DNA from: a virus
Virus record (IMG/VR): IMGVR_UViG_3300027754_000047
Coordinates: 32,001 to 96,000 of that record
DNA: 64,000 nucleotides
Direction: 5' to 3' (one strand)
Below are positions 1 through 64,000 of this stretch, piece after piece. The position numbers and the translations under genes were made by a program. Position 1 is the stretch's first letter, and the number at the start of each line of letters is the position of its first letter. The notes beneath the pieces are model-generated. The model had not been told where the DNA came from. It searched no databases and saw nothing but the letters and a program-made list of their open reading frames with translations.

Positions 1-3000
1 AACCACCTAGTTCCTCGTCGCCCCAAATCATATATGCTACTTTGAGGTTCTTACCCATAGCTAGGGCACCATTAGCGTCAGTATAGTTAGACTTAGCTAA
101 TAACTGACCAGGCTTAACCTGATCTCCTAGTTTAACTCCAGCAGTATTGTGTATGTAGGTGTTGTGTACTAGTAGACCGCAATCTACTGCAAACACTTGG
201 CTGCTGGCGACTTCGAAGTCATAGACATAGGCGGCAGGTTCAGCCTTAGTAATACTTACTACTGTATCCCACATAACGTCAGAGTCTGCCCAAGGCTTAA
301 GCACTCCGGATTTAATGCGGTGCCGTTGTATGTAGCTTCCAGCAGTAGCAGTCTTGTAAACCGAATGAGGGGTTGTTGCCCCAGTGCCGGCATATGCCAA
401 GACCCTACTAGCCTGAGTAACAGGGATCCCGTCGAACGTAGCAGCCCTAAAACTAAGGGAGGTTAAACTATTTAGCTTTTCGTTTCGGTCCTGGTAGCAG
501 AACCAGGCTGCTAGTCTATTAATGTGGCTAGAGATTACTCTCAGGCCATAACTAGGATTCCAAGCTGCATTTTGGTGGAGCTTAGTCTTTGGCAGTGTGC
601 AGAATATTCCTAGAGAGGCCAAAATATCTACCAGTCTATCTCTCATTAACAAACTAGCAGTCCAAGCTTGTAGCTGTACGGCTCCATTAGTATCTGAGTG
701 TAAGCAACCATCTCCAGACATGTAGCCTTGGATTAGGCCCTTACGAAACTCTACTGAGCGGAGCATAGTTTGCTCAGAGGGAGCCTTAGCGCCACTACCG
801 TGTCCAAACTCTTGCCGCAGCCAAGTAGCGGTTTGCTTACAGGTAAAAGAGGCTTTACCTGTACTAACAGCATTGACGTGAACTTTAAACCCAAGTGTAG
901 TCAAAAGGATATTAAGCTCTGCTTGCCGAGCTGCTGGTTGAGCGGCCAGTACTACTAAGTTTGGCTGACTTGCAGGTATGTGGCCCTCTGCTAAGTATAA
1001 TCCTGCCAATAAGCCCCAAGCATGAGTATCGTGATCCATGGTGCTGCAGGCGCCTAAGGTCATTCCTACTACAGGCAGTCGAGTTACGCCTACCTCACAG
1101 TCAGCTGGATATATGGGCACTAACTCTCCGGAGTCTCCTAGCGTAACTAAGGAGTGATCCTCAGTAGTAACCACTTGACGGCCAGATAGTGTAGTAGTCA
1201 GCACCAGGCGCTTAGTGTTAGGGATCTTAGCAAACCCTGTGATAGGCTCCCAAGCTGCCGCCTTAGTGTCCAGATTAATGGATCTTATTAGATCCCCTGA
1301 CTCTTGCTGATAGTCTTGGGCGGCTACTTGCTGAATTACTCCAGTTGCTCGTTTGATCCAAACTTTGGTAGCTCCGGCAACACACTTACGGTTAAAAGGA
1401 AAGTTGTTGTACAATTCGTACCGCTTCTTATCCTTGCCGTGCTTAACCTCAATGTAGTCTGCTGTTACATCGGTAACCAAACCTGCACCTAAAGCCGCAT
1501 CTGCTCTTACAGCACCTAAATAGGCTGATACTCCATCTTCGAAAGATTTACCTTCAGCATCGTTGGGATCCAGAGCTTGCACTAATGGTGCTTCTGCTTG
1601 CTGTAAAGGTAACGCTTGAGTGAAGTACTTTGAACCCATTAATAAGCGGCCACCCTTAATACCGGAAATACCAGGTACTAGGTTGGAGTTTAAATTAAAC
1701 ATGTTGGCATAGCTTGGTACCTCGTACTGTACAGCCTCAGGCTCTACGTAAGAGATCTTACCATTAACCATAGCTCGTACTGGGTCGCCGGTTCGTAAAG
1801 CCCTAGCAAGCTCGCCTGGAAAAGCTACAACAGCATCGGTAACAGTTCTAGCAGGTATTTGTTCAATCTTACCTGTTTGGATATTCTTCATCTTAGAGTA
1901 GATCTGGCCGTCAGAACCCTTTAAAGCTCCAATGGTTAATCTAAGATCTACACCTACTTGAGAAGATTCTGGAGTGCGTACTGGATCAATAAAGCCTAAG
2001 TGACTTGGTTGAACGGAGCGGGTATCTACAGGAATACCGTGGGCAGCAGAACCAATACCACCTTCGCCGGTGCGAATGACTCTAAGGTTCTGATCCAGAA
2101 TTTCCATTGGATTAACTTCTTCAATGGGCGCACCTAAACCCGAACCCATTAACACTCCACTAAGTACCGGAGTAAACACGCCGTTTCTAAATGCTTGTAA
2201 ATTGCCTTTATTGGTAGCCTTAAAAAGGGCACCACGTAAAGCACCTCCAGCATCTTTAACTATTCGCTCTGCAAAGAAATCCTCAGGGCCATAGAAACGT
2301 TGATAAGTTAAGGCATCGCGATCATCTACATCTTCGCTGCCCTTTTGAGCATTCAAAACCTTTTGACTAGCTCTTAGTAAGGTGCTGCCGGTAACTCTAG
2401 TTAAGTCTTCTTCGTTTAACTGAATGTGATCATTGCTTGCCTCAAAGTTAAACATAGGCTCAGTTGATTTAACTGGATCCATTAAACCGTTTAAATCGTC
2501 AAAGCCTGCTACCTTTACTCCGACAGCTAATCTAAAGCCACCTGTAGGCTTAGGATCTAATAATAAACTGCGGCGAAACTGCTCTAGTTCCGGACAATCA
2601 ATATCGATGCACCATTCTCCGTTATTAGGAGGTAAGACCTGGCGAACAATATAAGTGAAGCGCCGGCCATTACCGCAAGTAGCTTCAAACTTAGACTTAA
2701 AAAGCTTCTTTAGCTTTTTAATTTCTTCAGAAGTAATTACCACTAAACGGCCTTTGTCTTCTACTGGCGAGATACCTGGAGCATTATCTCCGTCTCTTAA
2801 AGCGTAGTAGACTCCGGTAACCATACCTGCAGGTACGGTGATATAACCTTCGGATTCTAATTTAAGGGTACCCCTCATAGGCACCGCTGCAGTCTTAACG
2901 CGAGCTCCTAAAGTTCTAGCTACTACTTCTTTATTAAGCTCAGTGTTATATAGGGCTGTACGAATACCTTCATACAGGTCAGGCTCACTTATGCCACTAG

Positions 3001-3691
3001 ATGGATTACTAGTAAGCCGCTCATATATACGAGCAGCATCATAAGGAGATGATGCTCTATTGTTAGCAAAAATCTCTTTGCCCCAGCTACGCTCAAGTAC
3101 CTCGTCTGGTACTCCGTAAGCCTTAAGCATAGGATATAGTGGCGCAACTGATTGACCAATTTCGGTAACAAACTTACCGGTATCTGGCATGAAGGCAACT
3201 CTAAAGCCTCGACCCTTACCCGGTAAGGTATTAAAGTGAGCTTCGTATTCACCCGACTTACGCTTACGTACATAAGCGCCGGGCAACAACCTAGCTTGAT
3301 TGGCTACAGTGTATTCGCTGCCTGCGTTTATAAAAGTGCCTCTGTTGGTTAAGTAAGGCACTCGAGCTAAAGTTAATGATCTATCTGTCTTATCTAGTAC
3401 AGCTCCGGTGGCTATATCTCGCATAACCAGCTTACCCTTTAACGGGTAATACAAACTTTGATTCTGCATCAAGGCTTGCTGTTGCTCTTTTAAACTGTAA
3501 TCTTCCGACTTACCATAACGCAAGTCAGTCAACTCCACTCTGTAGCGGGTATTTTGTAAAGGAAACTTAGCTGCTACTGCAGTAAAAACATTATCAAAGA
3601 TGTTTTTACGTGTAGCTGTGTAGTCGCTAAAGCCTCTAAGAGTTGGAGCTTGTGGTTGGATTAGGGCGTTTAAATCGTCCTCAGTAGCCAT
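1..3691 (-). CDS. rpoB: Phage-encoded DNA-directed RNA polymerase beta subunit (RpoB-like), intein-containing, 3' end outside window
   Basis: Manual translation from ATG at 3691 (not in ORF track; no stop in the segments translated). Motifs match bacterial RpoB: VPYLTNRGTFINAGSEYTVANQARLLPG, DDRDALTYQRF, RVIRTGEGG..TRSVQPSHLGFIDPVRTPESSQVG, GRLLMGSKYFTQALPLQQAEAPLV, GALAMGKNLKVAYMIW. Confidence 0.93.
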   Translation of the reverse strand, partial: MATEDDLNALIQPQAPTLRGFSDYTATRKNIFDNVFTAVAAKFPLQNTRYRVELTDLRYGKSEDYSLKEQQQALMQNQSLYYPLKGKLVMRDIATGAVLDKTDRSLTLARVPYLTNRGTFINAGSEYTVANQARLLPGAYVRKRKSGEYEAHFNTLPGKGRGFRVAFMPDTGKFVTEIGQSVAPLYPMLKAYGVPDEVLERSWGKEIFANNRASSPYDAARIYERLTSNPSSGISEPDLYEGIRTALYNTELNKEVVARTLGARVKTAAVPMRGTLKLESEGYITVPAGMVTGVYYALRDGDNAPGISPVEDKGRLVVITSEEIKKLKKLFKSKFEATCGNGRRFTYIVRQVLPPNNGEWCIDIDCPELEQFRRSLLLDPKPTGGFRLAVGVKVAGFDDLNGLMDPVKSTEPMFNFEASNDHIQLNEEDLTRVTGSTLLRASQKVLNAQKGSEDVDDRDALTYQRFYGPEDFFAERIVKDAGGALRGALFKATNKGNLQAFRNGVFTPVLSGVLMGSGLGAPIEEVNPMEILDQNLRVIRTGEGGIGSAAHGIPVDTRSVQPSHLGFIDPVRTPESSQVGVDLRLTIGALKGSDGQIYSKMKNIQTGKIEQIPARTVTDAVVAFPGELARALRTGDPVRAMVNGKISYVEPEAVQYEVPSYANMFNLNSNLVPGISGIKGGRLLMGSKYFTQALPLQQAEAPLVQALDPNDAEGKSFEDGVSAYLGAVRADAALGAGLVTDVTADYIEVKHGKDKKRYELYNNFPFNRKCVAGATKVWIKRATGVIQQVAAQDYQQESGDLIRSINLDTKAAAWEPITGFAKIPNTKRLVLTTTLSGRQVVTTEDHSLVTLGDSGELVPIYPADCEVGVTRLPVVGMTLGACSTMDHDTHAWGLLAGLYLAEGHIPASQPNLVVLAAQPAARQAELNILLTTLGFKVHVNAVSTGKASFTCKQTATWLRQEFGHGSGAKAPSEQTMLRSVEFRKGLIQGYMSGDGCLHSDTNGAVQLQAWTASLLMRDRLVDILASLGIFCTLPKTKLHQNAAWNPSYGLRVISSHINRLAAWFCYQDRNEKLNSLTSLSFRAATFDGIPVTQASRVLAYAGTGATTPHSVYKTATAGSYIQRHRIKSGVLKPWADSDVMWDTVVSITKAEPAAYVYDFEVASSQVFAVDCGLLVHNTYIHNTAGVKLGDQVKPGQLLAKSNYTDANGALAMGKNLKVAYMIWGDEELGG
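161..1384 (-). mobile_element. Intein with LAGLIDADG homing endonuclease (408 aa) in RNAP beta
   Basis: In-frame 1224 nt insert. Starts CVAGATKVWI, has block B-like VVTTEDHSL and LAGLIDADG blocks LAGLYLAEG and LIQGYMSGDG, ends YVYDFEV..VFAVDCGLLVHN followed by Thr. Exteins FPFNRK|TYIHN rejoin into the RpoB RSNQNTCINQ-like segment. Confidence 0.93.
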
Positions 3692-3702
3692 AAGGAATTA
3701 AC

Positions 3703-4557
3703 TCAAATCTCTACGATTTTATTTCCATTTGCATCTACTCTAATACCTACTCCGGACTCTAACGCAGTTGCACTTAAGTTCTTCTTAAGAATAGATTTAA
3801 GCGCTTTAACCTTTTTCTGCTCTACGTCATTCTCATTACGTCTACTCATTAAATAGCTAGTTAATGCTGCTAGGCCGGTGGCAGAGCCTAAAAGCCAAGC
3901 TGCACCAGGCACACTGACAGCTGGCCCATAATGGGTGTCTACTTCCCCTCCTATGTTGGTGTAAGGTGGACTAACAAGGGTGCCTTCGGATCTTTCTAGC
4001 TCTAGGTTATCGCCCCCCATCGAACTAGGCACAATTCCTGCTTGCTTGCGACTTAAATACAAATCATCTAATTGGCTTTGTAATGCAGATGTCTTTTCAG
4101 ACAACGCAGTTTCAAACTCTTGTTTAGCCTCGGCAAGGGTATTGTCTAGTTTATTTTTTCTATTACGATCAATATATTTCTTAGTAAAGTGGTAAGCTAA
4201 GAATCCGGGAGGCAAAACAGCTAACGGAGCCAACAACCCCCAAGTCAATGCATCACCGTAGCCTGCTGTTTTTGCTTGAATTGATTCTAGTTCAGGCTCT
4301 GCTGCTTCCAGTTCAGCCGGAGTTACTCCGGAGGCGGCTAGTAGCTTAGCTCTAACTGATTCCATTTCCCCAGGTGCAACATACTCGTCATTAACGTGGC
4401 GAGCTAAACCATAAAGCCCGGCAATACCTGCTCCTGTTAAAGCACTAATACCTGCCCAACGTAATAGTTCGTTAGCATTTACGCCTGCAGTCTTGGTAAC
4501 AGCTTTAGCTTGAGCCGCAGCCCATAAAGTAGGATTGGTAGGTGTATTTTGAGCCAT
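3703..4557 (-). CDS. Putative virion internal/ejection protein, Gly/Ala-rich hydrophobic segments
   Basis: 284 aa ORF, three glycine-rich hydrophobic helices, repeated KTA/KQA motifs; directly upstream of rpoB. Function inferred. Confidence 0.55.
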   Translation of the reverse strand: MAQNTPTNPTLWAAAQAKAVTKTAGVNANELLRWAGISALTGAGIAGLYGLARHVNDEYVAPGEMESVRAKLLAASGVTPAELEAAEPELESIQAKTAGYGDALTWGLLAPLAVLPPGFLAYHFTKKYIDRNRKNKLDNTLAEAKQEFETALSEKTSALQSQLDDLYLSRKQAGIVPSSMGGDNLELERSEGTLVSPPYTNIGGEVDTHYGPAVSVPGAAWLLGSATGLAALTSYLMSRRNENDVEQKKVKALKSILKKNLSATALESGVGIRVDANGNKIVEI

Positions 4558-4611
4558 CTTATTTTACTCTACTAATAAAGTACATTACTCTTAAATATAC
4601 ATCGTTGCTAC

Positions 4612-5277
4612 TCAGTAACCGACCGTGCCGCCTGGCGGCATATTCATACTAGGTAGAATTGATTCTAAAAGTCCAGGTTCAGCAGGTTTAGCAGGTTCAG
4701 CAGGTTCAGCAGCGTAGCGATCGCCTAACATCTTAGCTCCAATACCTAAGCCGCCTCCAAGTAACGCATACAGGAGTGCGTTGCGTTTGCGGTTTTTTGG
4801 ACCAGATAGTAAGGCAGCTAAACCGCCGCCCAGTAATGCACCTCCGCCGCCATAGAGCGCCATATTGCTTGTGGAGCTGCTAGTAGGGTTTAAATAGCCT
4901 CGTAAGCTAGCTCGCCCAGCAGCTTCTTCCTCTTTAGTTTTAGCTGCGGCTGCGGCTGCTTCACCTTTAGTTTTAGCTGCGGCTGCGGCTGCTTCATCTT
5001 TCTCTCTAGTTGCTATTGCGGCGTTTTGTGCTGCGGTGATAGGGGCGAAAGCTTTTTGACGGGCAGCCTCTCTCTCTACTTCCCGTGCAGCCTCGTTTCT
5101 TATTTTGGCCTGGTCGTTTAGGGTTTTGCCTGGATTCTGTATTCTTTGAATTTCCGCTCTTTGAGCCTCTAGTATTGGATCTGTTGCATTTCCTTCTGGG
5201 CTAAACTGCTCAAGTGTCGGCGAGCCTAATCGGCGAGCGTACTTGGTAATTAAAGCATTTTGTAATCTAATATCCAT
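4612..5277 (-). CDS. Putative virion protein with glycine-zipper C-terminus
   Basis: 221 aa ORF; GGGALLGGGLAALL and LLGGGLGIG segments; Ala-rich repeat. Confidence 0.5.
   Translation of the reverse strand: MDIRLQNALITKYARRLGSPTLEQFSPEGNATDPILEAQRAEIQRIQNPGKTLNDQAKIRNEAAREVEREAARQKAFAPITAAQNAAIATREKDEAAAAAAKTKGEAAAAAAKTKEEEAAGRASLRGYLNPTSSSTSNMALYGGGGALLGGGLAALLSGPKNRKRNALLYALLGGGLGIGAKMLGDRYAAEPAEPAKPAEPGLLESILPSMNMPPGGTVGY
4932..4996. repeat. 33-bp-period tandem duplication encoding EAAAAAAKTK x2
   Basis: ctttagttttagctgcggctgcggctgcttca occurs at 4932 and 4965. Confidence 0.9.
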
Positions 5278-5287
5278 ATTATTTTCC

Positions 5288-5668
5288 TTATACTCCTACC
5301 GGTTGTTGAGTAGGCATTTGCAGTATGTCCATGTCATACAAGTGTAAATGTAATTCTTCTGCAGGCACCTGAATCACGGCAAAATACCTGACCCAAGTAA
5401 TCCAGTTCTGCTCAGGTGCTACCCACTCGACTGTTTCACTAAACTCACACCAGCCTCGATCCCGCCACTTACATAAAACGTCAATAAGCTTATTATAGCT
5501 AATTAAACAATCGGGTTCCCAAAGCTTAAACTGCTTAGAGTTAAAGAAGGGGGTATCTTGGGCTTTACTACTTTCTGGGTCTGTATCTTTATAGATAGGC
5601 TGAGTGGTTCCGTAAAACGGAGGATCACTAATACCTACATGTTTAAAACTAAATTCATCGTTAATCAC
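5288..5668 (-). CDS. Hypothetical protein
   Basis: 126 aa ORF packed in the minus-strand operon. Confidence 0.7.
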   Translation of the reverse strand: MINDEFSFKHVGISDPPFYGTTQPIYKDTDPESSKAQDTPFFNSKQFKLWEPDCLISYNKLIDVLCKWRDRGWCEFSETVEWVAPEQNWITWVRYFAVIQVPAEELHLHLYDMDILQMPTQQPVGV

Positions 5669-5688
5669 TTAATAGCCTTTTAATTCAT

Positions 5689-6051
5689 TTAGTCTACTGG
5701 GCGCTTGACTTGGTCTTTAGCGTTGCGGTATTTAGCAATCAATTGAATCTTCTTTACCTCGCCTAACGGATCATCCTCATCCCCAAGTATATCTCCAGTA
5801 GGGTCTAAAGCACCTTCTACTTGACCCATACCTTTAGCCGCTAAGCCTCCTGCTAAAGCACCACCGGCTAATAAAGTTAAGGCTGCTGTAGCTCCAACCC
5901 AGCCTACGCTTTTACCTATAATTTTTAAGGCACCCATAGCGTCTGCTTGCTTTTGAGGCAACGCAGCCAATAACTCCGACGGAGTATAGCCTAATTCGGC
6001 GGCTTTAGTACAAAAGCCTAATCTAAAAGATTGTAATTCCAAATCAACCAT
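5689..6051 (-). CDS. Putative virion protein, glycine-rich
   Basis: 120 aa ORF, AAGGA upstream, KAA/KQA motifs, LLAGGALAGGLAA segment. Confidence 0.55.
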   Translation of the reverse strand: MVDLELQSFRLGFCTKAAELGYTPSELLAALPQKQADAMGALKIIGKSVGWVGATAALTLLAGGALAGGLAAKGMGQVEGALDPTGDILGDEDDPLGEVKKIQLIAKYRNAKDQVKRPVD

Positions 6052-6092
6052 AATTACAGTTCCTTAAAAATAAGATTCTACCAAAAGTACTA

Positions 6093-7235
6093 CTAGAATC
6101 CTAATTTACCTAAGTTTATCAAAGTACCTAAGGCTGCACCGGTGCCTTGTAACACGTTCTGCTCCATAGGGCTGACATTCATAAACAGCCCAATACCTTT
6201 AGCGGCAACAGCACCTGCAACGGCTCCAGCTCCAGCTCCAATAGCTGCCTTAGCTAGATCCCCTACGGTAAACCAAGGTCTACTACCAGTGTTAGCTGCT
6301 GCTTGCATCAATCCAGCAGCTTGTCCGTGATCTATATAACCGCTGTATAACTGCTCAGCAGCTAAATCTGCTAAATGCATTTTATTAATAGGCAAGTCTA
6401 AATTAATGAAAGCTGCTTTAACCGGAGCTGCAGGTAACGGTAAGTTATATGCTTTGTTCTGATATTGGGCTTTAAATGCCGCGCTATCTGCGTCGGAATA
6501 GGATTCATTAGGCCTTGCACTAAAGTTATTTATTTCTGCGAAAGTATTAGGTAGATTGGCTAACCAAGGAGCTCCCATTCCGGCCATAGCGGCAATACCG
6601 GCTAAGGCTCCACCCTTACCCTCAAACCGCTCAGGGAATAAATACTGCAGTATGGGAATACTCGCTAAACCTAAACCCGTTAAACCAGCTCCGGTAACTA
6701 GATTACCTAATCGTTGTTGATTAGCTCCGCTAACTCCTTCGTCGTACCAGACTCCAGGGCGGTAGCCTAAGTATTTAGGTAAATCTGCGCTAAAGGCTGC
6801 GTGCTTACTTAAATGGTAAGCAGCGGTTGCTGGGTAGGTTGCACTCCAAGGAGTTTGATTTTCAGCTGCTTCTCCCACTTCTTTGGTAGCATTAGTAAGG
6901 TCTGCTTTCATTTGGCTGGCTTGGCTTTTCATCTTAGAGTAGCTACCTTTACCTCCCCCTTTAAAATTAGCCATACCTCTACCAGGCCCCATAGCCTTTA
7001 ACTTAGCCTGCTTACTACCAATGGCAGTACCGTTAATAACTTGCTCAGGTAGGTGCATTCGAAAACCAGTAGGAGTATGAGTAACGCCAACTATGCCGTC
7101 AGCCTCAGAATCAACTATAAACTCGCTAGGACTCTGCATAATAAGTCCTCGCATAATTAAATGCTTTTTATCATAGTCCTTAGTATCTGAGTAAGCTTTA
7201 GCGTTTTTTAAATCTTTAAGTTTAGATTTAACCAT
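6093..7235 (-). CDS. Putative virion internal protein, glycine-zipper rich
   Basis: 380 aa ORF; AIGAGAGAVAGAVAA and similar segments; KQA/KHA/KAA motifs. Confidence 0.55.
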   Translation of the reverse strand: MVKSKLKDLKNAKAYSDTKDYDKKHLIMRGLIMQSPSEFIVDSEADGIVGVTHTPTGFRMHLPEQVINGTAIGSKQAKLKAMGPGRGMANFKGGGKGSYSKMKSQASQMKADLTNATKEVGEAAENQTPWSATYPATAAYHLSKHAAFSADLPKYLGYRPGVWYDEGVSGANQQRLGNLVTGAGLTGLGLASIPILQYLFPERFEGKGGALAGIAAMAGMGAPWLANLPNTFAEINNFSARPNESYSDADSAAFKAQYQNKAYNLPLPAAPVKAAFINLDLPINKMHLADLAAEQLYSGYIDHGQAAGLMQAAANTGSRPWFTVGDLAKAAIGAGAGAVAGAVAAKGIGLFMNVSPMEQNVLQGTGAALGTLINLGKLGF

Positions 7236-8668
7236 TAAAGCGCTCCACTAGGTTTGGCGTCAGAGCCTGGTATTGATTCAAAACTACTAGGAGCTGTTTT
7301 GGCAGTATGGTAGGTTGAAGGAGTTGCAGCGGCTTGAGGAGCAAGGCCTACTCGATTAACAATAGAGTCGTGCAATGCCTGGGCTTTGGCAGGATCCTTG
7401 GCATACAACTCACTAAGTGTAGCGGTATACTGCTCAGGATGCAAAATTAACTGGCTAGCAAGTACGTAGTTAGGATCTGAGGGATTCCAGTCTTTAATAA
7501 CTTGAAGGCGTGGATCATTTGGATTTGCGTAATTTTCCAATTCGCTTTGAATACTAGCTACTTGAGCTTTATTTGCGTTAAAAGCTTTAGCTAGTTCTCT
7601 AGGATATTTCTGATCGCGATAAGACTTTCCTTGATAAGGATTTAAATTATTTAGGAAGTTTCCAAAGCGCCCTAATGTGTTAAAAATAGGCGATTGCTGG
7701 GCTCCGTAGGCATCAACCTGCGGCTGATACCTAGCATACTCCTCAGGATCGGAGGAGTTTGCTTGTGTATTTAATTCCTCAGTCTGTTCGGGAGTTAATT
7801 GAGATCGAATATCTCGTTCGTCAGGTTTTAGGCCGCCGAGGAAAGTGGAACCCACGAACCCAATAGGGCCTAAAGGAGAGACAGGAGTTCCACTAGCTAA
7901 CCCTTTAACTCCTTCAACGGCACCACTAAGCAAACTACCTGTATCTTGGTAAGCATCACTTGCAGAACCAATAGCATTACCCCAAAGATCTACTCCCATG
8001 CTGCCTGTTATGGCTGGAACCCCTAAATTAGTTACAGCTTTTTCCATGTTGCTACCAAAACCAGCTGCCTGATCCCATGGCTGCTTTAGGTATTGCATTA
8101 ACGCTCTAGGGTCTTGTATCCACTGCCTACCAGGGATTAATACATCTCTACCAAAGTTGTATGTGTTATTAAGAGCATTACGCCCTTGTTGAACAGCAAA
8201 GTTAACTGCTTGTTGAGTTCTAGGGTGATTGACCACGCCGGTTGCTGCTGTGGCTATAGGAGCCCCAAGCCTTACCGCTGTACCTGCTAGCGCTGATCCT
8301 GCGGCAGGTACAGCGTTAAGAGCGGCGCTACCCCCTGCTAACATTGCGGGCGCTGCTAAGGCGACGCCTGCGGCTCCGCCGGCTAAACCAGAAACGCCTG
8401 TAGATATGGCAGCAGCGTCTAACAGTTTATCATTCTGGTAATATAGGGGTTGCTTAGTAGTACCAGGTGCAGCGTTATTAACTCTACGGACAGTATCTAG
8501 CCAAGTGGAGTCGTCAGCATAGTCTGACCCAATACGACCACCTGACCAATAATGAGCAGCACCTGTAAAAGGTTCTGCCAATTGATTACCAAACGCAGCC
8601 AACGAACTAGGTGGGGCGGCTGCTCGTTTATTTAAAACAGAAAGAATGGGATACAGTCGAATATCCAT
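7235..8668 (-). CDS. Putative virion internal protein, Gly/Ala-rich
   Basis: 477 aa ORF translationally coupled to the next gene (TAATG overlap); N-terminus MDIRL..NKRAA. Confidence 0.55.
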   Translation of the reverse strand: MDIRLYPILSVLNKRAAAPPSSLAAFGNQLAEPFTGAAHYWSGGRIGSDYADDSTWLDTVRRVNNAAPGTTKQPLYYQNDKLLDAAAISTGVSGLAGGAAGVALAAPAMLAGGSAALNAVPAAGSALAGTAVRLGAPIATAATGVVNHPRTQQAVNFAVQQGRNALNNTYNFGRDVLIPGRQWIQDPRALMQYLKQPWDQAAGFGSNMEKAVTNLGVPAITGSMGVDLWGNAIGSASDAYQDTGSLLSGAVEGVKGLASGTPVSPLGPIGFVGSTFLGGLKPDERDIRSQLTPEQTEELNTQANSSDPEEYARYQPQVDAYGAQQSPIFNTLGRFGNFLNNLNPYQGKSYRDQKYPRELAKAFNANKAQVASIQSELENYANPNDPRLQVIKDWNPSDPNYVLASQLILHPEQYTATLSELYAKDPAKAQALHDSIVNRVGLAPQAAATPSTYHTAKTAPSSFESIPGSDAKPSGAL

Positions 8669-8722
8669 AGGGCTTCGTATTGTAACTGGAATACGGCTAA
8701 AATGACTGCTAAAAGGAACTAG

Positions 8723-8837
8723 GCCCTAAATCAAATGCCACGTTGCCTATACTATAGCACCTATATACACTTAGTATGGCTTAATAATTAGTATATATAG
8801 TGCTATAGTATAGGCAACGTGGCATTTGATTTAGGGC
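8723..8837. repeat. Perfect 38-bp inverted repeat between divergent operons; each arm contains CTAAA-N17-TATACT
   Basis: gccctaaatcaaatgccacgttgcctatactatagcac (8723-8760) and its exact reverse complement (8800-8837). Confidence 0.92.
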
Positions 8838-8915
8838 TCTCAGAGTATTTCTCTATAGAATAGGCAGTTAGCGGAGCAAGGTAAGCTTACATTAATTTGT
8901 GTTACAATTACCAGC

Positions 8916-9302
8916 ATGAAACCAGAATCCACCCCGTTCCTCAAGTTAGCAGAATTAATCGCTAGTGCAGCCTTGGAAGGTTGCGAAAAGGAGTATTCAA
9001 AGAAGACAGTTAAGGATCGCAGTAGTCGAGTTCAAGCTCGACGAGATATGATTCAGCGCCGAGGAGCTGCTGCAGTCAAGGGTAAGGATATTGAGCATAA
9101 AGATGGAAATCCTCGAAACAACAGTCCATCAAATTTAACCTTACGTAGTCGGGCAGCTAACAGATCTGACAACGGCCATCGTAAGGGTGAGCCGTACGCT
9201 AAGGCTAAGAAGGGTATCACTAACACTTACAAAAGAGCTATGGCTTTGCCGGGAGTATTATTTCGTTTAGCTACTAAGTTTGGAGGAAATAATGACAGCT
9301 GA
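8916..9302 (+). CDS. HNH-motif endonuclease-like small protein
   Basis: KDIEHKDGNPRNNSPSNLTLRSRAANRS fits the HNH fold signature. Confidence 0.7.
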   Translation: MKPESTPFLKLAELIASAALEGCEKEYSKKTVKDRSSRVQARRDMIQRRGAAAVKGKDIEHKDGNPRNNSPSNLTLRSRAANRSDNGHRKGEPYAKAKKGITNTYKRAMALPGVLFRLATKFGGNNDS

Positions 9303-9726
9303 ATTGTGGTCGATGTTAGGCGGCTCCGTGGTAGGATTCTTATTTCGTTATTTAGCTGAGAAGCGCCAAAATGAAAAAGAACTATTTGAACGTTTAATTA
9401 AACTTAATCAAGCCACTACCGACAATTACAACGCAGCAGCCCAACGAGTGCCTGTAGATTTAGGTAAAAACATTAGACAGATTATTGTTTTGACTATACT
9501 GTTTGGCACTTTGATTGCTCCTTTTATCTTACCCTTTTTTGGGGTGCCTACTTTTGTAGAAGTAGATACCGTCACTCCTGGTGGCCCCTTTGGTTTAATT
9601 GCGTCTGTAGCTAAGAAGTACTTTGTAGAGATTAACGGTTTCTTGTATACTAGTGAGAATCGCCAGATCTTGGTAGCGGTAGTTGGTTTCTATTTTGGCT
9701 CAGCCGCAGCCTCAAATAAAAGTTAA
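9292..9726 (+). CDS. Membrane protein (3 predicted TM segments), holin-like
   Basis: GGAGG SD before ATG 9292; hydrophobic segments at N-terminus, middle and C-terminal ILVAVVGFYFGS. Confidence 0.55.
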   Translation: MTAELWSMLGGSVVGFLFRYLAEKRQNEKELFERLIKLNQATTDNYNAAAQRVPVDLGKNIRQIIVLTILFGTLIAPFILPFFGVPTFVEVDTVTPGGPFGLIASVAKKYFVEINGFLYTSENRQILVAVVGFYFGSAAASNKS

Positions 9727-9737
9727 AGGAGTTTACT

Positions 9738-10037
9738 ATGCCTAATGTAATTACTTGGATCAAATACACCTTGAGTCACGCCTTTAGTAGTACAAGTCTT
9801 TTGTTATACTTAGTTTGTATCTTAGGTTTTTTGGCTGCTTGTAATGCTGCTCCGGAATTAGTTCCAGCCAGCCCGATACCTAACGTTGTTATTGAACGCA
9901 TTAAAGACAATATTGCCAACCCTGGCCCAACTACAAATAGTTACGTTTGGTTGTGGGTGTGGATTCCAGCAGTAGGCTTAGTAGGCACATGGGCAGTTAA
10001 GACTTTATTCTTTGCCAAGCCTAAAGCTGACGTTTAA
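9738..10037 (+). CDS. Predicted lipoprotein with C-terminal TM helix (u-spanin-like topology)
   Basis: AAGGAG SD; hydrophobic stretch ending in lipobox LAAC; C-terminal YVWLWVWIPAVGLVGTWAV. Confidence 0.45.
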   Translation: MPNVITWIKYTLSHAFSSTSLLLYLVCILGFLAACNAAPELVPASPIPNVVIERIKDNIANPGPTTNSYVWLWVWIPAVGLVGTWAVKTLFFAKPKADV

Positions 10038-10064
10038 CTTAACTCTTATTAAAAAGGAGTACTT

Positions 10065-10427
10065 ATGCAAATCTATAATCACTTACGCCCTCAGTTAGTA
10101 GCCAACATTAAACAAGCCTCATTGATGGGTATGGAGAATCCTACGGCAGGCGGAGTACTTGGCGGCTTGGGGGGTGCCGGCCTAGGTGCTGGCTTATTAC
10201 ACCTTTTAGCAGCTGATGATAAGAAGACTTTAATGAACTACTTAATGGCTGCCGGTGGTGGTGGTTTAGCTGGTGCCGGAGTTGGCGTCGGCGCAGGTAA
10301 GCTTAAAGATTCATTTGACTTTGTAGCTAAAGAAAAAGAACAAGGTAACGCTGACGGCGACTCTGGTACTGCTGCTAAACAGGAAACAGATAAAGCTAAT
10401 AAAGAACTAGAAGCAGCTAAAAAGTAA
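10065..10427 (+). CDS. Glycine-zipper protein, putative virion protein
   Basis: AAGGAG SD; NIKQAS motif followed by GGVLGGLGGAGLGAGLL. Confidence 0.55.
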   Translation: MQIYNHLRPQLVANIKQASLMGMENPTAGGVLGGLGGAGLGAGLLHLLAADDKKTLMNYLMAAGGGGLAGAGVGVGAGKLKDSFDFVAKEKEQGNADGDSGTAAKQETDKANKELEAAKK

Positions 10428-10435
10428 ATCCTTTT

Positions 10436-10483
10436 AATAGCTAAAAGAAAACAAGCCCCAAGGTTTTAACCTGGGGCTTGTTT
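10436..10483 (-). terminator. Intrinsic terminator (probably bidirectional) with TTTTAGCTATT tail
   Basis: aaacaagcccca-aggttttaacc-tggggcttgttt hairpin between convergent genes; aatagctaaaa at 10436. Confidence 0.85.
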
Positions 10484-10502
10484 ATTATGTGATTATGGGT
10501 AT

Positions 10503-11960
10503 TCAGTCTCGCAACGCAGCAGGGCTGCGGCGGCGAATCTGAGGCACTTGTTGAACTTCTTCCGGCAAGTTGTACTCATGCGCTGCCACCTCAATGGCCT
10601 GGGCCAAGATAGTAGCAGCCTTTTCTCGCTCCGAGTTATGAGTCCTCGGTGCTCGGTTTACCAGCTTCAGCTGAAGGCGCATAGCCTCGAAGGCCTCCAT
10701 GATGTCCTCTGGCAACACCACGTTGCGGTCTGCTAGTTGAGCAAGAATAGCGGCTGCAACGCCGATCTGCACCACGGTGCTTGGGTTCTGGTGCCCGCAA
10801 GTCTGCAGCTTGTCTAACCAAGTGTTGGTGTCCACTTTGGTGGTCAAATTACAAACTCTACCCAACAAACGCAGGCTAGCTTCTGGAGCTAAAGGCTCCA
10901 TCTCAATCAAGCTATTCATTCTGCCTGGTCGAAGGAATACAGGCAGAATGCGCTCGGTATCGTTGACCGTAAAGATGGTCATCAACGAGCGACCCTTGGT
11001 GCTGACGCCGTCCAGGACGTTCGTCAAGTTGTCTTGGCGAATGGTACGCTCATCGTTCTCGGACTCCATCAAACGATTCACGTCTTCCACTACTAGGATG
11101 GCCGGTTCATACTGCTGAGCCCACTCGTTACCAAACTCAAGATCGCGAGCATCTTTGATGAAGATGCAAGTGATGCCTCGGCTGCTTGCTTCGGCCATTA
11201 CTGCATTTACCAAAGCAGACTTACCGGTACCGTAACCGCCAACCAACATGTGGTTGGATTGAAAACGGACTGCACCTGCTGCGCCCTTCAACACATCTTG
11301 CCGGCGCAAACGCTGCAAGATTTGCGTGTTGATTCGCTTCTCTGTTGCAGGGTTGAAGACCAGGTCTTCGAGGACTCCCTTGCAGTCCTCGTATTTTGCC
11401 ACGTGTCGCGCATGGTTGAAGGCAGTCCCTTCACCTCTACGGTAAGGGAACTCAATTGAAACAATCGTCCCCTTCACCTTAGAGTGAATGCCGGTTGCGA
11501 TGTTTCCTCGCAACGTTGCTTCAAACTGCTCCACAATGCGAGTCAACAGGCCAGGTGCTTTAATGCGCAACCGCAAGTAAGGCTCGTCTGTGTATTCTGC
11601 TTGCTCCAGGCTGGCCTGGATGCTTATGTTGTATTTTCCACCGTCTTCAGCAGAGACGACTTTTAATTCAATCCAACTGCCGATTGGCACTTGCACTGTC
11701 TGACCCTTATTTTGGATAGACAGTTTGCTTGCCCCTGCAGGGACTATCGGAACGCAATCCAACTGGTGGATTGTTGCCCAATAGCTTAGAAGGGCATCTT
11801 CGAAGTAAATGCCCGTCAACTGCACATATGTGTTGACCATTTCTTCTTGGCTGGCCACGTATGCCGCCAATGCTGCTGATGTTGCCTTCAGGCCAAAGCC
11901 TGTTGGCGCCTGAACCCCAATGTGGTTCGGGGTATGCTGCTGAAACTTGACTTCATTCAT
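10503..11960 (-). CDS. AAA+ ATPase (classic AAA clade) with long N-terminal domain
   Basis: Walker A GGYGTGKS, Walker B ILVVED, LTNVLDG, SRH FLRPGRMN. Confidence 0.88.
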   Translation of the reverse strand: MNEVKFQQHTPNHIGVQAPTGFGLKATSAALAAYVASQEEMVNTYVQLTGIYFEDALLSYWATIHQLDCVPIVPAGASKLSIQNKGQTVQVPIGSWIELKVVSAEDGGKYNISIQASLEQAEYTDEPYLRLRIKAPGLLTRIVEQFEATLRGNIATGIHSKVKGTIVSIEFPYRRGEGTAFNHARHVAKYEDCKGVLEDLVFNPATEKRINTQILQRLRRQDVLKGAAGAVRFQSNHMLVGGYGTGKSALVNAVMAEASSRGITCIFIKDARDLEFGNEWAQQYEPAILVVEDVNRLMESENDERTIRQDNLTNVLDGVSTKGRSLMTIFTVNDTERILPVFLRPGRMNSLIEMEPLAPEASLRLLGRVCNLTTKVDTNTWLDKLQTCGHQNPSTVVQIGVAAAILAQLADRNVVLPEDIMEAFEAMRLQLKLVNRAPRTHNSEREKAATILAQAIEVAAHEYNLPEEVQQVPQIRRRSPAALRD

Positions 11961-12011
11961 CTCGGATTTTTCCTCTGAAAAGACATTTTATCAATATCAA
12001 TATGAACCGCC

Positions 12012-12046
12012 TATGTATATTAACCAATATTAGGGGCTAATTTAAC
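12012..12046 (-). promoter_or_regulatory. Phage cassette promoter variant TTAAA-N18-TAATAT
   Basis: Minus strand gttaaattagcccctaatattggttaatatacata aligns with the repeated promoter motif. Confidence 0.55.
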
Positions 12047-12053
12047 AAACATA

Positions 12054-12103
12054 AATAGCTAAAGAAATAGCCGGGACCAAGGGTTTCCCCCTGATCCCGG
12101 CTA
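12054..12103 (-). terminator. Intrinsic terminator with TTTAGCTATT tail
   Basis: tagccggga...tcccggcta hairpin 12068-12103; aatagctaaa at 12054. Confidence 0.8.
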
Positions 12104-12112
12104 CGAAATGAA

Positions 12113-12379
12113 TCATTCAGCACAATGCACTAGCGAAAATGCTAGTGCATATGCAGCTGGCGCTGCCACCGGGGCCCAATAAGCCCTTACTTCGGTTATG
12201 ACATACACCATACTGGATCTCTTTCCATCCCGCAGGTGGTGCCTGTCCAAGATAACCTCATATCGATCATCCAGGATGTCGTCCAACCTGTCTGCTGTCT
12301 TTACCAACAACCCTAGCTTGCAGCAGGGAGACGCGCCCTGGTTGTTACCCACCGCTATGTAGCGGTGTAGTGGCTCCAT
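12113..12379 (-). CDS. Hypothetical protein (start uncertain)
   Basis: ORF fills the space between the lysozyme gene and the terminator. Confidence 0.4.
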   Translation of the reverse strand: MEPLHRYIAVGNNQGASPCCKLGLLVKTADRLDDILDDRYEVILDRHHLRDGKRSSMVYVITEVRAYWAPVAAPAAYALAFSLVHCAE

Positions 12380-12405
12380 CAATAGAAGCGTAGGCGTATC
12401 CGTTG

Positions 12406-12822
12406 TCACGGTGCCTCCAGTGCAGCCTGCACCTTGGCCCAATAACCCAAGGTAGCATTCTTGCGGTGCCCCTTAGGGCCGCCGTTATGCTGCCTTGCCA
12501 GCACTTCCATGCTCGCGTTCTTCGGCGCATAGCGCCGAAGGTAGGCCTTTACCACTTTCGTGGCGTAGGCCTTATCCTTACAATCGGCATACGTGCCGCC
12601 GATTGATTTGTCATACTGGGTCGCGTCAACCCAGTATGCCTTATGGATTTGGTAAGGCCCAATAGCCTTACCTTTGTCTCCGACCGCATTCGCGGGGTCG
12701 GCTTCGCCGCCAGTCTCCACCTGGCAAATGGCCTGGACTAATCGGTCCAGGTCGATGTCACTCACTTGCGCCTTCGCCTGGCTACAAGCCAAGGTAAGGA
12801 CAACCAATAAGATTCGGAGCAT
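12406..12822 (-). CDS. Secreted lysozyme-fold protein, i-type lysozyme/destabilase-like
   Basis: Signal peptide; AICQVETGG...GDKGKAIGPYQIHKAYWVDA...CKDKAYA...ARQHNGGPKG...YWAKV resembles the destabilase family; GGGAG SD. Confidence 0.8.
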   Translation of the reverse strand: MLRILLVVLTLACSQAKAQVSDIDLDRLVQAICQVETGGEADPANAVGDKGKAIGPYQIHKAYWVDATQYDKSIGGTYADCKDKAYATKVVKAYLRRYAPKNASMEVLARQHNGGPKGHRKNATLGYWAKVQAALEAP

Positions 12823-12863
12823 TTCGTTACTCCCTTTCTTGTTTGTTGTTTCCGTGCAAATCC

Positions 12864-13541
12864 CTACGGAACGTCCGTAGGGTTACAAATTTGTTGTTTC
12901 TTTCGCGGGGCGCGAATACGGCGCACGCAACCCTTACGCCATCTAGCAGCAGTTGCCTTGCCGTCAAGGTTAACCCAGCTGTAGCTATTATCTTGCGCTT
13001 GCACTGCTTTACCTACTTCCCGCAGGGCTTCGTTGCTAAGCATGCAAATGTATCCTTTGGACCCGTCGATTCTTACTGCAACTTGTTTTTGCATCAGGTC
13101 CTCAATGTACAAAGCCTCTAACACCCAGCGCTGGTCTGGGTAAAGGTGAGCTTGATCTAACAGCTCTTTCAATTCCTCTTTATGAGGAACCTTTTTGGCT
13201 TGAGGGTCCCAAACGCATTTTGTTTTCATTTCGCTCAGCACCTTAACTGCATCAAAAGACAAAAACTTAGGCCTAGTTCGGTAATGAGTTCCTTGCCTAC
13301 CGTAAGTTTTTCGTATTAGGTCCTTCACGCAAAAGATGCTTTTGCGGGGAGCGAAGCTTAAATCTTTACCCACCCCCATTAGTTGCATGATGGCGTCATG
13401 GGCTGCTGATTCCGCATCCACTAAGGGGTCGTCTACTCGGCCTACTCTTTTAAGGTACTTCCGGCAAAGAAAGCAGCTTATGCGAATAGCCTTTTTGATA
13501 TTAGCCTCGGAATAATCTGGGGCTTCTATTACTGCTTCCAT
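12864..13541 (-). CDS. Sigma70-family-like transcription factor (divergent)
   Basis: Region 2-like DAESAAHDAIMQL..VKDLIRK and region 4 HTH-like LYPDQRWVLEALYIEDLMQKQVAVRIDGSKGYICMLSNEAL. Confidence 0.65.
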   Translation of the reverse strand: MEAVIEAPDYSEANIKKAIRISCFLCRKYLKRVGRVDDPLVDAESAAHDAIMQLMGVGKDLSFAPRKSIFCVKDLIRKTYGRQGTHYRTRPKFLSFDAVKVLSEMKTKCVWDPQAKKVPHKEELKELLDQAHLYPDQRWVLEALYIEDLMQKQVAVRIDGSKGYICMLSNEALREVGKAVQAQDNSYSWVNLDGKATAARWRKGCVRRIRAPRKKQQICNPTDVP

Positions 13542-13714
13542 TTGAGTACCGTTCTAGAGACTATGTACAGTCCTGCTAAAACAGTGCCACAAGTGATTAT
13601 GTAGCGGCCTGTAATTGCGTCGCCTTTTAGGGCTTCGATTACTCCTGCAGCTACGGGAGCTACGGCCACCCAGAACTCTGTAGTCCGAGTGCCTGATTTC
13701 ATAGTTGGGTCCAT
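13529..13714 (-). CDS. Small two-TM membrane protein, holin-like
   Basis: KSGTRTTEFW N-terminal motif followed by two hydrophobic segments. Confidence 0.55.
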   Translation of the reverse strand: MDPTMKSGTRTTEFWVAVAPVAAGVIEALKGDAITGRYIITCGTVLAGLYIVSRTVLKWKQ

Positions 13715-13775
13715 TTGGAGCCTTACCGCGTTGCGGCATTAAGAGTGTATCTTATTGCCTAACTCGGCTATGAAA

Positions 13776-13856
13776 AGACCCCTTGATCCAATTAAGAATC
13801 AAAGGGTCCTTGAGGAGAAAGAAAGGGGCACTTAGGTTTAATCCCAAGTGCCCCCA
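13776..13856 (-). terminator. Two tandem terminator-like hairpins downstream of the tRNA
   Basis: gacccc-ttgat...atcaa-agggtc and gggggcacttagg-tttaat-cccaagtgccccc, each with an A-run on its left (U-tail on minus). Confidence 0.65.
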
Positions 13857-13893
13857 TTGGGGGAAAAGATGCAGTTGCCTTTTTCAAGGTGAA

Positions 13894-13967
13894 TGGACCG
13901 GGTGGGATTCGAACCCACGCCTTATCGATTATGAGTCGACGGCTCTAGACCACTGAGCTACCAGTCC
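13894..13967 (-). tRNA. tRNA with CAT anticodon (Ile2 or elongator Met; not initiator), no encoded CCA
   Basis: GGACTGG TA GCTC AGTGGTCTA GAGC C GTCGA CTCATAA TCGAT AAGGC GTGGG TTCGAAT CCCAC CCGGTCC A cloverleaf; paired G1-C72 and no GGG/CCC anticodon stem. Confidence 0.93.
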
Positions 13968-13976
13968 AAGGTAAGG

Positions 13977-14130
13977 CTTTAACTAAGCTGCTGTTCATGG
14001 AATTCCAGGATTCTTTGGACTTTTAAATCCATAAGGCGTAAATCCCGGTCTTGTCGTAGGTTTTCTCTACGCTCTAGGGCAGCTTAGTTAAAGGGGTCAG
14101 GCTGAGGAGCGCTGTACTCAACTCAGCCTA
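13977..14130 (-). ncRNA. Candidate structured RNA upstream of the tRNA
   Basis: Perfect 15-bp closing stem 13977-13991/14079-14093 with internal hairpins, plus an aggctgag..ctcagcct hairpin; no ORF >=60 aa; promoter motif at ~14159-14188. Confidence 0.5.
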
Positions 14131-14154
14131 ATTCAGTACGATTGTTAGTCGTAT

Positions 14155-14190
14155 ATCATTATAACCCGTTTATGCTAAATTTTTAGCTTT
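14155..14190 (-). promoter_or_regulatory. Promoter CTAAA-N18-TATAAT
   Basis: Minus strand gctaaaaatttagcataaacgggttataatga. Confidence 0.6.
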
Positions 14191-14192
14191 AA

Positions 14193-14414
14193 TTAGTCAG
14201 ATAAATCTTCATCTTCTATTAGCAATTCCAAATCTAATTCACTATTTTTATTTTGTAAATCAGGGAAACTAATGTTGGTACTCGTTTGGCTAGGCTTATT
14301 TGCTAAGTTATTGGAGTAATCAATCTGAGCTTGGGTGTAGTCTGATTGTTTAACGTATGAGGTTGACAGTATTGCCTTGTACGAAATTAGTGTTTCTTTT
14401 TTACGACGACCCAT
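14193..14414 (-). CDS. Hypothetical protein, basic N-terminus and acidic C-terminus
   Basis: 73 aa ORF, AGGTG upstream, promoter motif at 14461-14492. Confidence 0.55.
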   Translation of the reverse strand: MGRRKKETLISYKAILSTSYVKQSDYTQAQIDYSNNLANKPSQTSTNISFPDLQNKNSELDLELLIEDEDLSD

Positions 14415-14460
14415 TTTGCACCTGTTAGCTAAATGAAGAGCTCTAATGAGTTCTTTCTAA

Positions 14461-14492
14461 GTCATTATAACTTATTTTTACCGAATGTTTAG
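14461..14492 (-). promoter_or_regulatory. Promoter CTAAA-N18-TATAAT
   Basis: Minus strand ctaaacattcggtaaaaataagttataatgac. Confidence 0.55.
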
Positions 14493-14496
14493 TGGC

Positions 14497-15156
14497 TTAA
14501 AGTTGCATAGTTTCGACAAAAGGATTGCCATCAATGACTACTCCACAAGCTATAATAGGCTTTTTAAGAAAAGCTGCACCGTATTGCATAGCCCAATGGT
14601 TGCGATCCACTCCGCAACCAATGTTCATACCCCATACTTTAGCTGTTGGCCCTGCTTGATACCAGACTCCACAAGCTGAGTGATAGTGCCCTAATACCGT
14701 AGATTGCATTCGCAACTTGGCTGCATTGAATGCGGGTTGTTGGCCTCCGGCTCCTTCGCCGTGGTAGTAGTAGACTCCGTCGATTTCAACGTTATCTACC
14801 CATTTCCAACTATGAGTGTCGTATAAGGAGTTGAACTCCTTTAAGTAAAGCCTAGGAATTCCTAGTTTAGCGTTTAATCGAAGTACTCTTAGATCATGAT
14901 TACCTACAGTTATGCTTGCTGTAGGGAATGCTTCGTATAGTTGTTTAACTTGCTTACAAGCCAAGTCGTATTCTAATGCTGCTCCAGGATTCTCTGGGTG
15001 CTTATCGTGAAAAGATATGCAATGATGGTCAACAACGTCTCCAATATGTACTACCTTATCTATACGCCAACGTTTAGCAACTGCCTTTAAAAAGGGAATA
15101 TATTTGCGATGCATGGCTGGGGCGTGGGTGTCCCCGATTACTAATACTCTGCTCAT
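14497..15156 (-). CDS. Calcineurin-like metallophosphoesterase
   Basis: GDTH, GDVVD, GNHD, HG and GHYH motifs. Confidence 0.9.
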   Translation of the reverse strand: MSRVLVIGDTHAPAMHRKYIPFLKAVAKRWRIDKVVHIGDVVDHHCISFHDKHPENPGAALEYDLACKQVKQLYEAFPTASITVGNHDLRVLRLNAKLGIPRLYLKEFNSLYDTHSWKWVDNVEIDGVYYYHGEGAGGQQPAFNAAKLRMQSTVLGHYHSACGVWYQAGPTAKVWGMNIGCGVDRNHWAMQYGAAFLKKPIIACGVVIDGNPFVETMQL

Positions 15157-15207
15157 TTAGGCTCCAAAGTAAGTGGATACTGTCAACTTATTGTTAGCTA
15201 AGGGCGC

Positions 15208-15236
15208 AGAGTAAGCAGGTAAGGTACCGGTGTCAA
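15208..15236 (-). promoter_or_regulatory. Sigma70-type promoter TTGACA-N17-TACTCT
   Basis: Minus strand ttgaca ccggtaccttacctgct tactct upstream of the phosphoesterase gene. Confidence 0.55.
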
Positions 15237-15249
15237 GTTTAGGCTATTG

Positions 15250-15286
15250 ATAGCTAAAAGAATGTGTAGGGTGGAACCCCTACACA
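15250..15286 (-). terminator. Intrinsic terminator with TTTTAGCTAT tail
   Basis: tgtgtaggg-tggaac-ccctacaca hairpin; atagctaaaa at 15250. Confidence 0.8.
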
Positions 15287-15342
15287 CTCCCTTTGATTGA
15301 ACCTGTAAACCCGTTAGCAAACAGGTTCAAGTCCAAGCCAGG

Positions 15343-15717
15343 TTATCGCATTAACATAATGCGATCATTAATGATTTTGATCTTGCGCTTGTTAACAAGC
15401 CTTCGTAGGCGTTGGCCGATTTGCTGGCGGCTGAGACCTGCCTCAACTGCCGCCAGGTATATTTTTTGTTTCAGTACTACTCCTTCGGGGTCGCTGAGCT
15501 CACGCACTATCTTTAGCACTCCTGCCTCCAGGGGTTCTCCTTCCTTTGCCTTTTTTGGAGGCTTTGGAGGTGAGAACAAAGACTGCTTGGGCCCATCCAA
15601 TGTGGGGCTAACTTTGATGTCTAGGCTCCAACCGGAGCCGACGGCCGCAGTGTGTAGGGCTTCGGCTAATTGTACAATCTCTTTCAGTCTGGCAAACGGA
15701 CCTTTTATATCTTTCAT
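15343..15717 (-). CDS. Hypothetical protein, possible C-terminal winged helix
   Basis: ATG 15717 avoids overlap with the upstream kinase; GLSRQQIGQRLRRLVNKRKIKI is HTH-like. Confidence 0.5.
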   Translation of the reverse strand: MKDIKGPFARLKEIVQLAEALHTAAVGSGWSLDIKVSPTLDGPKQSLFSPPKPPKKAKEGEPLEAGVLKIVRELSDPEGVVLKQKIYLAAVEAGLSRQQIGQRLRRLVNKRKIKIINDRIMLMR

Positions 15718-15823
15718 AACAACGGGTTTCCTAAAAGCCCTCGGTAGACGCGTACCTTGGGTAAAATGACAACCGCCCTTACACACTACAAGTATGCAAG
15801 GGCGGGGCGTCGAATGTTTGTTT

Positions 15824-16231
15824 TTAACCCACAAAGCGTGGGTCGTGGTGTTCCCAACGGCCAGCCATCTGCTGGACCTTCTCCGCAGGGCAACCGTGGG
15901 TGTTTGACCAGCTGTTTTCACAGTGTACAACGAATACACTGTAGCCATACTTAGCGGCCAAACTAAGGTACGCCTCGTAGTCTCGCCTCACTACTGAGGT
16001 GTTAGCTACGGCCAAGCGGGGCCAATCAGCCCTCATTGCAGTAGTCACTTGCTCTTCGCACCACCGATGAGCTAGACTAAGCTTGGTGTAGTCGAATAGG
16101 TACTCTCCTGTTTCGTTCAGGAAATACTTATCCGCCTCAAAGGCGGGGCACGACAAATCCAGTGAAGCAGCCAAGCTGCTTTTACCTGAACCGGGCAACC
16201 CTCTGATAACGTACAAGATCTTTTGATTCAT
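15824..16231 (-). CDS. P-loop nucleotide kinase-like protein (AAA_33/PNK-type)
   Basis: LYVIRGLPGSGKSSLA, EADKYF, VANTS, HGCP motifs; AAGGAGG SD. Confidence 0.85.
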   Translation of the reverse strand: MNQKILYVIRGLPGSGKSSLAASLDLSCPAFEADKYFLNETGEYLFDYTKLSLAHRWCEEQVTTAMRADWPRLAVANTSVVRRDYEAYLSLAAKYGYSVFVVHCENSWSNTHGCPAEKVQQMAGRWEHHDPRFVG

Positions 16232-16300
16232 TTCTTCCTCCTTTTAGCTGTGCTTTAGGCTTAACGCAAACCTAATTTTTAATGGTAACACAGTTCACAT

Positions 16301-16332
16301 GTTATATTCACACAATAGGTGGGCTATTTTAA
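16301..16332 (-). promoter_or_regulatory. Phage cassette promoter variant TTAAA-N18-GAATAT
   Basis: Minus strand ttaaaatagcccacctattgtgtgaatataac directly after a terminator tail. Confidence 0.55.
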
Positions 16333-16364
16333 TAGCTAAATAAGGACCCCGGTTAGGGGTCCTT
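16331..16364 (-). terminator. Intrinsic terminator with TTTAGCTATT tail
   Basis: aaggacccc-ggtta-ggggtcctt hairpin; aatagctaaa at 16331. Confidence 0.8.
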
Positions 16365-16385
16365 GGGTCTCAAAAGCCCCTGTGT

Positions 16386-16832
16386 TTAGCTACCAGACTG
16401 CACGAAGATCGTTTCTCCTGCAGCTCCCGCTGCCTTTCCTGCAACACCCGCCGTCTTGTCCACCGCCTCCTGAGGAGGAGCTTTCATTCCCTCATCGGCG
16501 GGCCGTCGGTCCCTATTGGCCTGGGACCGGGCCTTGTCGTCCTCTTCAGAATTCTTGGCCTTCTTCCTGTCCATCACTTCGTTCGCCTTGGCTTCCACCA
16601 TTGGGGTGGAAGCAACCAGCATGCCGAGCGCGGCGAAGGCCAACGTCGTGATCGTGGCCATGCCGTTGAAGCCGGCCACCACCATCGAGCGGGTTTCATC
16701 CATGGACCAAGTCCACGGAAATAACCAGCTTTCCCCGCTAGCAGGGACCAAAGCGTCTCCGCCGCCAATGGCAACGAAGAAGAGAATCGACACAACCGCG
16801 TAGGGCATAAAGCCCCAGAAGAACTTCTTCAT
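16386..16832 (-). CDS. Hypothetical membrane protein
   Basis: Two hydrophobic segments, charged C-terminus, GAAAGGA SD, GC-rich codon usage. Confidence 0.7.
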   Translation of the reverse strand: MKKFFWGFMPYAVVSILFFVAIGGGDALVPASGESWLFPWTWSMDETRSMVVAGFNGMATITTLAFAALGMLVASTPMVEAKANEVMDRKKAKNSEEDDKARSQANRDRRPADEGMKAPPQEAVDKTAGVAGKAAGAAGETIFVQSGS

Positions 16833-16916
16833 TCGAAGTTCCTTTCCGGGGTATTACCCCTAGTAGTCGCTTACTTGTAGTCAGGATTACGCACCCAACA
16901 GCAAGTATCGCTACTT

Positions 16917-16954
16917 ATATATATATACCGCAAAAGGGGGTCTATTTTAGTCCC
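16917..16954 (-). promoter_or_regulatory. Phage cassette promoter CTAAAATAGACCCC..GGTATATA
   Basis: Minus strand gggactaaaatagacccccttttgcggtatatatata, near-identical to the copies at 18205 and 18383. Confidence 0.8.
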
Positions 16955-16972
16955 TCAATACTGTCAACCTTT

Positions 16973-17025
16973 AATAGCTAAAAAGAACGATCCTTATGGC
17001 CCCGAAGGGTGGCAAGGATCGTTCT
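16973..17025 (-). terminator. Intrinsic terminator with TTTTTAGCTATT tail
   Basis: agaacgatcctt...aaggatcgttct stem with a cUUCGg-capped inner hairpin on the minus strand. Confidence 0.85.
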
Positions 17026-17477
17026 ATAGCTGTTGCGGTGTTTCTGCAGAAACCTTGACAACAGCTAGTTATTGTTCCGGAACCTCCGGGCATGGCTTAC
17101 TAACACCTCTTCGTCCTGCCGCAACCTACTGATCTTGTAGGTCGCTTTAGTTATCCCCTCGCAAGGGGGGCGGTTTACGAGGGACAACCCAACTCTCGTT
17201 GGATTTCTAGGTAGGCTCTCGTCCCCTAGACATACCCACTCCAGTTTTATTAGAGTAGGCTGTTAATAGGTCCCTCACAGGTATGGGACCAACCTTGACT
17301 AGCCTCCGTTGCCACGGGGCGCTGCTCTTTTGCCGAGCCAGCATTAAAGTCGAACCTAAATGGAGTGTACAGCTCCAGTGCTACCGGGGGTATTTATTCC
17401 GGTAAGCTGCTAACCCACCAGTTAGGTAGGTCATACGGTAGGTACCGTAGGGCCCTATATATTGCTATATAGAGCTT
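16980..17477 (-). ncRNA. Candidate ~500-nt structured non-coding RNA
   Basis: No ORF >=60 aa; bounded by its own promoter (17482-17512) and terminator; about a dozen hairpins; GCAA and GAGA tetraloops and G-U pairs favour the minus strand. Confidence 0.65.
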
Positions 17478-17481
17478 ATGT

Positions 17482-17512
17482 ATTATACCCCAAAAAGGAG
17501 GTTATTTTAGCC
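17482..17512 (-). promoter_or_regulatory. Phage cassette promoter CTAAA-N18-TATAAT
   Basis: Minus strand ggctaaaataacctcctttttggggtataat. Confidence 0.78.
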
Positions 17513-17520
17513 TTACCTTG

Positions 17521-17562
17521 ATACCTAAAAAAAGCCCCCCAACTCCTTGCGGAGTGGGGGGC
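17521..17562 (-). terminator. Intrinsic terminator (GCAA loop) with variant tail TTTTAGGTAT
   Basis: Minus strand gccccccactcc-gcaa-ggagttggggggc followed by a T7 run. Confidence 0.85.
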
Positions 17563-17583
17563 ATCGTCCATGGTGGGGGGCCT

Positions 17584-18111
17584 TTAGCGGCTCCACCACC
17601 ATGCCAACTGATCAGACCATGAAGGATTGGTCAACCGCTGCACTCGCTGCTCGCTCGCAATCTGCTGTGCGATTGCAGCAGAGGTGGCCGATTTGTTTCC
17701 CATCGACGCCCTAACATGGATCGCCGCCGTCCACGCCGGGATGCGGACGTAGTCAATTCCAGCAGCCTGCGCCACCCACGCATCGTGGGTGGTTTGGACC
17801 GTCATGATTGCAGCGACGCCCAAGTCGGGCGTCACCTTCGTCGCCGCTTCTACAGCGGCGCAAGTGGAGGCTCCTGCCTCCACAATTCCTTCTGGGGTGG
17901 TGGTGCACTCCACCTTAAGATCCAGCTGCTTCTGCAGCTGCTGCTCTGCCTCACTCCAAGCTGCCTTGGTCTCCTGGATGGAGACCAGCATGGCTGCGGC
18001 CTTTGCCGCAACCTCCTCCGCCGTCGGCGCCTTAGCCGAAGGTGGAGTCGCTTGGCAAACGCCTCCGATGAAGAAGGCGATTGTACAAACGAGTGTTAGA
18101 AGAGTCTTCAT
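17584..18111 (-). CDS. Hypothetical secreted protein (signal peptide, Ala-rich)
   Basis: MKTLLTLVCTIAFFIGGVCQA signal; AAGGAGG SD; own promoter and terminator. Confidence 0.75.
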   Translation of the reverse strand: MKTLLTLVCTIAFFIGGVCQATPPSAKAPTAEEVAAKAAAMLVSIQETKAAWSEAEQQLQKQLDLKVECTTTPEGIVEAGASTCAAVEAATKVTPDLGVAAIMTVQTTHDAWVAQAAGIDYVRIPAWTAAIHVRASMGNKSATSAAIAQQIASEQRVQRLTNPSWSDQLAWWWSR

Positions 18112-18204
18112 GAGACTCCTCCTTTCCGGGGTATTACCCCTTTAAGCTGTTGTTGACAGTATGAGCGGTTACGCAACCCTCATTATCAGCTACAACAGCC
18201 TTAG

Positions 18205-18239
18205 GTATATATACCTCAAAAAGGGGTCTATTTTAGCCC
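18205..18239 (-). promoter_or_regulatory. Phage cassette promoter (left arm of 35-bp inverted repeat)
   Basis: Exact reverse complement of 18383-18417. Confidence 0.8.
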
Positions 18240-18367
18240 TAAAAAGGCCCTTTTAGGCCCTTTTAGGCCCTTTTAGGCCCTTTTAGGCCCTTTTAGGGCT
18301 ATTGACAGTTTTAGGCCCTTTTAGCCCTAAAAAGCCTCTTTTAGGCCCTTTTAGGCTCTTTTAGGCC
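18240..18367. repeat. Tandem array of the 10-mer TTTTAGGCCC with variants
   Basis: Four perfect consecutive copies at 18251-18290 plus about six further exact or degenerate copies to 18367. Confidence 0.92.
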
Positions 18368-18382
18368 TGTTGACAGTATTAG

Positions 18383-18417
18383 GGGCTAAAATAGACCCCT
18401 TTTTGAGGTATATATAC
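18383..18417 (+). promoter_or_regulatory. Phage cassette promoter (right arm of 35-bp inverted repeat)
   Basis: gggctaaaatagacccctttttgaggtatatatac. Confidence 0.8.
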
Positions 18418-18740
18418 ATATGGCCGTTATAGCTATATATAAGAGCTTATCCATGTCGGAATGGCCTTTATAGCTATAACGAGCCAATATGTAGTAGTAC
18501 GTATTGGCAGTTGATCCCCCTCACCCCTTGCGGGGTGGTGCAGGTCGCTAACCCTAAGGGGGAGGCTATCCGGACAGGTACCTCCTACGGTGGGGCCTTA
18601 ACCCGACCTCCCCCCCGAAGTCTGGGGTCACGGTTGCAATGCGAAACCTCCACATGAAGGTGTGGAACACGGGAATCGCGCTTAAGCCTATTGGAAATAG
18701 GGTGAAGCAAAAACCCCCCTGAAATGGGGGCTTTTTTTTT
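18418..18740 (+). ncRNA. Candidate ~320-nt structured non-coding RNA
   Basis: No ORF >=60 aa; between a promoter and a T9 terminator; long 5' stem cgttatagctata/tatagctataacg; cUACGg loop; ccacat-gaag-gtgtgg and cacccc-ttgc-ggggtg hairpins. Confidence 0.6.
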
Positions 18741-18747
18741 AGCTATT
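18714..18747 (+). terminator. Intrinsic terminator with TTTTAGCTATT tail
   Basis: cccccc-tgaaat-ggggg-c-T9-agctatt. Confidence 0.8.
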
Positions 18748-18765
18748 AAAGGTTGACAGTATTAG

Positions 18766-18800
18766 GGGCTAAAATAAGGCTCCTTTTGAGGTATATATAT
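18766..18800 (+). promoter_or_regulatory. Phage cassette promoter CTAAA-N18-TATATA
   Basis: gggctaaaataaggctccttttgaggtatatatat. Confidence 0.8.
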
Positions 18801-18880
18801 ATGTAGAGGGTTTAGACCTAATTGATGGGTGTTCCATTAATTAGAAACAAACCCTACTACTACTCTTGAAAGGAGTAGCC

Positions 18881-19084
18881 ATGTCAATAGTTTGGCAGCC
18901 GTCCTTACGGCATCCCAAATTCCAGGTCGTAAAAGACCTGGTCTTTGGAATCGTGGGAACAATGGACGGATGGGAAACCTCCTCCATTACTACCACGGAG
19001 CAGGCAGAGGCCCTGCTCCAGATCCCGGGGTGTCCCTTTGAGCAGGAGCTCAAGGAGATCATCAAGAAAGGAGTGAGCCCGTAA
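18881..19084 (+). CDS. Hypothetical protein (67 aa) in its own cassette
   Basis: GAAAGGAG SD before ATG 18881; followed by a terminator. Confidence 0.75.
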   Translation: MSIVWQPSLRHPKFQVVKDLVFGIVGTMDGWETSSITTTEQAEALLQIPGCPFEQELKEIIKKGVSP

Positions 19085-19102
19085 GGGCTTTTTTTAGCTA
19101 TT
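19076..19102 (+). terminator. Intrinsic terminator (GTAA loop) with TTTTAGCTATT tail
   Basis: agccc-gtaa-gggct-T6-agctatt. Confidence 0.8.
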
Positions 19103-19112
19103 AAAGTACCTA

Positions 19113-20984
19113 TTACTGTGGAGGCATTCCGGTTGCTGGCGGAGCCGGTTGCCTAAGTTGGTCTTTACCTTGGTTACCTGCTTGCTGAGTAATCTGATCC
19201 AACATACCCTTGATGACAGCATGTAGGTGAGGGTCTTGGCTCTTAATACCTTCCAAGATCTGCCTACGTTGCGGACTGCCCAATGGAGCCGTAGCCATGA
19301 TTTCGTTAACTCGGCCTTGAGCATCCCCAAAGAAGCTTTCCAAGTCCTTACCTGCTCCTGCAGCCGTAGGCCCAGCTACGCCGTTAATAGGCATTGCTGG
19401 AGCGCCCATACCGCCACCGATATTTGGCCCACCTGGCATACCGCCTGCTCCTGCTTCCTGCCCTGGGGCTCCAATGAAGGCTCCTGGAGGCGCAGCCATA
19501 ATCTGCTCGTTTTCTTCTGCTTTGCGCATGCGTTCCATGTAAGACTTTTCTTCTCGCATCTTGAACTCTTGCTCGCTTTGGCGCTTCTTGAAGGTGTCCT
19601 TCCAATCCAAGCCGAAGAGGGTAAGTACGTCTTGTTCCGATGCGACGCCTTGCATCATCATCTGCAACATCATCATGCGGCGTTCAATGTCATCTGCATG
19701 AGTAGGTCGAGTCAAGTTAACTTCACAAGGCAACCAGTTTAGAATAGCGCTAATTCTGTCAACAATCCAAGTTAAGGCTCGTTGTAAGCCGCCTAGAAAG
19801 ATAGTTTCCCCTGCTTCAAATAAACGAGCAGCAAAAGGGGCTGTTTGAACACTAAGGGTCTTACGGTACAGTTCTACTGGAACGCCTAAGCCGTTTAAGA
19901 AGTCAGCTTGGGCTGCATCTAACAGTTGTGGAGTAACAAAGTTCTTACCTTCACCGCCTAATAGTTGGTAATTAACTGGAGTAGGTAACCATTGCCAACC
20001 AGTGGGATCTTTACGAGCTCTATCAATAGAGCGCATAACCTGAGAGCCGAAGGAGCCAATGTTTACCGACTGCATAAAGTCGCCATTGGCTCCAATAGAT
20101 GCCGGAGTAACCAAGCGAATAGGCAACATATGATCTAAGGCAATAGCTTCGTTATTGCGCTTAAGTATTTGGGCTAGGTATGCATCCCTAAAGCCTGCAA
20201 TTACCGGAGGCAAACCCCATTCACCCATTTTGATGTCGCTAAGGTTGCCAATGGAGATATGGTGCAACATGCCGTCAGCAAACTGAAACAAGCTACTAGC
20301 TCGCACAGCTTGAACAATACCCCATGGAGCTTCTTGTAAGTACTTCTTATTGCCGGCCTGAATCAAGGTTCGGTCTTGACTCGGTACTTCGTAGTAATAC
20401 TCAGGAATACCTCCGTATGGCTGGTTTACGATTCTAATCTGCCGAATTGGCCAACGCTTAATAGTGATCTTATTCTCTTCTAGTGTAGGTCGATCATCTG
20501 GATTAAGCGTTTGAACCTGCTTACCGCAACTAGCGCACTTGTAACTAAACCCAGTGCTTAGACTAAACTTATATTCTACGTTAGCAATAGGCCGAGCTGC
20601 TCCACACTCAGCACAAGTTAAAAAGCGCTTAAATGGAGCTAATACCGAGATACAAGAATTACCGTAGACCTTGATATCCCGGCCAATCAAAAACAACAGA
20701 GTTTTAATCTGTTGTTTTTCTAAGAGGAACTTCTTGTACTCCGCCGCCTTATCTTCATCCTTAGTAATCACGTTAAGGTCGGTGCCGGTAAAGTAAGAAA
20801 CTACGTATTCAATAGCTTGGGCAAAAGTTCTATTGCTGTAATACATAGCCTCCGCCATCTCAAATGATTCGTTTATGTTCGTAGGCATATGCAGGGATGC
20901 ATAGTCTAAGAACGGACTAGGAATACTATCTGAGTGGCTTAAAGCTCGGCGCTTGCTAAAGTCTGGCGTTGAAAAATCTGGCAT
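19113..20984 (-). CDS. Probable portal protein with zinc-ribbon insertion
   Basis: 623 aa; portal-like segments (IGRDIKVYGNSCISV, GEWGLPPV, FLNGLGVPVEL); CAEC..CASC insert; Gln/Gly/Pro-rich tail. Resemblance only. Confidence 0.55.
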   Translation of the reverse strand: MPDFSTPDFSKRRALSHSDSIPSPFLDYASLHMPTNINESFEMAEAMYYSNRTFAQAIEYVVSYFTGTDLNVITKDEDKAAEYKKFLLEKQQIKTLLFLIGRDIKVYGNSCISVLAPFKRFLTCAECGAARPIANVEYKFSLSTGFSYKCASCGKQVQTLNPDDRPTLEENKITIKRWPIRQIRIVNQPYGGIPEYYYEVPSQDRTLIQAGNKKYLQEAPWGIVQAVRASSLFQFADGMLHHISIGNLSDIKMGEWGLPPVIAGFRDAYLAQILKRNNEAIALDHMLPIRLVTPASIGANGDFMQSVNIGSFGSQVMRSIDRARKDPTGWQWLPTPVNYQLLGGEGKNFVTPQLLDAAQADFLNGLGVPVELYRKTLSVQTAPFAARLFEAGETIFLGGLQRALTWIVDRISAILNWLPCEVNLTRPTHADDIERRMMMLQMMMQGVASEQDVLTLFGLDWKDTFKKRQSEQEFKMREEKSYMERMRKAEENEQIMAAPPGAFIGAPGQEAGAGGMPGGPNIGGGMGAPAMPINGVAGPTAAGAGKDLESFFGDAQGRVNEIMATAPLGSPQRRQILEGIKSQDPHLHAVIKGMLDQITQQAGNQGKDQLRQPAPPATGMPPQ

Positions 20985-21379
20985 TAGTTGTTTCCATCTT
21001 CCGGCAGATCAATTACTTTACCTATTAAACTTCTAGCAAATTCATTACCGCCTAAAACTGCCCAATCGTAGGCAGTTAGTTCGTCGTCATCTACAGCTTC
21101 AGGATCTAAAGTTGGGTTAGCAATAACGTGAAAAGCAATCAAGTAGCTTACAATGTTAGGCTTGCTGTAATAAGCCGCCATCATAAGTATATTTCGATTT
21201 CCCTTATCTTTTAGCTCTAACAGCCTAGGAAACCTATCTAATAGCCTGTTCAAGAGTACCAGGTCTTCTCCTAGTAAGGCTCCAATAAACAAAGGTACCG
21301 CTTCTTTAATGTTACTTACTATCTTCATTAACTTGCTCCTTAGATGGCGCCTTGCATTTACATCGACACTTAATACCAC
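20984..21379 (-). CDS. Ankyrin-repeat protein (start possibly MKIVS)
   Basis: DKGNRNILMMAAYYSKPNIVSYLI and DDDELTAYDWAVLGGNEFARSLI fit the ankyrin consensus. Confidence 0.75.
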   Translation of the reverse strand: MVLSVDVNARRHLRSKLMKIVSNIKEAVPLFIGALLGEDLVLLNRLLDRFPRLLELKDKGNRNILMMAAYYSKPNIVSYLIAFHVIANPTLDPEAVDDDELTAYDWAVLGGNEFARSLIGKVIDLPEDGNN

Positions 21380-21488
21380 AAGTAGGTAGTTCTGGGATTA
21401 GTTCGTCTGAAGCAACCTTAATAGCCTTGTCGGCAAGAAACTCAGCTTCTACTATTCCTCGTTTAATAAACTCTGATTGGTTTTCCAT
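21312..21488 (-). CDS. Small hypothetical protein (58 aa, Cys cluster)
   Basis: Manual translation MENQSEFIKRG...TCGIKCRCKCKA...; below the ORF-track cutoff; fills an intergenic gap. Confidence 0.35.
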   Translation of the reverse strand: MENQSEFIKRGIVEAEFLADKAIKVASDELIPELPTCGIKCRCKCKAPSKEQVNEDSK

Positions 21489-21568
21489 AGCATTTTCCAG
21501 AAAGGTATTTGAAGTTTTACTTAAATCTGTTTTAATTTAAATTAGTATTTTTTATGAATAAATATTGT

Positions 21569-22234
21569 TTATTCCAACACCCTAAATATAAACGTTCGTT
21601 TGCGTTGTTGCGAATCGTAGATATCTATGTTCAAAACCTGACATACGTAGTCTTGCCCTTCATAAGTGCATACAAACTCAGGGGCATGTATTTTACCATC
21701 TTGGCCCAGTTGTGCTACTGGCGGAGTCCAGGCAGGAGCTTGAGTTCTGTCTAATATGGGGAGTTCTAAAAGCAGCCAAGCTGGAGTTTCTTTAACCTGG
21801 TTAGCAGGCTGGTATACTATGTTTGTGCATTCTAAGGCTAACCGGGCCCCATACCATTCAATTTCAATAATCTTTTTAGGTAAGGCTGTAACGGTACTTT
21901 GATAGTTAAAAGAAAGGCCCCGGGAGTCGTTAGACTCCTCGGGGCCCTTAATAAGGGCATTACTGCTGGATCCAACAAGGGGGGTGGAAGCAACAGTAAT
22001 AACGCCTCCATTTACTAGGGTCGGAGATTGCCCTAAGCTTATACTAAAGTTTCTTTTATCGGCACTAGGAGGTACGGGAATGCTTGCCACCTCCGCCCAG
22101 CCTTTTGAGTTATCTGTGAGCTGCACAATATTAGCTGCAACTGCAGCCGGCCCTTTACCCACCTTTAGGCCTAACGGCCTAGTGGTGGAAGCGGGGTTAC
22201 GTTTAGACGGTAGCGGTTTGTTTGAGGGAGTCAA
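21569..22234 (-). CDS. Hypothetical protein
   Basis: 221 aa ORF in operon. Confidence 0.65.
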   Translation of the reverse strand: MTPSNKPLPSKRNPASTTRPLGLKVGKGPAAVAANIVQLTDNSKGWAEVASIPVPPSADKRNFSISLGQSPTLVNGGVITVASTPLVGSSSNALIKGPEESNDSRGLSFNYQSTVTALPKKIIEIEWYGARLALECTNIVYQPANQVKETPAWLLLELPILDRTQAPAWTPPVAQLGQDGKIHAPEFVCTYEGQDYVCQVLNIDIYDSQQRKRTFIFRVLE

Positions 22235-23660
22235 CTAGGTCCTGATCTAAGCCCATTTCTTCTACATCTTGCTCAGTAAGCTCGTTAATAGGGGTATTGG
22301 TTAGTTTACTAAGTTTAGGCTTACATGCATCATATGCAAAAGTTTTAGAAACGCAACAAACAAGGTTAGGGCCTATAGCTATTTTTATAAAGTTAGGGTC
22401 TTGGTTGAGCGCAACCCCTGCGTTAATTATACCTATCCGGTTTTCTAAATCTGCTAGGGACATTAAGCCTAAGCTGTAACAAAGGGCAAGAGTCATATTA
22501 GATAAAGTAGCTCCTTCGCTGTCCCTCATATCTATGCTTTTAGAATCTAAATACACCTTTGTTGTATTCACCAGCAGTTTGTTATCAATTGGATTAAATT
22601 TTAAAAACTGACCGCTTTTGTCAAAACTAGGAGCTACTCCTAATAACAAGCACATCTTAGGGATTAGGTACACAGGGCTAGTGTGTAAAAGATCCAACTT
22701 CTTAACCTTGTAATCTATTGACCCCCACAAATTACAGTACGTGCCGTATTGTTGAGCTGCGTGAGTATCCGCAAAGAAAAGTTCTAGAACTTCCCTACAA
22801 CCAGCCAAAGCAGCTTGGCGATGCAAAATAGGAAATTTAAGGTCTATTTGCCTGGAAGCGTGGTGACTGGACTCTGTTCTATTTAGTAGCGATTTAAGGA
22901 CATGGTTAGCTATAGAAACCGCAGACTCTTGTATTTCAAACCAATGATGGTCCAAGGTGTAAGGCCAAATGGAGGTCTTTGAAGGCTTGCGCCATTTAAC
23001 CTCAACCCCTGGCTGGACATCCTTAGCAGATCTGCTTGCTTGAAAGCCAACGTGCCTGCTTACGTTTCTTGCTTGGTATGAACTTACTTGTGCGGCGTTT
23101 AAGTAGTTAAATGCCGTATCCACTCGGTCGGAGTAAGAGTAACGTACGTTTCCAGGCTTTTTATTATTACTGCCGTCCACAGACTGTAAGTCGTAACAAC
23201 TATTTGCTATTGCAGTTAGTAAGCTTTCATCTTGAGGTAAGTTTATGTAGCCCAGTAACCAAGCTTTCATGGCTTCTGTAAGCCGAACCTTCATTCCAGC
23301 AACCCCTCTAGTGCTTCTTGAGTTTCCGTTGTGTAGGTTTTTTCCGTGCGCCAACAACTTTAACATCTTTACTGTTTGGGGTAATAACTTTATTTGCCCC
23401 TTGAGCTCAGCTGCCGCCAAGGTAGTTGGATCTAAGATTACTAATCCGTTTAAATCTACCGGGATAGCTTGAGAAACTAAAACACAATTGTAGTAAGCCA
23501 ACACTCGGTTGTTTGCAACTATAGGTATAAATAACCCGTGGGTTTGACTTAAAAAGGGATTTGTACCTACTTGCGCCCACCAGGTATTAGGTTGGTTAAA
23601 GATCTGTTTAACGTATGGGGTGAACTTAAGTGCGGATTCAAAATCACAAAAATATTGCAT
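22203..23660 (-). CDS. Hypothetical protein
   Basis: 485 aa ORF, GAAAGG upstream. Confidence 0.75.
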   Translation of the reverse strand: MQYFCDFESALKFTPYVKQIFNQPNTWWAQVGTNPFLSQTHGLFIPIVANNRVLAYYNCVLVSQAIPVDLNGLVILDPTTLAAAELKGQIKLLPQTVKMLKLLAHGKNLHNGNSRSTRGVAGMKVRLTEAMKAWLLGYINLPQDESLLTAIANSCYDLQSVDGSNNKKPGNVRYSYSDRVDTAFNYLNAAQVSSYQARNVSRHVGFQASRSAKDVQPGVEVKWRKPSKTSIWPYTLDHHWFEIQESAVSIANHVLKSLLNRTESSHHASRQIDLKFPILHRQAALAGCREVLELFFADTHAAQQYGTYCNLWGSIDYKVKKLDLLHTSPVYLIPKMCLLLGVAPSFDKSGQFLKFNPIDNKLLVNTTKVYLDSKSIDMRDSEGATLSNMTLALCYSLGLMSLADLENRIGIINAGVALNQDPNFIKIAIGPNLVCCVSKTFAYDACKPKLSKLTNTPINELTEQDVEEMGLDQDLVDSLKQTATV

Positions 23661-23676
23661 ACCATTTACCTTTCTT

Positions 23677-23714
23677 GGTAGGGGTTAAGGGGACATTACC
23701 CCTTAACCCCTACC
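23677..23714. terminator. Strong hairpin after the vWA gene (terminator or processing site)
   Basis: ggtaggggttaagggg-acatta-ccccttaacccctacc, 16-bp perfect stem; no clear U-tail. Confidence 0.6.
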
Positions 23715-23719
23715 GGCTG

Positions 23720-24955
23720 TTAGTCAACTTTTAAGGTGGTACCATAAGGAGCCACCACTGTACTGTTCATTACCCAAATTACATCGACATCCGGCTTAGC
23801 GCCGAAATCTCCGTACCCGTCGGTAAACATCACTACAACGTCTACATCTATTTTCTTATCTTTGATGTGTTGCATGACTGGAACAAAGGAGGTACCTCCA
23901 CCGCCTGTAACTGCTGGAATGGGTTCGTACGGCTTGACCCAGGTGGCCTTATGTACCGAATAGTCACACTCAATCAAATACAGATCCACCTTGTACAACC
24001 GTCGGATGGTATCCATTTCCGATATACCTGCTGCAATATCCTTGGGGCTCATAGATCCAGAAGTATCTATTGAGAATGCCAGTTTTGGCTTCTTTGCTCC
24101 AATACGACTAGTCAAGATAATGTCTTGGTAGAGGTAGCGTCTATTAGGTGGGGTAAAAGTGTGTCTATTACCTCGAGCTTGGCAAAAACGCTGCCGCAGG
24201 TAATAAGCCAAAACATCCTTCCAAGGAACCTTAGAAGTGTTAAGATTATCCACCATACGCTGCATAAATCCGGGGCAGTTACCAGCAAGTATACTTCTTG
24301 TAGCTGCTTCTAAGCCGGCTTCGGCCCATTCTTTTGCTCCTGCTGGAGCGTCTTCTGATCTTGGGCGCACGGCGACTCCTCCGTCGGTACCGTCGCTGCC
24401 ACCACAACCGCCTGAACTTCCTACCATGTCTCCTGCCTCGCCGTCAAAGGTTTTATATACTTTACCTTTACCTTGAGCCATTAGCCGATCGTATACTTCT
24501 TCAATGGTGATTTCTTCTGGTGTAACTATATTAAACTTTTGGGCTGTGCAGTAGTCTGTAAGGTCTAGTCTAATACCCTTATTAACAAAATGCCCATCTA
24601 GCATGTTATTGATTAAGATGTCCCCTGCAATGTTCCACACAAGTGGATCCCGGGCTCCTCTACGAGAAAAGTGCCCCAATAACAAATGCATTACTTCGTG
24701 GGCTAATACAAAATGCGTCATGCTTTCCGAGCAATTACTTATAAACTTTTCGTTGAAAGAAATGTCCCCTGCTGCATTTACGCAAGCCGTAGTGCAAGAG
24801 CTGTCGGCAGGAATTACCCGCATATTACATTTCTCTAACAAGAAAGCCCAGAACGGAAACTCTTGGTACATCTTGAACATGGTTTTGGTTAACTGCTTTT
24901 TAACCTGTTCTATGTTTACAGTAAGCTGAGTAGGTGTAACTGCGCCTGTTGTCAT
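23720..24955 (-). CDS. Metallopeptidase-like + vWA domain protein (DUF2201-type)
   Basis: HEVMH zincin motif, WNIAGDILIN, MIDAS IDTSGSMS, GGGGTSF, FTDGYG. Confidence 0.88.
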   Translation of the reverse strand: MTTGAVTPTQLTVNIEQVKKQLTKTMFKMYQEFPFWAFLLEKCNMRVIPADSSCTTACVNAAGDISFNEKFISNCSESMTHFVLAHEVMHLLLGHFSRRGARDPLVWNIAGDILINNMLDGHFVNKGIRLDLTDYCTAQKFNIVTPEEITIEEVYDRLMAQGKGKVYKTFDGEAGDMVGSSGGCGGSDGTDGGVAVRPRSEDAPAGAKEWAEAGLEAATRSILAGNCPGFMQRMVDNLNTSKVPWKDVLAYYLRQRFCQARGNRHTFTPPNRRYLYQDIILTSRIGAKKPKLAFSIDTSGSMSPKDIAAGISEMDTIRRLYKVDLYLIECDYSVHKATWVKPYEPIPAVTGGGGTSFVPVMQHIKDKKIDVDVVVMFTDGYGDFGAKPDVDVIWVMNSTVVAPYGTTLKVD

Positions 24956-25977
24956 TAAAGTACCTCAAATGGGGCCAACAAAGCTTTGTGCTTAGTGAGC
25001 CATTCTTTTGCTTCTGCTGATCGCATAACAGCCAGCATATATTTTTCATTTTGCTGGGAAAGTAGGCCTCCAAAGTACAACGAAGAAATCTCTGGGCGAA
25101 TGCTTAGCATAACTTTTGCCGCCTTACCGATTAAGGCAGGAGATTTAATAGCTCGGAAAAGCAAGTTAGACACCACTGCGTAGGTAAGCGATAGTTTATT
25201 CGGTCCATCTTCATACGTGGCAGTGCCGTCCAAAAGCTTATCAATGTCTGGGAGCAGCTTAACCTCATTGCAGTATTGCATAAACCAATTGGATGCACCT
25301 TTGCCCACAGCTCCTTCTATTGCAGCTCTGTCCATGATTCCATGCTTGAGCAACCGAGACACCATTGTCCAACCTCTAGGAGTAGGAAAATTGCCATACT
25401 CGTCTGTTGGGTCTGAGTAAAGGTGTTGCCCGGTGGTGCTGGCCATAAAGCCCAGTACGTGCTCATGGATGTCGTGGCCAATTGCCCAGTTACGCCATTG
25501 ATCAAATTCTGCATTCATTTCTAAGATAACAAAGCGGTTACGCAACGGAGCACTCAGCGGATTAACGTGAGCTTTGTGGCCGGACTTGTTACCACAAGCC
25601 ACGATCCACCAACCATCCCCTAGCTTATGTGGCCCGCAGCGACGGTCCAGGATGAATTGCAATGCTGCATTTTGAACAGACGGATCTGCCGTATTCAACT
25701 CGTCAAAAAGGATAATTCCCTTGCCGTCCTTAGGCAAGAAGTCAGGCTTAGCCCACTCAACGTTAAACTCTGAGCCATCTCCCTTGCGGTTGATAACAGG
25801 TAAGCCTCGCATATCAACAGGCTCTAACATGCTTAAGCGCACGTCTTTTACCTCGTCGCCACCTGCGACTTGTTTAATGATCTCGGATTTTCCAATCCCG
25901 GGGCCGCCAAATATTAAAAGCGGAATATTTGCTGTGCGGTATTCTTTAAGGGTTTCGATGTAATTCTTAGTAGCCAT
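24955..25977 (-). CDS. MoxR-like AAA+ ATPase, partner of the vWA protein
   Basis: GGPGIGKS, ILFDELN, LSAPLRNRF, FPTPRGW. Confidence 0.88.
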   Translation of the reverse strand: MATKNYIETLKEYRTANIPLLIFGGPGIGKSEIIKQVAGGDEVKDVRLSMLEPVDMRGLPVINRKGDGSEFNVEWAKPDFLPKDGKGIILFDELNTADPSVQNAALQFILDRRCGPHKLGDGWWIVACGNKSGHKAHVNPLSAPLRNRFVILEMNAEFDQWRNWAIGHDIHEHVLGFMASTTGQHLYSDPTDEYGNFPTPRGWTMVSRLLKHGIMDRAAIEGAVGKGASNWFMQYCNEVKLLPDIDKLLDGTATYEDGPNKLSLTYAVVSNLLFRAIKSPALIGKAAKVMLSIRPEISSLYFGGLLSQQNEKYMLAVMRSAEAKEWLTKHKALLAPFEVL

Positions 25978-26002
25978 AGTAAAATCAAAATCATTTCTTT
26001 AG

Positions 26003-26257
26003 TTAGTTAGTGTCCGGATAGTATGCAATATGGGATTGAGGAGTCCAAGCGCTAACGGGAATTACGTCGCCTTGAATGCACAAAAAGAAACAGTTGGCTG
26101 AATTGCCTTTCTTGCCTTCGTACAACAATACGAAGGCCTTTACCGCATCTATAGATTCAAAATCTATTACTTCAGGGGCATCGGCAGAGTCCGATATCTT
26201 GATCAGCTTATATGGGGTATTAATTGGAGCTGTAATTGGAGTTTTTTCTTTAGCCAT
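26003..26257 (-). CDS. Hypothetical protein
   Basis: 84 aa ORF in operon. Confidence 0.6.
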   Translation of the reverse strand: MAKEKTPITAPINTPYKLIKISDSADAPEVIDFESIDAVKAFVLLYEGKKGNSANCFFLCIQGDVIPVSAWTPQSHIAYYPDTN

Positions 26258-26699
26258 TGGAGCCTACCTCTTCAAGTTCAGGTTCCAAGGGCACACCTGC
26301 AACTTCAGCCAATATGAACTCACAGGAATTTAGGTAGCTGTTGGTATGAGCAACTTGACTCAAGAGTTGACTGATAGGACTAGGGTTTCGTGTGTTGTTA
26401 TAGGCTTGCAGTTCCAGGAATTGTTTGCCTATTTCGTCTTTTAACTCTATACCGGTGGTTGAGTCGTGCTTGCCATACTTGTACGCATTGGCGTGAAAGA
26501 AGCTTGGCTCCATTACTGCCATGCCAAATAGATTAGTTATGCGGTTTATGTGGTTTAAGTTTATGTCTGTATTTGATCCTGCAATTATCCGCTCAAAGGT
26601 ACCGGGATCTATTACAAATATCCTCATTAATTCTGGTTCACTAAAGACTCTTGTTGCTACAAGGCAACGTATAAAACTACTACAATAGGCCGTAATCAT
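26250..26699 (-). CDS. Hypothetical protein
   Basis: 149 aa ORF, GGAG upstream. Confidence 0.65.
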   Translation of the reverse strand: MITAYCSSFIRCLVATRVFSEPELMRIFVIDPGTFERIIAGSNTDINLNHINRITNLFGMAVMEPSFFHANAYKYGKHDSTTGIELKDEIGKQFLELQAYNNTRNPSPISQLLSQVAHTNSYLNSCEFILAEVAGVPLEPELEEVGSNG

Positions 26700-26750
26700 G
26701 GTTGCTCCGTTTAATTACTAAATTTATTACTTAAGTTTGATACATAAAGT

Positions 26751-26772
26751 AGGGGCCCCCATGGGGGCCCCT
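26751..26772 (-). terminator. GC-rich hairpin, probable terminator
   Basis: aggggcccccatgggggcccct palindrome downstream of ORF 26797-27954. Confidence 0.55.
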
Positions 26773-26796
26773 TATGTTTATCAAAGGCAAGACCTT

Positions 26797-27954
26797 TTAC
26801 AGTCCGCCACGTAGCCCCGGGTGAGTGTCCTTTACCTTTAGCGACTTTGGAAAGTTCCAATCAGAGCTGCCACTGCCACCCGCAGCTTTAGGCTCTACCA
26901 AAACCGACTCTTGCCTCTGAGTCGGTTTTGGTGTACTTTCTACGCTAGAGATATGGGTACCCAAAGAGTCCATAGCTGCCCATGCCGATGAGTCTGAATG
27001 AAAGCTGTCCACTGCCCTCGCGGCAATGAACACATCATATGGAGGAACTTGCAAGACTGCCTCCATATTATTCGGACTAATCGCCCAAGAGGGCGCTAAC
27101 GGCGTAGGTGTGCTACGCTTTTTCATGACGTACTTGACCGCTGCTGCCACTCCCAGCATTCCCGTAGGATCTGCAGCAATCTCCTGCTGCAGTGCTCGGA
27201 ATCGGGCGGGATTATCTTGATAGATGATTTCATACATGGCTTCCTCGCAACAACCCATTGTGCGATAAGCCCTTAACACATGCATCCCTGTTGCCTTTGC
27301 AGTCATCTCTTTGAATCTGCGAAACGCTATCGTGCCGCTAGGGCCATTGCCCGTTACCATGGCAAGCATCAACTTTGACCCCCAGCTGTCAAAGTCTGGA
27401 TCAACTTCAAACGGCACCCACACAACGGGTTCGTTTAACTGAAACGAACCGTAATCTTTTACAAGTGCAATTTTATGGAATCGATGAACTGCCGCTTGCA
27501 TAGGCGTAAGATTTTTGTTGATGTACCATACCTCGGCAAAACTTTTTGGCGCACTCTCGGCCATCATTTCCAAGTCTAACGAAGTTATCAACGCTCCGCG
27601 ATAGTGCCAGCTACCGCCTTGAAAAGCACTAATTTCAAGCTCTTCTTTTGCCGGCTTCCACGTTGTGTGGAATCCTTTATTACTATCGGGCACCAACGTG
27701 AGTTGGTGGTTTTCTACTACCCTCTGGTCGTCCGAGCCGTACAGCAGGGTAGAAACCATCAGATCCAGCTGACCAAAGGTTAGCCCGTAGTGTGGACGTT
27801 TATCTCCTTTAAGTTGATTGAGGCCTCCATAGCCCCTAGTTTTTATCGTCCTTGTACTCGTTATCGGCATCCATGCTCTCCTAATTGAAAAACCCAGTAT
27901 CCATGGGATGGTACTGGGTGCTGTTGTGGACCCTGTTTCCATATGTACGTACAT
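26797..27954 (-). CDS. Hypothetical protein (start uncertain)
   Basis: 385 aa ORF; AGGAGAG precedes the internal ATG of MPITS. Confidence 0.7.
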   Translation of the reverse strand: MYVHMETGSTTAPSTIPWILGFSIRRAWMPITSTRTIKTRGYGGLNQLKGDKRPHYGLTFGQLDLMVSTLLYGSDDQRVVENHQLTLVPDSNKGFHTTWKPAKEELEISAFQGGSWHYRGALITSLDLEMMAESAPKSFAEVWYINKNLTPMQAAVHRFHKIALVKDYGSFQLNEPVVWVPFEVDPDFDSWGSKLMLAMVTGNGPSGTIAFRRFKEMTAKATGMHVLRAYRTMGCCEEAMYEIIYQDNPARFRALQQEIAADPTGMLGVAAAVKYVMKKRSTPTPLAPSWAISPNNMEAVLQVPPYDVFIAARAVDSFHSDSSAWAAMDSLGTHISSVESTPKPTQRQESVLVEPKAAGGSGSSDWNFPKSLKVKDTHPGLRGGL

Positions 27955-27997
27955 ATTGAAATACCACTAAGTATGTTAACGCAGGTATGCGGCTTAT

Positions 27998-28252
27998 TTA
28001 GCTGCTATCTATGTCCAGTTTTCGGCGTTCGCCCAGGTCTTCAAGGGTCAATTTGCCGTTGTCGGTTACCTTTAAGCGGTAGTAGCCTAAAAGTTTTCCT
28101 TTATTAGTAGTGGTACTAAGGACCAAAGCCAAAGCGTTACGGGCTTTACCGTAAAAAGCAGGCTCAACGGTAATAATGGCACCTCCTTCCCCTTGCGGGG
28201 AAAAGGAGGTGACAGCTTCCATAGGATCAGGTTCGTGTACTAATACTCTCAT
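27998..28252 (-). CDS. Hypothetical protein
   Basis: 84 aa ORF, ATGA overlap with upstream gene. Confidence 0.65.
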   Translation of the reverse strand: MRVLVHEPDPMEAVTSFSPQGEGGAIITVEPAFYGKARNALALVLSTTTNKGKLLGYYRLKVTDNGKLTLEDLGERRKLDIDSS

Positions 28253-28899
28253 GAATTAGCCCTCATTTGTTTAAATAAGGCTAAAGCTTCCCCTGAGCCT
28301 GGGCCATTTTTAGCCACGTAGGTGCAGTGAAACGGAGGGCCGTTCTTAGTGTTTAAATACAACCTACCTGCAGGATTAGATGGTAGAAAAAAGGAGATAG
28401 TGATGAAGTCCTTTATTCCTACCAACTGCCTAAGCTGCAGTTTTACGGGATCTCGGACTAAAATAGCTTCTTCTTCACAGCCGTATAGAATCTTATTGCC
28501 TTCTTTATCTGTAGCCATCCATTTAGCGTTGTTTAGCCAACTACTAAAGCCTGCCCATTGATCGTGGGGTACTCCTTGTAAGTAACGACTCCAACCCGGT
28601 TCTGGTGGAATAAAGCCTTCAGGAGCTTCTACGTCTTCTATAAGCAAAGAACTAGGCAGTTCAAAATTAACAACGTCTAAAGGCAAGTTGAACTCACTAG
28701 CGTAAAGTTCAAACAGGTTAATAGGGATCCGTAAATACATATGCATAGTATTTACAAAAGCAAAGTGATACTGAACTTGATACGACATTAAGTCTGTATC
28801 AAGGCGTATGGTAGTTTCTTTAATTAAATCGCCACCCCTAGGGGTGATAATTTTCGTAGGTTGAAACAGCCTTAGTTTTGTAGGATCTGCAGATTCCAT
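28249..28899 (-). CDS. Hypothetical protein
   Basis: 216 aa ORF. Confidence 0.7.
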   Translation of the reverse strand: MESADPTKLRLFQPTKIITPRGGDLIKETTIRLDTDLMSYQVQYHFAFVNTMHMYLRIPINLFELYASEFNLPLDVVNFELPSSLLIEDVEAPEGFIPPEPGWSRYLQGVPHDQWAGFSSWLNNAKWMATDKEGNKILYGCEEEAILVRDPVKLQLRQLVGIKDFITISFFLPSNPAGRLYLNTKNGPPFHCTYVAKNGPGSGEALALFKQMRANS

Positions 28900-28906
28900 A
28901 AGTACC

Positions 28907-29263
28907 TCATTCTACTCCCAGGCTAGGAGTGCTGCTGCCGCTCTTTGCAGCAGCTGCCATAGCTGCTGGGGCTTCCGCTTCTGCTGCTGCTGCTTCTGCT
29001 TCTGCTTCTTGCTGAGCCTTAAGCAAGATTAATTGAATGTTGTTATGAATAACTCGTAAAGAGCCTAAAGTATCCGATGCGTCTTCGCCGTTAAGAATAA
29101 AGCCTTGACTGCTGTCGTGGACAATTCCGGTAATGGTGCGCACCTTAGTGGTAATCTTCACCTCCAACAAATCGCTGCCCCCATTAGGGTTAGGGAGTCG
29201 GGTAAATGTTGTGCTTTCGTTGAGCAGGGCGATCTTTGGGGGGGTTTGTTGCGTTTGGGTCAT
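28907..29263 (-). CDS. Hypothetical protein, Ala-rich tail
   Basis: 118 aa ORF. Confidence 0.6.
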   Translation of the reverse strand: MTQTQQTPPKIALLNESTTFTRLPNPNGGSDLLEVKITTKVRTITGIVHDSSQGFILNGEDASDTLGSLRVIHNNIQLILLKAQQEAEAEAAAAEAEAPAAMAAAAKSGSSTPSLGVE

Positions 29264-29828
29264 AACCTTTTAATTCCTTGTAACTTGGAGTAAATCTTGC
29301 CGCCATATACACAGATAAGGCGTCATACACGTGTTCGTTTAAGCCTGCGAGTTCTTGGCCTCGTTTGCCCTTTATCCATCCTGTGAAGTCCGGGAATACT
29401 AATTTTACAGCATCTCGGACTTCATGCTTAGTAGCTAGTTTATTACCGGTTGCAGCGGCCTTCGCCTCAAAAGGGGTAACTAGTGTAGCCTTTATGTTTA
29501 AGCCTTGTAAGCAAGCACAAGCGGCCCCTCTTGCCACTGCCATACTTCTTGCAGCGCTGGCGGACTTAGATCCGCCAGTAGGGCATTCTATAAATATATG
29601 TGCCGGTTGGTGAAGCCTAACGGCATCAGCTATACCTACGGTTAGTTCGGTAGTGCGCCGCCATTCATCTGCAGATACCTTGATCCGACTGCTTTTAGCT
29701 TTTTCTGTGTGAATGGTATGGACGTGTAATAATTCGTCCACTCCTCCTGGATTAATACGAAGTACAGCAATACCTGTATTGGCTAAGGCTAGATCAAGGC
29801 ATACCACAATGGAAGGGCTTAATTGCAT
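29190..29828 (-). CDS. ruvC: RuvC-like Holliday junction resolvase
   Basis: CLDLALANTGIAV, IFIE, VTPFEAKAAATGNKLATK, HVYDAL. Confidence 0.85.
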   Translation of the reverse strand: MQLSPSIVVCLDLALANTGIAVLRINPGGVDELLHVHTIHTEKAKSSRIKVSADEWRRTTELTVGIADAVRLHQPAHIFIECPTGGSKSASAARSMAVARGAACACLQGLNIKATLVTPFEAKAAATGNKLATKHEVRDAVKLVFPDFTGWIKGKRGQELAGLNEHVYDALSVYMAARFTPSYKELKGYDPNATNPPKDRPAQRKHNIYPTP

Positions 29829-30299
29829 TTACTTATTGTTGTCGTCTTCAGCTTCGTTGTCAAGTTTGAAGTCAGTGTCTTTGAAAGGATTTATGTTGTT
29901 ATTAGGATCCGCTAAGAAAAACTTACTCATAATATCCTTGAAGTCACCTTTCTCTTTATCGTTAAGAGTAACTGTGTTCCAAGCAGCCGGACCGTATGGG
30001 CCAAAGAAATGAATCGGATTTGTTGTTTGAATCTTAATGGTCTTTTCTTCAACCGGAGGCACTAAAATCCTGGCAAACTCCATTAAGGCCAAAGGATGCA
30101 CCGCCCCGTACAGTACCGATGGAATTAAAGACACCCATTCTTCCATTTCATTTAACTCAAATCCCACATACACCTTAGTAGGACCTAGTTGTTTTACATT
30201 TAGAATAACGCCGAGGATGCCCTCTTCGTTAATAGCAAGTTTATGCTTTACCAGCTCGTCAGTTAGTTCGCCGGCTAGGTAGTACTTAGGTTGAGTCAT
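29829..30299 (-). CDS. Hypothetical protein
   Basis: 156 aa ORF. Confidence 0.65.
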   Translation of the reverse strand: MTQPKYYLAGELTDELVKHKLAINEEGILGVILNVKQLGPTKVYVGFELNEMEEWVSLIPSVLYGAVHPLALMEFARILVPPVEEKTIKIQTTNPIHFFGPYGPAAWNTVTLNDKEKGDFKDIMSKFFLADPNNNINPFKDTDFKLDNEAEDDNNK

Positions 30300-30799
30300 G
30301 TTAGTCCTTTGTGTAAAGTTCTAAGTGCTGTTTCTGCAGCAGTGTTAATAGGTGAATCCATGTATTGCTTTATGTTGCTAATACGAGCGGTGGCTGCTTG
30401 ATGCCAAATACGCAACAACACGTCTGCTAGGTTCTTTAAGACCCACGTGCGAGCTTGCCAAGAAAGACTTACAAAGCCAGAAGCTAAATAGGCTTCTTCG
30501 ATATGAATGTGGCTAAGGCCGTCCCGAGACAAGATATAGCGTAAGGCAGTTACTGCTCGAGCCATCTCTTCTTCTGAAATGTTGAGGGTCTTAGTAGCTA
30601 CCTCAGTATCCATGGTTTGAATCAACGTACACATACCTACAAACGCCCCAGGAACACAGTTAAGAATGTCGTGCTCTGGTACATATGAATCGTTTACTGT
30701 CCTGGACCCTATCGGATTGATGGACAACATATTCCTAGGGTCAAACGGCAGCGGAACATTAACTGGTACCGCTAAACTTCTTCGAAAATCTTCTGACAT
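30296..30799 (-). CDS. Hypothetical protein
   Basis: 167 aa ORF. Confidence 0.65.
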   Translation of the reverse strand: MSEDFRRSLAVPVNVPLPFDPRNMLSINPIGSRTVNDSYVPEHDILNCVPGAFVGMCTLIQTMDTEVATKTLNISEEEMARAVTALRYILSRDGLSHIHIEEAYLASGFVSLSWQARTWVLKNLADVLLRIWHQAATARISNIKQYMDSPINTAAETALRTLHKGLT

Positions 30800-31701
30800 A
30801 AGTTTTTACCTCTAATGGTTAGTTCTGTGACTAAGGTTTTCATATCCCTACACGCTGCTACAGGGCGTGTAGCTCTGTAGCATTCATCATAGCCAAGTTT
30901 ACACTCTTGACAAGTTGTTGGTAAATTTCTTACACAAGGTTGCATACGTTCTAGCATTAGCTTCTTGTTGTATTGCTTTTGCTTAGGACTCGTCTTAAGC
31001 CAACTTACCAGTTCTGAGTCTACGTTATTTATGATTCTTTTGTATTTAGCGCCAGCTTCATAAGAGTAGCCAGGCCTATCGGCGCTAAGGTATACCGTTA
31101 CTTGGCACTGAACGCAACTTCTAATATCTGTTAAACCTTTAATACGCTTGTCTGCTCCCTTACGGGTAGTTCCTAGTATTCTAGATATTCGGCGTAGCCC
31201 TGCTAACGGCATTAAAACGTATACGACAAACCCAGCTGCAGGTCCATCGCTTAATTTTACCTTAGCGTACATGTCTTGGGTGCTGTTATCTCTAACTATG
31301 GCTAGTACAACACCAGGCATCCAACCTAGTTGCTCAGCCCTATTGTTAAATAAACTTACAGCTTGTTGAGTTACTAGCCGTTTATTGCCGGCAATTTGCC
31401 AGGCTAATAGATCTAAAGTTTTTACGTCCATTAAACAAAATAAGAAGTCTTGAGCTAAAGGGCGGACTAGGCTAGTGTCACATTCTAGTACTTCTGCTGC
31501 AACTCTGGTTACAGCCGCTGCAGTACTGGGAGTGATTATTGTTTGATTATACGGTCGGAGCAATCTAAACGCATGTTGGTACAACTCGTAAGCCTTAACG
31601 GGCTGATTGTACCTAGGGGTCTTAGGCGCCTTCCAATTGTCCGCTGTTATGGCTTTACGAGCCGGCCTATTACAGGCTAATACGGTTTTCTGCGGAGGCA
31701 T
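30772..31701 (-). CDS. Hypothetical protein with C-terminal Cys cluster
   Basis: 309 aa ORF; PC..TCQECKLGYDEC. Confidence 0.7.
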   Translation of the reverse strand: MPPQKTVLACNRPARKAITADNWKAPKTPRYNQPVKAYELYQHAFRLLRPYNQTIITPSTAAAVTRVAAEVLECDTSLVRPLAQDFLFCLMDVKTLDLLAWQIAGNKRLVTQQAVSLFNNRAEQLGWMPGVVLAIVRDNSTQDMYAKVKLSDGPAAGFVVYVLMPLAGLRRISRILGTTRKGADKRIKGLTDIRSCVQCQVTVYLSADRPGYSYEAGAKYKRIINNVDSELVSWLKTSPKQKQYNKKLMLERMQPCVRNLPTTCQECKLGYDECYRATRPVAACRDMKTLVTELTIRGKNLCQKIFEEV

Positions 31702-31717
31702 AAGGGCCCTTGCGGGT

Positions 31718-32047
31718 TTATTTCTTTTTATCTTCTAGTACTACTAAGATATCCGTAGAGCGCATAATTAGGTAGTCTGCAGGCATAGGAATCTCCATAC
31801 CTGCAAACGCACTAAACAACACTTCGTCTCCTACCTCAAAGGCAGGCTTAGGACCCTTTAGGTTAGTGCAAGGGCCTATCTTAATGACTGTGCCTCGTTT
31901 AGACTGGAAGTCCTTAGAGTCGTCAATTAATACAATCCCTGCTGCAGTAGCCTTAGGACGCTCCCACTTTCGTAGTACAACCCAGTCTTGTAAGGGTTGA
32001 AACTTCGACAACATTTCCCATTCTTCTAGTCTTAGTGCAATTGACAT
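31718..32047 (-). CDS. groES: Co-chaperonin GroES-like
   Basis: FQPLQDWVVL..TAAGIVL..GTVIKIGP..VGDEVLFSAFAGMEI..YLIMRSTDILVVL. Confidence 0.92.
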   Translation of the reverse strand: MSIALRLEEWEMLSKFQPLQDWVVLRKWERPKATAAGIVLIDDSKDFQSKRGTVIKIGPCTNLKGPKPAFEVGDEVLFSAFAGMEIPMPADYLIMRSTDILVVLEDKKK

Positions 32048-32131
32048 GTTAAATCCATCCGTTAAAGTAAATGATACAATTTGCTAAAAGTATTACTATA
32101 GTTATTGCTTTTAGAAGATTTAGTTTCGAGT

Positions 32132-32584
32132 TCATTTGGCCTGCAATGTAAGGCTGAATACTTCAGCTTTAAGGATTGTATGATCGCCAGGCTTAGGGTC
32201 AGTGCAAGTTGCGGCAGCTGCTCCATCTTCTATTGCTTCTGCTTTATCTTCCGCTTCTTCAGCGGTAGCAAACACTCCTTCAATACACCAATCATCAAAT
32301 GTATTGTAGGCGTAGGTATTAAAGCGAACCACAACTAAGTGTAATACTGCTCCTAGTTTTGCTTCAAAATCTAATTCTAACTCTAACGATTCGTCTGATA
32401 TTTGGGTTGCGGTGAGCCGAAGGGGGTGAAACTCTATGAAAGTTTTATCCCCCTCTATTGCTCCACCGTCGTAGTCCGAATCCCAGTCATCGTCTTCAAT
32501 TTCTAGGTCTACGTCAACTTCGACATCTTCTGCCCCTTCGGTACGGGTTTCAACAAATTTTAAGTAAACAGCACTATAGGTCAT
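32132..32584 (-). CDS. Acidic hypothetical protein
   Basis: 150 aa, very Asp/Glu-rich. Confidence 0.65.
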   Translation of the reverse strand: MTYSAVYLKFVETRTEGAEDVEVDVDLEIEDDDWDSDYDGGAIEGDKTFIEFHPLRLTATQISDESLELELDFEAKLGAVLHLVVVRFNTYAYNTFDDWCIEGVFATAEEAEDKAEAIEDGAAAATCTDPKPGDHTILKAEVFSLTLQAK

Positions 32585-32631
32585 TGTTGGTGTATTTCTG
32601 TTAGTGCTATTTATCGTGTAACCGTTAGGGT

Positions 32632-33024
32632 TTACTTCTTAACCTTAGTAGTAACGGTAGGTTGACCTGAATCAGCCACAAAAACTAACGTTTCGGAAGT
32701 GTTTGTATTAGCTGTGCCTCGGACGTAGCAGATGCCACAAGTAGAAGTAGCGTACAAGGTACCTCCTGCAATGTCCGCCTTGCGGGTAGTTCGGCGGAAA
32801 GAGTTACTAATGGACTCGCCTAGCTTAGGCTCAACCCATGTTTCTTCCGCAAGTACTACCCATCTAAACCCGGTGCTCTCCTCTAGTGTTGTATCTGCTC
32901 CGGCGTCTTTGTCCGCTATTACAGCGGTAAAGGCTGCAACCTCAGTTGGGCTCATATTTGAGCTACTAGGCTTAATAGGAGTGACTGCAATATTACCTGT
33001 GGTGATTCCTTGAAATTGATTCAT
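32632..33024 (-). CDS. Hypothetical protein
   Basis: 130 aa ORF. Confidence 0.6.
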   Translation of the reverse strand: MNQFQGITTGNIAVTPIKPSSSNMSPTEVAAFTAVIADKDAGADTTLEESTGFRWVVLAEETWVEPKLGESISNSFRRTTRKADIAGGTLYATSTCGICYVRGTANTNTSETLVFVADSGQPTVTTKVKK

Positions 33025-33044
33025 TTGCTACTTTCTTTCTGTAA

Positions 33045-35591
33045 TTAACCGCATTTACTATTGCCGCACGACTTACATGTCATGCAGCCTTCTTGTCTTA
33101 CTAAATTTTCCGAGCTACAGTTTGGACACCTTTCGCCTTTAATCTCAGTACCGTCAGGAATGTACTTCTTTAAGGCTCTGGATATCGTCTTTGAAAAGGA
33201 GAACATATCTCCTTTTACTTTCTCTAACTGGTGTAACAAGTAGTGGACTTCCACTCCGTGTCTTAGTGCAGTAGAAAGCAGTCGGGTGATTGCTCCTTCC
33301 TCACTAGATACTAGATTACCTAATTTATTAATGGTGAGCAATTCTCCTTCATTTTTTTCGTCAATGAATTGCCCTTTATAGTGCCCTCGGTCCATTTTGG
33401 TTAAGGTGCCGCTCTTAAACCGCTTAGGAATAATGGTGTCTCCCTCTTCATTCTGGTTTACAGCAGCAAAAACCTCGTAAGGCTTACCTTCCTTAAGGCT
33501 GATTAATACGAAATAAGGAGCCTTACCAATTGTAGAGTGATGCATATCGCAAGGCAGTACAGCTGGCCGCTTATACGTACCAGCCTTAGGTTTAGTTTCT
33601 GCCGCTACCAAGACTCCAGTACGGCAACCGTCTCGATAGATGGTTACTCCCTTGCAGCCTGCTTTCCAAGCCTTAAGGTAAATCTGCTCTACCGTTGCGA
33701 TAGTAGCATCTGCAGGCAGATTAATGGTACTGCTAATAGCGTGATCTACGTGGCGTTGCGCTGCTGCTTGCAAATCAACCCTACTGGCCCAATCTAATTC
33801 TTGCGCTGTAGCTCCAGCCCAAGGACTCTTGCTTAGATCAGTTTCCCCTGTTACTTCCATCCATTGCTTTACCTTGGCGGGATATACGGTGAACTCCATC
33901 CAATGATCTCCGCTTTGATCTACAAAGTCAGAACGAAAATTAGTATCCCCTGGATTACCCTTCTTGCGCCGAACGTAGGGGGTTACCATAAACTGAGGCT
34001 CAATACCAGAACTAGTCTGAGTTAGAATTGATACCGACCCACAAGGGGCTGTAGTAAGCAAGGCAATATTACGGCGCCCATGCTTCTGCATAGCTTGAAG
34101 AATAAGGGGTGAATCTTCAGCAAACCTGTTTATGAATGGATTATTAGCTTCAGCGGCTTTGGAGTAAATAGGGAAAGGTCCTAGAATTTCCGCCATATCT
34201 ACAGAAGCTTTATAGCAAGCTAACTTGAACTCTCGGTATACAGCCTCTACCTTAGTAATGCTCTCCTTAGAGCCGTACTTAATGCCTAAAGCTGCCAAGG
34301 TATCTCCAATGGCCGTCATACCTGAGCCTGTGCGCCGCCCTGCTGTAGCTGCTGCTTGCACTTTAAGCCAAAGATTTAATTCTCGGGCCTTGAGCTCATC
34401 TGATTCTGGATCTGCTTTGATCTTAGTAATGATCTTACCGATGCATTCTAATTCTAGATCAACCATGTCGTCCATTAGCCGCTGACACATGTATGCGTCG
34501 TTGTAAAAGGCCACCCAGTCAAACTTGGCAGTAGGTAAAAAAGGATCCTGCACGTAGCTAAACGTATTGACTAGCATGAGTCTGCAAGAGTCATACGCAG
34601 ATAAAGGAATCTCTGAGCAAGGATTAGTGCATATAGTTTTAAAGCCTTTATCTGCGTAACAGTCAGGAATGCTTTCCTTAATGATATTGTCCCACATTAG
34701 CATTCCAGGCTCTCCGGATGCGTGAGCGCTATTAACCAACATATCCCAGATTTCCTTAGCGGGTACTTCCTTGTACGGGCTCGCAGGGGTAGGCCAATAT
34801 AGCTGATAGTTACCTCCCCGCACAACCGCATACATAAACTCATCTGTGAGCTTAATTGAAATGTTAGCTCCAGTGACTTTAGTAAGATCTCGCTTGCAGT
34901 TAATGAACTGCTTGATGTCAGGGTGGTGGATGGATTGAGTAAGCATTAATGCTCCTCGTCTGCCGTTTTGCCCAACTTCTCTAATAGAGTTACTAAAGCG
35001 TTCTGCAAACGGAATAGTACCAGTACTAGTACGGGCCGCATTGCTAGTAGGCATTCCTTCTGGGCGCAAAGTCTCCAGATCTATACCACAACCTCCCCTG
35101 CGCTTGCTGATTTGCACTAACTCTTCATCTGCCCGGCAAATACCTGCATAAGAGTCTTGTGGGCTTTCAATCACGTAACAATTTGAAAGGCTTATAGTTT
35201 GATAAGGGTTACCTATGCCGTACATAGGGCTACCTTGAGGCACAATGCGCTTAAACTTATCTAACGCATTAAATATAGTTTCCTCGGTGTATGCTACGCC
35301 TTCGCAGTACTTAGCGGCTTCTATTCGAGCAAACTCCTTAGCAATACGCCGATGCATATCCGTGGGGGTTAGTTCTAATATATTTTGCCGAGTATCTCTA
35401 AGTGCGTATTTGTCTACAAACACTCTGGCTGCAAGATCGTCTCCCTCGAAGTACTCAGTACTTGCAGTTAATGCTGCTTCGTAGGTGTGATAGGTGGGCA
35501 AGTTTTTAACCTTTAAATTACTCGGGGTTGGACTCAAAACTGAACTACTTATGTTCCGAAGAATAGACACTGTTTCTTTCCATGAGCCCAT
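33045..35591 (-). CDS. nrdJ: Class II (adenosylcobalamin-dependent) ribonucleotide reductase; true start may be ~30 codons downstream
   Basis: PQGSPMYGIGN, LSNCYV, RRGALM, TNPCSEIPL, TAPCGSVS..SSGIEP, AISSTINL, KGVTIYRDG, C-terminal CPNC..CKSCGNSKC ribbon; no beta subunit nearby. Confidence 0.92.
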   Translation of the reverse strand: MGSWKETVSILRNISSSVLSPTPSNLKVKNLPTYHTYEAALTASTEYFEGDDLAARVFVDKYALRDTRQNILELTPTDMHRRIAKEFARIEAAKYCEGVAYTEETIFNALDKFKRIVPQGSPMYGIGNPYQTISLSNCYVIESPQDSYAGICRADEELVQISKRRGGCGIDLETLRPEGMPTSNAARTSTGTIPFAERFSNSIREVGQNGRRGALMLTQSIHHPDIKQFINCKRDLTKVTGANISIKLTDEFMYAVVRGGNYQLYWPTPASPYKEVPAKEIWDMLVNSAHASGEPGMLMWDNIIKESIPDCYADKGFKTICTNPCSEIPLSAYDSCRLMLVNTFSYVQDPFLPTAKFDWVAFYNDAYMCQRLMDDMVDLELECIGKIITKIKADPESDELKARELNLWLKVQAAATAGRRTGSGMTAIGDTLAALGIKYGSKESITKVEAVYREFKLACYKASVDMAEILGPFPIYSKAAEANNPFINRFAEDSPLILQAMQKHGRRNIALLTTAPCGSVSILTQTSSGIEPQFMVTPYVRRKKGNPGDTNFRSDFVDQSGDHWMEFTVYPAKVKQWMEVTGETDLSKSPWAGATAQELDWASRVDLQAAAQRHVDHAISSTINLPADATIATVEQIYLKAWKAGCKGVTIYRDGCRTGVLVAAETKPKAGTYKRPAVLPCDMHHSTIGKAPYFVLISLKEGKPYEVFAAVNQNEEGDTIIPKRFKSGTLTKMDRGHYKGQFIDEKNEGELLTINKLGNLVSSEEGAITRLLSTALRHGVEVHYLLHQLEKVKGDMFSFSKTISRALKKYIPDGTEIKGERCPNCSSENLVRQEGCMTCKSCGNSKCG

Positions 35592-36472
35592 TCCAGGTAC
35601 TCATTCACTGTATACTGTAATCGTAAATCTGTAAAGTCTGTTTTAATGCTATTGAGCAATAGAGTGGGACAAGCAGAGTACAACGCCAATACTACTTCGT
35701 CAAGTGTTTCTGCACTGTACACGGTTATTTTTGTGGCGTAGGTTTGTTCTGTTTTTATCAATTTTAATTTATACGCTTCTGCCTGAATTAGTTTAGAGGC
35801 TAATGCATCGGCAGGAACTATTGAGCACAATGTGGTGGTTAAGTGCGGGATATCGTTTTGTACGGTTACCCCTAAGGTTCTGCAATTACCGCCAATATAC
35901 GCATGCCCTAATTCAGCTGTAAATGCTCGCACTCTTTCAGTACGAGGATCTACTGGTTTGAAGCCTTGCATAGTGTCCATAAAGGGAGTGTGGCAAACTA
36001 CTATTACTGCTTTTGAGTCTGCAGGAAATCCTTCAATGCGCTTAATAAGTTTTAAGGCTTGCCGTAAATAACAATTAGGGCAAAGCCCTTGTTTGCAAAT
36101 GTACTTTCCAGCAAAGCCTATAGGAGGACAATATTTCGCCCGCATAATTTGCTTAGGGGCGCAGCTGCTCAGCATAGGCATACAGCTACCAGAAAAACAC
36201 CGCCACAGTTTAGTTAAGGCTAGCCGCAAGATTGTTGTGCGAGCGGTAACCTGCTTTTTTAGTTCTACATCTGCATCAGCAAAGTTAGCTAATTCAATTA
36301 GGTTTTTAGTTATGTAATAGTTTTTTATTGGCCGTAGAAAGTGCTTTACTACTTCGTGGTTCGGCTTAGTAATGAGTTGCTGAGTCAGCTGATTAACAAC
36401 CCCTTTTAAAGGGGGGCTTAAATGATAAGGGGCAGCGGTAACTAATACCCGCCCATAAATGTTTGGGGTCAT
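35549..36472 (-). CDS. Hypothetical protein with Cys cluster
   Basis: 307 aa; CKQGLCPNC. Confidence 0.65.
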   Translation of the reverse strand: MTPNIYGRVLVTAAPYHLSPPLKGVVNQLTQQLITKPNHEVVKHFLRPIKNYYITKNLIELANFADADVELKKQVTARTTILRLALTKLWRCFSGSCMPMLSSCAPKQIMRAKYCPPIGFAGKYICKQGLCPNCYLRQALKLIKRIEGFPADSKAVIVVCHTPFMDTMQGFKPVDPRTERVRAFTAELGHAYIGGNCRTLGVTVQNDIPHLTTTLCSIVPADALASKLIQAEAYKLKLIKTEQTYATKITVYSAETLDEVVLALYSACPTLLLNSIKTDFTDLRLQYTVNEYLEWAHGKKQCLFFGT

Positions 36473-36509
36473 AGCGTTAGCTTAGAGTAAGAGTGTTCGT
36501 TTGTCTATT

Positions 36510-39113
36510 TTACTGCGCTAGTTGCACAGTTATTACGTCGCCTACTGCAACATTGTAGTTGAGGAGCAAAGATCTATCGCTCAAGTAAGCTATTTGACGT
36601 ACACCTGAAACTTTGGCCTTTTTAACAAGTCTATTATTTTCTATAAAGACTTGACACTTTGGATTTGTATTAAAGTTACTAGCGACTAGTACCTTTGCTG
36701 GGTCTGCTTCAGATTCGTAAGTAAGTGTTGCCGATGCACTTTGGTATATCAGGGCTTTATCAAACAGAGATAAAATTAAAGCTGAGCCTGAGCTCCAACC
36801 CACAGGCAAAACACTTATTAAAAAAGCTATTTCTACTGGAGCTTTAACTACGGAATCTACGTACTGCTTTGAAGCAGCATCGGTGGCCTTAACAGGTAAC
36901 GCCAAATTCTGCAGTCGGTTGTTGTGTGCTTGCAAGCCTGATTCGTTAGCTGTTAACTTAGCCGAACCGCCTACAAACAAACTAACTCCTTGAATCTGAG
37001 TTTGCCCTACTCCGGTGCCGGGTTCTCCTGCAAATGCGTAGGTGGGCAATCCGGTACCTGCAAGTTCAGTAGTTCCAATATAGCTGGCTAGCGAAGTGTT
37101 GAGGCGAATAAGCGGAGCATTAAAAGTAGCATCCACTCCAGTTAAAGTCTTGGTTGCGGCATTTAGTTCTACTAGCTTTAATCCATTAGCTGCAAAGCCT
37201 ACCTTAGCATTAGTACCAGCAGCAGCATACATACCCACTGTGCCAATGCCCACTAAAGGCTTAACGTAAGAGGTGTCAATTGCTGACAGTAAGCTACCTG
37301 TTAAGGTCACTGACCCGTCAGGTCTAAGTACATTACTCGTTAAGGTTGCTGTATCTACCCAAGTAGTACGGCCAGTGTAATCTACTTGCAGCACTCCGTT
37401 TGCCAGGGTATTTGTTGGTAGGGTAAACGTAATGTGCTGATTACCTACTCCGGCTTTAATAGTAGCTGACCCGCCACCAGCTGTTTTTAATTTAACAGCT
37501 GCATTATTTTGAGTGCCGCCTAATTCTAAAGTACCGTTATTGTATTTAGCGTCGCTTTGAACATATTTGGCTGTTTGGCCACTAGACACCATAGCTAGTG
37601 CACCAGGAGTAGCGCCTACAGGCATCATACTGTCTACATATTCTTTTGTAGCAGCGTCTTTAGCCTGGGTAGGAGTAGCCAAATTAGCTACTCGATTACC
37701 CTTAACGTCTACTTCTGCTTCCTTCAACTCTAATACCGCTACACCCTTAACGGCAAGAGCAACAGCATTAGTGTTAGACCTGTATATACCTAGTCCGTCT
37801 GCGTCTGAAAAGGTATAAGCAGGCTTAGCTGGGTTATTAAGTCCAACTGTTCCGTCCAACATTAATTTTGCTGTAGCTGCTGACCCAGCCGGAGATTCTA
37901 AGGCGTTATTGGTAACGCTTACCACTGAAGTTCCACCTACAACGATACGCATATCGCCTGCGGCGCTGGCAAGGCCTGCCGAACCTACGGTAATAGCCGG
38001 TAAGGCAGTTGTACCTCCACCTAGGTTTAAGGTAGAGTTAGTTTGTAAAGTAAAGGCTTTAGTTTCTTGAGTATTAACTGCACTCGCAACAGCTTGCCCC
38101 TTAATAGTGGACTGCCCCGTTGCACCTACTAATACCAAAGAATCATCGGTAGCGTTGTACCACAATGAACCTGCGTAGTTATTTACTCCCGTGGTCAAGG
38201 TGGTAGCAGCAGGCAGCACAAACGCAAGCTTAGGCCTGATTGCCGGAGCGTAAGGTATTCCGTTAACTGAGGTGGTAGGCCAGTTAATTTCAAGGAATTT
38301 GCCTGCAAAGCCTCCGCCTCCTAAATAAAAGCTGCTTAAGCCGCTAGCAGCCAGCCCCCCTAATACCCCATCATCTCCTGCTTCAAAGCCAAAGCCAACA
38401 CTAGAACCTATAGTTAGCTGTAACGGAATTCCTGTACTGTTGTATGAAGCCAAAGCTAACGGCTTAGCAGTAGCCAAGGTATAAACACCATTAGTGACAA
38501 CAACAGGCTCCGGTAGTGTTGTGAACTCTAACGTATTACTTGCGCCTAGTTTTAAGCCTTGGCCTACGCTGCCAGCAGTCGTTGGTAAGCTATAGTTACC
38601 TACTTGTAAGGCGTTTACAATTACGGCCCCGGTGTTAGAGGTAAGGCTGACGCTGTTTCCTGTTAGGCTAAATAAGCCTACCTGGTGTTGTTCGTTTAGT
38701 TCGCCGCTACCAGATACTTGGGTGTACTTAACGTAGCTATTTATAGCTCCGCCGCCTGTAGTAGCTCGACCTACTATTGATAAAGAGGAGTAAGCACTAG
38801 TTAACGAGGTTATGTTTATTTCTAACGGATTACGGGCGGTTAAAGACTCAGCAACATTATTGTAAGCCGTCAATAGCGACTGTAAGTTGATTAAAGTGTG
38901 CGGATTTCGGTAGGCTAAGCTGTAGACGCCTAAGGTATTTATAATACAAAGGGTATCTCCCGCAGCCCCTAAGTTTAACGCTGGAATCGGATTAGCTACT
39001 TGGCCTAAGGTGTAGGTAAAATTAGCATCCAACGCATCCAACATAGAGTTGTAGGCGGTTAATTGTTCTTTAGGGGAGATTGTTTGGTAGGTAGTTAGCT
39101 GAACAAGGCTCAT
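36510..39113 (-). CDS. Tail fibre / structural protein with internal repeats
   Basis: 867 aa, Gly/Thr/Ala-rich; two NLAxPxxAxDAAxKxYVD motifs; repeated PxYxF..GxG blocks typical of phage fibres. Confidence 0.7.
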   Translation of the reverse strand: MSLVQLTTYQTISPKEQLTAYNSMLDALDANFTYTLGQVANPIPALNLGAAGDTLCIINTLGVYSLAYRNPHTLINLQSLLTAYNNVAESLTARNPLEINITSLTSAYSSLSIVGRATTGGGAINSYVKYTQVSGSGELNEQHQVGLFSLTGNSVSLTSNTGAVIVNALQVGNYSLPTTAGSVGQGLKLGASNTLEFTTLPEPVVVTNGVYTLATAKPLALASYNSTGIPLQLTIGSSVGFGFEAGDDGVLGGLAASGLSSFYLGGGGFAGKFLEINWPTTSVNGIPYAPAIRPKLAFVLPAATTLTTGVNNYAGSLWYNATDDSLVLVGATGQSTIKGQAVASAVNTQETKAFTLQTNSTLNLGGGTTALPAITVGSAGLASAAGDMRIVVGGTSVVSVTNNALESPAGSAATAKLMLDGTVGLNNPAKPAYTFSDADGLGIYRSNTNAVALAVKGVAVLELKEAEVDVKGNRVANLATPTQAKDAATKEYVDSMMPVGATPGALAMVSSGQTAKYVQSDAKYNNGTLELGGTQNNAAVKLKTAGGGSATIKAGVGNQHITFTLPTNTLANGVLQVDYTGRTTWVDTATLTSNVLRPDGSVTLTGSLLSAIDTSYVKPLVGIGTVGMYAAAGTNAKVGFAANGLKLVELNAATKTLTGVDATFNAPLIRLNTSLASYIGTTELAGTGLPTYAFAGEPGTGVGQTQIQGVSLFVGGSAKLTANESGLQAHNNRLQNLALPVKATDAASKQYVDSVVKAPVEIAFLISVLPVGWSSGSALILSLFDKALIYQSASATLTYESEADPAKVLVASNFNTNPKCQVFIENNRLVKKAKVSGVRQIAYLSDRSLLLNYNVAVGDVITVQLAQ

Positions 39114-39173
39114 AGTTGTATTTTACCGTATTTCCGTAAAAGTGGGTGGTTGGCCTATTTTACTTTGAAATCG

Positions 39174-39713
39174 TTATTTACCTGTAAATTCGCTAGTCTT
39201 ATTTGCATGGCGTACAAACATCTCTACTGCCGCTAGGCCGCATTTTGCAACATTCTCTTTACAACTCTGCAGGTCTAATAATTGAGTGGAGTATTTAGGA
39301 TCTTGGCTATCCTGGATAGAGTAAGCCCCTGTATCGTCATATCCGCAAAAGTACAAATAAGGGCAACTAAGTGCTAAAGTTTTTGAGACATAAGCTCGAG
39401 TCTTTGCAGTCATAGGTTTACAGCAGAACACCACGGTATTACCTAGTTGAGTGGTTAGATCTTCTATTAACGAATCTAAGTCTGTAAATTGTCTAAACGT
39501 ACTAGACTTGCTTAGCTCTGCTACTGCTTCTTGTACGGCTTGAACCTTTGGTAGCCCTAAATCTACATCGGAGTAGCCTTGAGTAAAGGACTCCTTAGTG
39601 ACTAAGTCTTCATCCATTAAAGTGACGGTACCCTTATGGTACGCACCTAAAAGAGAAGCTAAGGTTCTGCCTGTGCCGTTTAAACCTACTACTACAAACT
39701 CCTGCTTAACCAT
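39174..39713 (-). CDS. ThiF/E1-family-like protein (divergent)
   Basis: VVVGLNGTG Rossmann loop, TLMDEDLV, DLGLPKVQA. Confidence 0.65.
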   Translation of the reverse strand: MVKQEFVVVGLNGTGRTLASLLGAYHKGTVTLMDEDLVTKESFTQGYSDVDLGLPKVQAVQEAVAELSKSSTFRQFTDLDSLIEDLTTQLGNTVVFCCKPMTAKTRAYVSKTLALSCPYLYFCGYDDTGAYSIQDSQDPKYSTQLLDLQSCKENVAKCGLAAVEMFVRHANKTSEFTGK

Positions 39714-40593
39714 TACCGTGTTTCCTGGGATGAGGGGTGATATCTAATTGTTCTAACTTGTTTAAAAGTTCCGCTTGTTCTGATTTACCAAAGCCTGCCA
39801 AGTCTGCCGTCAAACTACCTATTGCCTGATTTAATCCTAGTTCAAGTATAGCTCCTTTTAAGGCTGCTATTTCTTGTTTGGAGAAAGTAACTGCTTCCAT
39901 TACGTAGTCTTCAAATGCTTCGCAACTAACAGGCACTAAGGGTTTTACCAGATTGTACGCTGCTTTGGCAAATTCTTGTATTTCAAACTGAGCATGCTTG
40001 CTTGCTCGTAGTCTAACGAAATTAAGGAAATTATGCAGGTCTATCTTCCAATAAAACTCCGTATACATACTTTGAGGCAATAACATTCGGGCTTGTTCTC
40101 TCGCTATGCCTGCTTCTACAGCTGTCATGTAGGTGTCGTAGGCCTTATCGCAGAACTGCTCGGCTTCTGTTACAAACCAATGAGCCTGGGGGTGCGGGTC
40201 AGCTAGGGAATCGGATGCCTGGAGGTTGATGGCTGACTGCACCCGGATGTTGTTAGCTTGAGGAGTATAGCACTGATCAGGTATAGTCGCATACCGCCCA
40301 GAATATTCGTTAATACTGGCCATGCGGTGGCGCATCCATTGCCTAGCTATAAATATAGGCATCTTTATGTGAAATTTTAATTCCACCATTTCAAAGGGTG
40401 AAGTGTGTTTATTTCGCATTAAATATCTAATAAGAGCGCGGTCCTTAACGGGGTCTTTGACCCCCTGCCCAGTGGAGATCCTAGCCGCCTGGACAACCGC
40501 CGAGTCTAAATTAATAGACTCGGCGGTTGCGGCCGGCATGGTTTCCACTAAACGGACGAACCCGTAAGGGCCTACGTTTAAAGTGTTATACAT
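39706..40593 (-). CDS. thyX: FAD-dependent thymidylate synthase
   Basis: HTSPFE, RQWMRHRMASINEYSGRY, AREQARMLLP, HAQFEI. Confidence 0.96.
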   Translation of the reverse strand: MYNTLNVGPYGFVRLVETMPAATAESINLDSAVVQAARISTGQGVKDPVKDRALIRYLMRNKHTSPFEMVELKFHIKMPIFIARQWMRHRMASINEYSGRYATIPDQCYTPQANNIRVQSAINLQASDSLADPHPQAHWFVTEAEQFCDKAYDTYMTAVEAGIAREQARMLLPQSMYTEFYWKIDLHNFLNFVRLRASKHAQFEIQEFAKAAYNLVKPLVPVSCEAFEDYVMEAVTFSKQEIAALKGAILELGLNQAIGSLTADLAGFGKSEQAELLNKLEQLDITPHPRKHGNG

Positions 40594-40625
40594 TAAGCAC
40601 TTAACCTTTATTTGTAAGCGGTGCC

Positions 40626-41114
40626 TTAGCGAACGTAGTGCGCAGGATTTAACTTAATACCGAAATACTTCTCAGCTTCCATCCGATTCAATTGCTCCTG
40701 CATTGCATTAACCGTTGTTTCCACATTGTCCAACTTGGTCCACAAGTTGTCCAAGATGTGGTCTAACGGGGCCTTCTCAAAGGTAGCAGTCTTATTCTTA
40801 GGGCTAACTGCCTTTGCGGTATTAGCTGCCTTGTTTGCGATTGCCCGGCGTTGGCGCACTGTAAGGTACGGCTTCTCTTTAGTTGCCAGCTTAGTACCGA
40901 CATCCTTCATCAAACCACTAGCGATGTTGTCGGTGATGCGAATGCCGGTGGCATTCGTCACCAGTCTTGCAATTTCGTTCATAGTCATGGGAGCAACTAC
41001 GCTATCGTAGATACTCCAATTATCCAGAACGTTGTTAATGCACTCCGTACGGAGGTTAAAGGTAAGGCGGACGGGGGATTTACGGTTAACGGTTTTTGCG
41101 GTAGTCGTAGTCAT
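40626..41114 (-). CDS. Hypothetical protein
   Basis: 162 aa ORF, GAGGA upstream. Confidence 0.65.
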   Translation of the reverse strand: MTTTTAKTVNRKSPVRLTFNLRTECINNVLDNWSIYDSVVAPMTMNEIARLVTNATGIRITDNIASGLMKDVGTKLATKEKPYLTVRQRRAIANKAANTAKAVSPKNKTATFEKAPLDHILDNLWTKLDNVETTVNAMQEQLNRMEAEKYFGIKLNPAHYVR

Positions 41115-41231
41115 AGTAATACTTCCTCTGGAATTTCTGCTAAAAATGAATCATCGTCAATATCCATATAAGCTGATTTGGTGCGGTCATGGGTCGACCA
41201 CAATTCAAAATCTATTGTATCGGCGTTATTT

Positions 41232-41723
41232 CTACAAGGAGCCGGGGCCGGATCCCCCGGAGGTAGTTGTACTGTATTGCGGCAAGTCGTTGTAGGTTTC
41301 GGGCCAAATTCCACGTCGAATCATCTCCTGGCCATGCATGATGGCCTCTAGGTTCCAAGTACATTGCGCAATATGGTCTTCACTAGTATCACCTTGCATG
41401 AATTTATTCATATGTCGGTTAGCTGAGGCTAAGAATACGCTTAAAGGCATACCCTTTTCCCAGTTTCTAATACCGTATTTATTGGCGCCTATATAGGCGA
41501 CTTGACCTGTACGAGCTCGGGCAAACGGGCTTAACAGGTCTATTCGAGGCTTATCTCTATCTGTATCTCGCTGAGCACCGGAGTCAAAAATTCTACTCTC
41601 TGTGGTTTTTGAGCCTAAGCCTAAGCCAAAAACTTTACCTTTGCCTGAGCCAAGATCTAAAACCTTAGTTGGCTCAGGTTCCAATGTAGCCGCCTTTTCC
41701 GGTGTCGTAAATGAAATAGCCAA
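41232..41723 (-). CDS. dATP/dGTP diphosphohydrolase-like protein (DUF5664 type)
   Basis: FDSGAQRD..KPRIDLL..GANKYGIRNWEKG..SANRH..EDHIAQCTWN. Confidence 0.8.
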   Translation of the reverse strand: MAISFTTPEKAATLEPEPTKVLDLGSGKGKVFGLGLGSKTTESRIFDSGAQRDTDRDKPRIDLLSPFARARTGQVAYIGANKYGIRNWEKGMPLSVFLASANRHMNKFMQGDTSEDHIAQCTWNLEAIMHGQEMIRRGIWPETYNDLPQYSTTTSGGSGPGSL

Positions 41724-42120
41724 GATTCGGAAACTCCTTTTGTAGTTTACTCATAGACGAGGCAGCAAACACGGCTGCTTCTTTAATGTTATTAAATGCT
41801 TTAACTAAATGTCCGCTTTTACGTTTGCCTTCTTCTCCTACTATGAGGAGGAATCGAGCTTGCGTTGCTGGCGGAGTATAGCCGTATTCCATCCCTAATG
41901 GGGAAAAGTTATAGGGAATTTTAGCTTTGGCTTCTTCTAACTTTTCTTGGCGTTTAGCCCACTGGGCTAGGAAGCTGCGAGGCTTAATCTCGTAATTCTT
42001 AGGGTTAACCACTTCATTACGTACTACGTATTCCACTTCCTGCTTCGTACCGACAAAGGGTTCCCCATTAGTGCCTAAAAACCCATCACTTACGGAAGTG
42101 TATATAACAAACTTACTCAT
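41674..42120 (-). CDS. Hypothetical protein
   Basis: 148 aa ORF. Confidence 0.65.
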   Translation of the reverse strand: MSKFVIYTSVSDGFLGTNGEPFVGTKQEVEYVVRNEVVNPKNYEIKPRSFLAQWAKRQEKLEEAKAKIPYNFSPLGMEYGYTPPATQARFLLIVGEEGKRKSGHLVKAFNNIKEAAVFAASSMSKLQKEFPNLGYFIYDTGKGGYIGT

Positions 42121-42335
42121 TTTAAAAACTCCCTTAACGGGACCACAAAGACTTGAGCTAAAGTCAAACCTGGAACCACGGTCTTTAGTAACAAAAATCC
42201 ATCAGATTTAGAGGCTATGGCTGTATTTATTTCGTTAAAAATAAAATCAGGGTGTTTTAAATAGTCCACTAGGTAGTCACCCTTAGCATAAGCTAGGACC
42301 CATTGCTGAGGTTTCTGTTTTATTGGGCGCATCAA
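42117..42335 (-). CDS. Hypothetical protein
   Basis: 72 aa ORF, ATGA coupling. Confidence 0.5.
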   Translation of the reverse strand: MMRPIKQKPQQWVLAYAKGDYLVDYLKHPDFIFNEINTAIASKSDGFLLLKTVVPGLTLAQVFVVPLREFLK

Positions 42336-42783
42336 ACGTAATCCCAGCTGTGTGTTGTAGCAGGTGCCTAAGCTTATCCTTTATCTCGGTTACTCGGGCT
42401 GTATCTAATACGCATCGGTTGCTTTTATTGTCTGCTGTATTGAGCAGCTTATATGTATTATACAATAAATCTAGGACTTCACTAAAAGTAACCTTAGGGT
42501 CTTGGTTGAGCGTAATATTTTTAAATGCAAGCCCGTCTACCTCTATATCAAGTATGCTTAGTCCGGTGATAGTAGGGGCGTCCAACCAACCGGCTATCTC
42601 ATCGTACAAGCAATTCTCTAGTGTATGCTTAGCAGGGTTCTTACTAGAAGCAAAGCTACTTTGTGCCGCTGGGGCGTACTCTTTTAGTATGTAGTGGTGA
42701 AATACTGAAGCATCAGTAATCGTTGCAGTTATATTAAACTTAATGCCGTTCTTAAGGCTGACTCTTATTGGTGTAGTTGCCAT
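42283..42783 (-). CDS. Hypothetical protein
   Basis: 166 aa ORF, TAATG coupling. Confidence 0.65.
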   Translation of the reverse strand: MATTPIRVSLKNGIKFNITATITDASVFHHYILKEYAPAAQSSFASSKNPAKHTLENCLYDEIAGWLDAPTITGLSILDIEVDGLAFKNITLNQDPKVTFSEVLDLLYNTYKLLNTADNKSNRCVLDTARVTEIKDKLRHLLQHTAGITFDAPNKTETSAMGPSLC

Positions 42784-43172
42784 TAGGGTTTTCTTCCTTT
42801 CTTTGAACTAAAGTAACGTTTCTTATCGTTTTTATCCCCTAGTAGCCGGAAGCCTACAACCTCTAATGGAATTGTATCTATTTCTAGTTCTACGATAGGG
42901 GGTGGATTAAAGTCTGGGTTAGCAAGGGTAGATAATAAAGCTTTAGCCCCCGTACTAGTTAAGACCCACAAATACCTACCGTACTGTTCGCCATAGTTCC
43001 ACAAGTAGTCCCTAGATTCGTGCGCTTTCGCTATGGTAGGGTAAGGCCCTAATAAAAGCTGTTCCGCTCTCGGATCCATATCTATAGCCCAAATGCCCTC
43101 ATCTAAATATTGCTTCATTTCTTCAAACAATTTATCTCGTTGCGCGTAGCTCAGTAGGGTTTTATACCTCAT
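42783..43172 (-). CDS. Hypothetical protein
   Basis: 129 aa ORF. Confidence 0.65.
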   Translation of the reverse strand: MRYKTLLSYAQRDKLFEEMKQYLDEGIWAIDMDPRAEQLLLGPYPTIAKAHESRDYLWNYGEQYGRYLWVLTSTGAKALLSTLANPDFNPPPIVELEIDTIPLEVVGFRLLGDKNDKKRYFSSKKGRKP

Positions 43173-43699
43173 GTTTGGCTCCCTATCATTTCTATAAATC
43201 CATCCAAGGTGTCTACTACTACAGTACCTTCCCCTGAACTAGAAGTTCGCATTAAACGCATATAGCCGTTGGGTGGGGTTAAATGCGACCCTACATGCAT
43301 AATCATATCTTCTGCTAGGACAGAGTTGTAGAAGAGCATGCCTGGAATGCTGCCTTTATGTTTATGGGCACAATCATCCACTACTTGCGCAAACTCTTGC
43401 CAAAGCGGAATCTGCATTAGCTTTCCCGCAGTTTTAAATAAGTCGTGGATATTCCAGGTTTGAGGTCTATGGCTGTATAGTTTGAACGGGTGTAAGGCCT
43501 CTTGGAGGTCAGCTAACGGCGTACTACTCGCCGTTAGCTTTTTCTTCCAATAGGTGTACTCATCTGAGCCCGACTCAAACAATCTGTTAATCAACTTGAG
43601 GCATACTTTGTTTTCGTAGGCCGCAAGTCTATTGTTTGCTTTGATCTCTTTAAACTGCTCAAAGTTATCAAAAGCGCTTGGCTCTTGCCGTTCTTTCAT
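43169..43699 (-). CDS. Hypothetical protein
   Basis: 176 aa ORF coupled to recA. Confidence 0.7.
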   Translation of the reverse strand: MKERQEPSAFDNFEQFKEIKANNRLAAYENKVCLKLINRLFESGSDEYTYWKKKLTASSTPLADLQEALHPFKLYSHRPQTWNIHDLFKTAGKLMQIPLWQEFAQVVDDCAHKHKGSIPGMLFYNSVLAEDMIMHVGSHLTPPNGYMRLMRTSSSGEGTVVVDTLDGFIEMIGSQT

Positions 43700-44934
43700 T
43701 ACTGCCCTGCTGCTTCCTCGGTTGGAGTAACTGGGTACTTACTTAACTCGTAAATTGTTTTATCTACATCCAAGTTTGGGTATACTTTAATGCGATTAAT
43801 ACCAAGCGCATCGGAAATACGTTCCCGTAAGGCAACGTTTGACCGAATTGCCAAGCCTAACTCAGAATCCGTAACAGCTACCAGGCCCAGTTCTTTGCAG
43901 GAGTATTTGTTACTATTTACGGTAACAGTAATAATGTCCTTTAATCTGGCTCTGACTCCGTTAGGGCTATCGTCCGATAAGAGTAAAGCAGTGGCAGCAT
44001 CCCAATCAAACCAGCATTCGCTGATCTGGCCGGTCTGCTCATCATTCTTCCAACGATAAGGAATCTCGCAGTTGCGCTTACTAGCGCCCATAGAGTTCTT
44101 ATTGGTGGTGATCTTGAGGATCTTTTCTGTAAATCCTCGAGTAGCCTTGAACACTGGGGTGCTCTTGACAACTGAGAACCACAGGTCTAAGACCGCATGG
44201 TAGTCTTGCCCCGTGCCGCCTGGCTTCTTCTTAGCCCCCTGAATAGGGCTCATAGGGTCGTCCGACAAATGGTTGATATAAACCAAGGTATATGGCTTCA
44301 TATACAAATGTTTATTAATGTGCCGGAAGAACTCGTTATGACTCTTACACTTAATCATACCTCCGGTATTACGGGGGTTGACTCCTCCTTCCTTTTCAAT
44401 TCGAGCATCAGACTCTTTAGTATCAACGCCACCTAAGGAGTCGATAATAAACATGACAGGTACATCCTTCATGCTTGGGTCTTCTGCCGCAAACTTAATG
44501 GAATCCAACAGTTGCTCTTGCCACTCTTCAGTAGTAAATGCAACGTACTCGATAGTCTTTCGAGTGTTATCCGGCCCCACTATTGCCCGGTATAAGGCTG
44601 GACTTTTCTTGTTTTCTGTATCCACGTAGATACAAATACCTCCAAGGTCCATATATATCTTAGCCAAGGTCATAGCAAATGCAGACTTGCATGATTCTTT
44701 GGCCCCCGCTACGCCAATGATTCTACTCATTGGGTAGCAGGTTTGATCCGTAAGCCAGCGGTAGGCCAAGTGGTCAGTAGGAATACCCCACACTCGGTCT
44801 GCTAGATCGGACGCTAAACACACCTGCGACCCACCGCCCTTCATGGCGTGAGCCATGAGGGCCTGGATGCCGGCGTGGGTGCCTGTAAGGCTATCGGAAT
44901 CTTTCTTCTTCTTTGCCATAGTGGTAGTCTTCAT
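43699..44934 (-). CDS. recA: RecA/UvsX-like recombinase
   Basis: GAKESCKS (variant Walker A), IYVDTE, FIIDSLG, YINH, PGG, KNSMG. Confidence 0.85.
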   Translation of the reverse strand: MKTTTMAKKKKDSDSLTGTHAGIQALMAHAMKGGGSQVCLASDLADRVWGIPTDHLAYRWLTDQTCYPMSRIIGVAGAKESCKSAFAMTLAKIYMDLGGICIYVDTENKKSPALYRAIVGPDNTRKTIEYVAFTTEEWQEQLLDSIKFAAEDPSMKDVPVMFIIDSLGGVDTKESDARIEKEGGVNPRNTGGMIKCKSHNEFFRHINKHLYMKPYTLVYINHLSDDPMSPIQGAKKKPGGTGQDYHAVLDLWFSVVKSTPVFKATRGFTEKILKITTNKNSMGASKRNCEIPYRWKNDEQTGQISECWFDWDAATALLLSDDSPNGVRARLKDIITVTVNSNKYSCKELGLVAVTDSELGLAIRSNVALRERISDALGINRIKVYPNLDVDKTIYELSKYPVTPTEEAAGQ

Positions 44935-44937
44935 GGT

Positions 44938-46356
44938 TTACTGCTGTTGAATGTTATTAAGCTTGGCCATCATAGTCTTCATTTGGTCTGACAAATTACC
45001 CTTTGGCATAGCTGGGGCAGTTGGTACTGCAGTAGGCATAGCTGGGGCAGTTGGCATTCTAGGCGCTGTTGGCATAGCTGTTGGCATTCTAGGCGCCGTA
45101 GGCATAGCTGGAGCTGTTGGCATTCTAGGCGCCGTAGGCATAGCTGGAGCTGCTGGCATTCTAGGTGCTGCTGCCATTCTAGGTGCTGCTGGCATAGCTG
45201 TCGGAGTAGGCATTTCTGGCACTACCACTTGAACTGAACCTGTATTGAGTACCCCTGAACCAATAAGGGCCCATTCGTCTCCTGGAAAGAGCTCTTGGAG
45301 CCACTCGGTTTGGAGCTTTTCCGTATTAAGTAAGATGTACTCGCTGAAAGGCTTTGCAGTCTGTAAGACAGCATCAGGTAAAGCGTAACCTTGCCCAAAC
45401 TTATCCGCCACGTTACCTACATTGCAACAATACGTAGCAATGCCTGCAGCTCCAGTGGCGTAGGAACTAAAGGTTACCAGCTTTTGTTGAGTTGCAAAAT
45501 CCGAATGTAAGAACCCTGCTTCCCATGCATTCAAACTAGCTGAATCTGAGGAGATATCTCCGTATTCCTGCATGATGGCTTCACGACTAAAAGGCAAGCC
45601 GTCAGTACGCTCAAAGAAGGCGTCATAAAAACCTTCCTTTTGTCGAGCGTCTTCCCGACTCTTAATAGCAGACACCTGATTGATCATAAGGATCTTGTGG
45701 CGAGGCCAACTTGGTTGCCCTTCCTCGTTAACCGTATAGTCAATTCCTGCGTTGCGCATAACGTAACCTTGCAAGAACAGGGTTCGGGTTGCTCTGCCGA
45801 ATGGAGTATTTAAATCATTACCCTCAGCCGGTACAAGTTCTAACGCCCGCTTGTATTGCGGAGTAGTAGTATCCACAATAATTGAAGGTAAAGATCTACG
45901 GGCCTGCTTGTTGTACTTGTGTCCGCCGCCTGTACGCCACAAGTACTCTCGCATCTTGTACATAGGGCTCTTGTAGCCTCGGCCCCATTCGCCTTCGGCT
46001 TGGATGATCATTCCATCTTCGCCTTCAATCATGTTAATAGCCAAGATGTCTCGACGGTTCTTTGGGTCAGGATCATTGCCAATCTTGCGATAGACGTAGG
46101 CCCAGTCAAAGCCGTATTGCCCTAAGGTAGGAACCACGCCTCGCAGTTCATCTTCTCTAAAGAAGCCGCTGGTCATATTCTGCGATACCCCGTGCATAGG
46201 GTGAGGAGGCACCAGTATAAACTCACAAGGAGCCTTACTGGAAAGGTAGCCCATAGTAGGGGCAGTATCGTTAAAGATCTTTTGAAAGTCAGAGTTACGG
46301 CGTTCACCAGAAGTGGAGGACGAGTCGTACATAGCGCGGTTAAGGTCGAATGTCAT
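44938..46356 (-). CDS. Hypothetical replication protein (possible SSB) with Pro/Ala/Met repeat tail
   Basis: Lies between DNA polymerase and RecA; the SSB role is a positional inference only. Confidence 0.45.
   Translation of the reverse strand: MTFDLNRAMYDSSSTSGERRNSDFQKIFNDTAPTMGYLSSKAPCEFILVPPHPMHGVSQNMTSGFFREDELRGVVPTLGQYGFDWAYVYRKIGNDPDPKNRRDILAINMIEGEDGMIIQAEGEWGRGYKSPMYKMREYLWRTGGGHKYNKQARRSLPSIIVDTTTPQYKRALELVPAEGNDLNTPFGRATRTLFLQGYVMRNAGIDYTVNEEGQPSWPRHKILMINQVSAIKSREDARQKEGFYDAFFERTDGLPFSREAIMQEYGDISSDSASLNAWEAGFLHSDFATQQKLVTFSSYATGAAGIATYCCNVGNVADKFGQGYALPDAVLQTAKPFSEYILLNTEKLQTEWLQELFPGDEWALIGSGVLNTGSVQVVVPEMPTPTAMPAAPRMAAAPRMPAAPAMPTAPRMPTAPAMPTAPRMPTAMPTAPRMPTAPAMPTAVPTAPAMPKGNLSDQMKTMMAKLNNIQQQ
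45004..45215 (-). repeat. Coding tandem repeats MPTAP(A/R), ~18-bp units
   Basis: Repeated ggcattctaggcgc / ggcatagctgg units. Confidence 0.9.
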
Positions 46357-46392
46357 TGAGTTTCCTTGGTAAGTGTTTTAGTAGGCATGCGT

Positions 46393-49236
46393 TTACTTCT
46401 TGTACTTAGTTAAATTAGGGTATTTAATTACGTCTGTTTCTGTTAAGGACTCGCCCCAACGAATACAAACTTCTGGATCGATGTCTAAGACCATATTATT
46501 ATTAGGCACCTTGCAACGTTCGCACATAGCAAGTCTAACTGCTTCTAGGGTTTCGTCAACCTGGTTTACCGGGCAAGCTACAAGAATTTGATCGTGTACG
46601 CTCATCAGGATTCTGTATTGTAGGTGGGGCTTTTCGACCTCCCTAATCATATATAAGTTAAGTAGCGCTAAGGACATTAAATCGCCTACGGTACCTTGAA
46701 TAGGTGCGTTCATTGCTTGACGTCTTTGATGAGCCAAGTTCTCTTTATCTGCGGTAGGCTCAAATCTACGTCTACGGCCAAATCCGTTCTCAACGTAGCG
46801 GCGCTCAGTAACATGTTGTTGCTGCTTTACCAACCACTCAGCCAAGTCTGGAAAAGTAGTCTTAAACGCTTGAACTGCAGCTTCTGCTTCTTCTTGCGTT
46901 ACTTCTACTCCTTCCAAGGATACTGCAGATTTAATGGCCGTAGCACCTCTACCGTATGCAATACCGAATGTAATGGTCTTTGCAATGGTGCGGAACTTCG
47001 ACCAATTGTTTTCCTTAAGCCAATCCTTCTTGCCTTTAGTATAGTCTTCAGGTGGCGGACTTAGCTTAAACATCTGCATAGCAACTTCCGAGTGAAAGTC
47101 TGAGCCCTTATCTAACAGCTTAGCCTGCATAGCCGTATCGCCGCTAAGCCAAGCCATAACAAACAGTTCTGCCTGAACCCAGTCGCAATCCACGATGCAC
47201 CAATCTTCCGGCACTGTGAAACAGGAACGAATAGATGGAATTTTAGTGGTATCTTTAAACGCCTTACCTACCAGCTCTTCAGCCGTCTTAGGCAATTGCG
47301 CCATATTGGGGTTGCTATGCCCGTAGCGGCCAGTTTCAACAGTCTGCCTAATACGAGTATGTACTCGGCCGTCACTCCATATCTTTGGCTTAATTCCACC
47401 TTCTAATGTGTAGTTTGTACCATCTTCCGTAGGAGTAAACTCTCCAGTAAAAGTCTTTACAGTTTGGGAAATAGCCGTATATAGCAGCATGGCATTAAGT
47501 AACGGACAATCTTTATGCTCTCCTAACAGCCCCAATAGCACAGATCTATCGGTGGATGGAGTGAGCGCTGCTTCCTTACCTTGCTCCATAGCCTTAGCCC
47601 AATCTGCGTCGTTAGTTGCCTTGATTGGAGTATAGGTGGCTAAGTTGGCTCCCTTAGGTGGTTGAGTTTTCTTAGTCCAACTAAACAAAGCAGCAGCCTT
47701 TTGCGCTGGAGAGTCTGGGTTAAACTCTGGCCAGTTAAGTATAGTGCAAAGCTGTTCGGATAGTTCTACCTTCTTTTCAGAGTACTTTTGGGAAAGCAAT
47801 TCGAGGCGAGGCAAATCCACTAGCATGCCGTTCATTTCCAACTCTAAGATTGGCATAGTAGCCGGCATTACTATAGCTTCAAACAGCTCCTTGATACGCT
47901 TATGTTCAGGCAAGTTCATCTCTGCCATTTGCAACAAAGCAATTCTAAATGTTGCATCTGCGTCCTTGGCGGAATAAGGCAACAAGATATCGTCAGGAAT
48001 TCCGCCGTAGCTGAACTGCTCTACGTCGTACTTATTAGCCTTAATCCAATCGTTCAGTTCTAGTTCGTAACGTCCCAGGTCGGTATGTCTGGCTACGTAT
48101 ACTTCCAGGCCCTGCGCCCAATTCTCGTTTAACAAGTGGCCGGCTAATGCTGTGTCCCAGCCATTAAGAGTTGGACCGGCAACATTGACTCCGTTATGCA
48201 CCAACCAAGGCAAGTCCGCTCTAATAAAGTGGCCAATAAGCTTGGTCTTTCCGTTCTCAATGAATGCCTTGAGTTTAGCCCAAGTCTCCTTAGCGTTTAA
48301 ACCCAATTCGGTAAACTGCTTACCCGGGCGACTAAAGATTACAACTAAGGCTTCTCCTGGAGCCCAGCTCAATTGCATGCAACGTAAGTACCCGTCAAGG
48401 TGATTGCCGTCGCCCCACTCGCAATCCAAAGCAAGCCAACCAGTATAGGTTGCTGTGATCTCTGCCAGCTTAACGTCTAGTTGGGCTAGGTTATCGCAGT
48501 AAACATAATTAGTTGGCAGCACTTGCCCTGAGGCCTTACTACCCCCTAATTCATTTACCAGTCTAGTCATATCGAGTGCAATAACTTCTCGCATCTCAGG
48601 CATATGTAGTATAGAACTGAAATCTGGGATAGCAGCAATGTTGACTCCGTAGTCATTGTCTGCTGCTGCAACCGTTCTATTCTTGTACTGCTCGTAGGTA
48701 GCTTTAGAGCCAAATACCGCCTTTAGGGTTTTAGCCCCCAAAAGTATTACAAGATCTGGCTTAACTAACTCTAACTCCTTAAGGAAGTGTTCTTTAAACT
48801 CTGCCACTTCTTCCTTAGGAATTGCTGTCTTCTTACCATCGATGAAATACTTACAATAGGTGGTGTAGTAGACGTCATTAACGTAGGCGTCAAAGCCGGT
48901 GCTTTCACATAGGGTTTTGAACTCATCAACCCACTGTCCTCGGAATAAGCTGCGTTCGTCGTGCTCAGACTTGTTGGGCCAGCAACCTACAATCATTATC
49001 TTGTGCGGAGTAGGGCCTAAGGCTCCATACCAGCGACCAGCATTGACTTGCCCGTTGCCAAGTGAAATACCGGGTAACGTTATAACGGTTTGTAAGGCTC
49101 CGGTTTCCCCTTTATTAATTAAGGTTAAGGGGGCCTCCAGTAACGTACGCTTAGCCCATTCTGGAGTGTAGTTGTATTGTTCTGCGTACAACTCGCATAT
49201 AGTTTTTCTAATCTCTGCTACTGCTTTAGGTGCCAT
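46393..49236 (-). CDS. polA: Family A DNA polymerase with N-terminal UDG-like domain and 3'-5' exonuclease
   Basis: UDG-like IMIVGCWP..E..LFRG..VYYT..ELELVKPDLVILLG; exonuclease LDCE, HFIRADL, YSAKDAD; TGRYGHSNPNMAQLP; motif A DWVQAE, motif B RTIAKTITFGIAYG, motif C VHDQ. Confidence 0.93.
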   Translation of the reverse strand: MAPKAVAEIRKTICELYAEQYNYTPEWAKRTLLEAPLTLINKGETGALQTVITLPGISLGNGQVNAGRWYGALGPTPHKIMIVGCWPNKSEHDERSLFRGQWVDEFKTLCESTGFDAYVNDVYYTTYCKYFIDGKKTAIPKEEVAEFKEHFLKELELVKPDLVILLGAKTLKAVFGSKATYEQYKNRTVAAADNDYGVNIAAIPDFSSILHMPEMREVIALDMTRLVNELGGSKASGQVLPTNYVYCDNLAQLDVKLAEITATYTGWLALDCEWGDGNHLDGYLRCMQLSWAPGEALVVIFSRPGKQFTELGLNAKETWAKLKAFIENGKTKLIGHFIRADLPWLVHNGVNVAGPTLNGWDTALAGHLLNENWAQGLEVYVARHTDLGRYELELNDWIKANKYDVEQFSYGGIPDDILLPYSAKDADATFRIALLQMAEMNLPEHKRIKELFEAIVMPATMPILELEMNGMLVDLPRLELLSQKYSEKKVELSEQLCTILNWPEFNPDSPAQKAAALFSWTKKTQPPKGANLATYTPIKATNDADWAKAMEQGKEAALTPSTDRSVLLGLLGEHKDCPLLNAMLLYTAISQTVKTFTGEFTPTEDGTNYTLEGGIKPKIWSDGRVHTRIRQTVETGRYGHSNPNMAQLPKTAEELVGKAFKDTTKIPSIRSCFTVPEDWCIVDCDWVQAELFVMAWLSGDTAMQAKLLDKGSDFHSEVAMQMFKLSPPPEDYTKGKKDWLKENNWSKFRTIAKTITFGIAYGRGATAIKSAVSLEGVEVTQEEAEAAVQAFKTTFPDLAEWLVKQQQHVTERRYVENGFGRRRRFEPTADKENLAHQRRQAMNAPIQGTVGDLMSLALLNLYMIREVEKPHLQYRILMSVHDQILVACPVNQVDETLEAVRLAMCERCKVPNNNMVLDIDPEVCIRWGESLTETDVIKYPNLTKYKK

Positions 49237-49247
49237 TGAAATTCCTT

Positions 49248-50354
49248 TTAAGTGTTAAATGGTTTATTCGCATTAGTAATAAGTACCATAAGCTCGGTAG
49301 CTGTAAGGTTGGCGGCATCCTTCCCCACAGGTAAGTCTACCGTTAAACAACCCTTTGCTACTAAATTATTAAGGCGCTGAGCGCAGCTATATATTCGTTT
49401 ATTTGCAGCAGCTTCGTGCTCTACTAGAAAGACTATTTGCCCTGCGGCAAAATGCTCTGCTAGTAGGGCTTCTTGCATAGGCTTAGGAAACATGCCGAAA
49501 GTACAAACTCCGGCAAAGCCGCAAGCCAAGGCGGATAATGCCCCTTCAGACACTATACAAAACTGCCCGTTAGTAAACTCTTTAGCTTGCTGTAGCCTGT
49601 ATAGCGTACTGCCGAAGGAGTAACCCGGTGCATTCAAATACTTCTGAATGAGCGGCTTGCCTGTTTTAGGATCGTTAGGTATTGGCCCCGAGTAACGAGC
49701 TTGCCAACCATCCCATACCCCTGCTTGAATATTAGGAATAATAAGTCTATTGGCGGGAGTTATAGTGTGGGCAACTCCATTAGAGTCTTTTATCATTTTA
49801 TGCCAAGGACTGCTGGGGCAATAGTGAAATTGGTATTCGTTTGCTAATAGGTCTAGGTCGGTAAATCCCCGGCTAGTTAAATACTCTATTACTGGATGGT
49901 TACTGGCTAGCTTATTAACTGGAATTAATAATTCAAAATCACACGGATATTCCATTTTACGTTGAGGAGTTGCAACCAGGGCTGTAGGGTCTAATTGAAA
50001 AGACCGTTTACCTGTATCTGTTAGGTCTTGTATTAACGTGCCCCAATCGCAACCTTCGTTATGGCATTTAATAGGGTAGAACTTTCTATCCGCCTGTTCG
50101 TTATGTACTCCCCACACATGGCTAATGTATAGGCGAAATCGCTTGTCGTTGCACTTTGGGCAACACGTTGAATAGACTTCGCCCCACATATCCACGTTCA
50201 TCTTTGGCCGTAAGCGTATGTGGCTGCGTTGTAGCGGGGTATCAAACCAATCTTTAATGGTGGTGTAGTGGGCAGGCTGTCCTGGATTAACAATATGAAC
50301 CGTACCGAATGCTTGCAATAAGGCGCTATATAATTCAGGGTTTAATGGGTTCAT
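49248..50354 (-). CDS. DNA primase (zinc finger + TOPRIM-like)
   Basis: CPKC..KCHNEGC, EYLTSRG, RLIIP..WQAR, KYLN, VSEG, GKDAANL. Confidence 0.8.
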   Translation of the reverse strand: MNPLNPELYSALLQAFGTVHIVNPGQPAHYTTIKDWFDTPLQRSHIRLRPKMNVDMWGEVYSTCCPKCNDKRFRLYISHVWGVHNEQADRKFYPIKCHNEGCDWGTLIQDLTDTGKRSFQLDPTALVATPQRKMEYPCDFELLIPVNKLASNHPVIEYLTSRGFTDLDLLANEYQFHYCPSSPWHKMIKDSNGVAHTITPANRLIIPNIQAGVWDGWQARYSGPIPNDPKTGKPLIQKYLNAPGYSFGSTLYRLQQAKEFTNGQFCIVSEGALSALACGFAGVCTFGMFPKPMQEALLAEHFAAGQIVFLVEHEAAANKRIYSCAQRLNNLVAKGCLTVDLPVGKDAANLTATELMVLITNANKPFNT

Positions 50355-51832
50355 CCAATATAGCCCATCGTAGCAGTTGAGTTAAACGCTTTAGCCTTAA
50401 CCGGCTTATCGTCATCGTCATCTGTTGCTTTTTCGTACAGCATATTGTGAGTAGTAATACCTCCGTTACCGTCATCTATTACCTTGTCGGCAACGTACTT
50501 CCACTTAGAGTTAGCGCCATCCATTTGGATACACGCCTTTAAGTTAGGCTCACTACTACGTTGCTTAGGTACACAAGCAAATGCCAAATTATTACTTATG
50601 GTTCTGTTGCCTATGCAAATAACCGTGTCCATGTAGTGGTGTAAGGTTCTACAGTCTAGTGCGTCCGTAGACAAAGGTAGATCTATAGGGCGTCTACTTG
50701 CACCTGCGGTACCGAGCTGATGGTAAATAAACAGGTTGATGCCTAGATTGCCGCCTAGGATTCTTAATTCATTAGCGGCGTGCTGCATAACATGGTGCTT
50801 TTGCATGTTCTTACCGTGGCGACCTGAAGCCATATAATTATCTATGAAGGGGCCAAACCAGTCCAAACCCACATAGCGAGGGTTGTGGCCTTTGTCTTGC
50901 ATCTTCTTAATAATGTTTTCTATGTCTTGCACTCCGCCGTTAGCCCCGCCGTTCTTCATTAACTCCAACATATCCATCATGTGTAACTTGCCTTGCATGC
51001 GAGTTTTACGGTCGTTCCAAGTATCTCGCAGTTGCTTATCGTTCTTTAAGCGTTCGTTAAATTCTTCCGTGGTTACTCCTTGGAAGTAATTAACAGGCTT
51101 ACCTAGTACGTAAGCATAAGCTCTACTCGTTAATCCCGGATGGACTGCTTGCTCGTAGGAAAGGATTAAAGCATCTTCTCCTGCCAGAGCAGTTGCACAA
51201 GCTATCTGAATGTTGGATAAGGTTTTACCTCCACCAGACGGAGCTAGAAAGAGAGTAGTTTCTCCTCTAGTTGCGCCGCCGGTAATGGAGTCGATAAAGT
51301 CACAATTCCAGCGTATCTTCTTTTCGCTACTAATCATAGGCAAGGCACAAGCAAACGGATCTAAGGGTTCCGCCTTAATTACTTGACTGCGACTTATTGC
51401 TCCTCGAAAGTTTTCAAGTTCCGCAAAGATATCAGGCGAATCTAATAGCTTTTGTACGGCTGGTCTTAGTTTTCGATCTTCTAGAAAGTCCGCTAAGACG
51501 TCTTGAATATAGCTATCTAAACCCTCTACGTCTGATTTGGATTCACCGTAGACGTAGCCTACTAAGTCCACAAACTCAGCAAAATCCTGCTCGCTTAGTA
51601 CCTTGTTGGGCACTAGATCAAAGGTAACAATATGCTGGATGTGTTCTAGTGGTACTGGGCTGCGGTGCGCCTCGTACCACTCTTTACCTATTTTAAAGAT
51701 TACTTTAAGCGCAATCTCGTCAGCGGTAAAATCAGCTAGACCTATTCTACTTAGGGCGGTAGCTATTACAATCTTGGATTTAAGGAACCCAAGACTGAGC
51801 CACTGCTGATATCCGTCTTTCAGTTTCATCAA
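50351..51832 (-). CDS. dnaB: Replicative helicase, DnaB/SF4-like
   Basis: LAPSGGGKT, LSYEQ, VGLDW, YHQL, KQR; adjacent to primase. Confidence 0.8.
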   Translation of the reverse strand: MMKLKDGYQQWLSLGFLKSKIVIATALSRIGLADFTADEIALKVIFKIGKEWYEAHRSPVPLEHIQHIVTFDLVPNKVLSEQDFAEFVDLVGYVYGESKSDVEGLDSYIQDVLADFLEDRKLRPAVQKLLDSPDIFAELENFRGAISRSQVIKAEPLDPFACALPMISSEKKIRWNCDFIDSITGGATRGETTLFLAPSGGGKTLSNIQIACATALAGEDALILSYEQAVHPGLTSRAYAYVLGKPVNYFQGVTTEEFNERLKNDKQLRDTWNDRKTRMQGKLHMMDMLELMKNGGANGGVQDIENIIKKMQDKGHNPRYVGLDWFGPFIDNYMASGRHGKNMQKHHVMQHAANELRILGGNLGINLFIYHQLGTAGASRRPIDLPLSTDALDCRTLHHYMDTVICIGNRTISNNLAFACVPKQRSSEPNLKACIQMDGANSKWKYVADKVIDDGNGGITTHNMLYEKATDDDDDKPVKAKAFNSTATMGYIG

Positions 51833-52371
51833 GCAGCTCCTTTGGGTAAAAGTTCCTTAAATTTATCTAAATATATAGGTTTTAGCAACAAGTCTTGCTT
51901 AGCAGATTCTACCACATGTGCAGGTAACCTATCTAACATAGCTAGCCTATGCGCAACGCAATACACAAACACACATGAAAACTCATTTTTAGAATCTAGT
52001 AAGTGCTCTATTACGTCTGCGTCAGGCAACCTGCTGGCTAAGCGATCAAACATGTTTTCCAATAAAATGGATATTCGATCGTACTCTAGGTCCGGCTTAC
52101 CTGCAGCCACATAACTAAATATAAGTGGCTGCAGGTGATTGGGCGTTTGAGGTAGAGCTGGGTAGTAGTGATTACAAGCCCAGTCTATAAACGAACGAGG
52201 ATCTACTTGTAATTCGTTACAGCTTGCAGCTAACTTTGTGTAACTGGCGGCTTGCTTAACGCTGTATCTTATGCTGCGGTATGCTTGAATACCAGCAGTG
52301 CTTCCTATCTTTTTGGCAAATAGCTCTTTTACATCATCTCCGCTTACAAGAGTAAATCCTGAATTTGCCAT
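51829..52371 (-). CDS. Hypothetical protein
   Basis: 180 aa ORF, GAGGA upstream. Confidence 0.7.
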   Translation of the reverse strand: MANSGFTLVSGDDVKELFAKKIGSTAGIQAYRSIRYSVKQAASYTKLAASCNELQVDPRSFIDWACNHYYPALPQTPNHLQPLIFSYVAAGKPDLEYDRISILLENMFDRLASRLPDADVIEHLLDSKNEFSCVFVYCVAHRLAMLDRLPAHVVESAKQDLLLKPIYLDKFKELLPKGAA

Positions 52372-53777
52372 TTCTTTTCCTCGTAGTTTGCGAATCGGGA
52401 TTTAGATCTACGCGCAGCCCAGAAGTCAAAGAAGTCACCAAAGTCCACCAAGATACCTTTAACCTTGCCTGCTGTAATACGGCAGACTCGCCCAGGCATT
52501 TGAATGTCTTTAATAGGACTGGCCCCGCCATCAGCTCGCACTATAACGGAGAGTTGAGGAAAATCAACTCCCGTACTCCAGATTCCTGTTGCAATAACCC
52601 GCTTAGCTGTACCTGCACTAAAATCATTGCGCAGTTTTTCAACTTGCTTCTTAGTAATAGGCTCGCCTTCTAGTAACTTGCGTTGCTTGAAGTAAGTAGC
52701 TGACTCTGCATCCATATTGCCGTACACAACTTCAAAGTCCGGCAACAACTTTTTTAATTCTAATGCATGTTCGATCTTATCTACCAGTATGAGAATCTGA
52801 GGATCTTTATCTGTAATCCGCTTAGGTACCTCGTCGTAGATAACCCTAGCAATAGCGTTATTGCGAGCATGGTTCGCCCAATACGCTAAACGCAAGCGCT
52901 TAACGTCAGACGAGTACTTACGTATTGCATCCACTGGCTCGCAGGCCCAATTGACTCGCCATACTTCAATTGGTACCACCAAGCCTAGGTCAACTCCGTC
53001 CTCGTAATCAACCTTGCAGATCTTATTACCAAAGTAGGCCTCAATAGCCAGGTTGCTGTTATCCAACCTTTGATCTGGACTAGCAGAATAAGAAATCATT
53101 TTGCAGCCCTCGAACTTAGGGTAGTACTCCAGGAAACTCGGAGTCAAAAGTTCGTGGACTTCATCTAATTGCACTATATCGAACTTGTCCAACTCCAGGT
53201 GCCCTAAGGATCCAGACGTTGCAACAAGGGGATTGCCTTCTAAATGTTTATCGGAGTTCCAAACTCCTGTAGTAGAAAACACTGCAGCCAAACGCTTGTA
53301 CAACTGATTACAAACGCTTTTAGATTTTGTGATTACCAGATGGCGCTGCTTAGGATAAAGCTGCACTATCTTTTCAACCACTACTCCCTTGCCGAAGCCA
53401 GTAAGAGCATCGACAATGCCGTTATCTGCTTTGCATATAGCATCTAACACTTCTAATTGCCCTGGCCTAAGCCCGACTATTTTGTCGAGCTTAGGCACCG
53501 GTAATTGCTTCTTACGCAGGTCAGTATACTGGGGAGCGTACCCTGTCTTTGCCAACAGGTGTAACGTTCGCTCCAGTAGTCCGCACGGAAAGTACATCCA
53601 GCCGTCATTGACAGCAAAGAGTTCTACTTCCTTACCTACGTACCTAGGGGCCCGACCCGGCTCTCGTACCTGGCTCCTATGAATATATGTGAACTCCTTA
53701 CGTAGCCCGTCACAATGGGGCCCTTCTGGAGTGCGCAAATAGCGCATGATTCGCTGTAGTACAACTGGTTTTGACAT
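52344..53777 (-). CDS. Superfamily 2 helicase (UvsW/XPB-like)
   Basis: LRPGQ, ALTGFGKG, LDEVH, SASP, TGVDFPQL, QMPGRVCR; AAGGA before ATG 53777. Confidence 0.9.
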   Translation of the reverse strand: MSKPVVLQRIMRYLRTPEGPHCDGLRKEFTYIHRSQVREPGRAPRYVGKEVELFAVNDGWMYFPCGLLERTLHLLAKTGYAPQYTDLRKKQLPVPKLDKIVGLRPGQLEVLDAICKADNGIVDALTGFGKGVVVEKIVQLYPKQRHLVITKSKSVCNQLYKRLAAVFSTTGVWNSDKHLEGNPLVATSGSLGHLELDKFDIVQLDEVHELLTPSFLEYYPKFEGCKMISYSASPDQRLDNSNLAIEAYFGNKICKVDYEDGVDLGLVVPIEVWRVNWACEPVDAIRKYSSDVKRLRLAYWANHARNNAIARVIYDEVPKRITDKDPQILILVDKIEHALELKKLLPDFEVVYGNMDAESATYFKQRKLLEGEPITKKQVEKLRNDFSAGTAKRVIATGIWSTGVDFPQLSVIVRADGGASPIKDIQMPGRVCRITAGKVKGILVDFGDFFDFWAARRSKSRFANYEEKKWQIQDLLL

Positions 53778-53794
53778 AGTTTCCTTTAAACGGG

Positions 53795-55969
53795 TTAAGC
53801 CCCTTGTAGCGCAATATTGGTACACCCGTGTGCTGCCAATGCAGTGCTATGGGTAATGACGATAAATTGCCGACCGGTCTGCTTACCTACCTTAGCCAAG
53901 TAACTAAATGCTTCAGCTAATTCTTGGGAGTTACCTTCTTGCATAGCGCCTGACGGTTCGTCTAATGCCAGAATACCTAAGGTGCTGGCAAAGACGTCAT
54001 TAACAGCTAAAAGGTAAGCAACACTGGCTTGCTGCTTTTGGCCGCCCGATAAGCGGTTAGCTCTATGCACTAAGCCGTCTGCCTTCCTGGCGGTAAACTC
54101 TAGGTTCTCATCTATGTATGCTGTAAACTCTGCATTAATAGTGCTTAGGTAAAAAGCTAATCGTGCATTTAACTTACCCATGTATTGCAACGAAAGCAAT
54201 TTAGGTAAGCCGTCCTTAAGCAATACGCCTGCTGCCTTTTCCAATACTCCCCTAAACTGTTCAATAGGTTTAACTTGGGCCGCTCTAGTCACTTGCACTT
54301 GCAATCTAGATTTAGATCGGACCAACGCCTTATTAGCAGTTTCAAGAGCACCAGTGATGGTAGCCATTCGCATACGCAACTGCAAGTGATCTTCTACCAA
54401 CTTACTCAAACGAGCATGCTCATTGGGATCAAATATGGCTGGCGGTAAAGCCGCCATGTCCTTAGTAAGCCTAGTGCTGGTGTTGAGTTCGTTTTGTAAA
54501 TGCCAATTTAACGAGGCTATATCATTCTCATGCCTGGTTACGGCTTGCTTAGCTTCGTCGTGCTTGCTTACCTTAAACGTAAGTTGCGCCTTAGAGTTAA
54601 CATCCATTACTGGAGTATCTTTGAGTGAGTCTAGTTCCGATTGGGTTGTAGTTTGCTTGGTGTTCAAGCGCTCTACAGAGTCCAGCCAGTTCTTAGCTCG
54701 CACCTCATACTCAGCGTAAGCCTTAGTTGCTGCCTTTAGATTTACAATCATTTGTTCCGATTGTAACTTCATGTCGGCTAAGGACTCCATTGTTTGTTGC
54801 ATGGCACTTAAGTCATGTGCACATAGGCTAGTAGCAGTGCCGCATTCCGGGCAATTTCCGGCCAACGCTAATTGCAGTCGTTTACTTTGTATAGCGAGTT
54901 CTTGCTTAGCGTAATCCCGTACTCCAGTAGCCTCATCTAGTTGCGCTTCAGTAGGTGCTGTATTAGCAGGAGTTTCAATTGTATTTGCTGCTAATTCTGC
55001 AAGCTGTTTATTTACTGTTGCTTGATCTTGATTCAGTTGAGCAATTCTGCTGTTAGCTTTTAGAATTGCGTCAATTGAATAGAGCAAACCTCGAGCAATT
55101 TCCGCCTCAGCAGCCAAGGTATCTACTAGTTCAGAGTTTGCTGCAAGCCCTAATTCGTGGGATCGCTTGCTATTTTCAAAGTTAGCCTTAGATGCCGTAG
55201 AAACTTTTAATTCTGCCTCAAGTCGCTTGTACTGTTCGTTATTGCGCTTGACCAACTCCAAGGTATCCAGGCGTAAGTTAACGTCAACAATGTCCAAATC
55301 GGTAGCGGCGGATTTAAGCAAGCCAAACTCAGCTTGTTGCTTATCCAGTTCTCCTTGGTCCATATTAACATCTACCTGGGCTTGCTCCAAGGCTGCTTGC
55401 ACGTCAGGCACTACTACTGAGCCCAGTAAATCTTTAATCTGCGCTCGCAGTATTTCTAACTCATTGGTTCTAGTAAGCGTATGAATAGTCTCCTTAAACT
55501 TAGCAGGAGTACTAGCCACTGGAGCAGTTATAGAATCTTGGTCCACAATTAAGTGCCCGTCAATAATACTGGCGGGAACCGGAATTAGACTTAATGTTCG
55601 CTCCAAAGCATCTCGAGACGAGGTAATCTCTTCTACTAGGCCGTCATCGCTTTCAATGGTTAGCCTGGGAATGTTTAAGGTTGCAAATTGTTTATCCCCC
55701 GCAACGCACTTTGCAATGTGCAGGGTTTTATTACCTATACGCCAGGTTGCTACAAAGTAACAGGCCTCTTGGGGTGGAATACCCCAAGAGGCCCAGCTAC
55801 TAGCATTCCCTGGAAACGTGTTCGTAAGGGAGGCTCGGATCATGGTTAGAATGGTGCTTTTGCCGCAGCCAATTGGGCCAGTTACGACCGTCAAGGCTTC
55901 GTCGAAGCTAAATTCAAAATCACCTTTGAGTAATCCGATATTCCTCCCCCGCAGGGAGATTAGCTTCAT
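53795..55969 (-). CDS. sbcC: SbcC/Rad50-like ATPase
   Basis: GPIGCGKST, coiled coil with CPEC zinc hook, LSGGQ, ALDEPS, ITH. Confidence 0.93.
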   Translation of the reverse strand: MKLISLRGRNIGLLKGDFEFSFDEALTVVTGPIGCGKSTILTMIRASLTNTFPGNASSWASWGIPPQEACYFVATWRIGNKTLHIAKCVAGDKQFATLNIPRLTIESDDGLVEEITSSRDALERTLSLIPVPASIIDGHLIVDQDSITAPVASTPAKFKETIHTLTRTNELEILRAQIKDLLGSVVVPDVQAALEQAQVDVNMDQGELDKQQAEFGLLKSAATDLDIVDVNLRLDTLELVKRNNEQYKRLEAELKVSTASKANFENSKRSHELGLAANSELVDTLAAEAEIARGLLYSIDAILKANSRIAQLNQDQATVNKQLAELAANTIETPANTAPTEAQLDEATGVRDYAKQELAIQSKRLQLALAGNCPECGTATSLCAHDLSAMQQTMESLADMKLQSEQMIVNLKAATKAYAEYEVRAKNWLDSVERLNTKQTTTQSELDSLKDTPVMDVNSKAQLTFKVSKHDEAKQAVTRHENDIASLNWHLQNELNTSTRLTKDMAALPPAIFDPNEHARLSKLVEDHLQLRMRMATITGALETANKALVRSKSRLQVQVTRAAQVKPIEQFRGVLEKAAGVLLKDGLPKLLSLQYMGKLNARLAFYLSTINAEFTAYIDENLEFTARKADGLVHRANRLSGGQKQQASVAYLLAVNDVFASTLGILALDEPSGAMQEGNSQELAEAFSYLAKVGKQTGRQFIVITHSTALAAHGCTNIALQGA

Positions 55970-55972
55970 AGA

Positions 55973-56566
55973 TTAAGTGCTCTTACGTTGACGACCCTTT
56001 GGGCGGACTTGGATGTTGTTAACCTTAAGGCAATTGATAACGCAAGAAACTGAAACTCCAAACTTCTCTGCCAAAGCTTTAGTTCCCACGCCCTCTTCGT
56101 AAAGTCGAGTAACCTCAGCAGCATGTGCTGTGAGCTTGTGCGGCCGACCTCGACCGCGCTTTACAGCAGGATCCACAATCGGATTTGTTGAATTCTTAGG
56201 CTTAGCTGGTTTGGCTTCTTTTGTCTTAAACGTAGAGCACTTTGCTGCTGTACCGACTAAGTCTTGTTGCCGTACGTACTCTGCGCAATATTCAACTGAA
56301 GGAACGTCTGCGTCTGCGGAGTTAGAAATATCGTCTTCTTCCTGCTCTTCTTCCTGCTCTTCTTCCTGCTCTTCTTCTGGATCTACTTCATCCTCAAAGG
56401 GTTCCTCGTCGTTATCCGGATCTACAGCAGGACTCTCCTCTTCCTCGTCAGAATCCGGCCTTGCGTTCGAGGGGCGAGCAGTTGCCTCAATGCTATCGTT
56501 TTCTTCATCAAAGTCACCAGAAAGGATTCGATCAATAATTGACATGGGTTGTTTTCCTTTACTCAA
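55973..56566 (-). CDS. Putative DNA-binding protein: acidic N-terminus, AT-hook-like motif, HTH
   Basis: EEEQ repeats; KRGRGRPHK; LYEEGVGTKALAEKFGVSVSCVINCL. Confidence 0.7.
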   Translation of the reverse strand: MSKGKQPMSIIDRILSGDFDEENDSIEATARPSNARPDSDEEEESPAVDPDNDEEPFEDEVDPEEEQEEEQEEEQEEDDISNSADADVPSVEYCAEYVRQQDLVGTAAKCSTFKTKEAKPAKPKNSTNPIVDPAVKRGRGRPHKLTAHAAEVTRLYEEGVGTKALAEKFGVSVSCVINCLKVNNIQVRPKGRQRKST

Positions 56567-56567
56567 G

Positions 56568-57284
56568 TTAGCGGCCTACCTTAATTAGAGCTTCTTTAGT
56601 CACATCTTGAATTGGGCAGAATGTGCCCTTATTACGCAGAATATTTTCCATGATCGCGGTCAAACGCTTTGTAGCATTGGGGTATTGTTGCTTGTAACCC
56701 ACCGCCAACGTCCAAGACTCGTCTTCGTCAGGCGAGTACATACCGTCCCCGCCTTCAAAGCAAGATTCGATGAGCTCCAATTGAGCTATCAAGAAATAGT
56801 TAGAAAGGGGACTGCTGCCGAGGTCTTCAAAGACAGCACTTGGGCAATCGGTACCCATATCCACCTTCATGTTGTCAAAGATTCGGGCGGTTGAAAGAAA
56901 GATAGAACCCAATGCACAGCATTTGCACTTGGTAATACCTAATGCAAAGTCTCTGATACTGCAACTGGGGTCGTTGCCGTACTGGGGGAGCAGATTCACA
57001 GCGGAATCAAAGTCACCCAACTTAGAATCTTCCGCCCAAAAGCCTTGAGTTGGGATAATGACCTTGGCCTTGAGTTGAGCCAACACATCTCGGGCAATTG
57101 TGCAACGTGTTTCGGCCTTAGTTTGAGCCTTGGCCTTAACGGTAGGCTTAGTTGGAGCCTTGGCCTTAACGGTAGGCTTAGTTGGGGCCTTAACGGTAGG
57201 CTTAGTTGGGGCCTTGGTCTTAACGGCTGAACGCTTGGTTGGTTGCTTAACAGTACGCTTGGTTGTTTTCGTAGTAGTACTCAT
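56568..57284 (-). CDS. Hypothetical protein with Lys/Thr/Pro-rich N-terminal repeats
   Basis: KAPTKPTV x3 (repeat at ~57130-57220) followed by a globular domain with CKCCALG. Confidence 0.7.
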   Translation of the reverse strand: MSTTTKTTKRTVKQPTKRSAVKTKAPTKPTVKAPTKPTVKAKAPTKPTVKAKAQTKAETRCTIARDVLAQLKAKVIIPTQGFWAEDSKLGDFDSAVNLLPQYGNDPSCSIRDFALGITKCKCCALGSIFLSTARIFDNMKVDMGTDCPSAVFEDLGSSPLSNYFLIAQLELIESCFEGGDGMYSPDEDESWTLAVGYKQQYPNATKRLTAIMENILRNKGTFCPIQDVTKEALIKVGR

Positions 57285-57287
57285 AAT

Positions 57288-58403
57288 TCAAACTCCTACC
57301 TTTAATTTGAGATTGGTAACGGCGATGTCGAATCCCGCTGCCATTGCTTGCTGGATAAATGTTATTGCTGCTGCTTCTGTTTCGTCTGACTCGTTTAGCA
57401 GCTTACGTAATGCAGTTGCTAAATCTATTTTTTCTGTAAGGGATCCCTTTATTTCAGTTAGATCTTGATCGTGGCTGTGGTCTATCTTCTTAAATACAAA
57501 GGCTTGTTCCTCCAAATCTTGTAGTAACTTGGCTGTATCGGCATCCATGTTTGCAGGTAATACGACGTGTATTCTAGGTACCTTAGCGCCCGTGTAGTGC
57601 TGAAGCTCAGAAATATAGGGCAAGGCTTTAACGTTGTCAACCCACTTTAAAGTATTTTCAAGATCTGTTTTAGTTGTAGCCTTTAAGTGTAAGTAGGGTC
57701 TGCACTTTAAAGGAACTCGCTCTATGCTCAAATCATCATATACTAAAATAAATGACTTAGCTTCGGGCTCGCCCACCCGATGCATCCACATAGACCCTGA
57801 GTATAAAAATCTAGTGCCGCCAGCACCACGATGATCCCACTCCATATGTATATCGCCCATAAGGGCTAGTCGGTACCTACCGTCAAACCAATCCAAGTCC
57901 ATATCGCATATGGGCTTCTCATCCTTGGGGAGCCCCAGCCACGGAATAACTTGTTCTGCAAATCCATGCAAAATCACGATATCCGCAGGCTGGGGCTCCT
58001 GTTCAGCTAAGTAGGTTTCCCACATTTTCCGAGGCCTCCAGTTAAAACCACAGACTGTGTAGCCTGCAATAATAACTGGTGCACCCTCTAGATTAACTGC
58101 AACCGCTGCCGCACCGCCTTCTAGTGAAAGTCTTTTAAACCCTCGCTCATGGTTGCCGTCTACGTACCACACAGGCTGCTGCATCCTTGCAAGTTCCTTG
58201 CGTAAAGCTACTGTGTGTTCGTCACTAATTGTGGGAGTATCTACTTGGTCACCGCCAAGGATCAATGGAATGGTCAACTTTAGGCACGTGTCTACAACTT
58301 GCTTTAGCGCATAAAGATCATCACCTTTCAATTCCTTTACGGATCGATAGGCGGATTCTCTAGCTTGCAAGTCTGCACAAAATGCCAAAATTGGTTTACG
58401 CAT
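57288..58403 (-). CDS. sbcD: SbcD/Mre11-like nuclease
   Basis: ADLQ, GGDQVD, DGNHE, LHG, GDIH, YSGS; near sbcC. Confidence 0.85.
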   Translation of the reverse strand: MRKPILAFCADLQARESAYRSVKELKGDDLYALKQVVDTCLKLTIPLILGGDQVDTPTISDEHTVALRKELARMQQPVWYVDGNHERGFKRLSLEGGAAAVAVNLEGAPVIIAGYTVCGFNWRPRKMWETYLAEQEPQPADIVILHGFAEQVIPWLGLPKDEKPICDMDLDWFDGRYRLALMGDIHMEWDHRGAGGTRFLYSGSMWMHRVGEPEAKSFILVYDDLSIERVPLKCRPYLHLKATTKTDLENTLKWVDNVKALPYISELQHYTGAKVPRIHVVLPANMDADTAKLLQDLEEQAFVFKKIDHSHDQDLTEIKGSLTEKIDLATALRKLLNESDETEAAAITFIQQAMAAGFDIAVTNLKLKVGV

Positions 58404-58416
58404 TAGTTCCTTAGTG

Positions 58417-58746
58417 TCATTTGTTAGAGGTATCTGTATCCAACGGGGTTATTGTCCGCAATAGCCACAAAGCCAGCAGACTTGTAAGCAAGCATATTCC
58501 TACCCAGCGCCAAAGGCCCAACCCAAAGGCCAAACAGTGCAGGGAAGTTAGTACTAGGGTTACTTGTACTGTAAGACACGTTGCACACGATATCATTTTC
58601 TGTAGGAAGGACTCTTGTTTGTCCGCCCAAACCATTATCGTGTCCACGGTCAAATCAAAGTTATGTAAACCCCAAACTACCATGTACACCATGGGGCCCA
58701 ACAGTATAGACGAGCTTGCCACACCTATGAGGTAATCTATTAGCAT
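58417..58746 (-). CDS. Membrane protein with CxxC
   Basis: Three hydrophobic segments; MISCATCL. Confidence 0.6.
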   Translation of the reverse strand: MLIDYLIGVASSSILLGPMVYMVVWGLHNFDLTVDTIMVWADKQESFLQKMISCATCLTVQVTLVLTSLHCLAFGLGLWRWVGICLLTSLLALWLLRTITPLDTDTSNK

Positions 58747-58889
58747 TGTTAACCTTTAGCCTTTAGGTACCCACATATTAAGGCACCCAAAAATAGCATG
58801 GAAAATGCCATGCATGGGTTAATAAAGATAAACACCAACAATATTACTGCTGCTATGGATACAAACGGGGCATTCATGTAGTAAGAGCT

Positions 58890-59084
58890 TCATTGTAATG
58901 GGGTGGAGGTTTTAGGTTGCAGTATTGAGGGTATTTGAGTTAAATCTATAGCGGACTTTGGTTCGCTAATGACCACTGCTTCATCAAAACCTTCTAGCTT
59001 ATTGCGCTTTAGAAACTCATCCGGCGCTGTTGACTTTGGCACTTCGGCCTCATTGTCGCTCATTTGCTGCCTCCTCCAAACCAA
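58890..59084 (-). CDS. Hypothetical protein (likely start MSDNE)
   Basis: GGAGG precedes the internal ATG. Confidence 0.5.
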   Translation of the reverse strand: MVWRRQQMSDNEAEVPKSTAPDEFLKRNKLEGFDEAVVISEPKSAIDLTQIPSILQPKTSTPLQ

Positions 59085-59475
59085 ATGTTTTGAAACTCCA
59101 AGCTGCCACTTCCACCAAGGCTAAACTATCTTGGATTAAACTTAACAACGTAGTAGCGTCCATCATAATTTGCCAAGGCTCTAAACCTTCCGGCGGACAA
59201 AGAGTATGGACATTACACTTACGGAGATCCCCCGAACTCCCACAAGTAAGCTTATTAACAGCCCTACTTGCAGTACCAGCCCAAGCACGTTTAACACTAC
59301 CTTCGGTCCAAAGTAGTACTCCTAGAATATTTGCTTTTGCTATACTCAACGAGCCCAACTCGATATTTAGCTCCTCTGGCTCGTCGTATTCTTCGCCTGT
59401 ATTCGTATCTTGGCTGTACAAGATGAAGATCTTTGTATCATTTGCGAGACCGTTTTGCGAACTTGGGTTGACCAT
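59050..59475 (-). CDS. Hypothetical protein
   Basis: 141 aa ORF, first gene of the minus-strand replication block. Confidence 0.6.
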   Translation of the reverse strand: MVNPSSQNGLANDTKIFILYSQDTNTGEEYDEPEELNIELGSLSIAKANILGVLLWTEGSVKRAWAGTASRAVNKLTCGSSGDLRKCNVHTLCPPEGLEPWQIMMDATTLLSLIQDSLALVEVAAWSFKTFGLEEAANERQ

Positions 59476-59639
59476 TAAACTCTTCTTTCTTTCTGTCGTT
59501 TACTAATTTATGTAAGATGTCAAACAAAAGTTTGCCACCAATTATTATGAATATTGCTAAACTGATAGTGAGGTGGTAAACTGATTTTGCAAACAAATTC
59601 CACCACTGCCACAGGTTGGCGGTATTTTTTGAGGTCTCC

Positions 59640-61562
59640 ATGAATTTCTCCGAGCAAATAGATGACTCTAAACCAAAGCTTAATGCGTTGGTACCCACTT
59701 GGGTCCGAGACATTGCTAAGGATATTAAATCAATATGCGACATAGACAATATCGATGATATGGTATTTTCGTTGCCCCCGGAAAAGATTAAGGAGCTATA
59801 TGCCAAATTGAACATGGCTGATTTTGCAAAGTTTATGGATATGACGTTGCAGACGAGTAAGGGTAGCCCATTGCGCCTTACTTCCATGCTGCGCTTAAAC
59901 GGCAAACCTTTTACCTTAGCCAAGCACCGTTTCTTTGAGCCTATGTTCTACCCTAGCATTCCGGATAGAACTTTATTGGTATGTGGGCGCCAGGTGGGTA
60001 AGAGCACCCATATTGCAGCCCAAGGAGTATTGCAAGCAGCAGCCATCAGTAGATTCAAACTACTATTCATGGCCCCCCAGTTCGAACAGATCCGCCGATT
60101 TAGCCACCAATACATTCGGCAGTTCGTAACTGAGTCATACATCAAACCCCTTTTAATCGACGACACTTGCATAGACTCGGTCTTGCATAAGTCCTTTAAG
60201 AATGGGTCTGAAGTGTGGTTTAGTTTTGCACTGCTATCAGTAGATCGTATTCGTGGTCTTTCCGTGGACGGCATTCGAATAGACGAGATCCAAGACCTTA
60301 ACCCAGAGTTCCTAGACATTGTCCGAGAGTGTATGTCTGCTTCTACCAGGCGCAGCGAAATGTACGCTGGCACCAGTAAGACCATTGATAACCTTATTGA
60401 ACAGCTTCGACTGCAATCTTCTCAAGCTGAGTGGTTTATGCGCTGTAACGCATGCAATCACTGGAATATTCCAACCGTAGATGGCTCAGGTACAGGCCTG
60501 GGCGTTATGGAGATGATTCGACCTGAGGGTTTATCTTGCGCTAAATGCCACTGCTTACTTAATCCCGAGCAAGGGCAATGGGTGCACCGCCATCCTGAAC
60601 GAGTAGACCGCTTTCCCAGCTACCACGTATCGCAAGCTATTGCCCCAGTGCATTACGGCAACCCAAAGAACTGGCGCCAGTTGTTGCTTAAGCGAGAACT
60701 CATGCCTACCGCTACGTTTATTAACGAAGTGTTGGGTGAAGCTTGCGATGAAGGCCAACGATTAGTCAGTCAAACCGAATTACAACAAGTTTGTGTGCTG
60801 CCGCCGAACTCAAAAGAGCGAGCAGCAGACATATACAAGTATTCAGACCGCATTTTAGGTATTGACTGGGGTGGTAAGGGCTCCAGATTCCAATCTATGA
60901 CTGCTGCGGCTGTTGCTTGCTACTCCGGCACCTCAAATTGTATTGACGTGGTGTTTGGCCACGTGTTTCCCGCCTTACTAGACTCAGTTATTGAGACCAA
61001 AGAGGTTATTGAGCTTGCTAATATGTTCAAATGCACCAGCATTGCGCACGATGTCGCTGTTGCGGGTGAGATTCGACTCAGTATTATGCGGGATTTGGGT
61101 GTACAGCAGCATCGACTCATCAATTGTCGCTATGCAGGAGGCGGAAACCTCAAAGGAATCATTCAATTCGTACCAGCAAGCGACGTTAACCCAAATACTT
61201 ACTACAATTTGGACAAAAGTCGCCTAATTGCTGCTGTTTGCTTAGCCATTAAGAACAAAAGCATCAGATTTCCCCAATATGAATCGTTAAAAGATGGAGC
61301 AGGGGAGAATTTCTTACTGCATTTTCTTGCGGTATACGAAGAAACCTCTGAAAGTAACTTTGGTACCGAAAAAAGGTTCATTAAAAGGAACCCTGGAATG
61401 CCTGATGACTTCCTACATGCGGTAGCTTTTGCCGTTATTACCTTATGGCGGCGCTATCCAGAACTAATTCCCAACCTTTCGGATGAGGTGCTTTCCGAAG
61501 CTGAAGCTGCTCACCTTGCAGATCCTAGTGCCCAGTACTACAACAGCATGAACTTAGACTAA
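59640..61562 (+). CDS. Terminase large subunit (lambda GpA-like architecture)
   Basis: GRQVGKST Walker A, IRIDEIQD Walker B, AGT coupling motif, CNAC/CAKC zinc ribbon, FINEVLG, GIDWGG and PDDFLHA RNase H-fold nuclease. Confidence 0.9.
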   Translation: MNFSEQIDDSKPKLNALVPTWVRDIAKDIKSICDIDNIDDMVFSLPPEKIKELYAKLNMADFAKFMDMTLQTSKGSPLRLTSMLRLNGKPFTLAKHRFFEPMFYPSIPDRTLLVCGRQVGKSTHIAAQGVLQAAAISRFKLLFMAPQFEQIRRFSHQYIRQFVTESYIKPLLIDDTCIDSVLHKSFKNGSEVWFSFALLSVDRIRGLSVDGIRIDEIQDLNPEFLDIVRECMSASTRRSEMYAGTSKTIDNLIEQLRLQSSQAEWFMRCNACNHWNIPTVDGSGTGLGVMEMIRPEGLSCAKCHCLLNPEQGQWVHRHPERVDRFPSYHVSQAIAPVHYGNPKNWRQLLLKRELMPTATFINEVLGEACDEGQRLVSQTELQQVCVLPPNSKERAADIYKYSDRILGIDWGGKGSRFQSMTAAAVACYSGTSNCIDVVFGHVFPALLDSVIETKEVIELANMFKCTSIAHDVAVAGEIRLSIMRDLGVQQHRLINCRYAGGGNLKGIIQFVPASDVNPNTYYNLDKSRLIAAVCLAIKNKSIRFPQYESLKDGAGENFLLHFLAVYEETSESNFGTEKRFIKRNPGMPDDFLHAVAFAVITLWRRYPELIPNLSDEVLSEAEAAHLADPSAQYYNSMNLD

Positions 61563-61597
61563 TAGTTAAGTAGTAAGGGTTAAATAGTCTTATTAAG

Positions 61598-61673
61598 TAA
61601 CTAGCTCCAAGTATCCTTACGTAATACCTCACTTAAAAGTGAGGTATTAGTAGGAAGGGCATTGAAGCTAGTT
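61598..61673. terminator. Long imperfect hairpin between convergent genes
   Basis: Core taatacctcact-taaa-agtgaggtatta extended by taactagct/agctagtta. Confidence 0.6.
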
Positions 61674-61746
61674 ATGGTTTATGGTTATTTTGGTGAATTG
61701 GCTTAGCTTTGAACAGCTATGAAACCACCAATCTATTATAACGCAT

Positions 61747-64000
61747 TTAATGCAGATTTATAGCCTGTTTAAGGAAGGCTGTACGCATGCTTTTCATGCG
61801 CTTAGTGGCCGTAACTAGAGAGTTCCATAAGGGTTTAGGGCATACCAGCTTAGTTTGGTCATCCACGGTTAACTCTACGGCTCCTAACTCCTTAAGGTGG
61901 TTTATAGCTGCTACCCAGTCCACTATAGGTAGGTAGAAGAACCTCATTTGCCCCAATAGGGCAGTTAGATCAACGGTGACAGTATCATCTAGGGGGTTCT
62001 TAAGTACTACCGGCTTTCGCTTAGGTTGAGGGCCGGTAAACGTCTTAAACATACCTGACTCTATACCTTCTTGAATTAAATTGATCAAATGAATCCCTGC
62101 TGCATTAGTGTTTATGTAGCCCTTTTCGGATACAAACCGCTTAGCTAGTGCTACCGAGTTAACAGGCACTCCTAGGGATTGCGCTAGTAGATTTATGTGG
62201 TCTAGTAACGCCACGCTATTGAGCGGCCTAACTGTCAACATTAATTGTAGTAATAGCGGGAACATCTTCTCACTATTCAGTAAGGCGGTACTTTCACCGG
62301 TTAAGGGAATGTCTGCCCGTATAAAACTCCAATCTTTATCCTTACCTATAGCGGCAGCATTTAACGCATGAGTAACGACCAAGCTGTTACCTCCTTGCCC
62401 TTCTAGCCATCTGCTCAGCAACTTAGGACTAGATCTAGCTCCGTCGATAGCTACTGGCAAGTGATGTAGTATAGCCAACTCCTTGGCTTCATCTAGGTCT
62501 TTTTTAGAATTCAAAGCTACAGTAACTAGGCCGAGGTCTATACGCAGTAAGTCAAATACATACTCTGCTAAGGAGCCTTTAGCGCCGACAAGCAAAGTGT
62601 TAGTGCGAGTGCCTTGTTCTATGTTGTTGTAAATGTTAGCTAATACTGTTGCAAGGCCGGCCAGGTAAGCGGCGGCTTCTCCCCCAGGGGCTAATAGAGG
62701 CGTTAAACAGTTAATTGTATCGCCTGCCATCATACTGACCTCAGCAGCAGGTACCGGCTCTTGTGCTATTACAAACGGCATTCCTACTCTGATTTGTTGG
62801 GGGTCGATAGACATTAACGGAGTATTAAACCGAGTAGTTTCTGGGTCGTAACCTACATACCCTTGAACTGCATGTACTTCCGGGCTGCTAAAGCGTAGAA
62901 CAACGTCTAAGAATTTCTTGCGAATGCTTTCAGCTATATAGGGCTGAATAGGAACAACTCCAGCAGCCAATAGAGTAGCTATTACAGTCTTAGGACTGGA
63001 CTCCAAAGCTTCCTCATCTACTTGAAAGTTAATTTGCTGGTCATCTACCATAATGTAACCAAAGATCGATCCAGTGCCATCATGCTTGTTTCGACATATA
63101 TAGGTTACCCGCACTAGGAAATTAGTTACTGCTTCGTCTGGTATTTCCCTGGACCCTTGAATCCACAGCTTTCCATCGCGCTCCAAGAGAATTTTACCGC
63201 CCATCATTATAGGTTGGGAAGTAAAACTGTGGGTTAGGAGTTGGGCTATCTCAACTCTAACCTCTTGTGGGCAAGCAGCAAGAATTAAGTTCTTTTGGAA
63301 TTCAGTAAGGTTTAAAGCTTCTAAAGTAACTTTACTCTTTCCTAGGCCTTGACTAAGCAAGTCCGCCGTTAAGTAGTCAACAGGATCCTGCAGTTTGTAC
63401 TTGGCAATTTCTTTATGAATAATTGGCATTAGGTTATTTTGCCATAACTTAGCCACCTTCTCGGTTGGCCGCCATATATAAGGGGCATCTACGTCCAACA
63501 CCTTGAAACCTCGAATACTTACACAGGTCTTAAAGAAGGCAGTATCCGGGTCATCTTGCCAAACTACGGACTGGCCCCGTAGCGCTGTGCAGTCCAATTC
63601 CCCTACAAATCCCTTAGCTACCACCGCTATTTTGTTATAACGCTCTAAAGTGCACTTATGGTGAATTCTGGCTGCTTGCAGCGGGTGGGCCATTATGTAC
63701 GTAGTGTCGGCGTTACGTAAAGTAGCCTCGCCTAAGCCGCAAAAACCACAAGCTCGTTCGGTAAACATGTTGTGGTATAGCAGCAGGTCTTTAGGGCCAA
63801 TAAGGCCAAAGCCGCAAATGAATCCAGGCTTCATGTAAAACGGCATTACCAAAGCCCCTTCAGCGTACTTAGGAATTCCGGTTAAAGAGTCTTGTAGTAA
63901 GTCTTCTAATTCCCACCTAGGCATATAACCAAACCAATTGATAAGGCCTCTGTTGAAGGTATCTTGGCCTGACCAAAGGTTAAGTTCATTTAATCGACCT
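61747..64000 (-). CDS. Large hypothetical protein, 5' end probably outside window
   Basis: 725 aa from ATG 63924; the frame stays open upstream to the window edge; no motif confidently recognised. Confidence 0.7.
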   Translation of the reverse strand, partial: GRLNELNLWSGQDTFNRGLINWFGYMPRWELEDLLQDSLTGIPKYAEGALVMPFYMKPGFICGFGLIGPKDLLLYHNMFTERACGFCGLGEATLRNADTTYIMAHPLQAARIHHKCTLERYNKIAVVAKGFVGELDCTALRGQSVVWQDDPDTAFFKTCVSIRGFKVLDVDAPYIWRPTEKVAKLWQNNLMPIIHKEIAKYKLQDPVDYLTADLLSQGLGKSKVTLEALNLTEFQKNLILAACPQEVRVEIAQLLTHSFTSQPIMMGGKILLERDGKLWIQGSREIPDEAVTNFLVRVTYICRNKHDGTGSIFGYIMVDDQQINFQVDEEALESSPKTVIATLLAAGVVPIQPYIAESIRKKFLDVVLRFSSPEVHAVQGYVGYDPETTRFNTPLMSIDPQQIRVGMPFVIAQEPVPAAEVSMMAGDTINCLTPLLAPGGEAAAYLAGLATVLANIYNNIEQGTRTNTLLVGAKGSLAEYVFDLLRIDLGLVTVALNSKKDLDEAKELAILHHLPVAIDGARSSPKLLSRWLEGQGGNSLVVTHALNAAAIGKDKDWSFIRADIPLTGESTALLNSEKMFPLLLQLMLTVRPLNSVALLDHINLLAQSLGVPVNSVALAKRFVSEKGYINTNAAGIHLINLIQEGIESGMFKTFTGPQPKRKPVVLKNPLDDTVTVDLTALLGQMRFFYLPIVDWVAAINHLKELGAVELTVDDQTKLVCPKPLWNSLVTATKRMKSMRTAFLKQAINLH

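What the first reader, a model, noticed from the sequence alone, without database searches (positions are those of the whole stretch)
16980..17477. ~500-nt ORF-free multi-hairpin RNA expressed from its own cassette
Seen: a consensus promoter and terminator enclose a near-continuous run of helices on the minus strand: gctctatata-GCAA-tatatagggc (17452-17475), tacggt/accgta (17434-17449), ggtccc/gggacc (17269-17290), aatccaac-GAGA-gttgggtt (17186-17205), gcgacctac/gtaggttgc (17121-17145) and tagctgttg/caacagcta (17027-17067). ACGAGAG occurs twice. I do not recognise tmRNA, RNase P or intron cores. Inference: an undescribed large phage ncRNA, perhaps an anti-defence decoy, protein sponge or scaffold.
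Basis: partly seen in the sequence, partly recalled or inferred. Interest (0 to 1): 0.85.

Follow-up and report, generated by a model that had tools for sequence, protein, structure and literature searches.

The report
Abundant orphan structured phage RNA
An uncultivated lake phage carries a stand-alone gene for a folded RNA of about 360 bases that makes no protein, shows up strongly in lake RNA samples and matches no known RNA family, so it is real but its job is still unknown.

Summary
A phage-specific promoter and a hairpin-plus-U terminator enclose about 490 ORF-poor, helix-dense bases on the minus strand. The record is a 129-kb uncultivated freshwater phage. Contigs of three metatranscriptome runs cover only 17093-17455, at contig depths 11-65 times those of the two flanking genes in two runs. 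One contig carries adapter-like letters abutting 17093. The stable species therefore seems to be about 363 nt, without the 5' hairpin and the 108-nt trailer, and it ends in ...GCCA. A DNA strain variant keeps the cassette, shows two compensatory base-pair changes, and has indels that break two of the small ORFs.

No Rfam family, tmRNA or tRNA call fits. No homologue was found in 80 related phage loci or 5 relatives' records, including 2 complete genomes. Those relatives carry other, unrelated ORF-free RNAs in the same variable slot after the portal gene.

The fold z-score is not specific, because the neighbouring coding cassette scores lower still. My reading is an accessory, trans-acting stable ncRNA; the decoy or sponge mechanism is inferred, not shown. 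The scan noted this same stretch in an overlapping window, not on other DNA.

The parts
17527..17560 (-). Terminator (G+C hairpin and U run) of the preceding cassette, the 175-aa gene at 17584-18111
   Evidence: Sequence. Listed by the terminator scan at 17554-17537.
17482..17512 (-). Promoter: phage-specific CTAAAATA..CC..TTTT element (17492-17510) followed by TATAAT (17482-17487). The start near 17475/17476 is inferred.
   Evidence: The motif occurs 5 times in the window against 0.03 expected. The same type heads cassettes in relatives. The sigma-70 scan did not call it.
17452..17475 (-). 5' hairpin with a GCAA loop at the predicted transcript start. It lies outside the RNA contigs.
   Evidence: Inverted repeat I8. 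The RNA contigs of X3 and X19 both end at 17455 (table 8).
17093..17455 (-). Accumulating core RNA of about 363 nt, with multi-helix domains. The 3' end reads ...GUAAGCCA.
   Evidence: Contigs: X3 17093-17455 at depth 304.8, X4 17094-17446 at depth 46.9, X19 17151-17455 at depth about 4.5. Adapter-like loose letters abut 17093 in X3. Fold z -4.87.
17121..17145 (-). 9-bp helix with a 7-nt loop. The pair 17140:17126 changes from C-G to A-U in the X6 strain variant.
   Evidence: Inverted repeat I9. Substitutions 17126 C>A and 17140 G>T lie in one contig (table 3).
17186..17205 (-). Hairpin with a GAGA loop. The strain variant has 16 extra letters inside it.
   Evidence: Folds. Insertions behind 17189, 17194, 17196 and 17197 (table 4).
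17026..17092 (-). 3' trailer with hairpins 17077-17089 and 17027-17067. It is absent from the RNA contigs. The inner pair 17050:17043 changes from U-A to C-G in the variant.
   Evidence: Inverted repeat I6. Substitutions 17043 T>C and 17050 A>G (table 3). Depth is 0 in X3 and X4 over 16909-17082, while the DNA run X6 covers it (table 2).
16980..17025 (-). Cassette terminator: perfect 12-bp arms around an 18-nt inner segment, then a run of U.
   Evidence: Inverted repeat I2 and sequence. The terminator scan did not list it, probably because the 18 nt between the arms exceed the scan's stated loop limit of 3-8 (my inference).

Best explanation
This is a self-contained transcription unit in the hypervariable cassette island that follows the portal gene of an uncultivated freshwater phage (129-kb record, estimated 73% complete). 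It is read from the phage's own promoter type. Its primary transcript of about 490 nt appears to be trimmed at both ends to a compact, multi-helix non-coding RNA of about 363 nt (17455-17093, minus strand) that accumulates far above the neighbouring mRNAs.

Shown: the cassette anatomy, the lack of a credible ORF, presence in RNA libraries on exactly this stretch, retention with compensatory changes in a strain variant, and the absence of any known family or homologue in relatives.

Inferred: it acts in trans as a stable accessory RNA that binds and titrates a host or phage factor (a decoy or sponge) during host takeover or counter-defence, and it is not a core replication or assembly component. 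This inference rests on three points. The RNA sits among swappable accessory cassettes. It is replaced by unrelated ORF-free RNAs in relatives. It contains repeated look-alike hairpin arms.
For: - Promoter: the motif occurs 5 times against 0.03 expected and is shared with relatives' cassettes.
- RNA contigs: X3 17093-17455 at depth 304.8, against 15.1 for the 175-aa gene and 4.7-10.4 for the 148-aa gene. X4 17094-17446 at 46.9, against 4.4 and 2.8. In X19 only this stretch of 16300-18900 is present.
- Not DNA carry-over: depth is 0 over 17518-17604 and 16909-17082 in X3 and X4, where the DNA run X6 has cover.
- Defined 3' end: adapter-like loose letters abut 17093 (table 7).
- Strain variant in X6: the cassette is kept while the upstream 175-aa gene is replaced by 487 other letters. 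Two compensatory pairs are seen (17140:17126 and 17050:17043). Its indels shift the frames of ORFs 17065-17187 and 16971-17093.
- Coding: 0 of 5 ORFs inside the unit are in the 15-billion protein collection. Real cassette genes carry AAAGGAG before ATG, and the 45-aa ORF does not.
- Known families: Rfam gives nothing at gathering score and only sub-threshold noise at E<=10. ARAGORN finds no tmRNA or tRNA.
- Strand: the core folds better on the minus strand (z -4.87) than on the plus strand (z -2.29).
- Accessory setting: portal, variable slot and PNK-like gene are syntenic in relatives, and the slot holds other ORF-free RNAs.
- Internal repetition: CCUAC occurs 6 times against a mean of 1.13. 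There is also a 21-nt internal direct repeat at 76%.
Against: - No function was tested and no partner protein is evident. RVT_1, RtcB, TROVE and RNA_ligase are all absent from the record, which is 73% complete.
- No homologue beyond one strain variant, so there is no family-level covariation. Only 2 compensatory pairs come from a single contig, and 27 further substitutions of that run were not shown to me.
- The fold z-score is not specific: the coding neighbour scores -7.41.
- The tool itself warns that contig depth is a poor measure of expression and that contigs cannot show ends or strand.
- The motif enrichment is marginal after multiple testing: some 5-mer reaches 6 copies in 67 of 1000 shuffles.
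- Orphan distribution also fits a recently acquired or decaying cassette.
Confidence: 0.45

Rival explanations
1. A tRNA-like, CCA-ended decoy or substrate. The RNA is matured like a tRNA or tmRNA to a 3' ...CCA end. It engages tRNA-handling enzymes or tRNA-targeting host defence nucleases, working alongside the nearby RNA-healing genes.
For: The 3' end of the RNA contigs is ...GCCA, with an adapter-like junction at 17093. A GGUUCGAC stretch resembles a T-loop. A PNK-like ATPase, a metallophosphoesterase and tRNA-Met lie within 3.5 kb. At a 60% threshold ARAGORN draws a weak cloverleaf over 17414-17335.
Against: ARAGORN finds no tRNA or tmRNA at default or 95% thresholds. The calls at 60-70% thresholds overlap one another and look like noise. 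Rfam tmRNA and tRNA models are silent at E<=10. No 7-bp acceptor pairing with the 3' end and no T-arm next to it are visible. CCA has a 1 in 64 chance of being there by accident, and the end sits one base past a predicted helix, as exonuclease trimming would leave it. No RNA ligase was found.
Confidence: 0.1
2. A polycistronic precursor. The string of hairpins is cut into several small RNAs, for example mimics of defence-associated RNA antitoxins or regulatory sRNAs, rather than acting as one large RNA.
For: The architecture is a string of hairpins. Look-alike hairpin arms recur. An earlier scan note on another phage reads a post-portal gap as an array of small RNA antitoxin mimics (e1-5824099; unchecked).
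Against: Single contigs span the whole 363 nt in X3 and 353 nt in X4. There are no tandem repeats in the unit. No ToxI or other antitoxin family appears in Rfam at E<=10.
Confidence: 0.1
3. A functionless or decaying cassette: a former gene cassette or hitch-hiking insert that is still transcribed from a strong promoter. Its RNA is stable simply because it is G+C-rich and hairpin-dense.
For: Distribution is orphan: no hit in 80 related loci or in 5 relatives' records, including 2 complete genomes. Neighbouring coding cassettes fold as strongly or more so. Cassettes are visibly swapped between strains (table 5).
Against: tblastx finds no protein-like similarity to any relative over 16985-17475. 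There is no Shine-Dalgarno/ATG remnant. Two compensatory changes preserve helices, and the indels fall inside one hairpin. Helices are capped by GNRA- and UNCG-type loops (loop classes recalled). The ends are discrete, and the contig depth is much higher than that of the true mRNAs beside it.
Confidence: 0.15
4. A cis-acting or local regulatory RNA for the cassette array. It could act as a transcriptional insulator, an antiterminator, or an operator mimic for the leader hairpin that precedes the two neighbouring genes.
For: It lies between two cassettes whose leaders share GGGGUAAUACCCCGGAAAGG (16841-16860 and 18122-18141). Its own hairpin at 17379-17399 contains AAUACCCC, an 8-mer in common with them.
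Against: An 8-mer match of this kind is expected about 0.7 times by chance (my estimate). The unit has its own terminator, and the next gene has its own promoter. The strain variant keeps the RNA while the upstream gene is swapped.
Confidence: 0.08
5. An mRNA for a small protein: the 45-aa ORF 17344-17207, or a dual-function RNA.
For: That ORF starts with ATG, lies wholly inside the accumulating core, and has no indel listed in the variant.
Against: There is no Shine-Dalgarno before it, unlike the real cassette genes. The exact product is not in the 15-billion protein collection. The two other 40-aa ORFs are frame-shifted in the variant.
Confidence: 0.05
6. A packaging or assembly RNA working with the portal, analogous to phi29 pRNA.
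For: An ORF-free RNA slot follows the portal gene in the closer relatives, those with 65-81% portal identity.
Against: The slot RNAs are not homologous to this one. It is absent from 2 complete relatives. The 23 more distant (31-34% identity) portal relatives examined have no such slot. The Rfam pRNA model does not match. The slot is filled with accessory genes for membrane or secreted proteins.
Confidence: 0.04

Closest known systems
GOLLD and ROOL large ornate RNAs (Rfam families, often in phages or prophages near tRNA genes; 10.1101/2024.12.08.627333, seen only as a search listing and the start of its abstract)
   Same: It is a large (>350 nt), multi-helix, ORF-free RNA. It is phage-borne, lies a few kb from a tRNA gene, comes from lake samples, and has no known function.
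   Different: It matches neither family at gathering score or at E<=10. It is shorter, at about 363 nt (the greater lengths of GOLLD and ROOL are recalled, not taken from a call). No homologues are known, so no conserved core can be defined. Whether it forms multimers was not tested.
Phage 'moron' cassettes that express small RNAs from their own promoter and terminator (general concept; recalled, no call)
   Same: It is an autonomous promoter-to-terminator unit inserted among unrelated genes. It is accessory and is swapped between strains.
   Different: It is far larger and more structured than typical moron sRNAs. No base-pairing target stands out: the blastn-short search against the phage's own genome gave only short exact matches with E >= 0.2.
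The family of ORF-free RNAs of about 245 nt in the same slot of related phages (L013, L017, L022, L026, L034, L038, L040 and others; model R1)
   Same: Same genomic slot, upstream of a small membrane-protein cassette and downstream of the portal gene. Same promoter type, a 5' hairpin and a terminator tail.
   Different: No significant similarity was found. nhmmer with that family does not hit this genome. The covariance model R1 gives only noise on this stretch. Local alignments are within the shuffled range for all 6 slot RNAs compared.
tmRNA and tRNA-like RNAs
   Same: It has a processed 3' end reading CCA, a UUCGA-containing stretch, and a length like that of tmRNA.
   Different: It has no acceptor stem, no T-arm next to the 3' end and no credible tag frame. 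ARAGORN and Rfam are negative.
RNA decoys used by phages against defence systems, such as pseudo-ToxI of phage PhiTE (PMC3475682, known to me only through an earlier scan note; paper not read)
   Same: It is a phage-encoded non-coding RNA in an accessory region, which plausibly titrates a host factor.
   Different: It has no tandem repeat units and no similarity to any antitoxin RNA family in Rfam. No host counterpart was found in the genomes searched.

Membership tests
tmRNA | Detected by ARAGORN or by the Rfam tmRNA models (tRNA-like domain plus tag reading frame) | tested here: not met
   ARAGORN finds none at the default threshold or at 95%. The three calls at the 70% threshold overlap and disagree. 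No Rfam tmRNA hit at E<=10.
tmRNA | 3' terminal CCA | tested here: met
   The RNA contigs end at 17093/17094, which reads ...GCCA on the RNA strand. Adapter-like letters abut 17093.
tRNA | Cloverleaf with a 7-bp acceptor stem, T-arm and anticodon arm above the detection threshold | tested here: not met
   ARAGORN at the default threshold finds only tRNA-Met at 13893-13968. Cloverleaves appear only at the 60% threshold, and three of the five overlap one another.
Any Rfam 15 family (including RNase P, group I/II introns, GOLLD, ROOL, HEARO, OLE, raiA, 6S, phage pRNA, ToxI, self-cleaving ribozymes) | Covariance-model score at or above the gathering threshold | tested here: not met
   The only match in the window is the tRNA. 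At E<=10 on 16800-17700 there are 7 hits, all well below gathering score (best 20 bits against 39), and none lies inside 17112-17455.
Slot RNA family of related phages (model R1) | Match to the covariance model or HMM built from L013, L040, L017 and L022 | tested here: not met
   With filters off on 14000-21000, the matches at E below 0.01 lie on the decamer repeat region and on a stretch outside the unit. Fragments inside 17093-17455 score 3.3 bits or less. nhmmer gives no hit in the genome.
Type III antitoxin-like RNA arrays (ToxI type) | Tandem repeats of a short unit of about 34-36 nt (unit length recalled) | tested here: not met
   Tandem Repeats Finder finds none in 16900-17600. The only array is the decamer array at 18245-18383.
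Retron or DRT-type ncRNA | A reverse transcriptase gene nearby | tested here: not met
   RVT_1 is not found in the 129-kb record, which is 73% complete.
Y-RNA-like (YrlA) RNAs | A Ro (TROVE) or RtcB partner gene | tested here: not met
   TROVE and RtcB are not found in the record.
Stable structured ncRNA (generic) | Base pairs kept through compensatory change in homologues | tested here: inconclusive
   Two compensatory pairs were seen in one strain variant. There are no further homologues, and 27 substitutions of that run were not shown.

The most novel reading that the evidence does not exclude
This is the founding member of a new class of large phage RNAs. A structured RNA of about 363 nt is matured at both ends to a CCA-terminated species and becomes the phage's dominant transcript in natural lake infections. 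It serves as a tRNA-world decoy against host RNA-targeting defences. The slot behind the portal gene is then an 'RNA counter-defence island', in which related phages carry different, unrelated ncRNAs.
Probability: 0.1. Interest if true: 0.85.

Novelty: new variant of a known kind. Interest (0 to 1): 0.5.

Why it matters
Large structured RNAs of unknown function are rare, and most were found by conservation. This one has almost no relatives, yet environmental RNA data support its expression. If its contig depths reflect real abundance, the phage invests heavily in an RNA rather than a protein at a locus that turns over quickly between strains, which is the pattern expected of host-interaction or counter-defence genes. 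Related phages fill the same slot with other ORF-free RNAs. This suggests a wider, unexplored use of non-coding RNAs by this clade of freshwater phages (complete relatives are 175-183 kb).

Tried and rejected
**Known families**
- Rfam at gathering score and at E<=10, and ARAGORN at default and relaxed thresholds, gave nothing usable.

**Homologue hunt for the RNA**
- blastn against 50,697 phage records: no match.
- Its 3'-terminal 20-mer in viral contigs: 0 hits.
- The 18-mer in metagenome contigs: 5 loci, all chance. Only L006 gave a blastn match (26 nt, 92%) and it has no wider similarity.
- The promoter 19-mer in viral contigs: 4 unrelated loci.
- The neighbouring 175-aa and 148-aa proteins and PolA as single queries in viral contigs: no relatives.
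- blastn and nhmmer against 80 portal-anchored related loci: nothing.
- BLAST against 5 relatives' whole records: 0 of 5.
- BLAST against 5 MAGs holding distant portal relatives: only 17-19-nt matches with E of 0.17 or more.
- BLAST against 401 genomes of the order of G007 and 167 of the phylum of G009: 0 and 0. The host is unknown, so these two are weak negatives.
- Earlier-findings look-ups by sequence and by relatives returned only this genome.

**Relation to the relatives' slot RNAs**
- Rejected after the covariance model R1, nhmmer and shuffled Smith-Waterman tests.

**Target and host searches**
- Complementarity of the RNA to the phage's own genome: only short exact matches with E >= 0.2.
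- Host inference from portal relatives in GTDB genomes: 5 distant hits; four of the record titles name different taxa and one names none, so no host can be called.

**No cover in the RNA runs**
- No RNA contigs lay over the second ORF-free unit (18386-18745) or over the 3' trailer in X3 and X4.

**Literature**
- Two full-text searches were read as listings and abstract starts only; no paper was opened. Neither listing showed a paper on this RNA or this phage group. That is all my 'not described' rests on, besides Rfam 15. Supplementary files were not consulted.

**Tools unavailable**
I therefore could not fetch the contigs of the closest portal relatives (P0004 at 95%, P0005 at 82%, P0006 at 81%) or of P0003. 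These are the likeliest places to find RNA homologues.

Full report
**Where it lies.** The window is bases 32001-96000 of a 129,472-bp IMG/VR virus record, estimated 73% complete. The record encodes:
- an RNA polymerase beta-like protein with an intein;
- ribonucleotide reductase;
- a family A DNA polymerase fused to a UDG-like domain;
- helicase, primase and a UvsX-like recombinase;
- two tRNAs.

Its DNA polymerase is at most 26% identical to any GenBank phage. The 623-aa protein at 19113-20984 is the portal: it is 26-28% identical to the annotated portal of Salmonella phage Arash.

**The observation.** On the minus strand, the parts run in this order:
- the terminator of the preceding gene (17560-17527);
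- a CTAAAATA..CC..TTTT element (17510-17492);
- a perfect TATAAT (17487-17482);
- a GCAA-capped hairpin (17475-17452);
- about 360 nt of closely packed helices;
- a trailer with two hairpins;
- a terminator with perfect 12-bp arms followed by a U run (17025-16980).

The longest ORFs are 45, 40 and 40 aa.

The promoter is not a sigma-70 consensus, and the generic scan does not call it. Its upstream element recurs 5 times in the window against 0.03 expected. The same type heads cassettes in related phages.

The fold energy is exceptional against shuffles: z -6.65 for the whole unit and -4.87 for the core, with the opposite strand at -2.29. This measure is not specific here, however. The adjacent 175-aa gene looks like a genuine secreted or lipoprotein-like protein with a signal-peptide-like N-terminus, yet it gives z -7.41 and -5.2 to -8.0. 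The 148-aa gene gives -3.0, and seven core-gene segments give +1.2 to -3.0.

**Expression.** A run search with 16300-18900 listed 24 runs, 8 of them RNA libraries. I laid two lake metatranscriptomes (X3, X4), one from another study (X19) and one DNA run (X6).
- X3: one contig covers 17093-17455 at depth 304.8. The contigs on the 175-aa gene and the 148-aa gene have depths of 15.1 and 4.7-10.4.
- X4: the contig is 17094-17446 at depth 46.9, against 4.4 and 2.8.
- X19: only 17151-17455 is present, at a depth of about 4.5.
- The promoter/terminator stretches 17518-17604 and 16909-17082 have no cover in X3 and X4, although the DNA run X6 covers them. The RNA libraries are therefore not simply carrying phage DNA.
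- The X3 contig continues beyond 17093 into 23 letters that I recognise from memory as the tail of an Illumina adapter. Many fragments therefore ended exactly there.

On the RNA strand this end reads ...GUAAGCCA. Two runs from different studies (X3, X19) end at 17455, inside the 3' arm of the first hairpin.

The tool warns that contigs cannot prove ends, strand or level. I therefore treat the 363-nt processed form as likely, not shown.

**Strain variant.** X6 holds a contig that matches 16959-17512 with 28 substitutions and 28 gap letters.
- Nine substitutions of that contig were listed for 16959-17140. Four of them form two compensatory pairs: 17140:17126 (C-G to A-U, in the helix 17121-17145) and 17050:17043 (U-A to C-G, in the trailer hairpin).
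- One listed substitution falls in a hairpin loop, one between helices, two at the base of a helix, and one in a segment I take to be single-stranded.
- Sixteen inserted letters all fall within the hairpin 17186-17205.
- A 2-nt deletion at 17149 shifts the frame of ORF 17065-17187. A 1-nt deletion at 17056 shifts the frame of ORF 16971-17093.
- In the same variant the upstream 175-aa gene is replaced by 487 unrelated letters. The RNA cassette is thus retained while its neighbour is swapped.
- Twenty-seven further substitutions were not displayed, so this count is incomplete.

**Coding potential.** The real genes of the array have AAAGGAG 5-9 nt before ATG; the 45-aa ORF has none. None of the 5 ORFs inside the unit exists in the 15-billion protein collection, whereas both neighbouring proteins do. 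tblastx finds no protein-level similarity to any of 80 related loci over 16985-17475.

**What it is not.**
- Rfam 15 at gathering score finds only tRNA-Met in the window. At E<=10 on 16800-17700 the 7 hits are all well below threshold, and none lies in the core.
- ARAGORN finds no tmRNA or tRNA at default or 95% thresholds. Only mutually inconsistent calls appear at 60-70%.
- There are no tandem repeats.
- The record has no reverse transcriptase, RtcB, Ro/TROVE or RNA ligase.

**Relatives.** The portal has 76 homologues in the protein database, ranging from 95% down to 25% identity. An alignment of 27 of them (A1) pulled 237 related stretches from IMG/VR, of which the best 80 were kept. Thirty-three of those have 65-81% identity.

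Gene order is conserved: portal, a variable slot of 1-3 kb, a PNK-like ATPase, then a metallophosphoesterase. The RNA itself has no blastn or nhmmer match in any of the 80 loci. It has none in 5 whole relatives' records, two of them complete at 174.6 and 183.5 kb.

The slot in relatives uses the same promoter type and also holds ORF-free units:
- a family of about 245 nt, found in 13 loci;
- a 468-nt RNA in L037 whose 3' part belongs to that family.

That family is not related to the target by any test I could run: nhmmer, covariance model R1 with filters off, or local alignment against shuffles for all 6 RNAs compared. The 23 more distant (31-34% identity) portal relatives examined have no such slot.

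The target is therefore an orphan occupant of a clade-specific, fast-changing accessory island.

**Mechanism.** No experiment-like evidence bears on function. The accessory, swappable setting among small membrane or secreted-protein genes, the apparent abundance and stability, the replacement by unrelated RNAs in relatives, and internal repetition point the same way. The repetition consists of CCUAC 6 times against a mean of 1.13 (though some 5-mer reaches 6 in 67 of 1000 shuffles) and a 21-nt internal repeat at 76%. I favour a trans-acting RNA that binds and titrates a host or phage factor.

The CCA end and the nearby PNK-like, phosphoesterase and tRNA genes keep a tRNA-mimic decoy alive as a minority reading. 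A precursor of several small RNAs, a decaying cassette, a local regulator, a small-protein mRNA and a portal-associated assembly RNA are listed as rivals with their evidence.

**Novelty.** Phage-borne large ncRNAs and autonomous moron-type cassettes are known kinds. This RNA belongs to no described family and has no detectable relatives beyond strain level. My claim that it is undescribed rests on Rfam 15 and on two literature searches read at listing level. The scan had noted this same stretch in an overlapping window. It had also noted comparable ORF-free cassettes near portal genes in other phages, but not this RNA on other DNA.

**Limits.** The contigs most likely to hold homologues could therefore not be read.

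Noticed in passing
window 18417-18745 (+), promoter at 18386-18416: This is a second ORF-free unit of about 330 nt on the other side of the decamer array, with fold z -4.8. Its 3' end resembles the slot RNA of relative L022: score 37 against a shuffled maximum of 23, partly due to the terminator. Model R1 does not match it. No RNA contigs covered it in the runs laid.
   Followed up: partly
L013 12341-12576, L040 12331-12568, L017 4445-4680, L022 11952-12157, L034 12671-12842, L037 2076-2229: A family of ORF-free RNAs of about 245 nt lies after the portal gene in related phages. It matches no Rfam family in the 8 relatives scanned. Its core is a CCGG-stem hairpin with an AAUMCCA loop, followed by AAAUGGGUAAGC. 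The loop and the later motif change together between L013 (CCCA/UGGG) and L017 (CCUA/UAGG), which hints at a pseudoknot.
   Followed up: partly
L037 1762-2229: A 468-nt ORF-free cassette RNA. Its last 150 nt or so belong to the 245-nt family, and its first 300 nt or so match nothing else.
   Followed up: partly
window 18245-18383: About 12 copies of a decamer (AGGCCCTTTT) sit between two divergent copies of the cassette promoter. The transcription units on either side point away from it.
   Followed up: no
window 17584-18111 and 16386-16832 (-): The cassette genes are 61% G+C in a genome of about 45% G+C. They also fold far better than shuffles (z -7.4 and -3.0) although they appear to be coding. 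In the X6 strain the 175-aa gene is replaced by 487 unrelated letters.
   Followed up: partly
window 16841-16860 and 18122-18141 (-): The same 20-nt leader, GGGGUAAUACCCCGGAAAGG (a hairpin plus the Shine-Dalgarno sequence), precedes both neighbouring genes. The target RNA's hairpin at 17379-17399 shares an 8-mer with it, which may be chance.
   Followed up: no
window 14497-16231 (-), tRNA at 13893-13968: A PNK-like AAA_33 ATPase (15824-16231) overlaps a 201-aa ORF (15343-15948). A metallophosphoesterase (14497-15156) and tRNA-Met follow. Together they look like an RNA-healing module, but no RNA ligase was found in the record.
   Followed up: partly
L028 15835-15911; L034 16976-17437: A Pistol self-cleaving ribozyme (46.4 bits, gathering score 34.5) and a group I intron (55.9 bits, gathering score 50) lie a few kb downstream of the portal gene in two relatives.
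   Followed up: no
window 2-3691 (-) and 46393-49236 (-): The RNA polymerase beta-like gene is interrupted by an intein with a LAGLIDADG domain. The family A DNA polymerase has an N-terminal UDG-superfamily domain.
   Followed up: no
window 12864-13541 (-): A 225-aa protein has a weak sigma-70 region 4 match (19.7 bits, below the 24.1 cut-off). It could be the factor that reads the CTAAA-type promoters. This link is untested.
   Followed up: no
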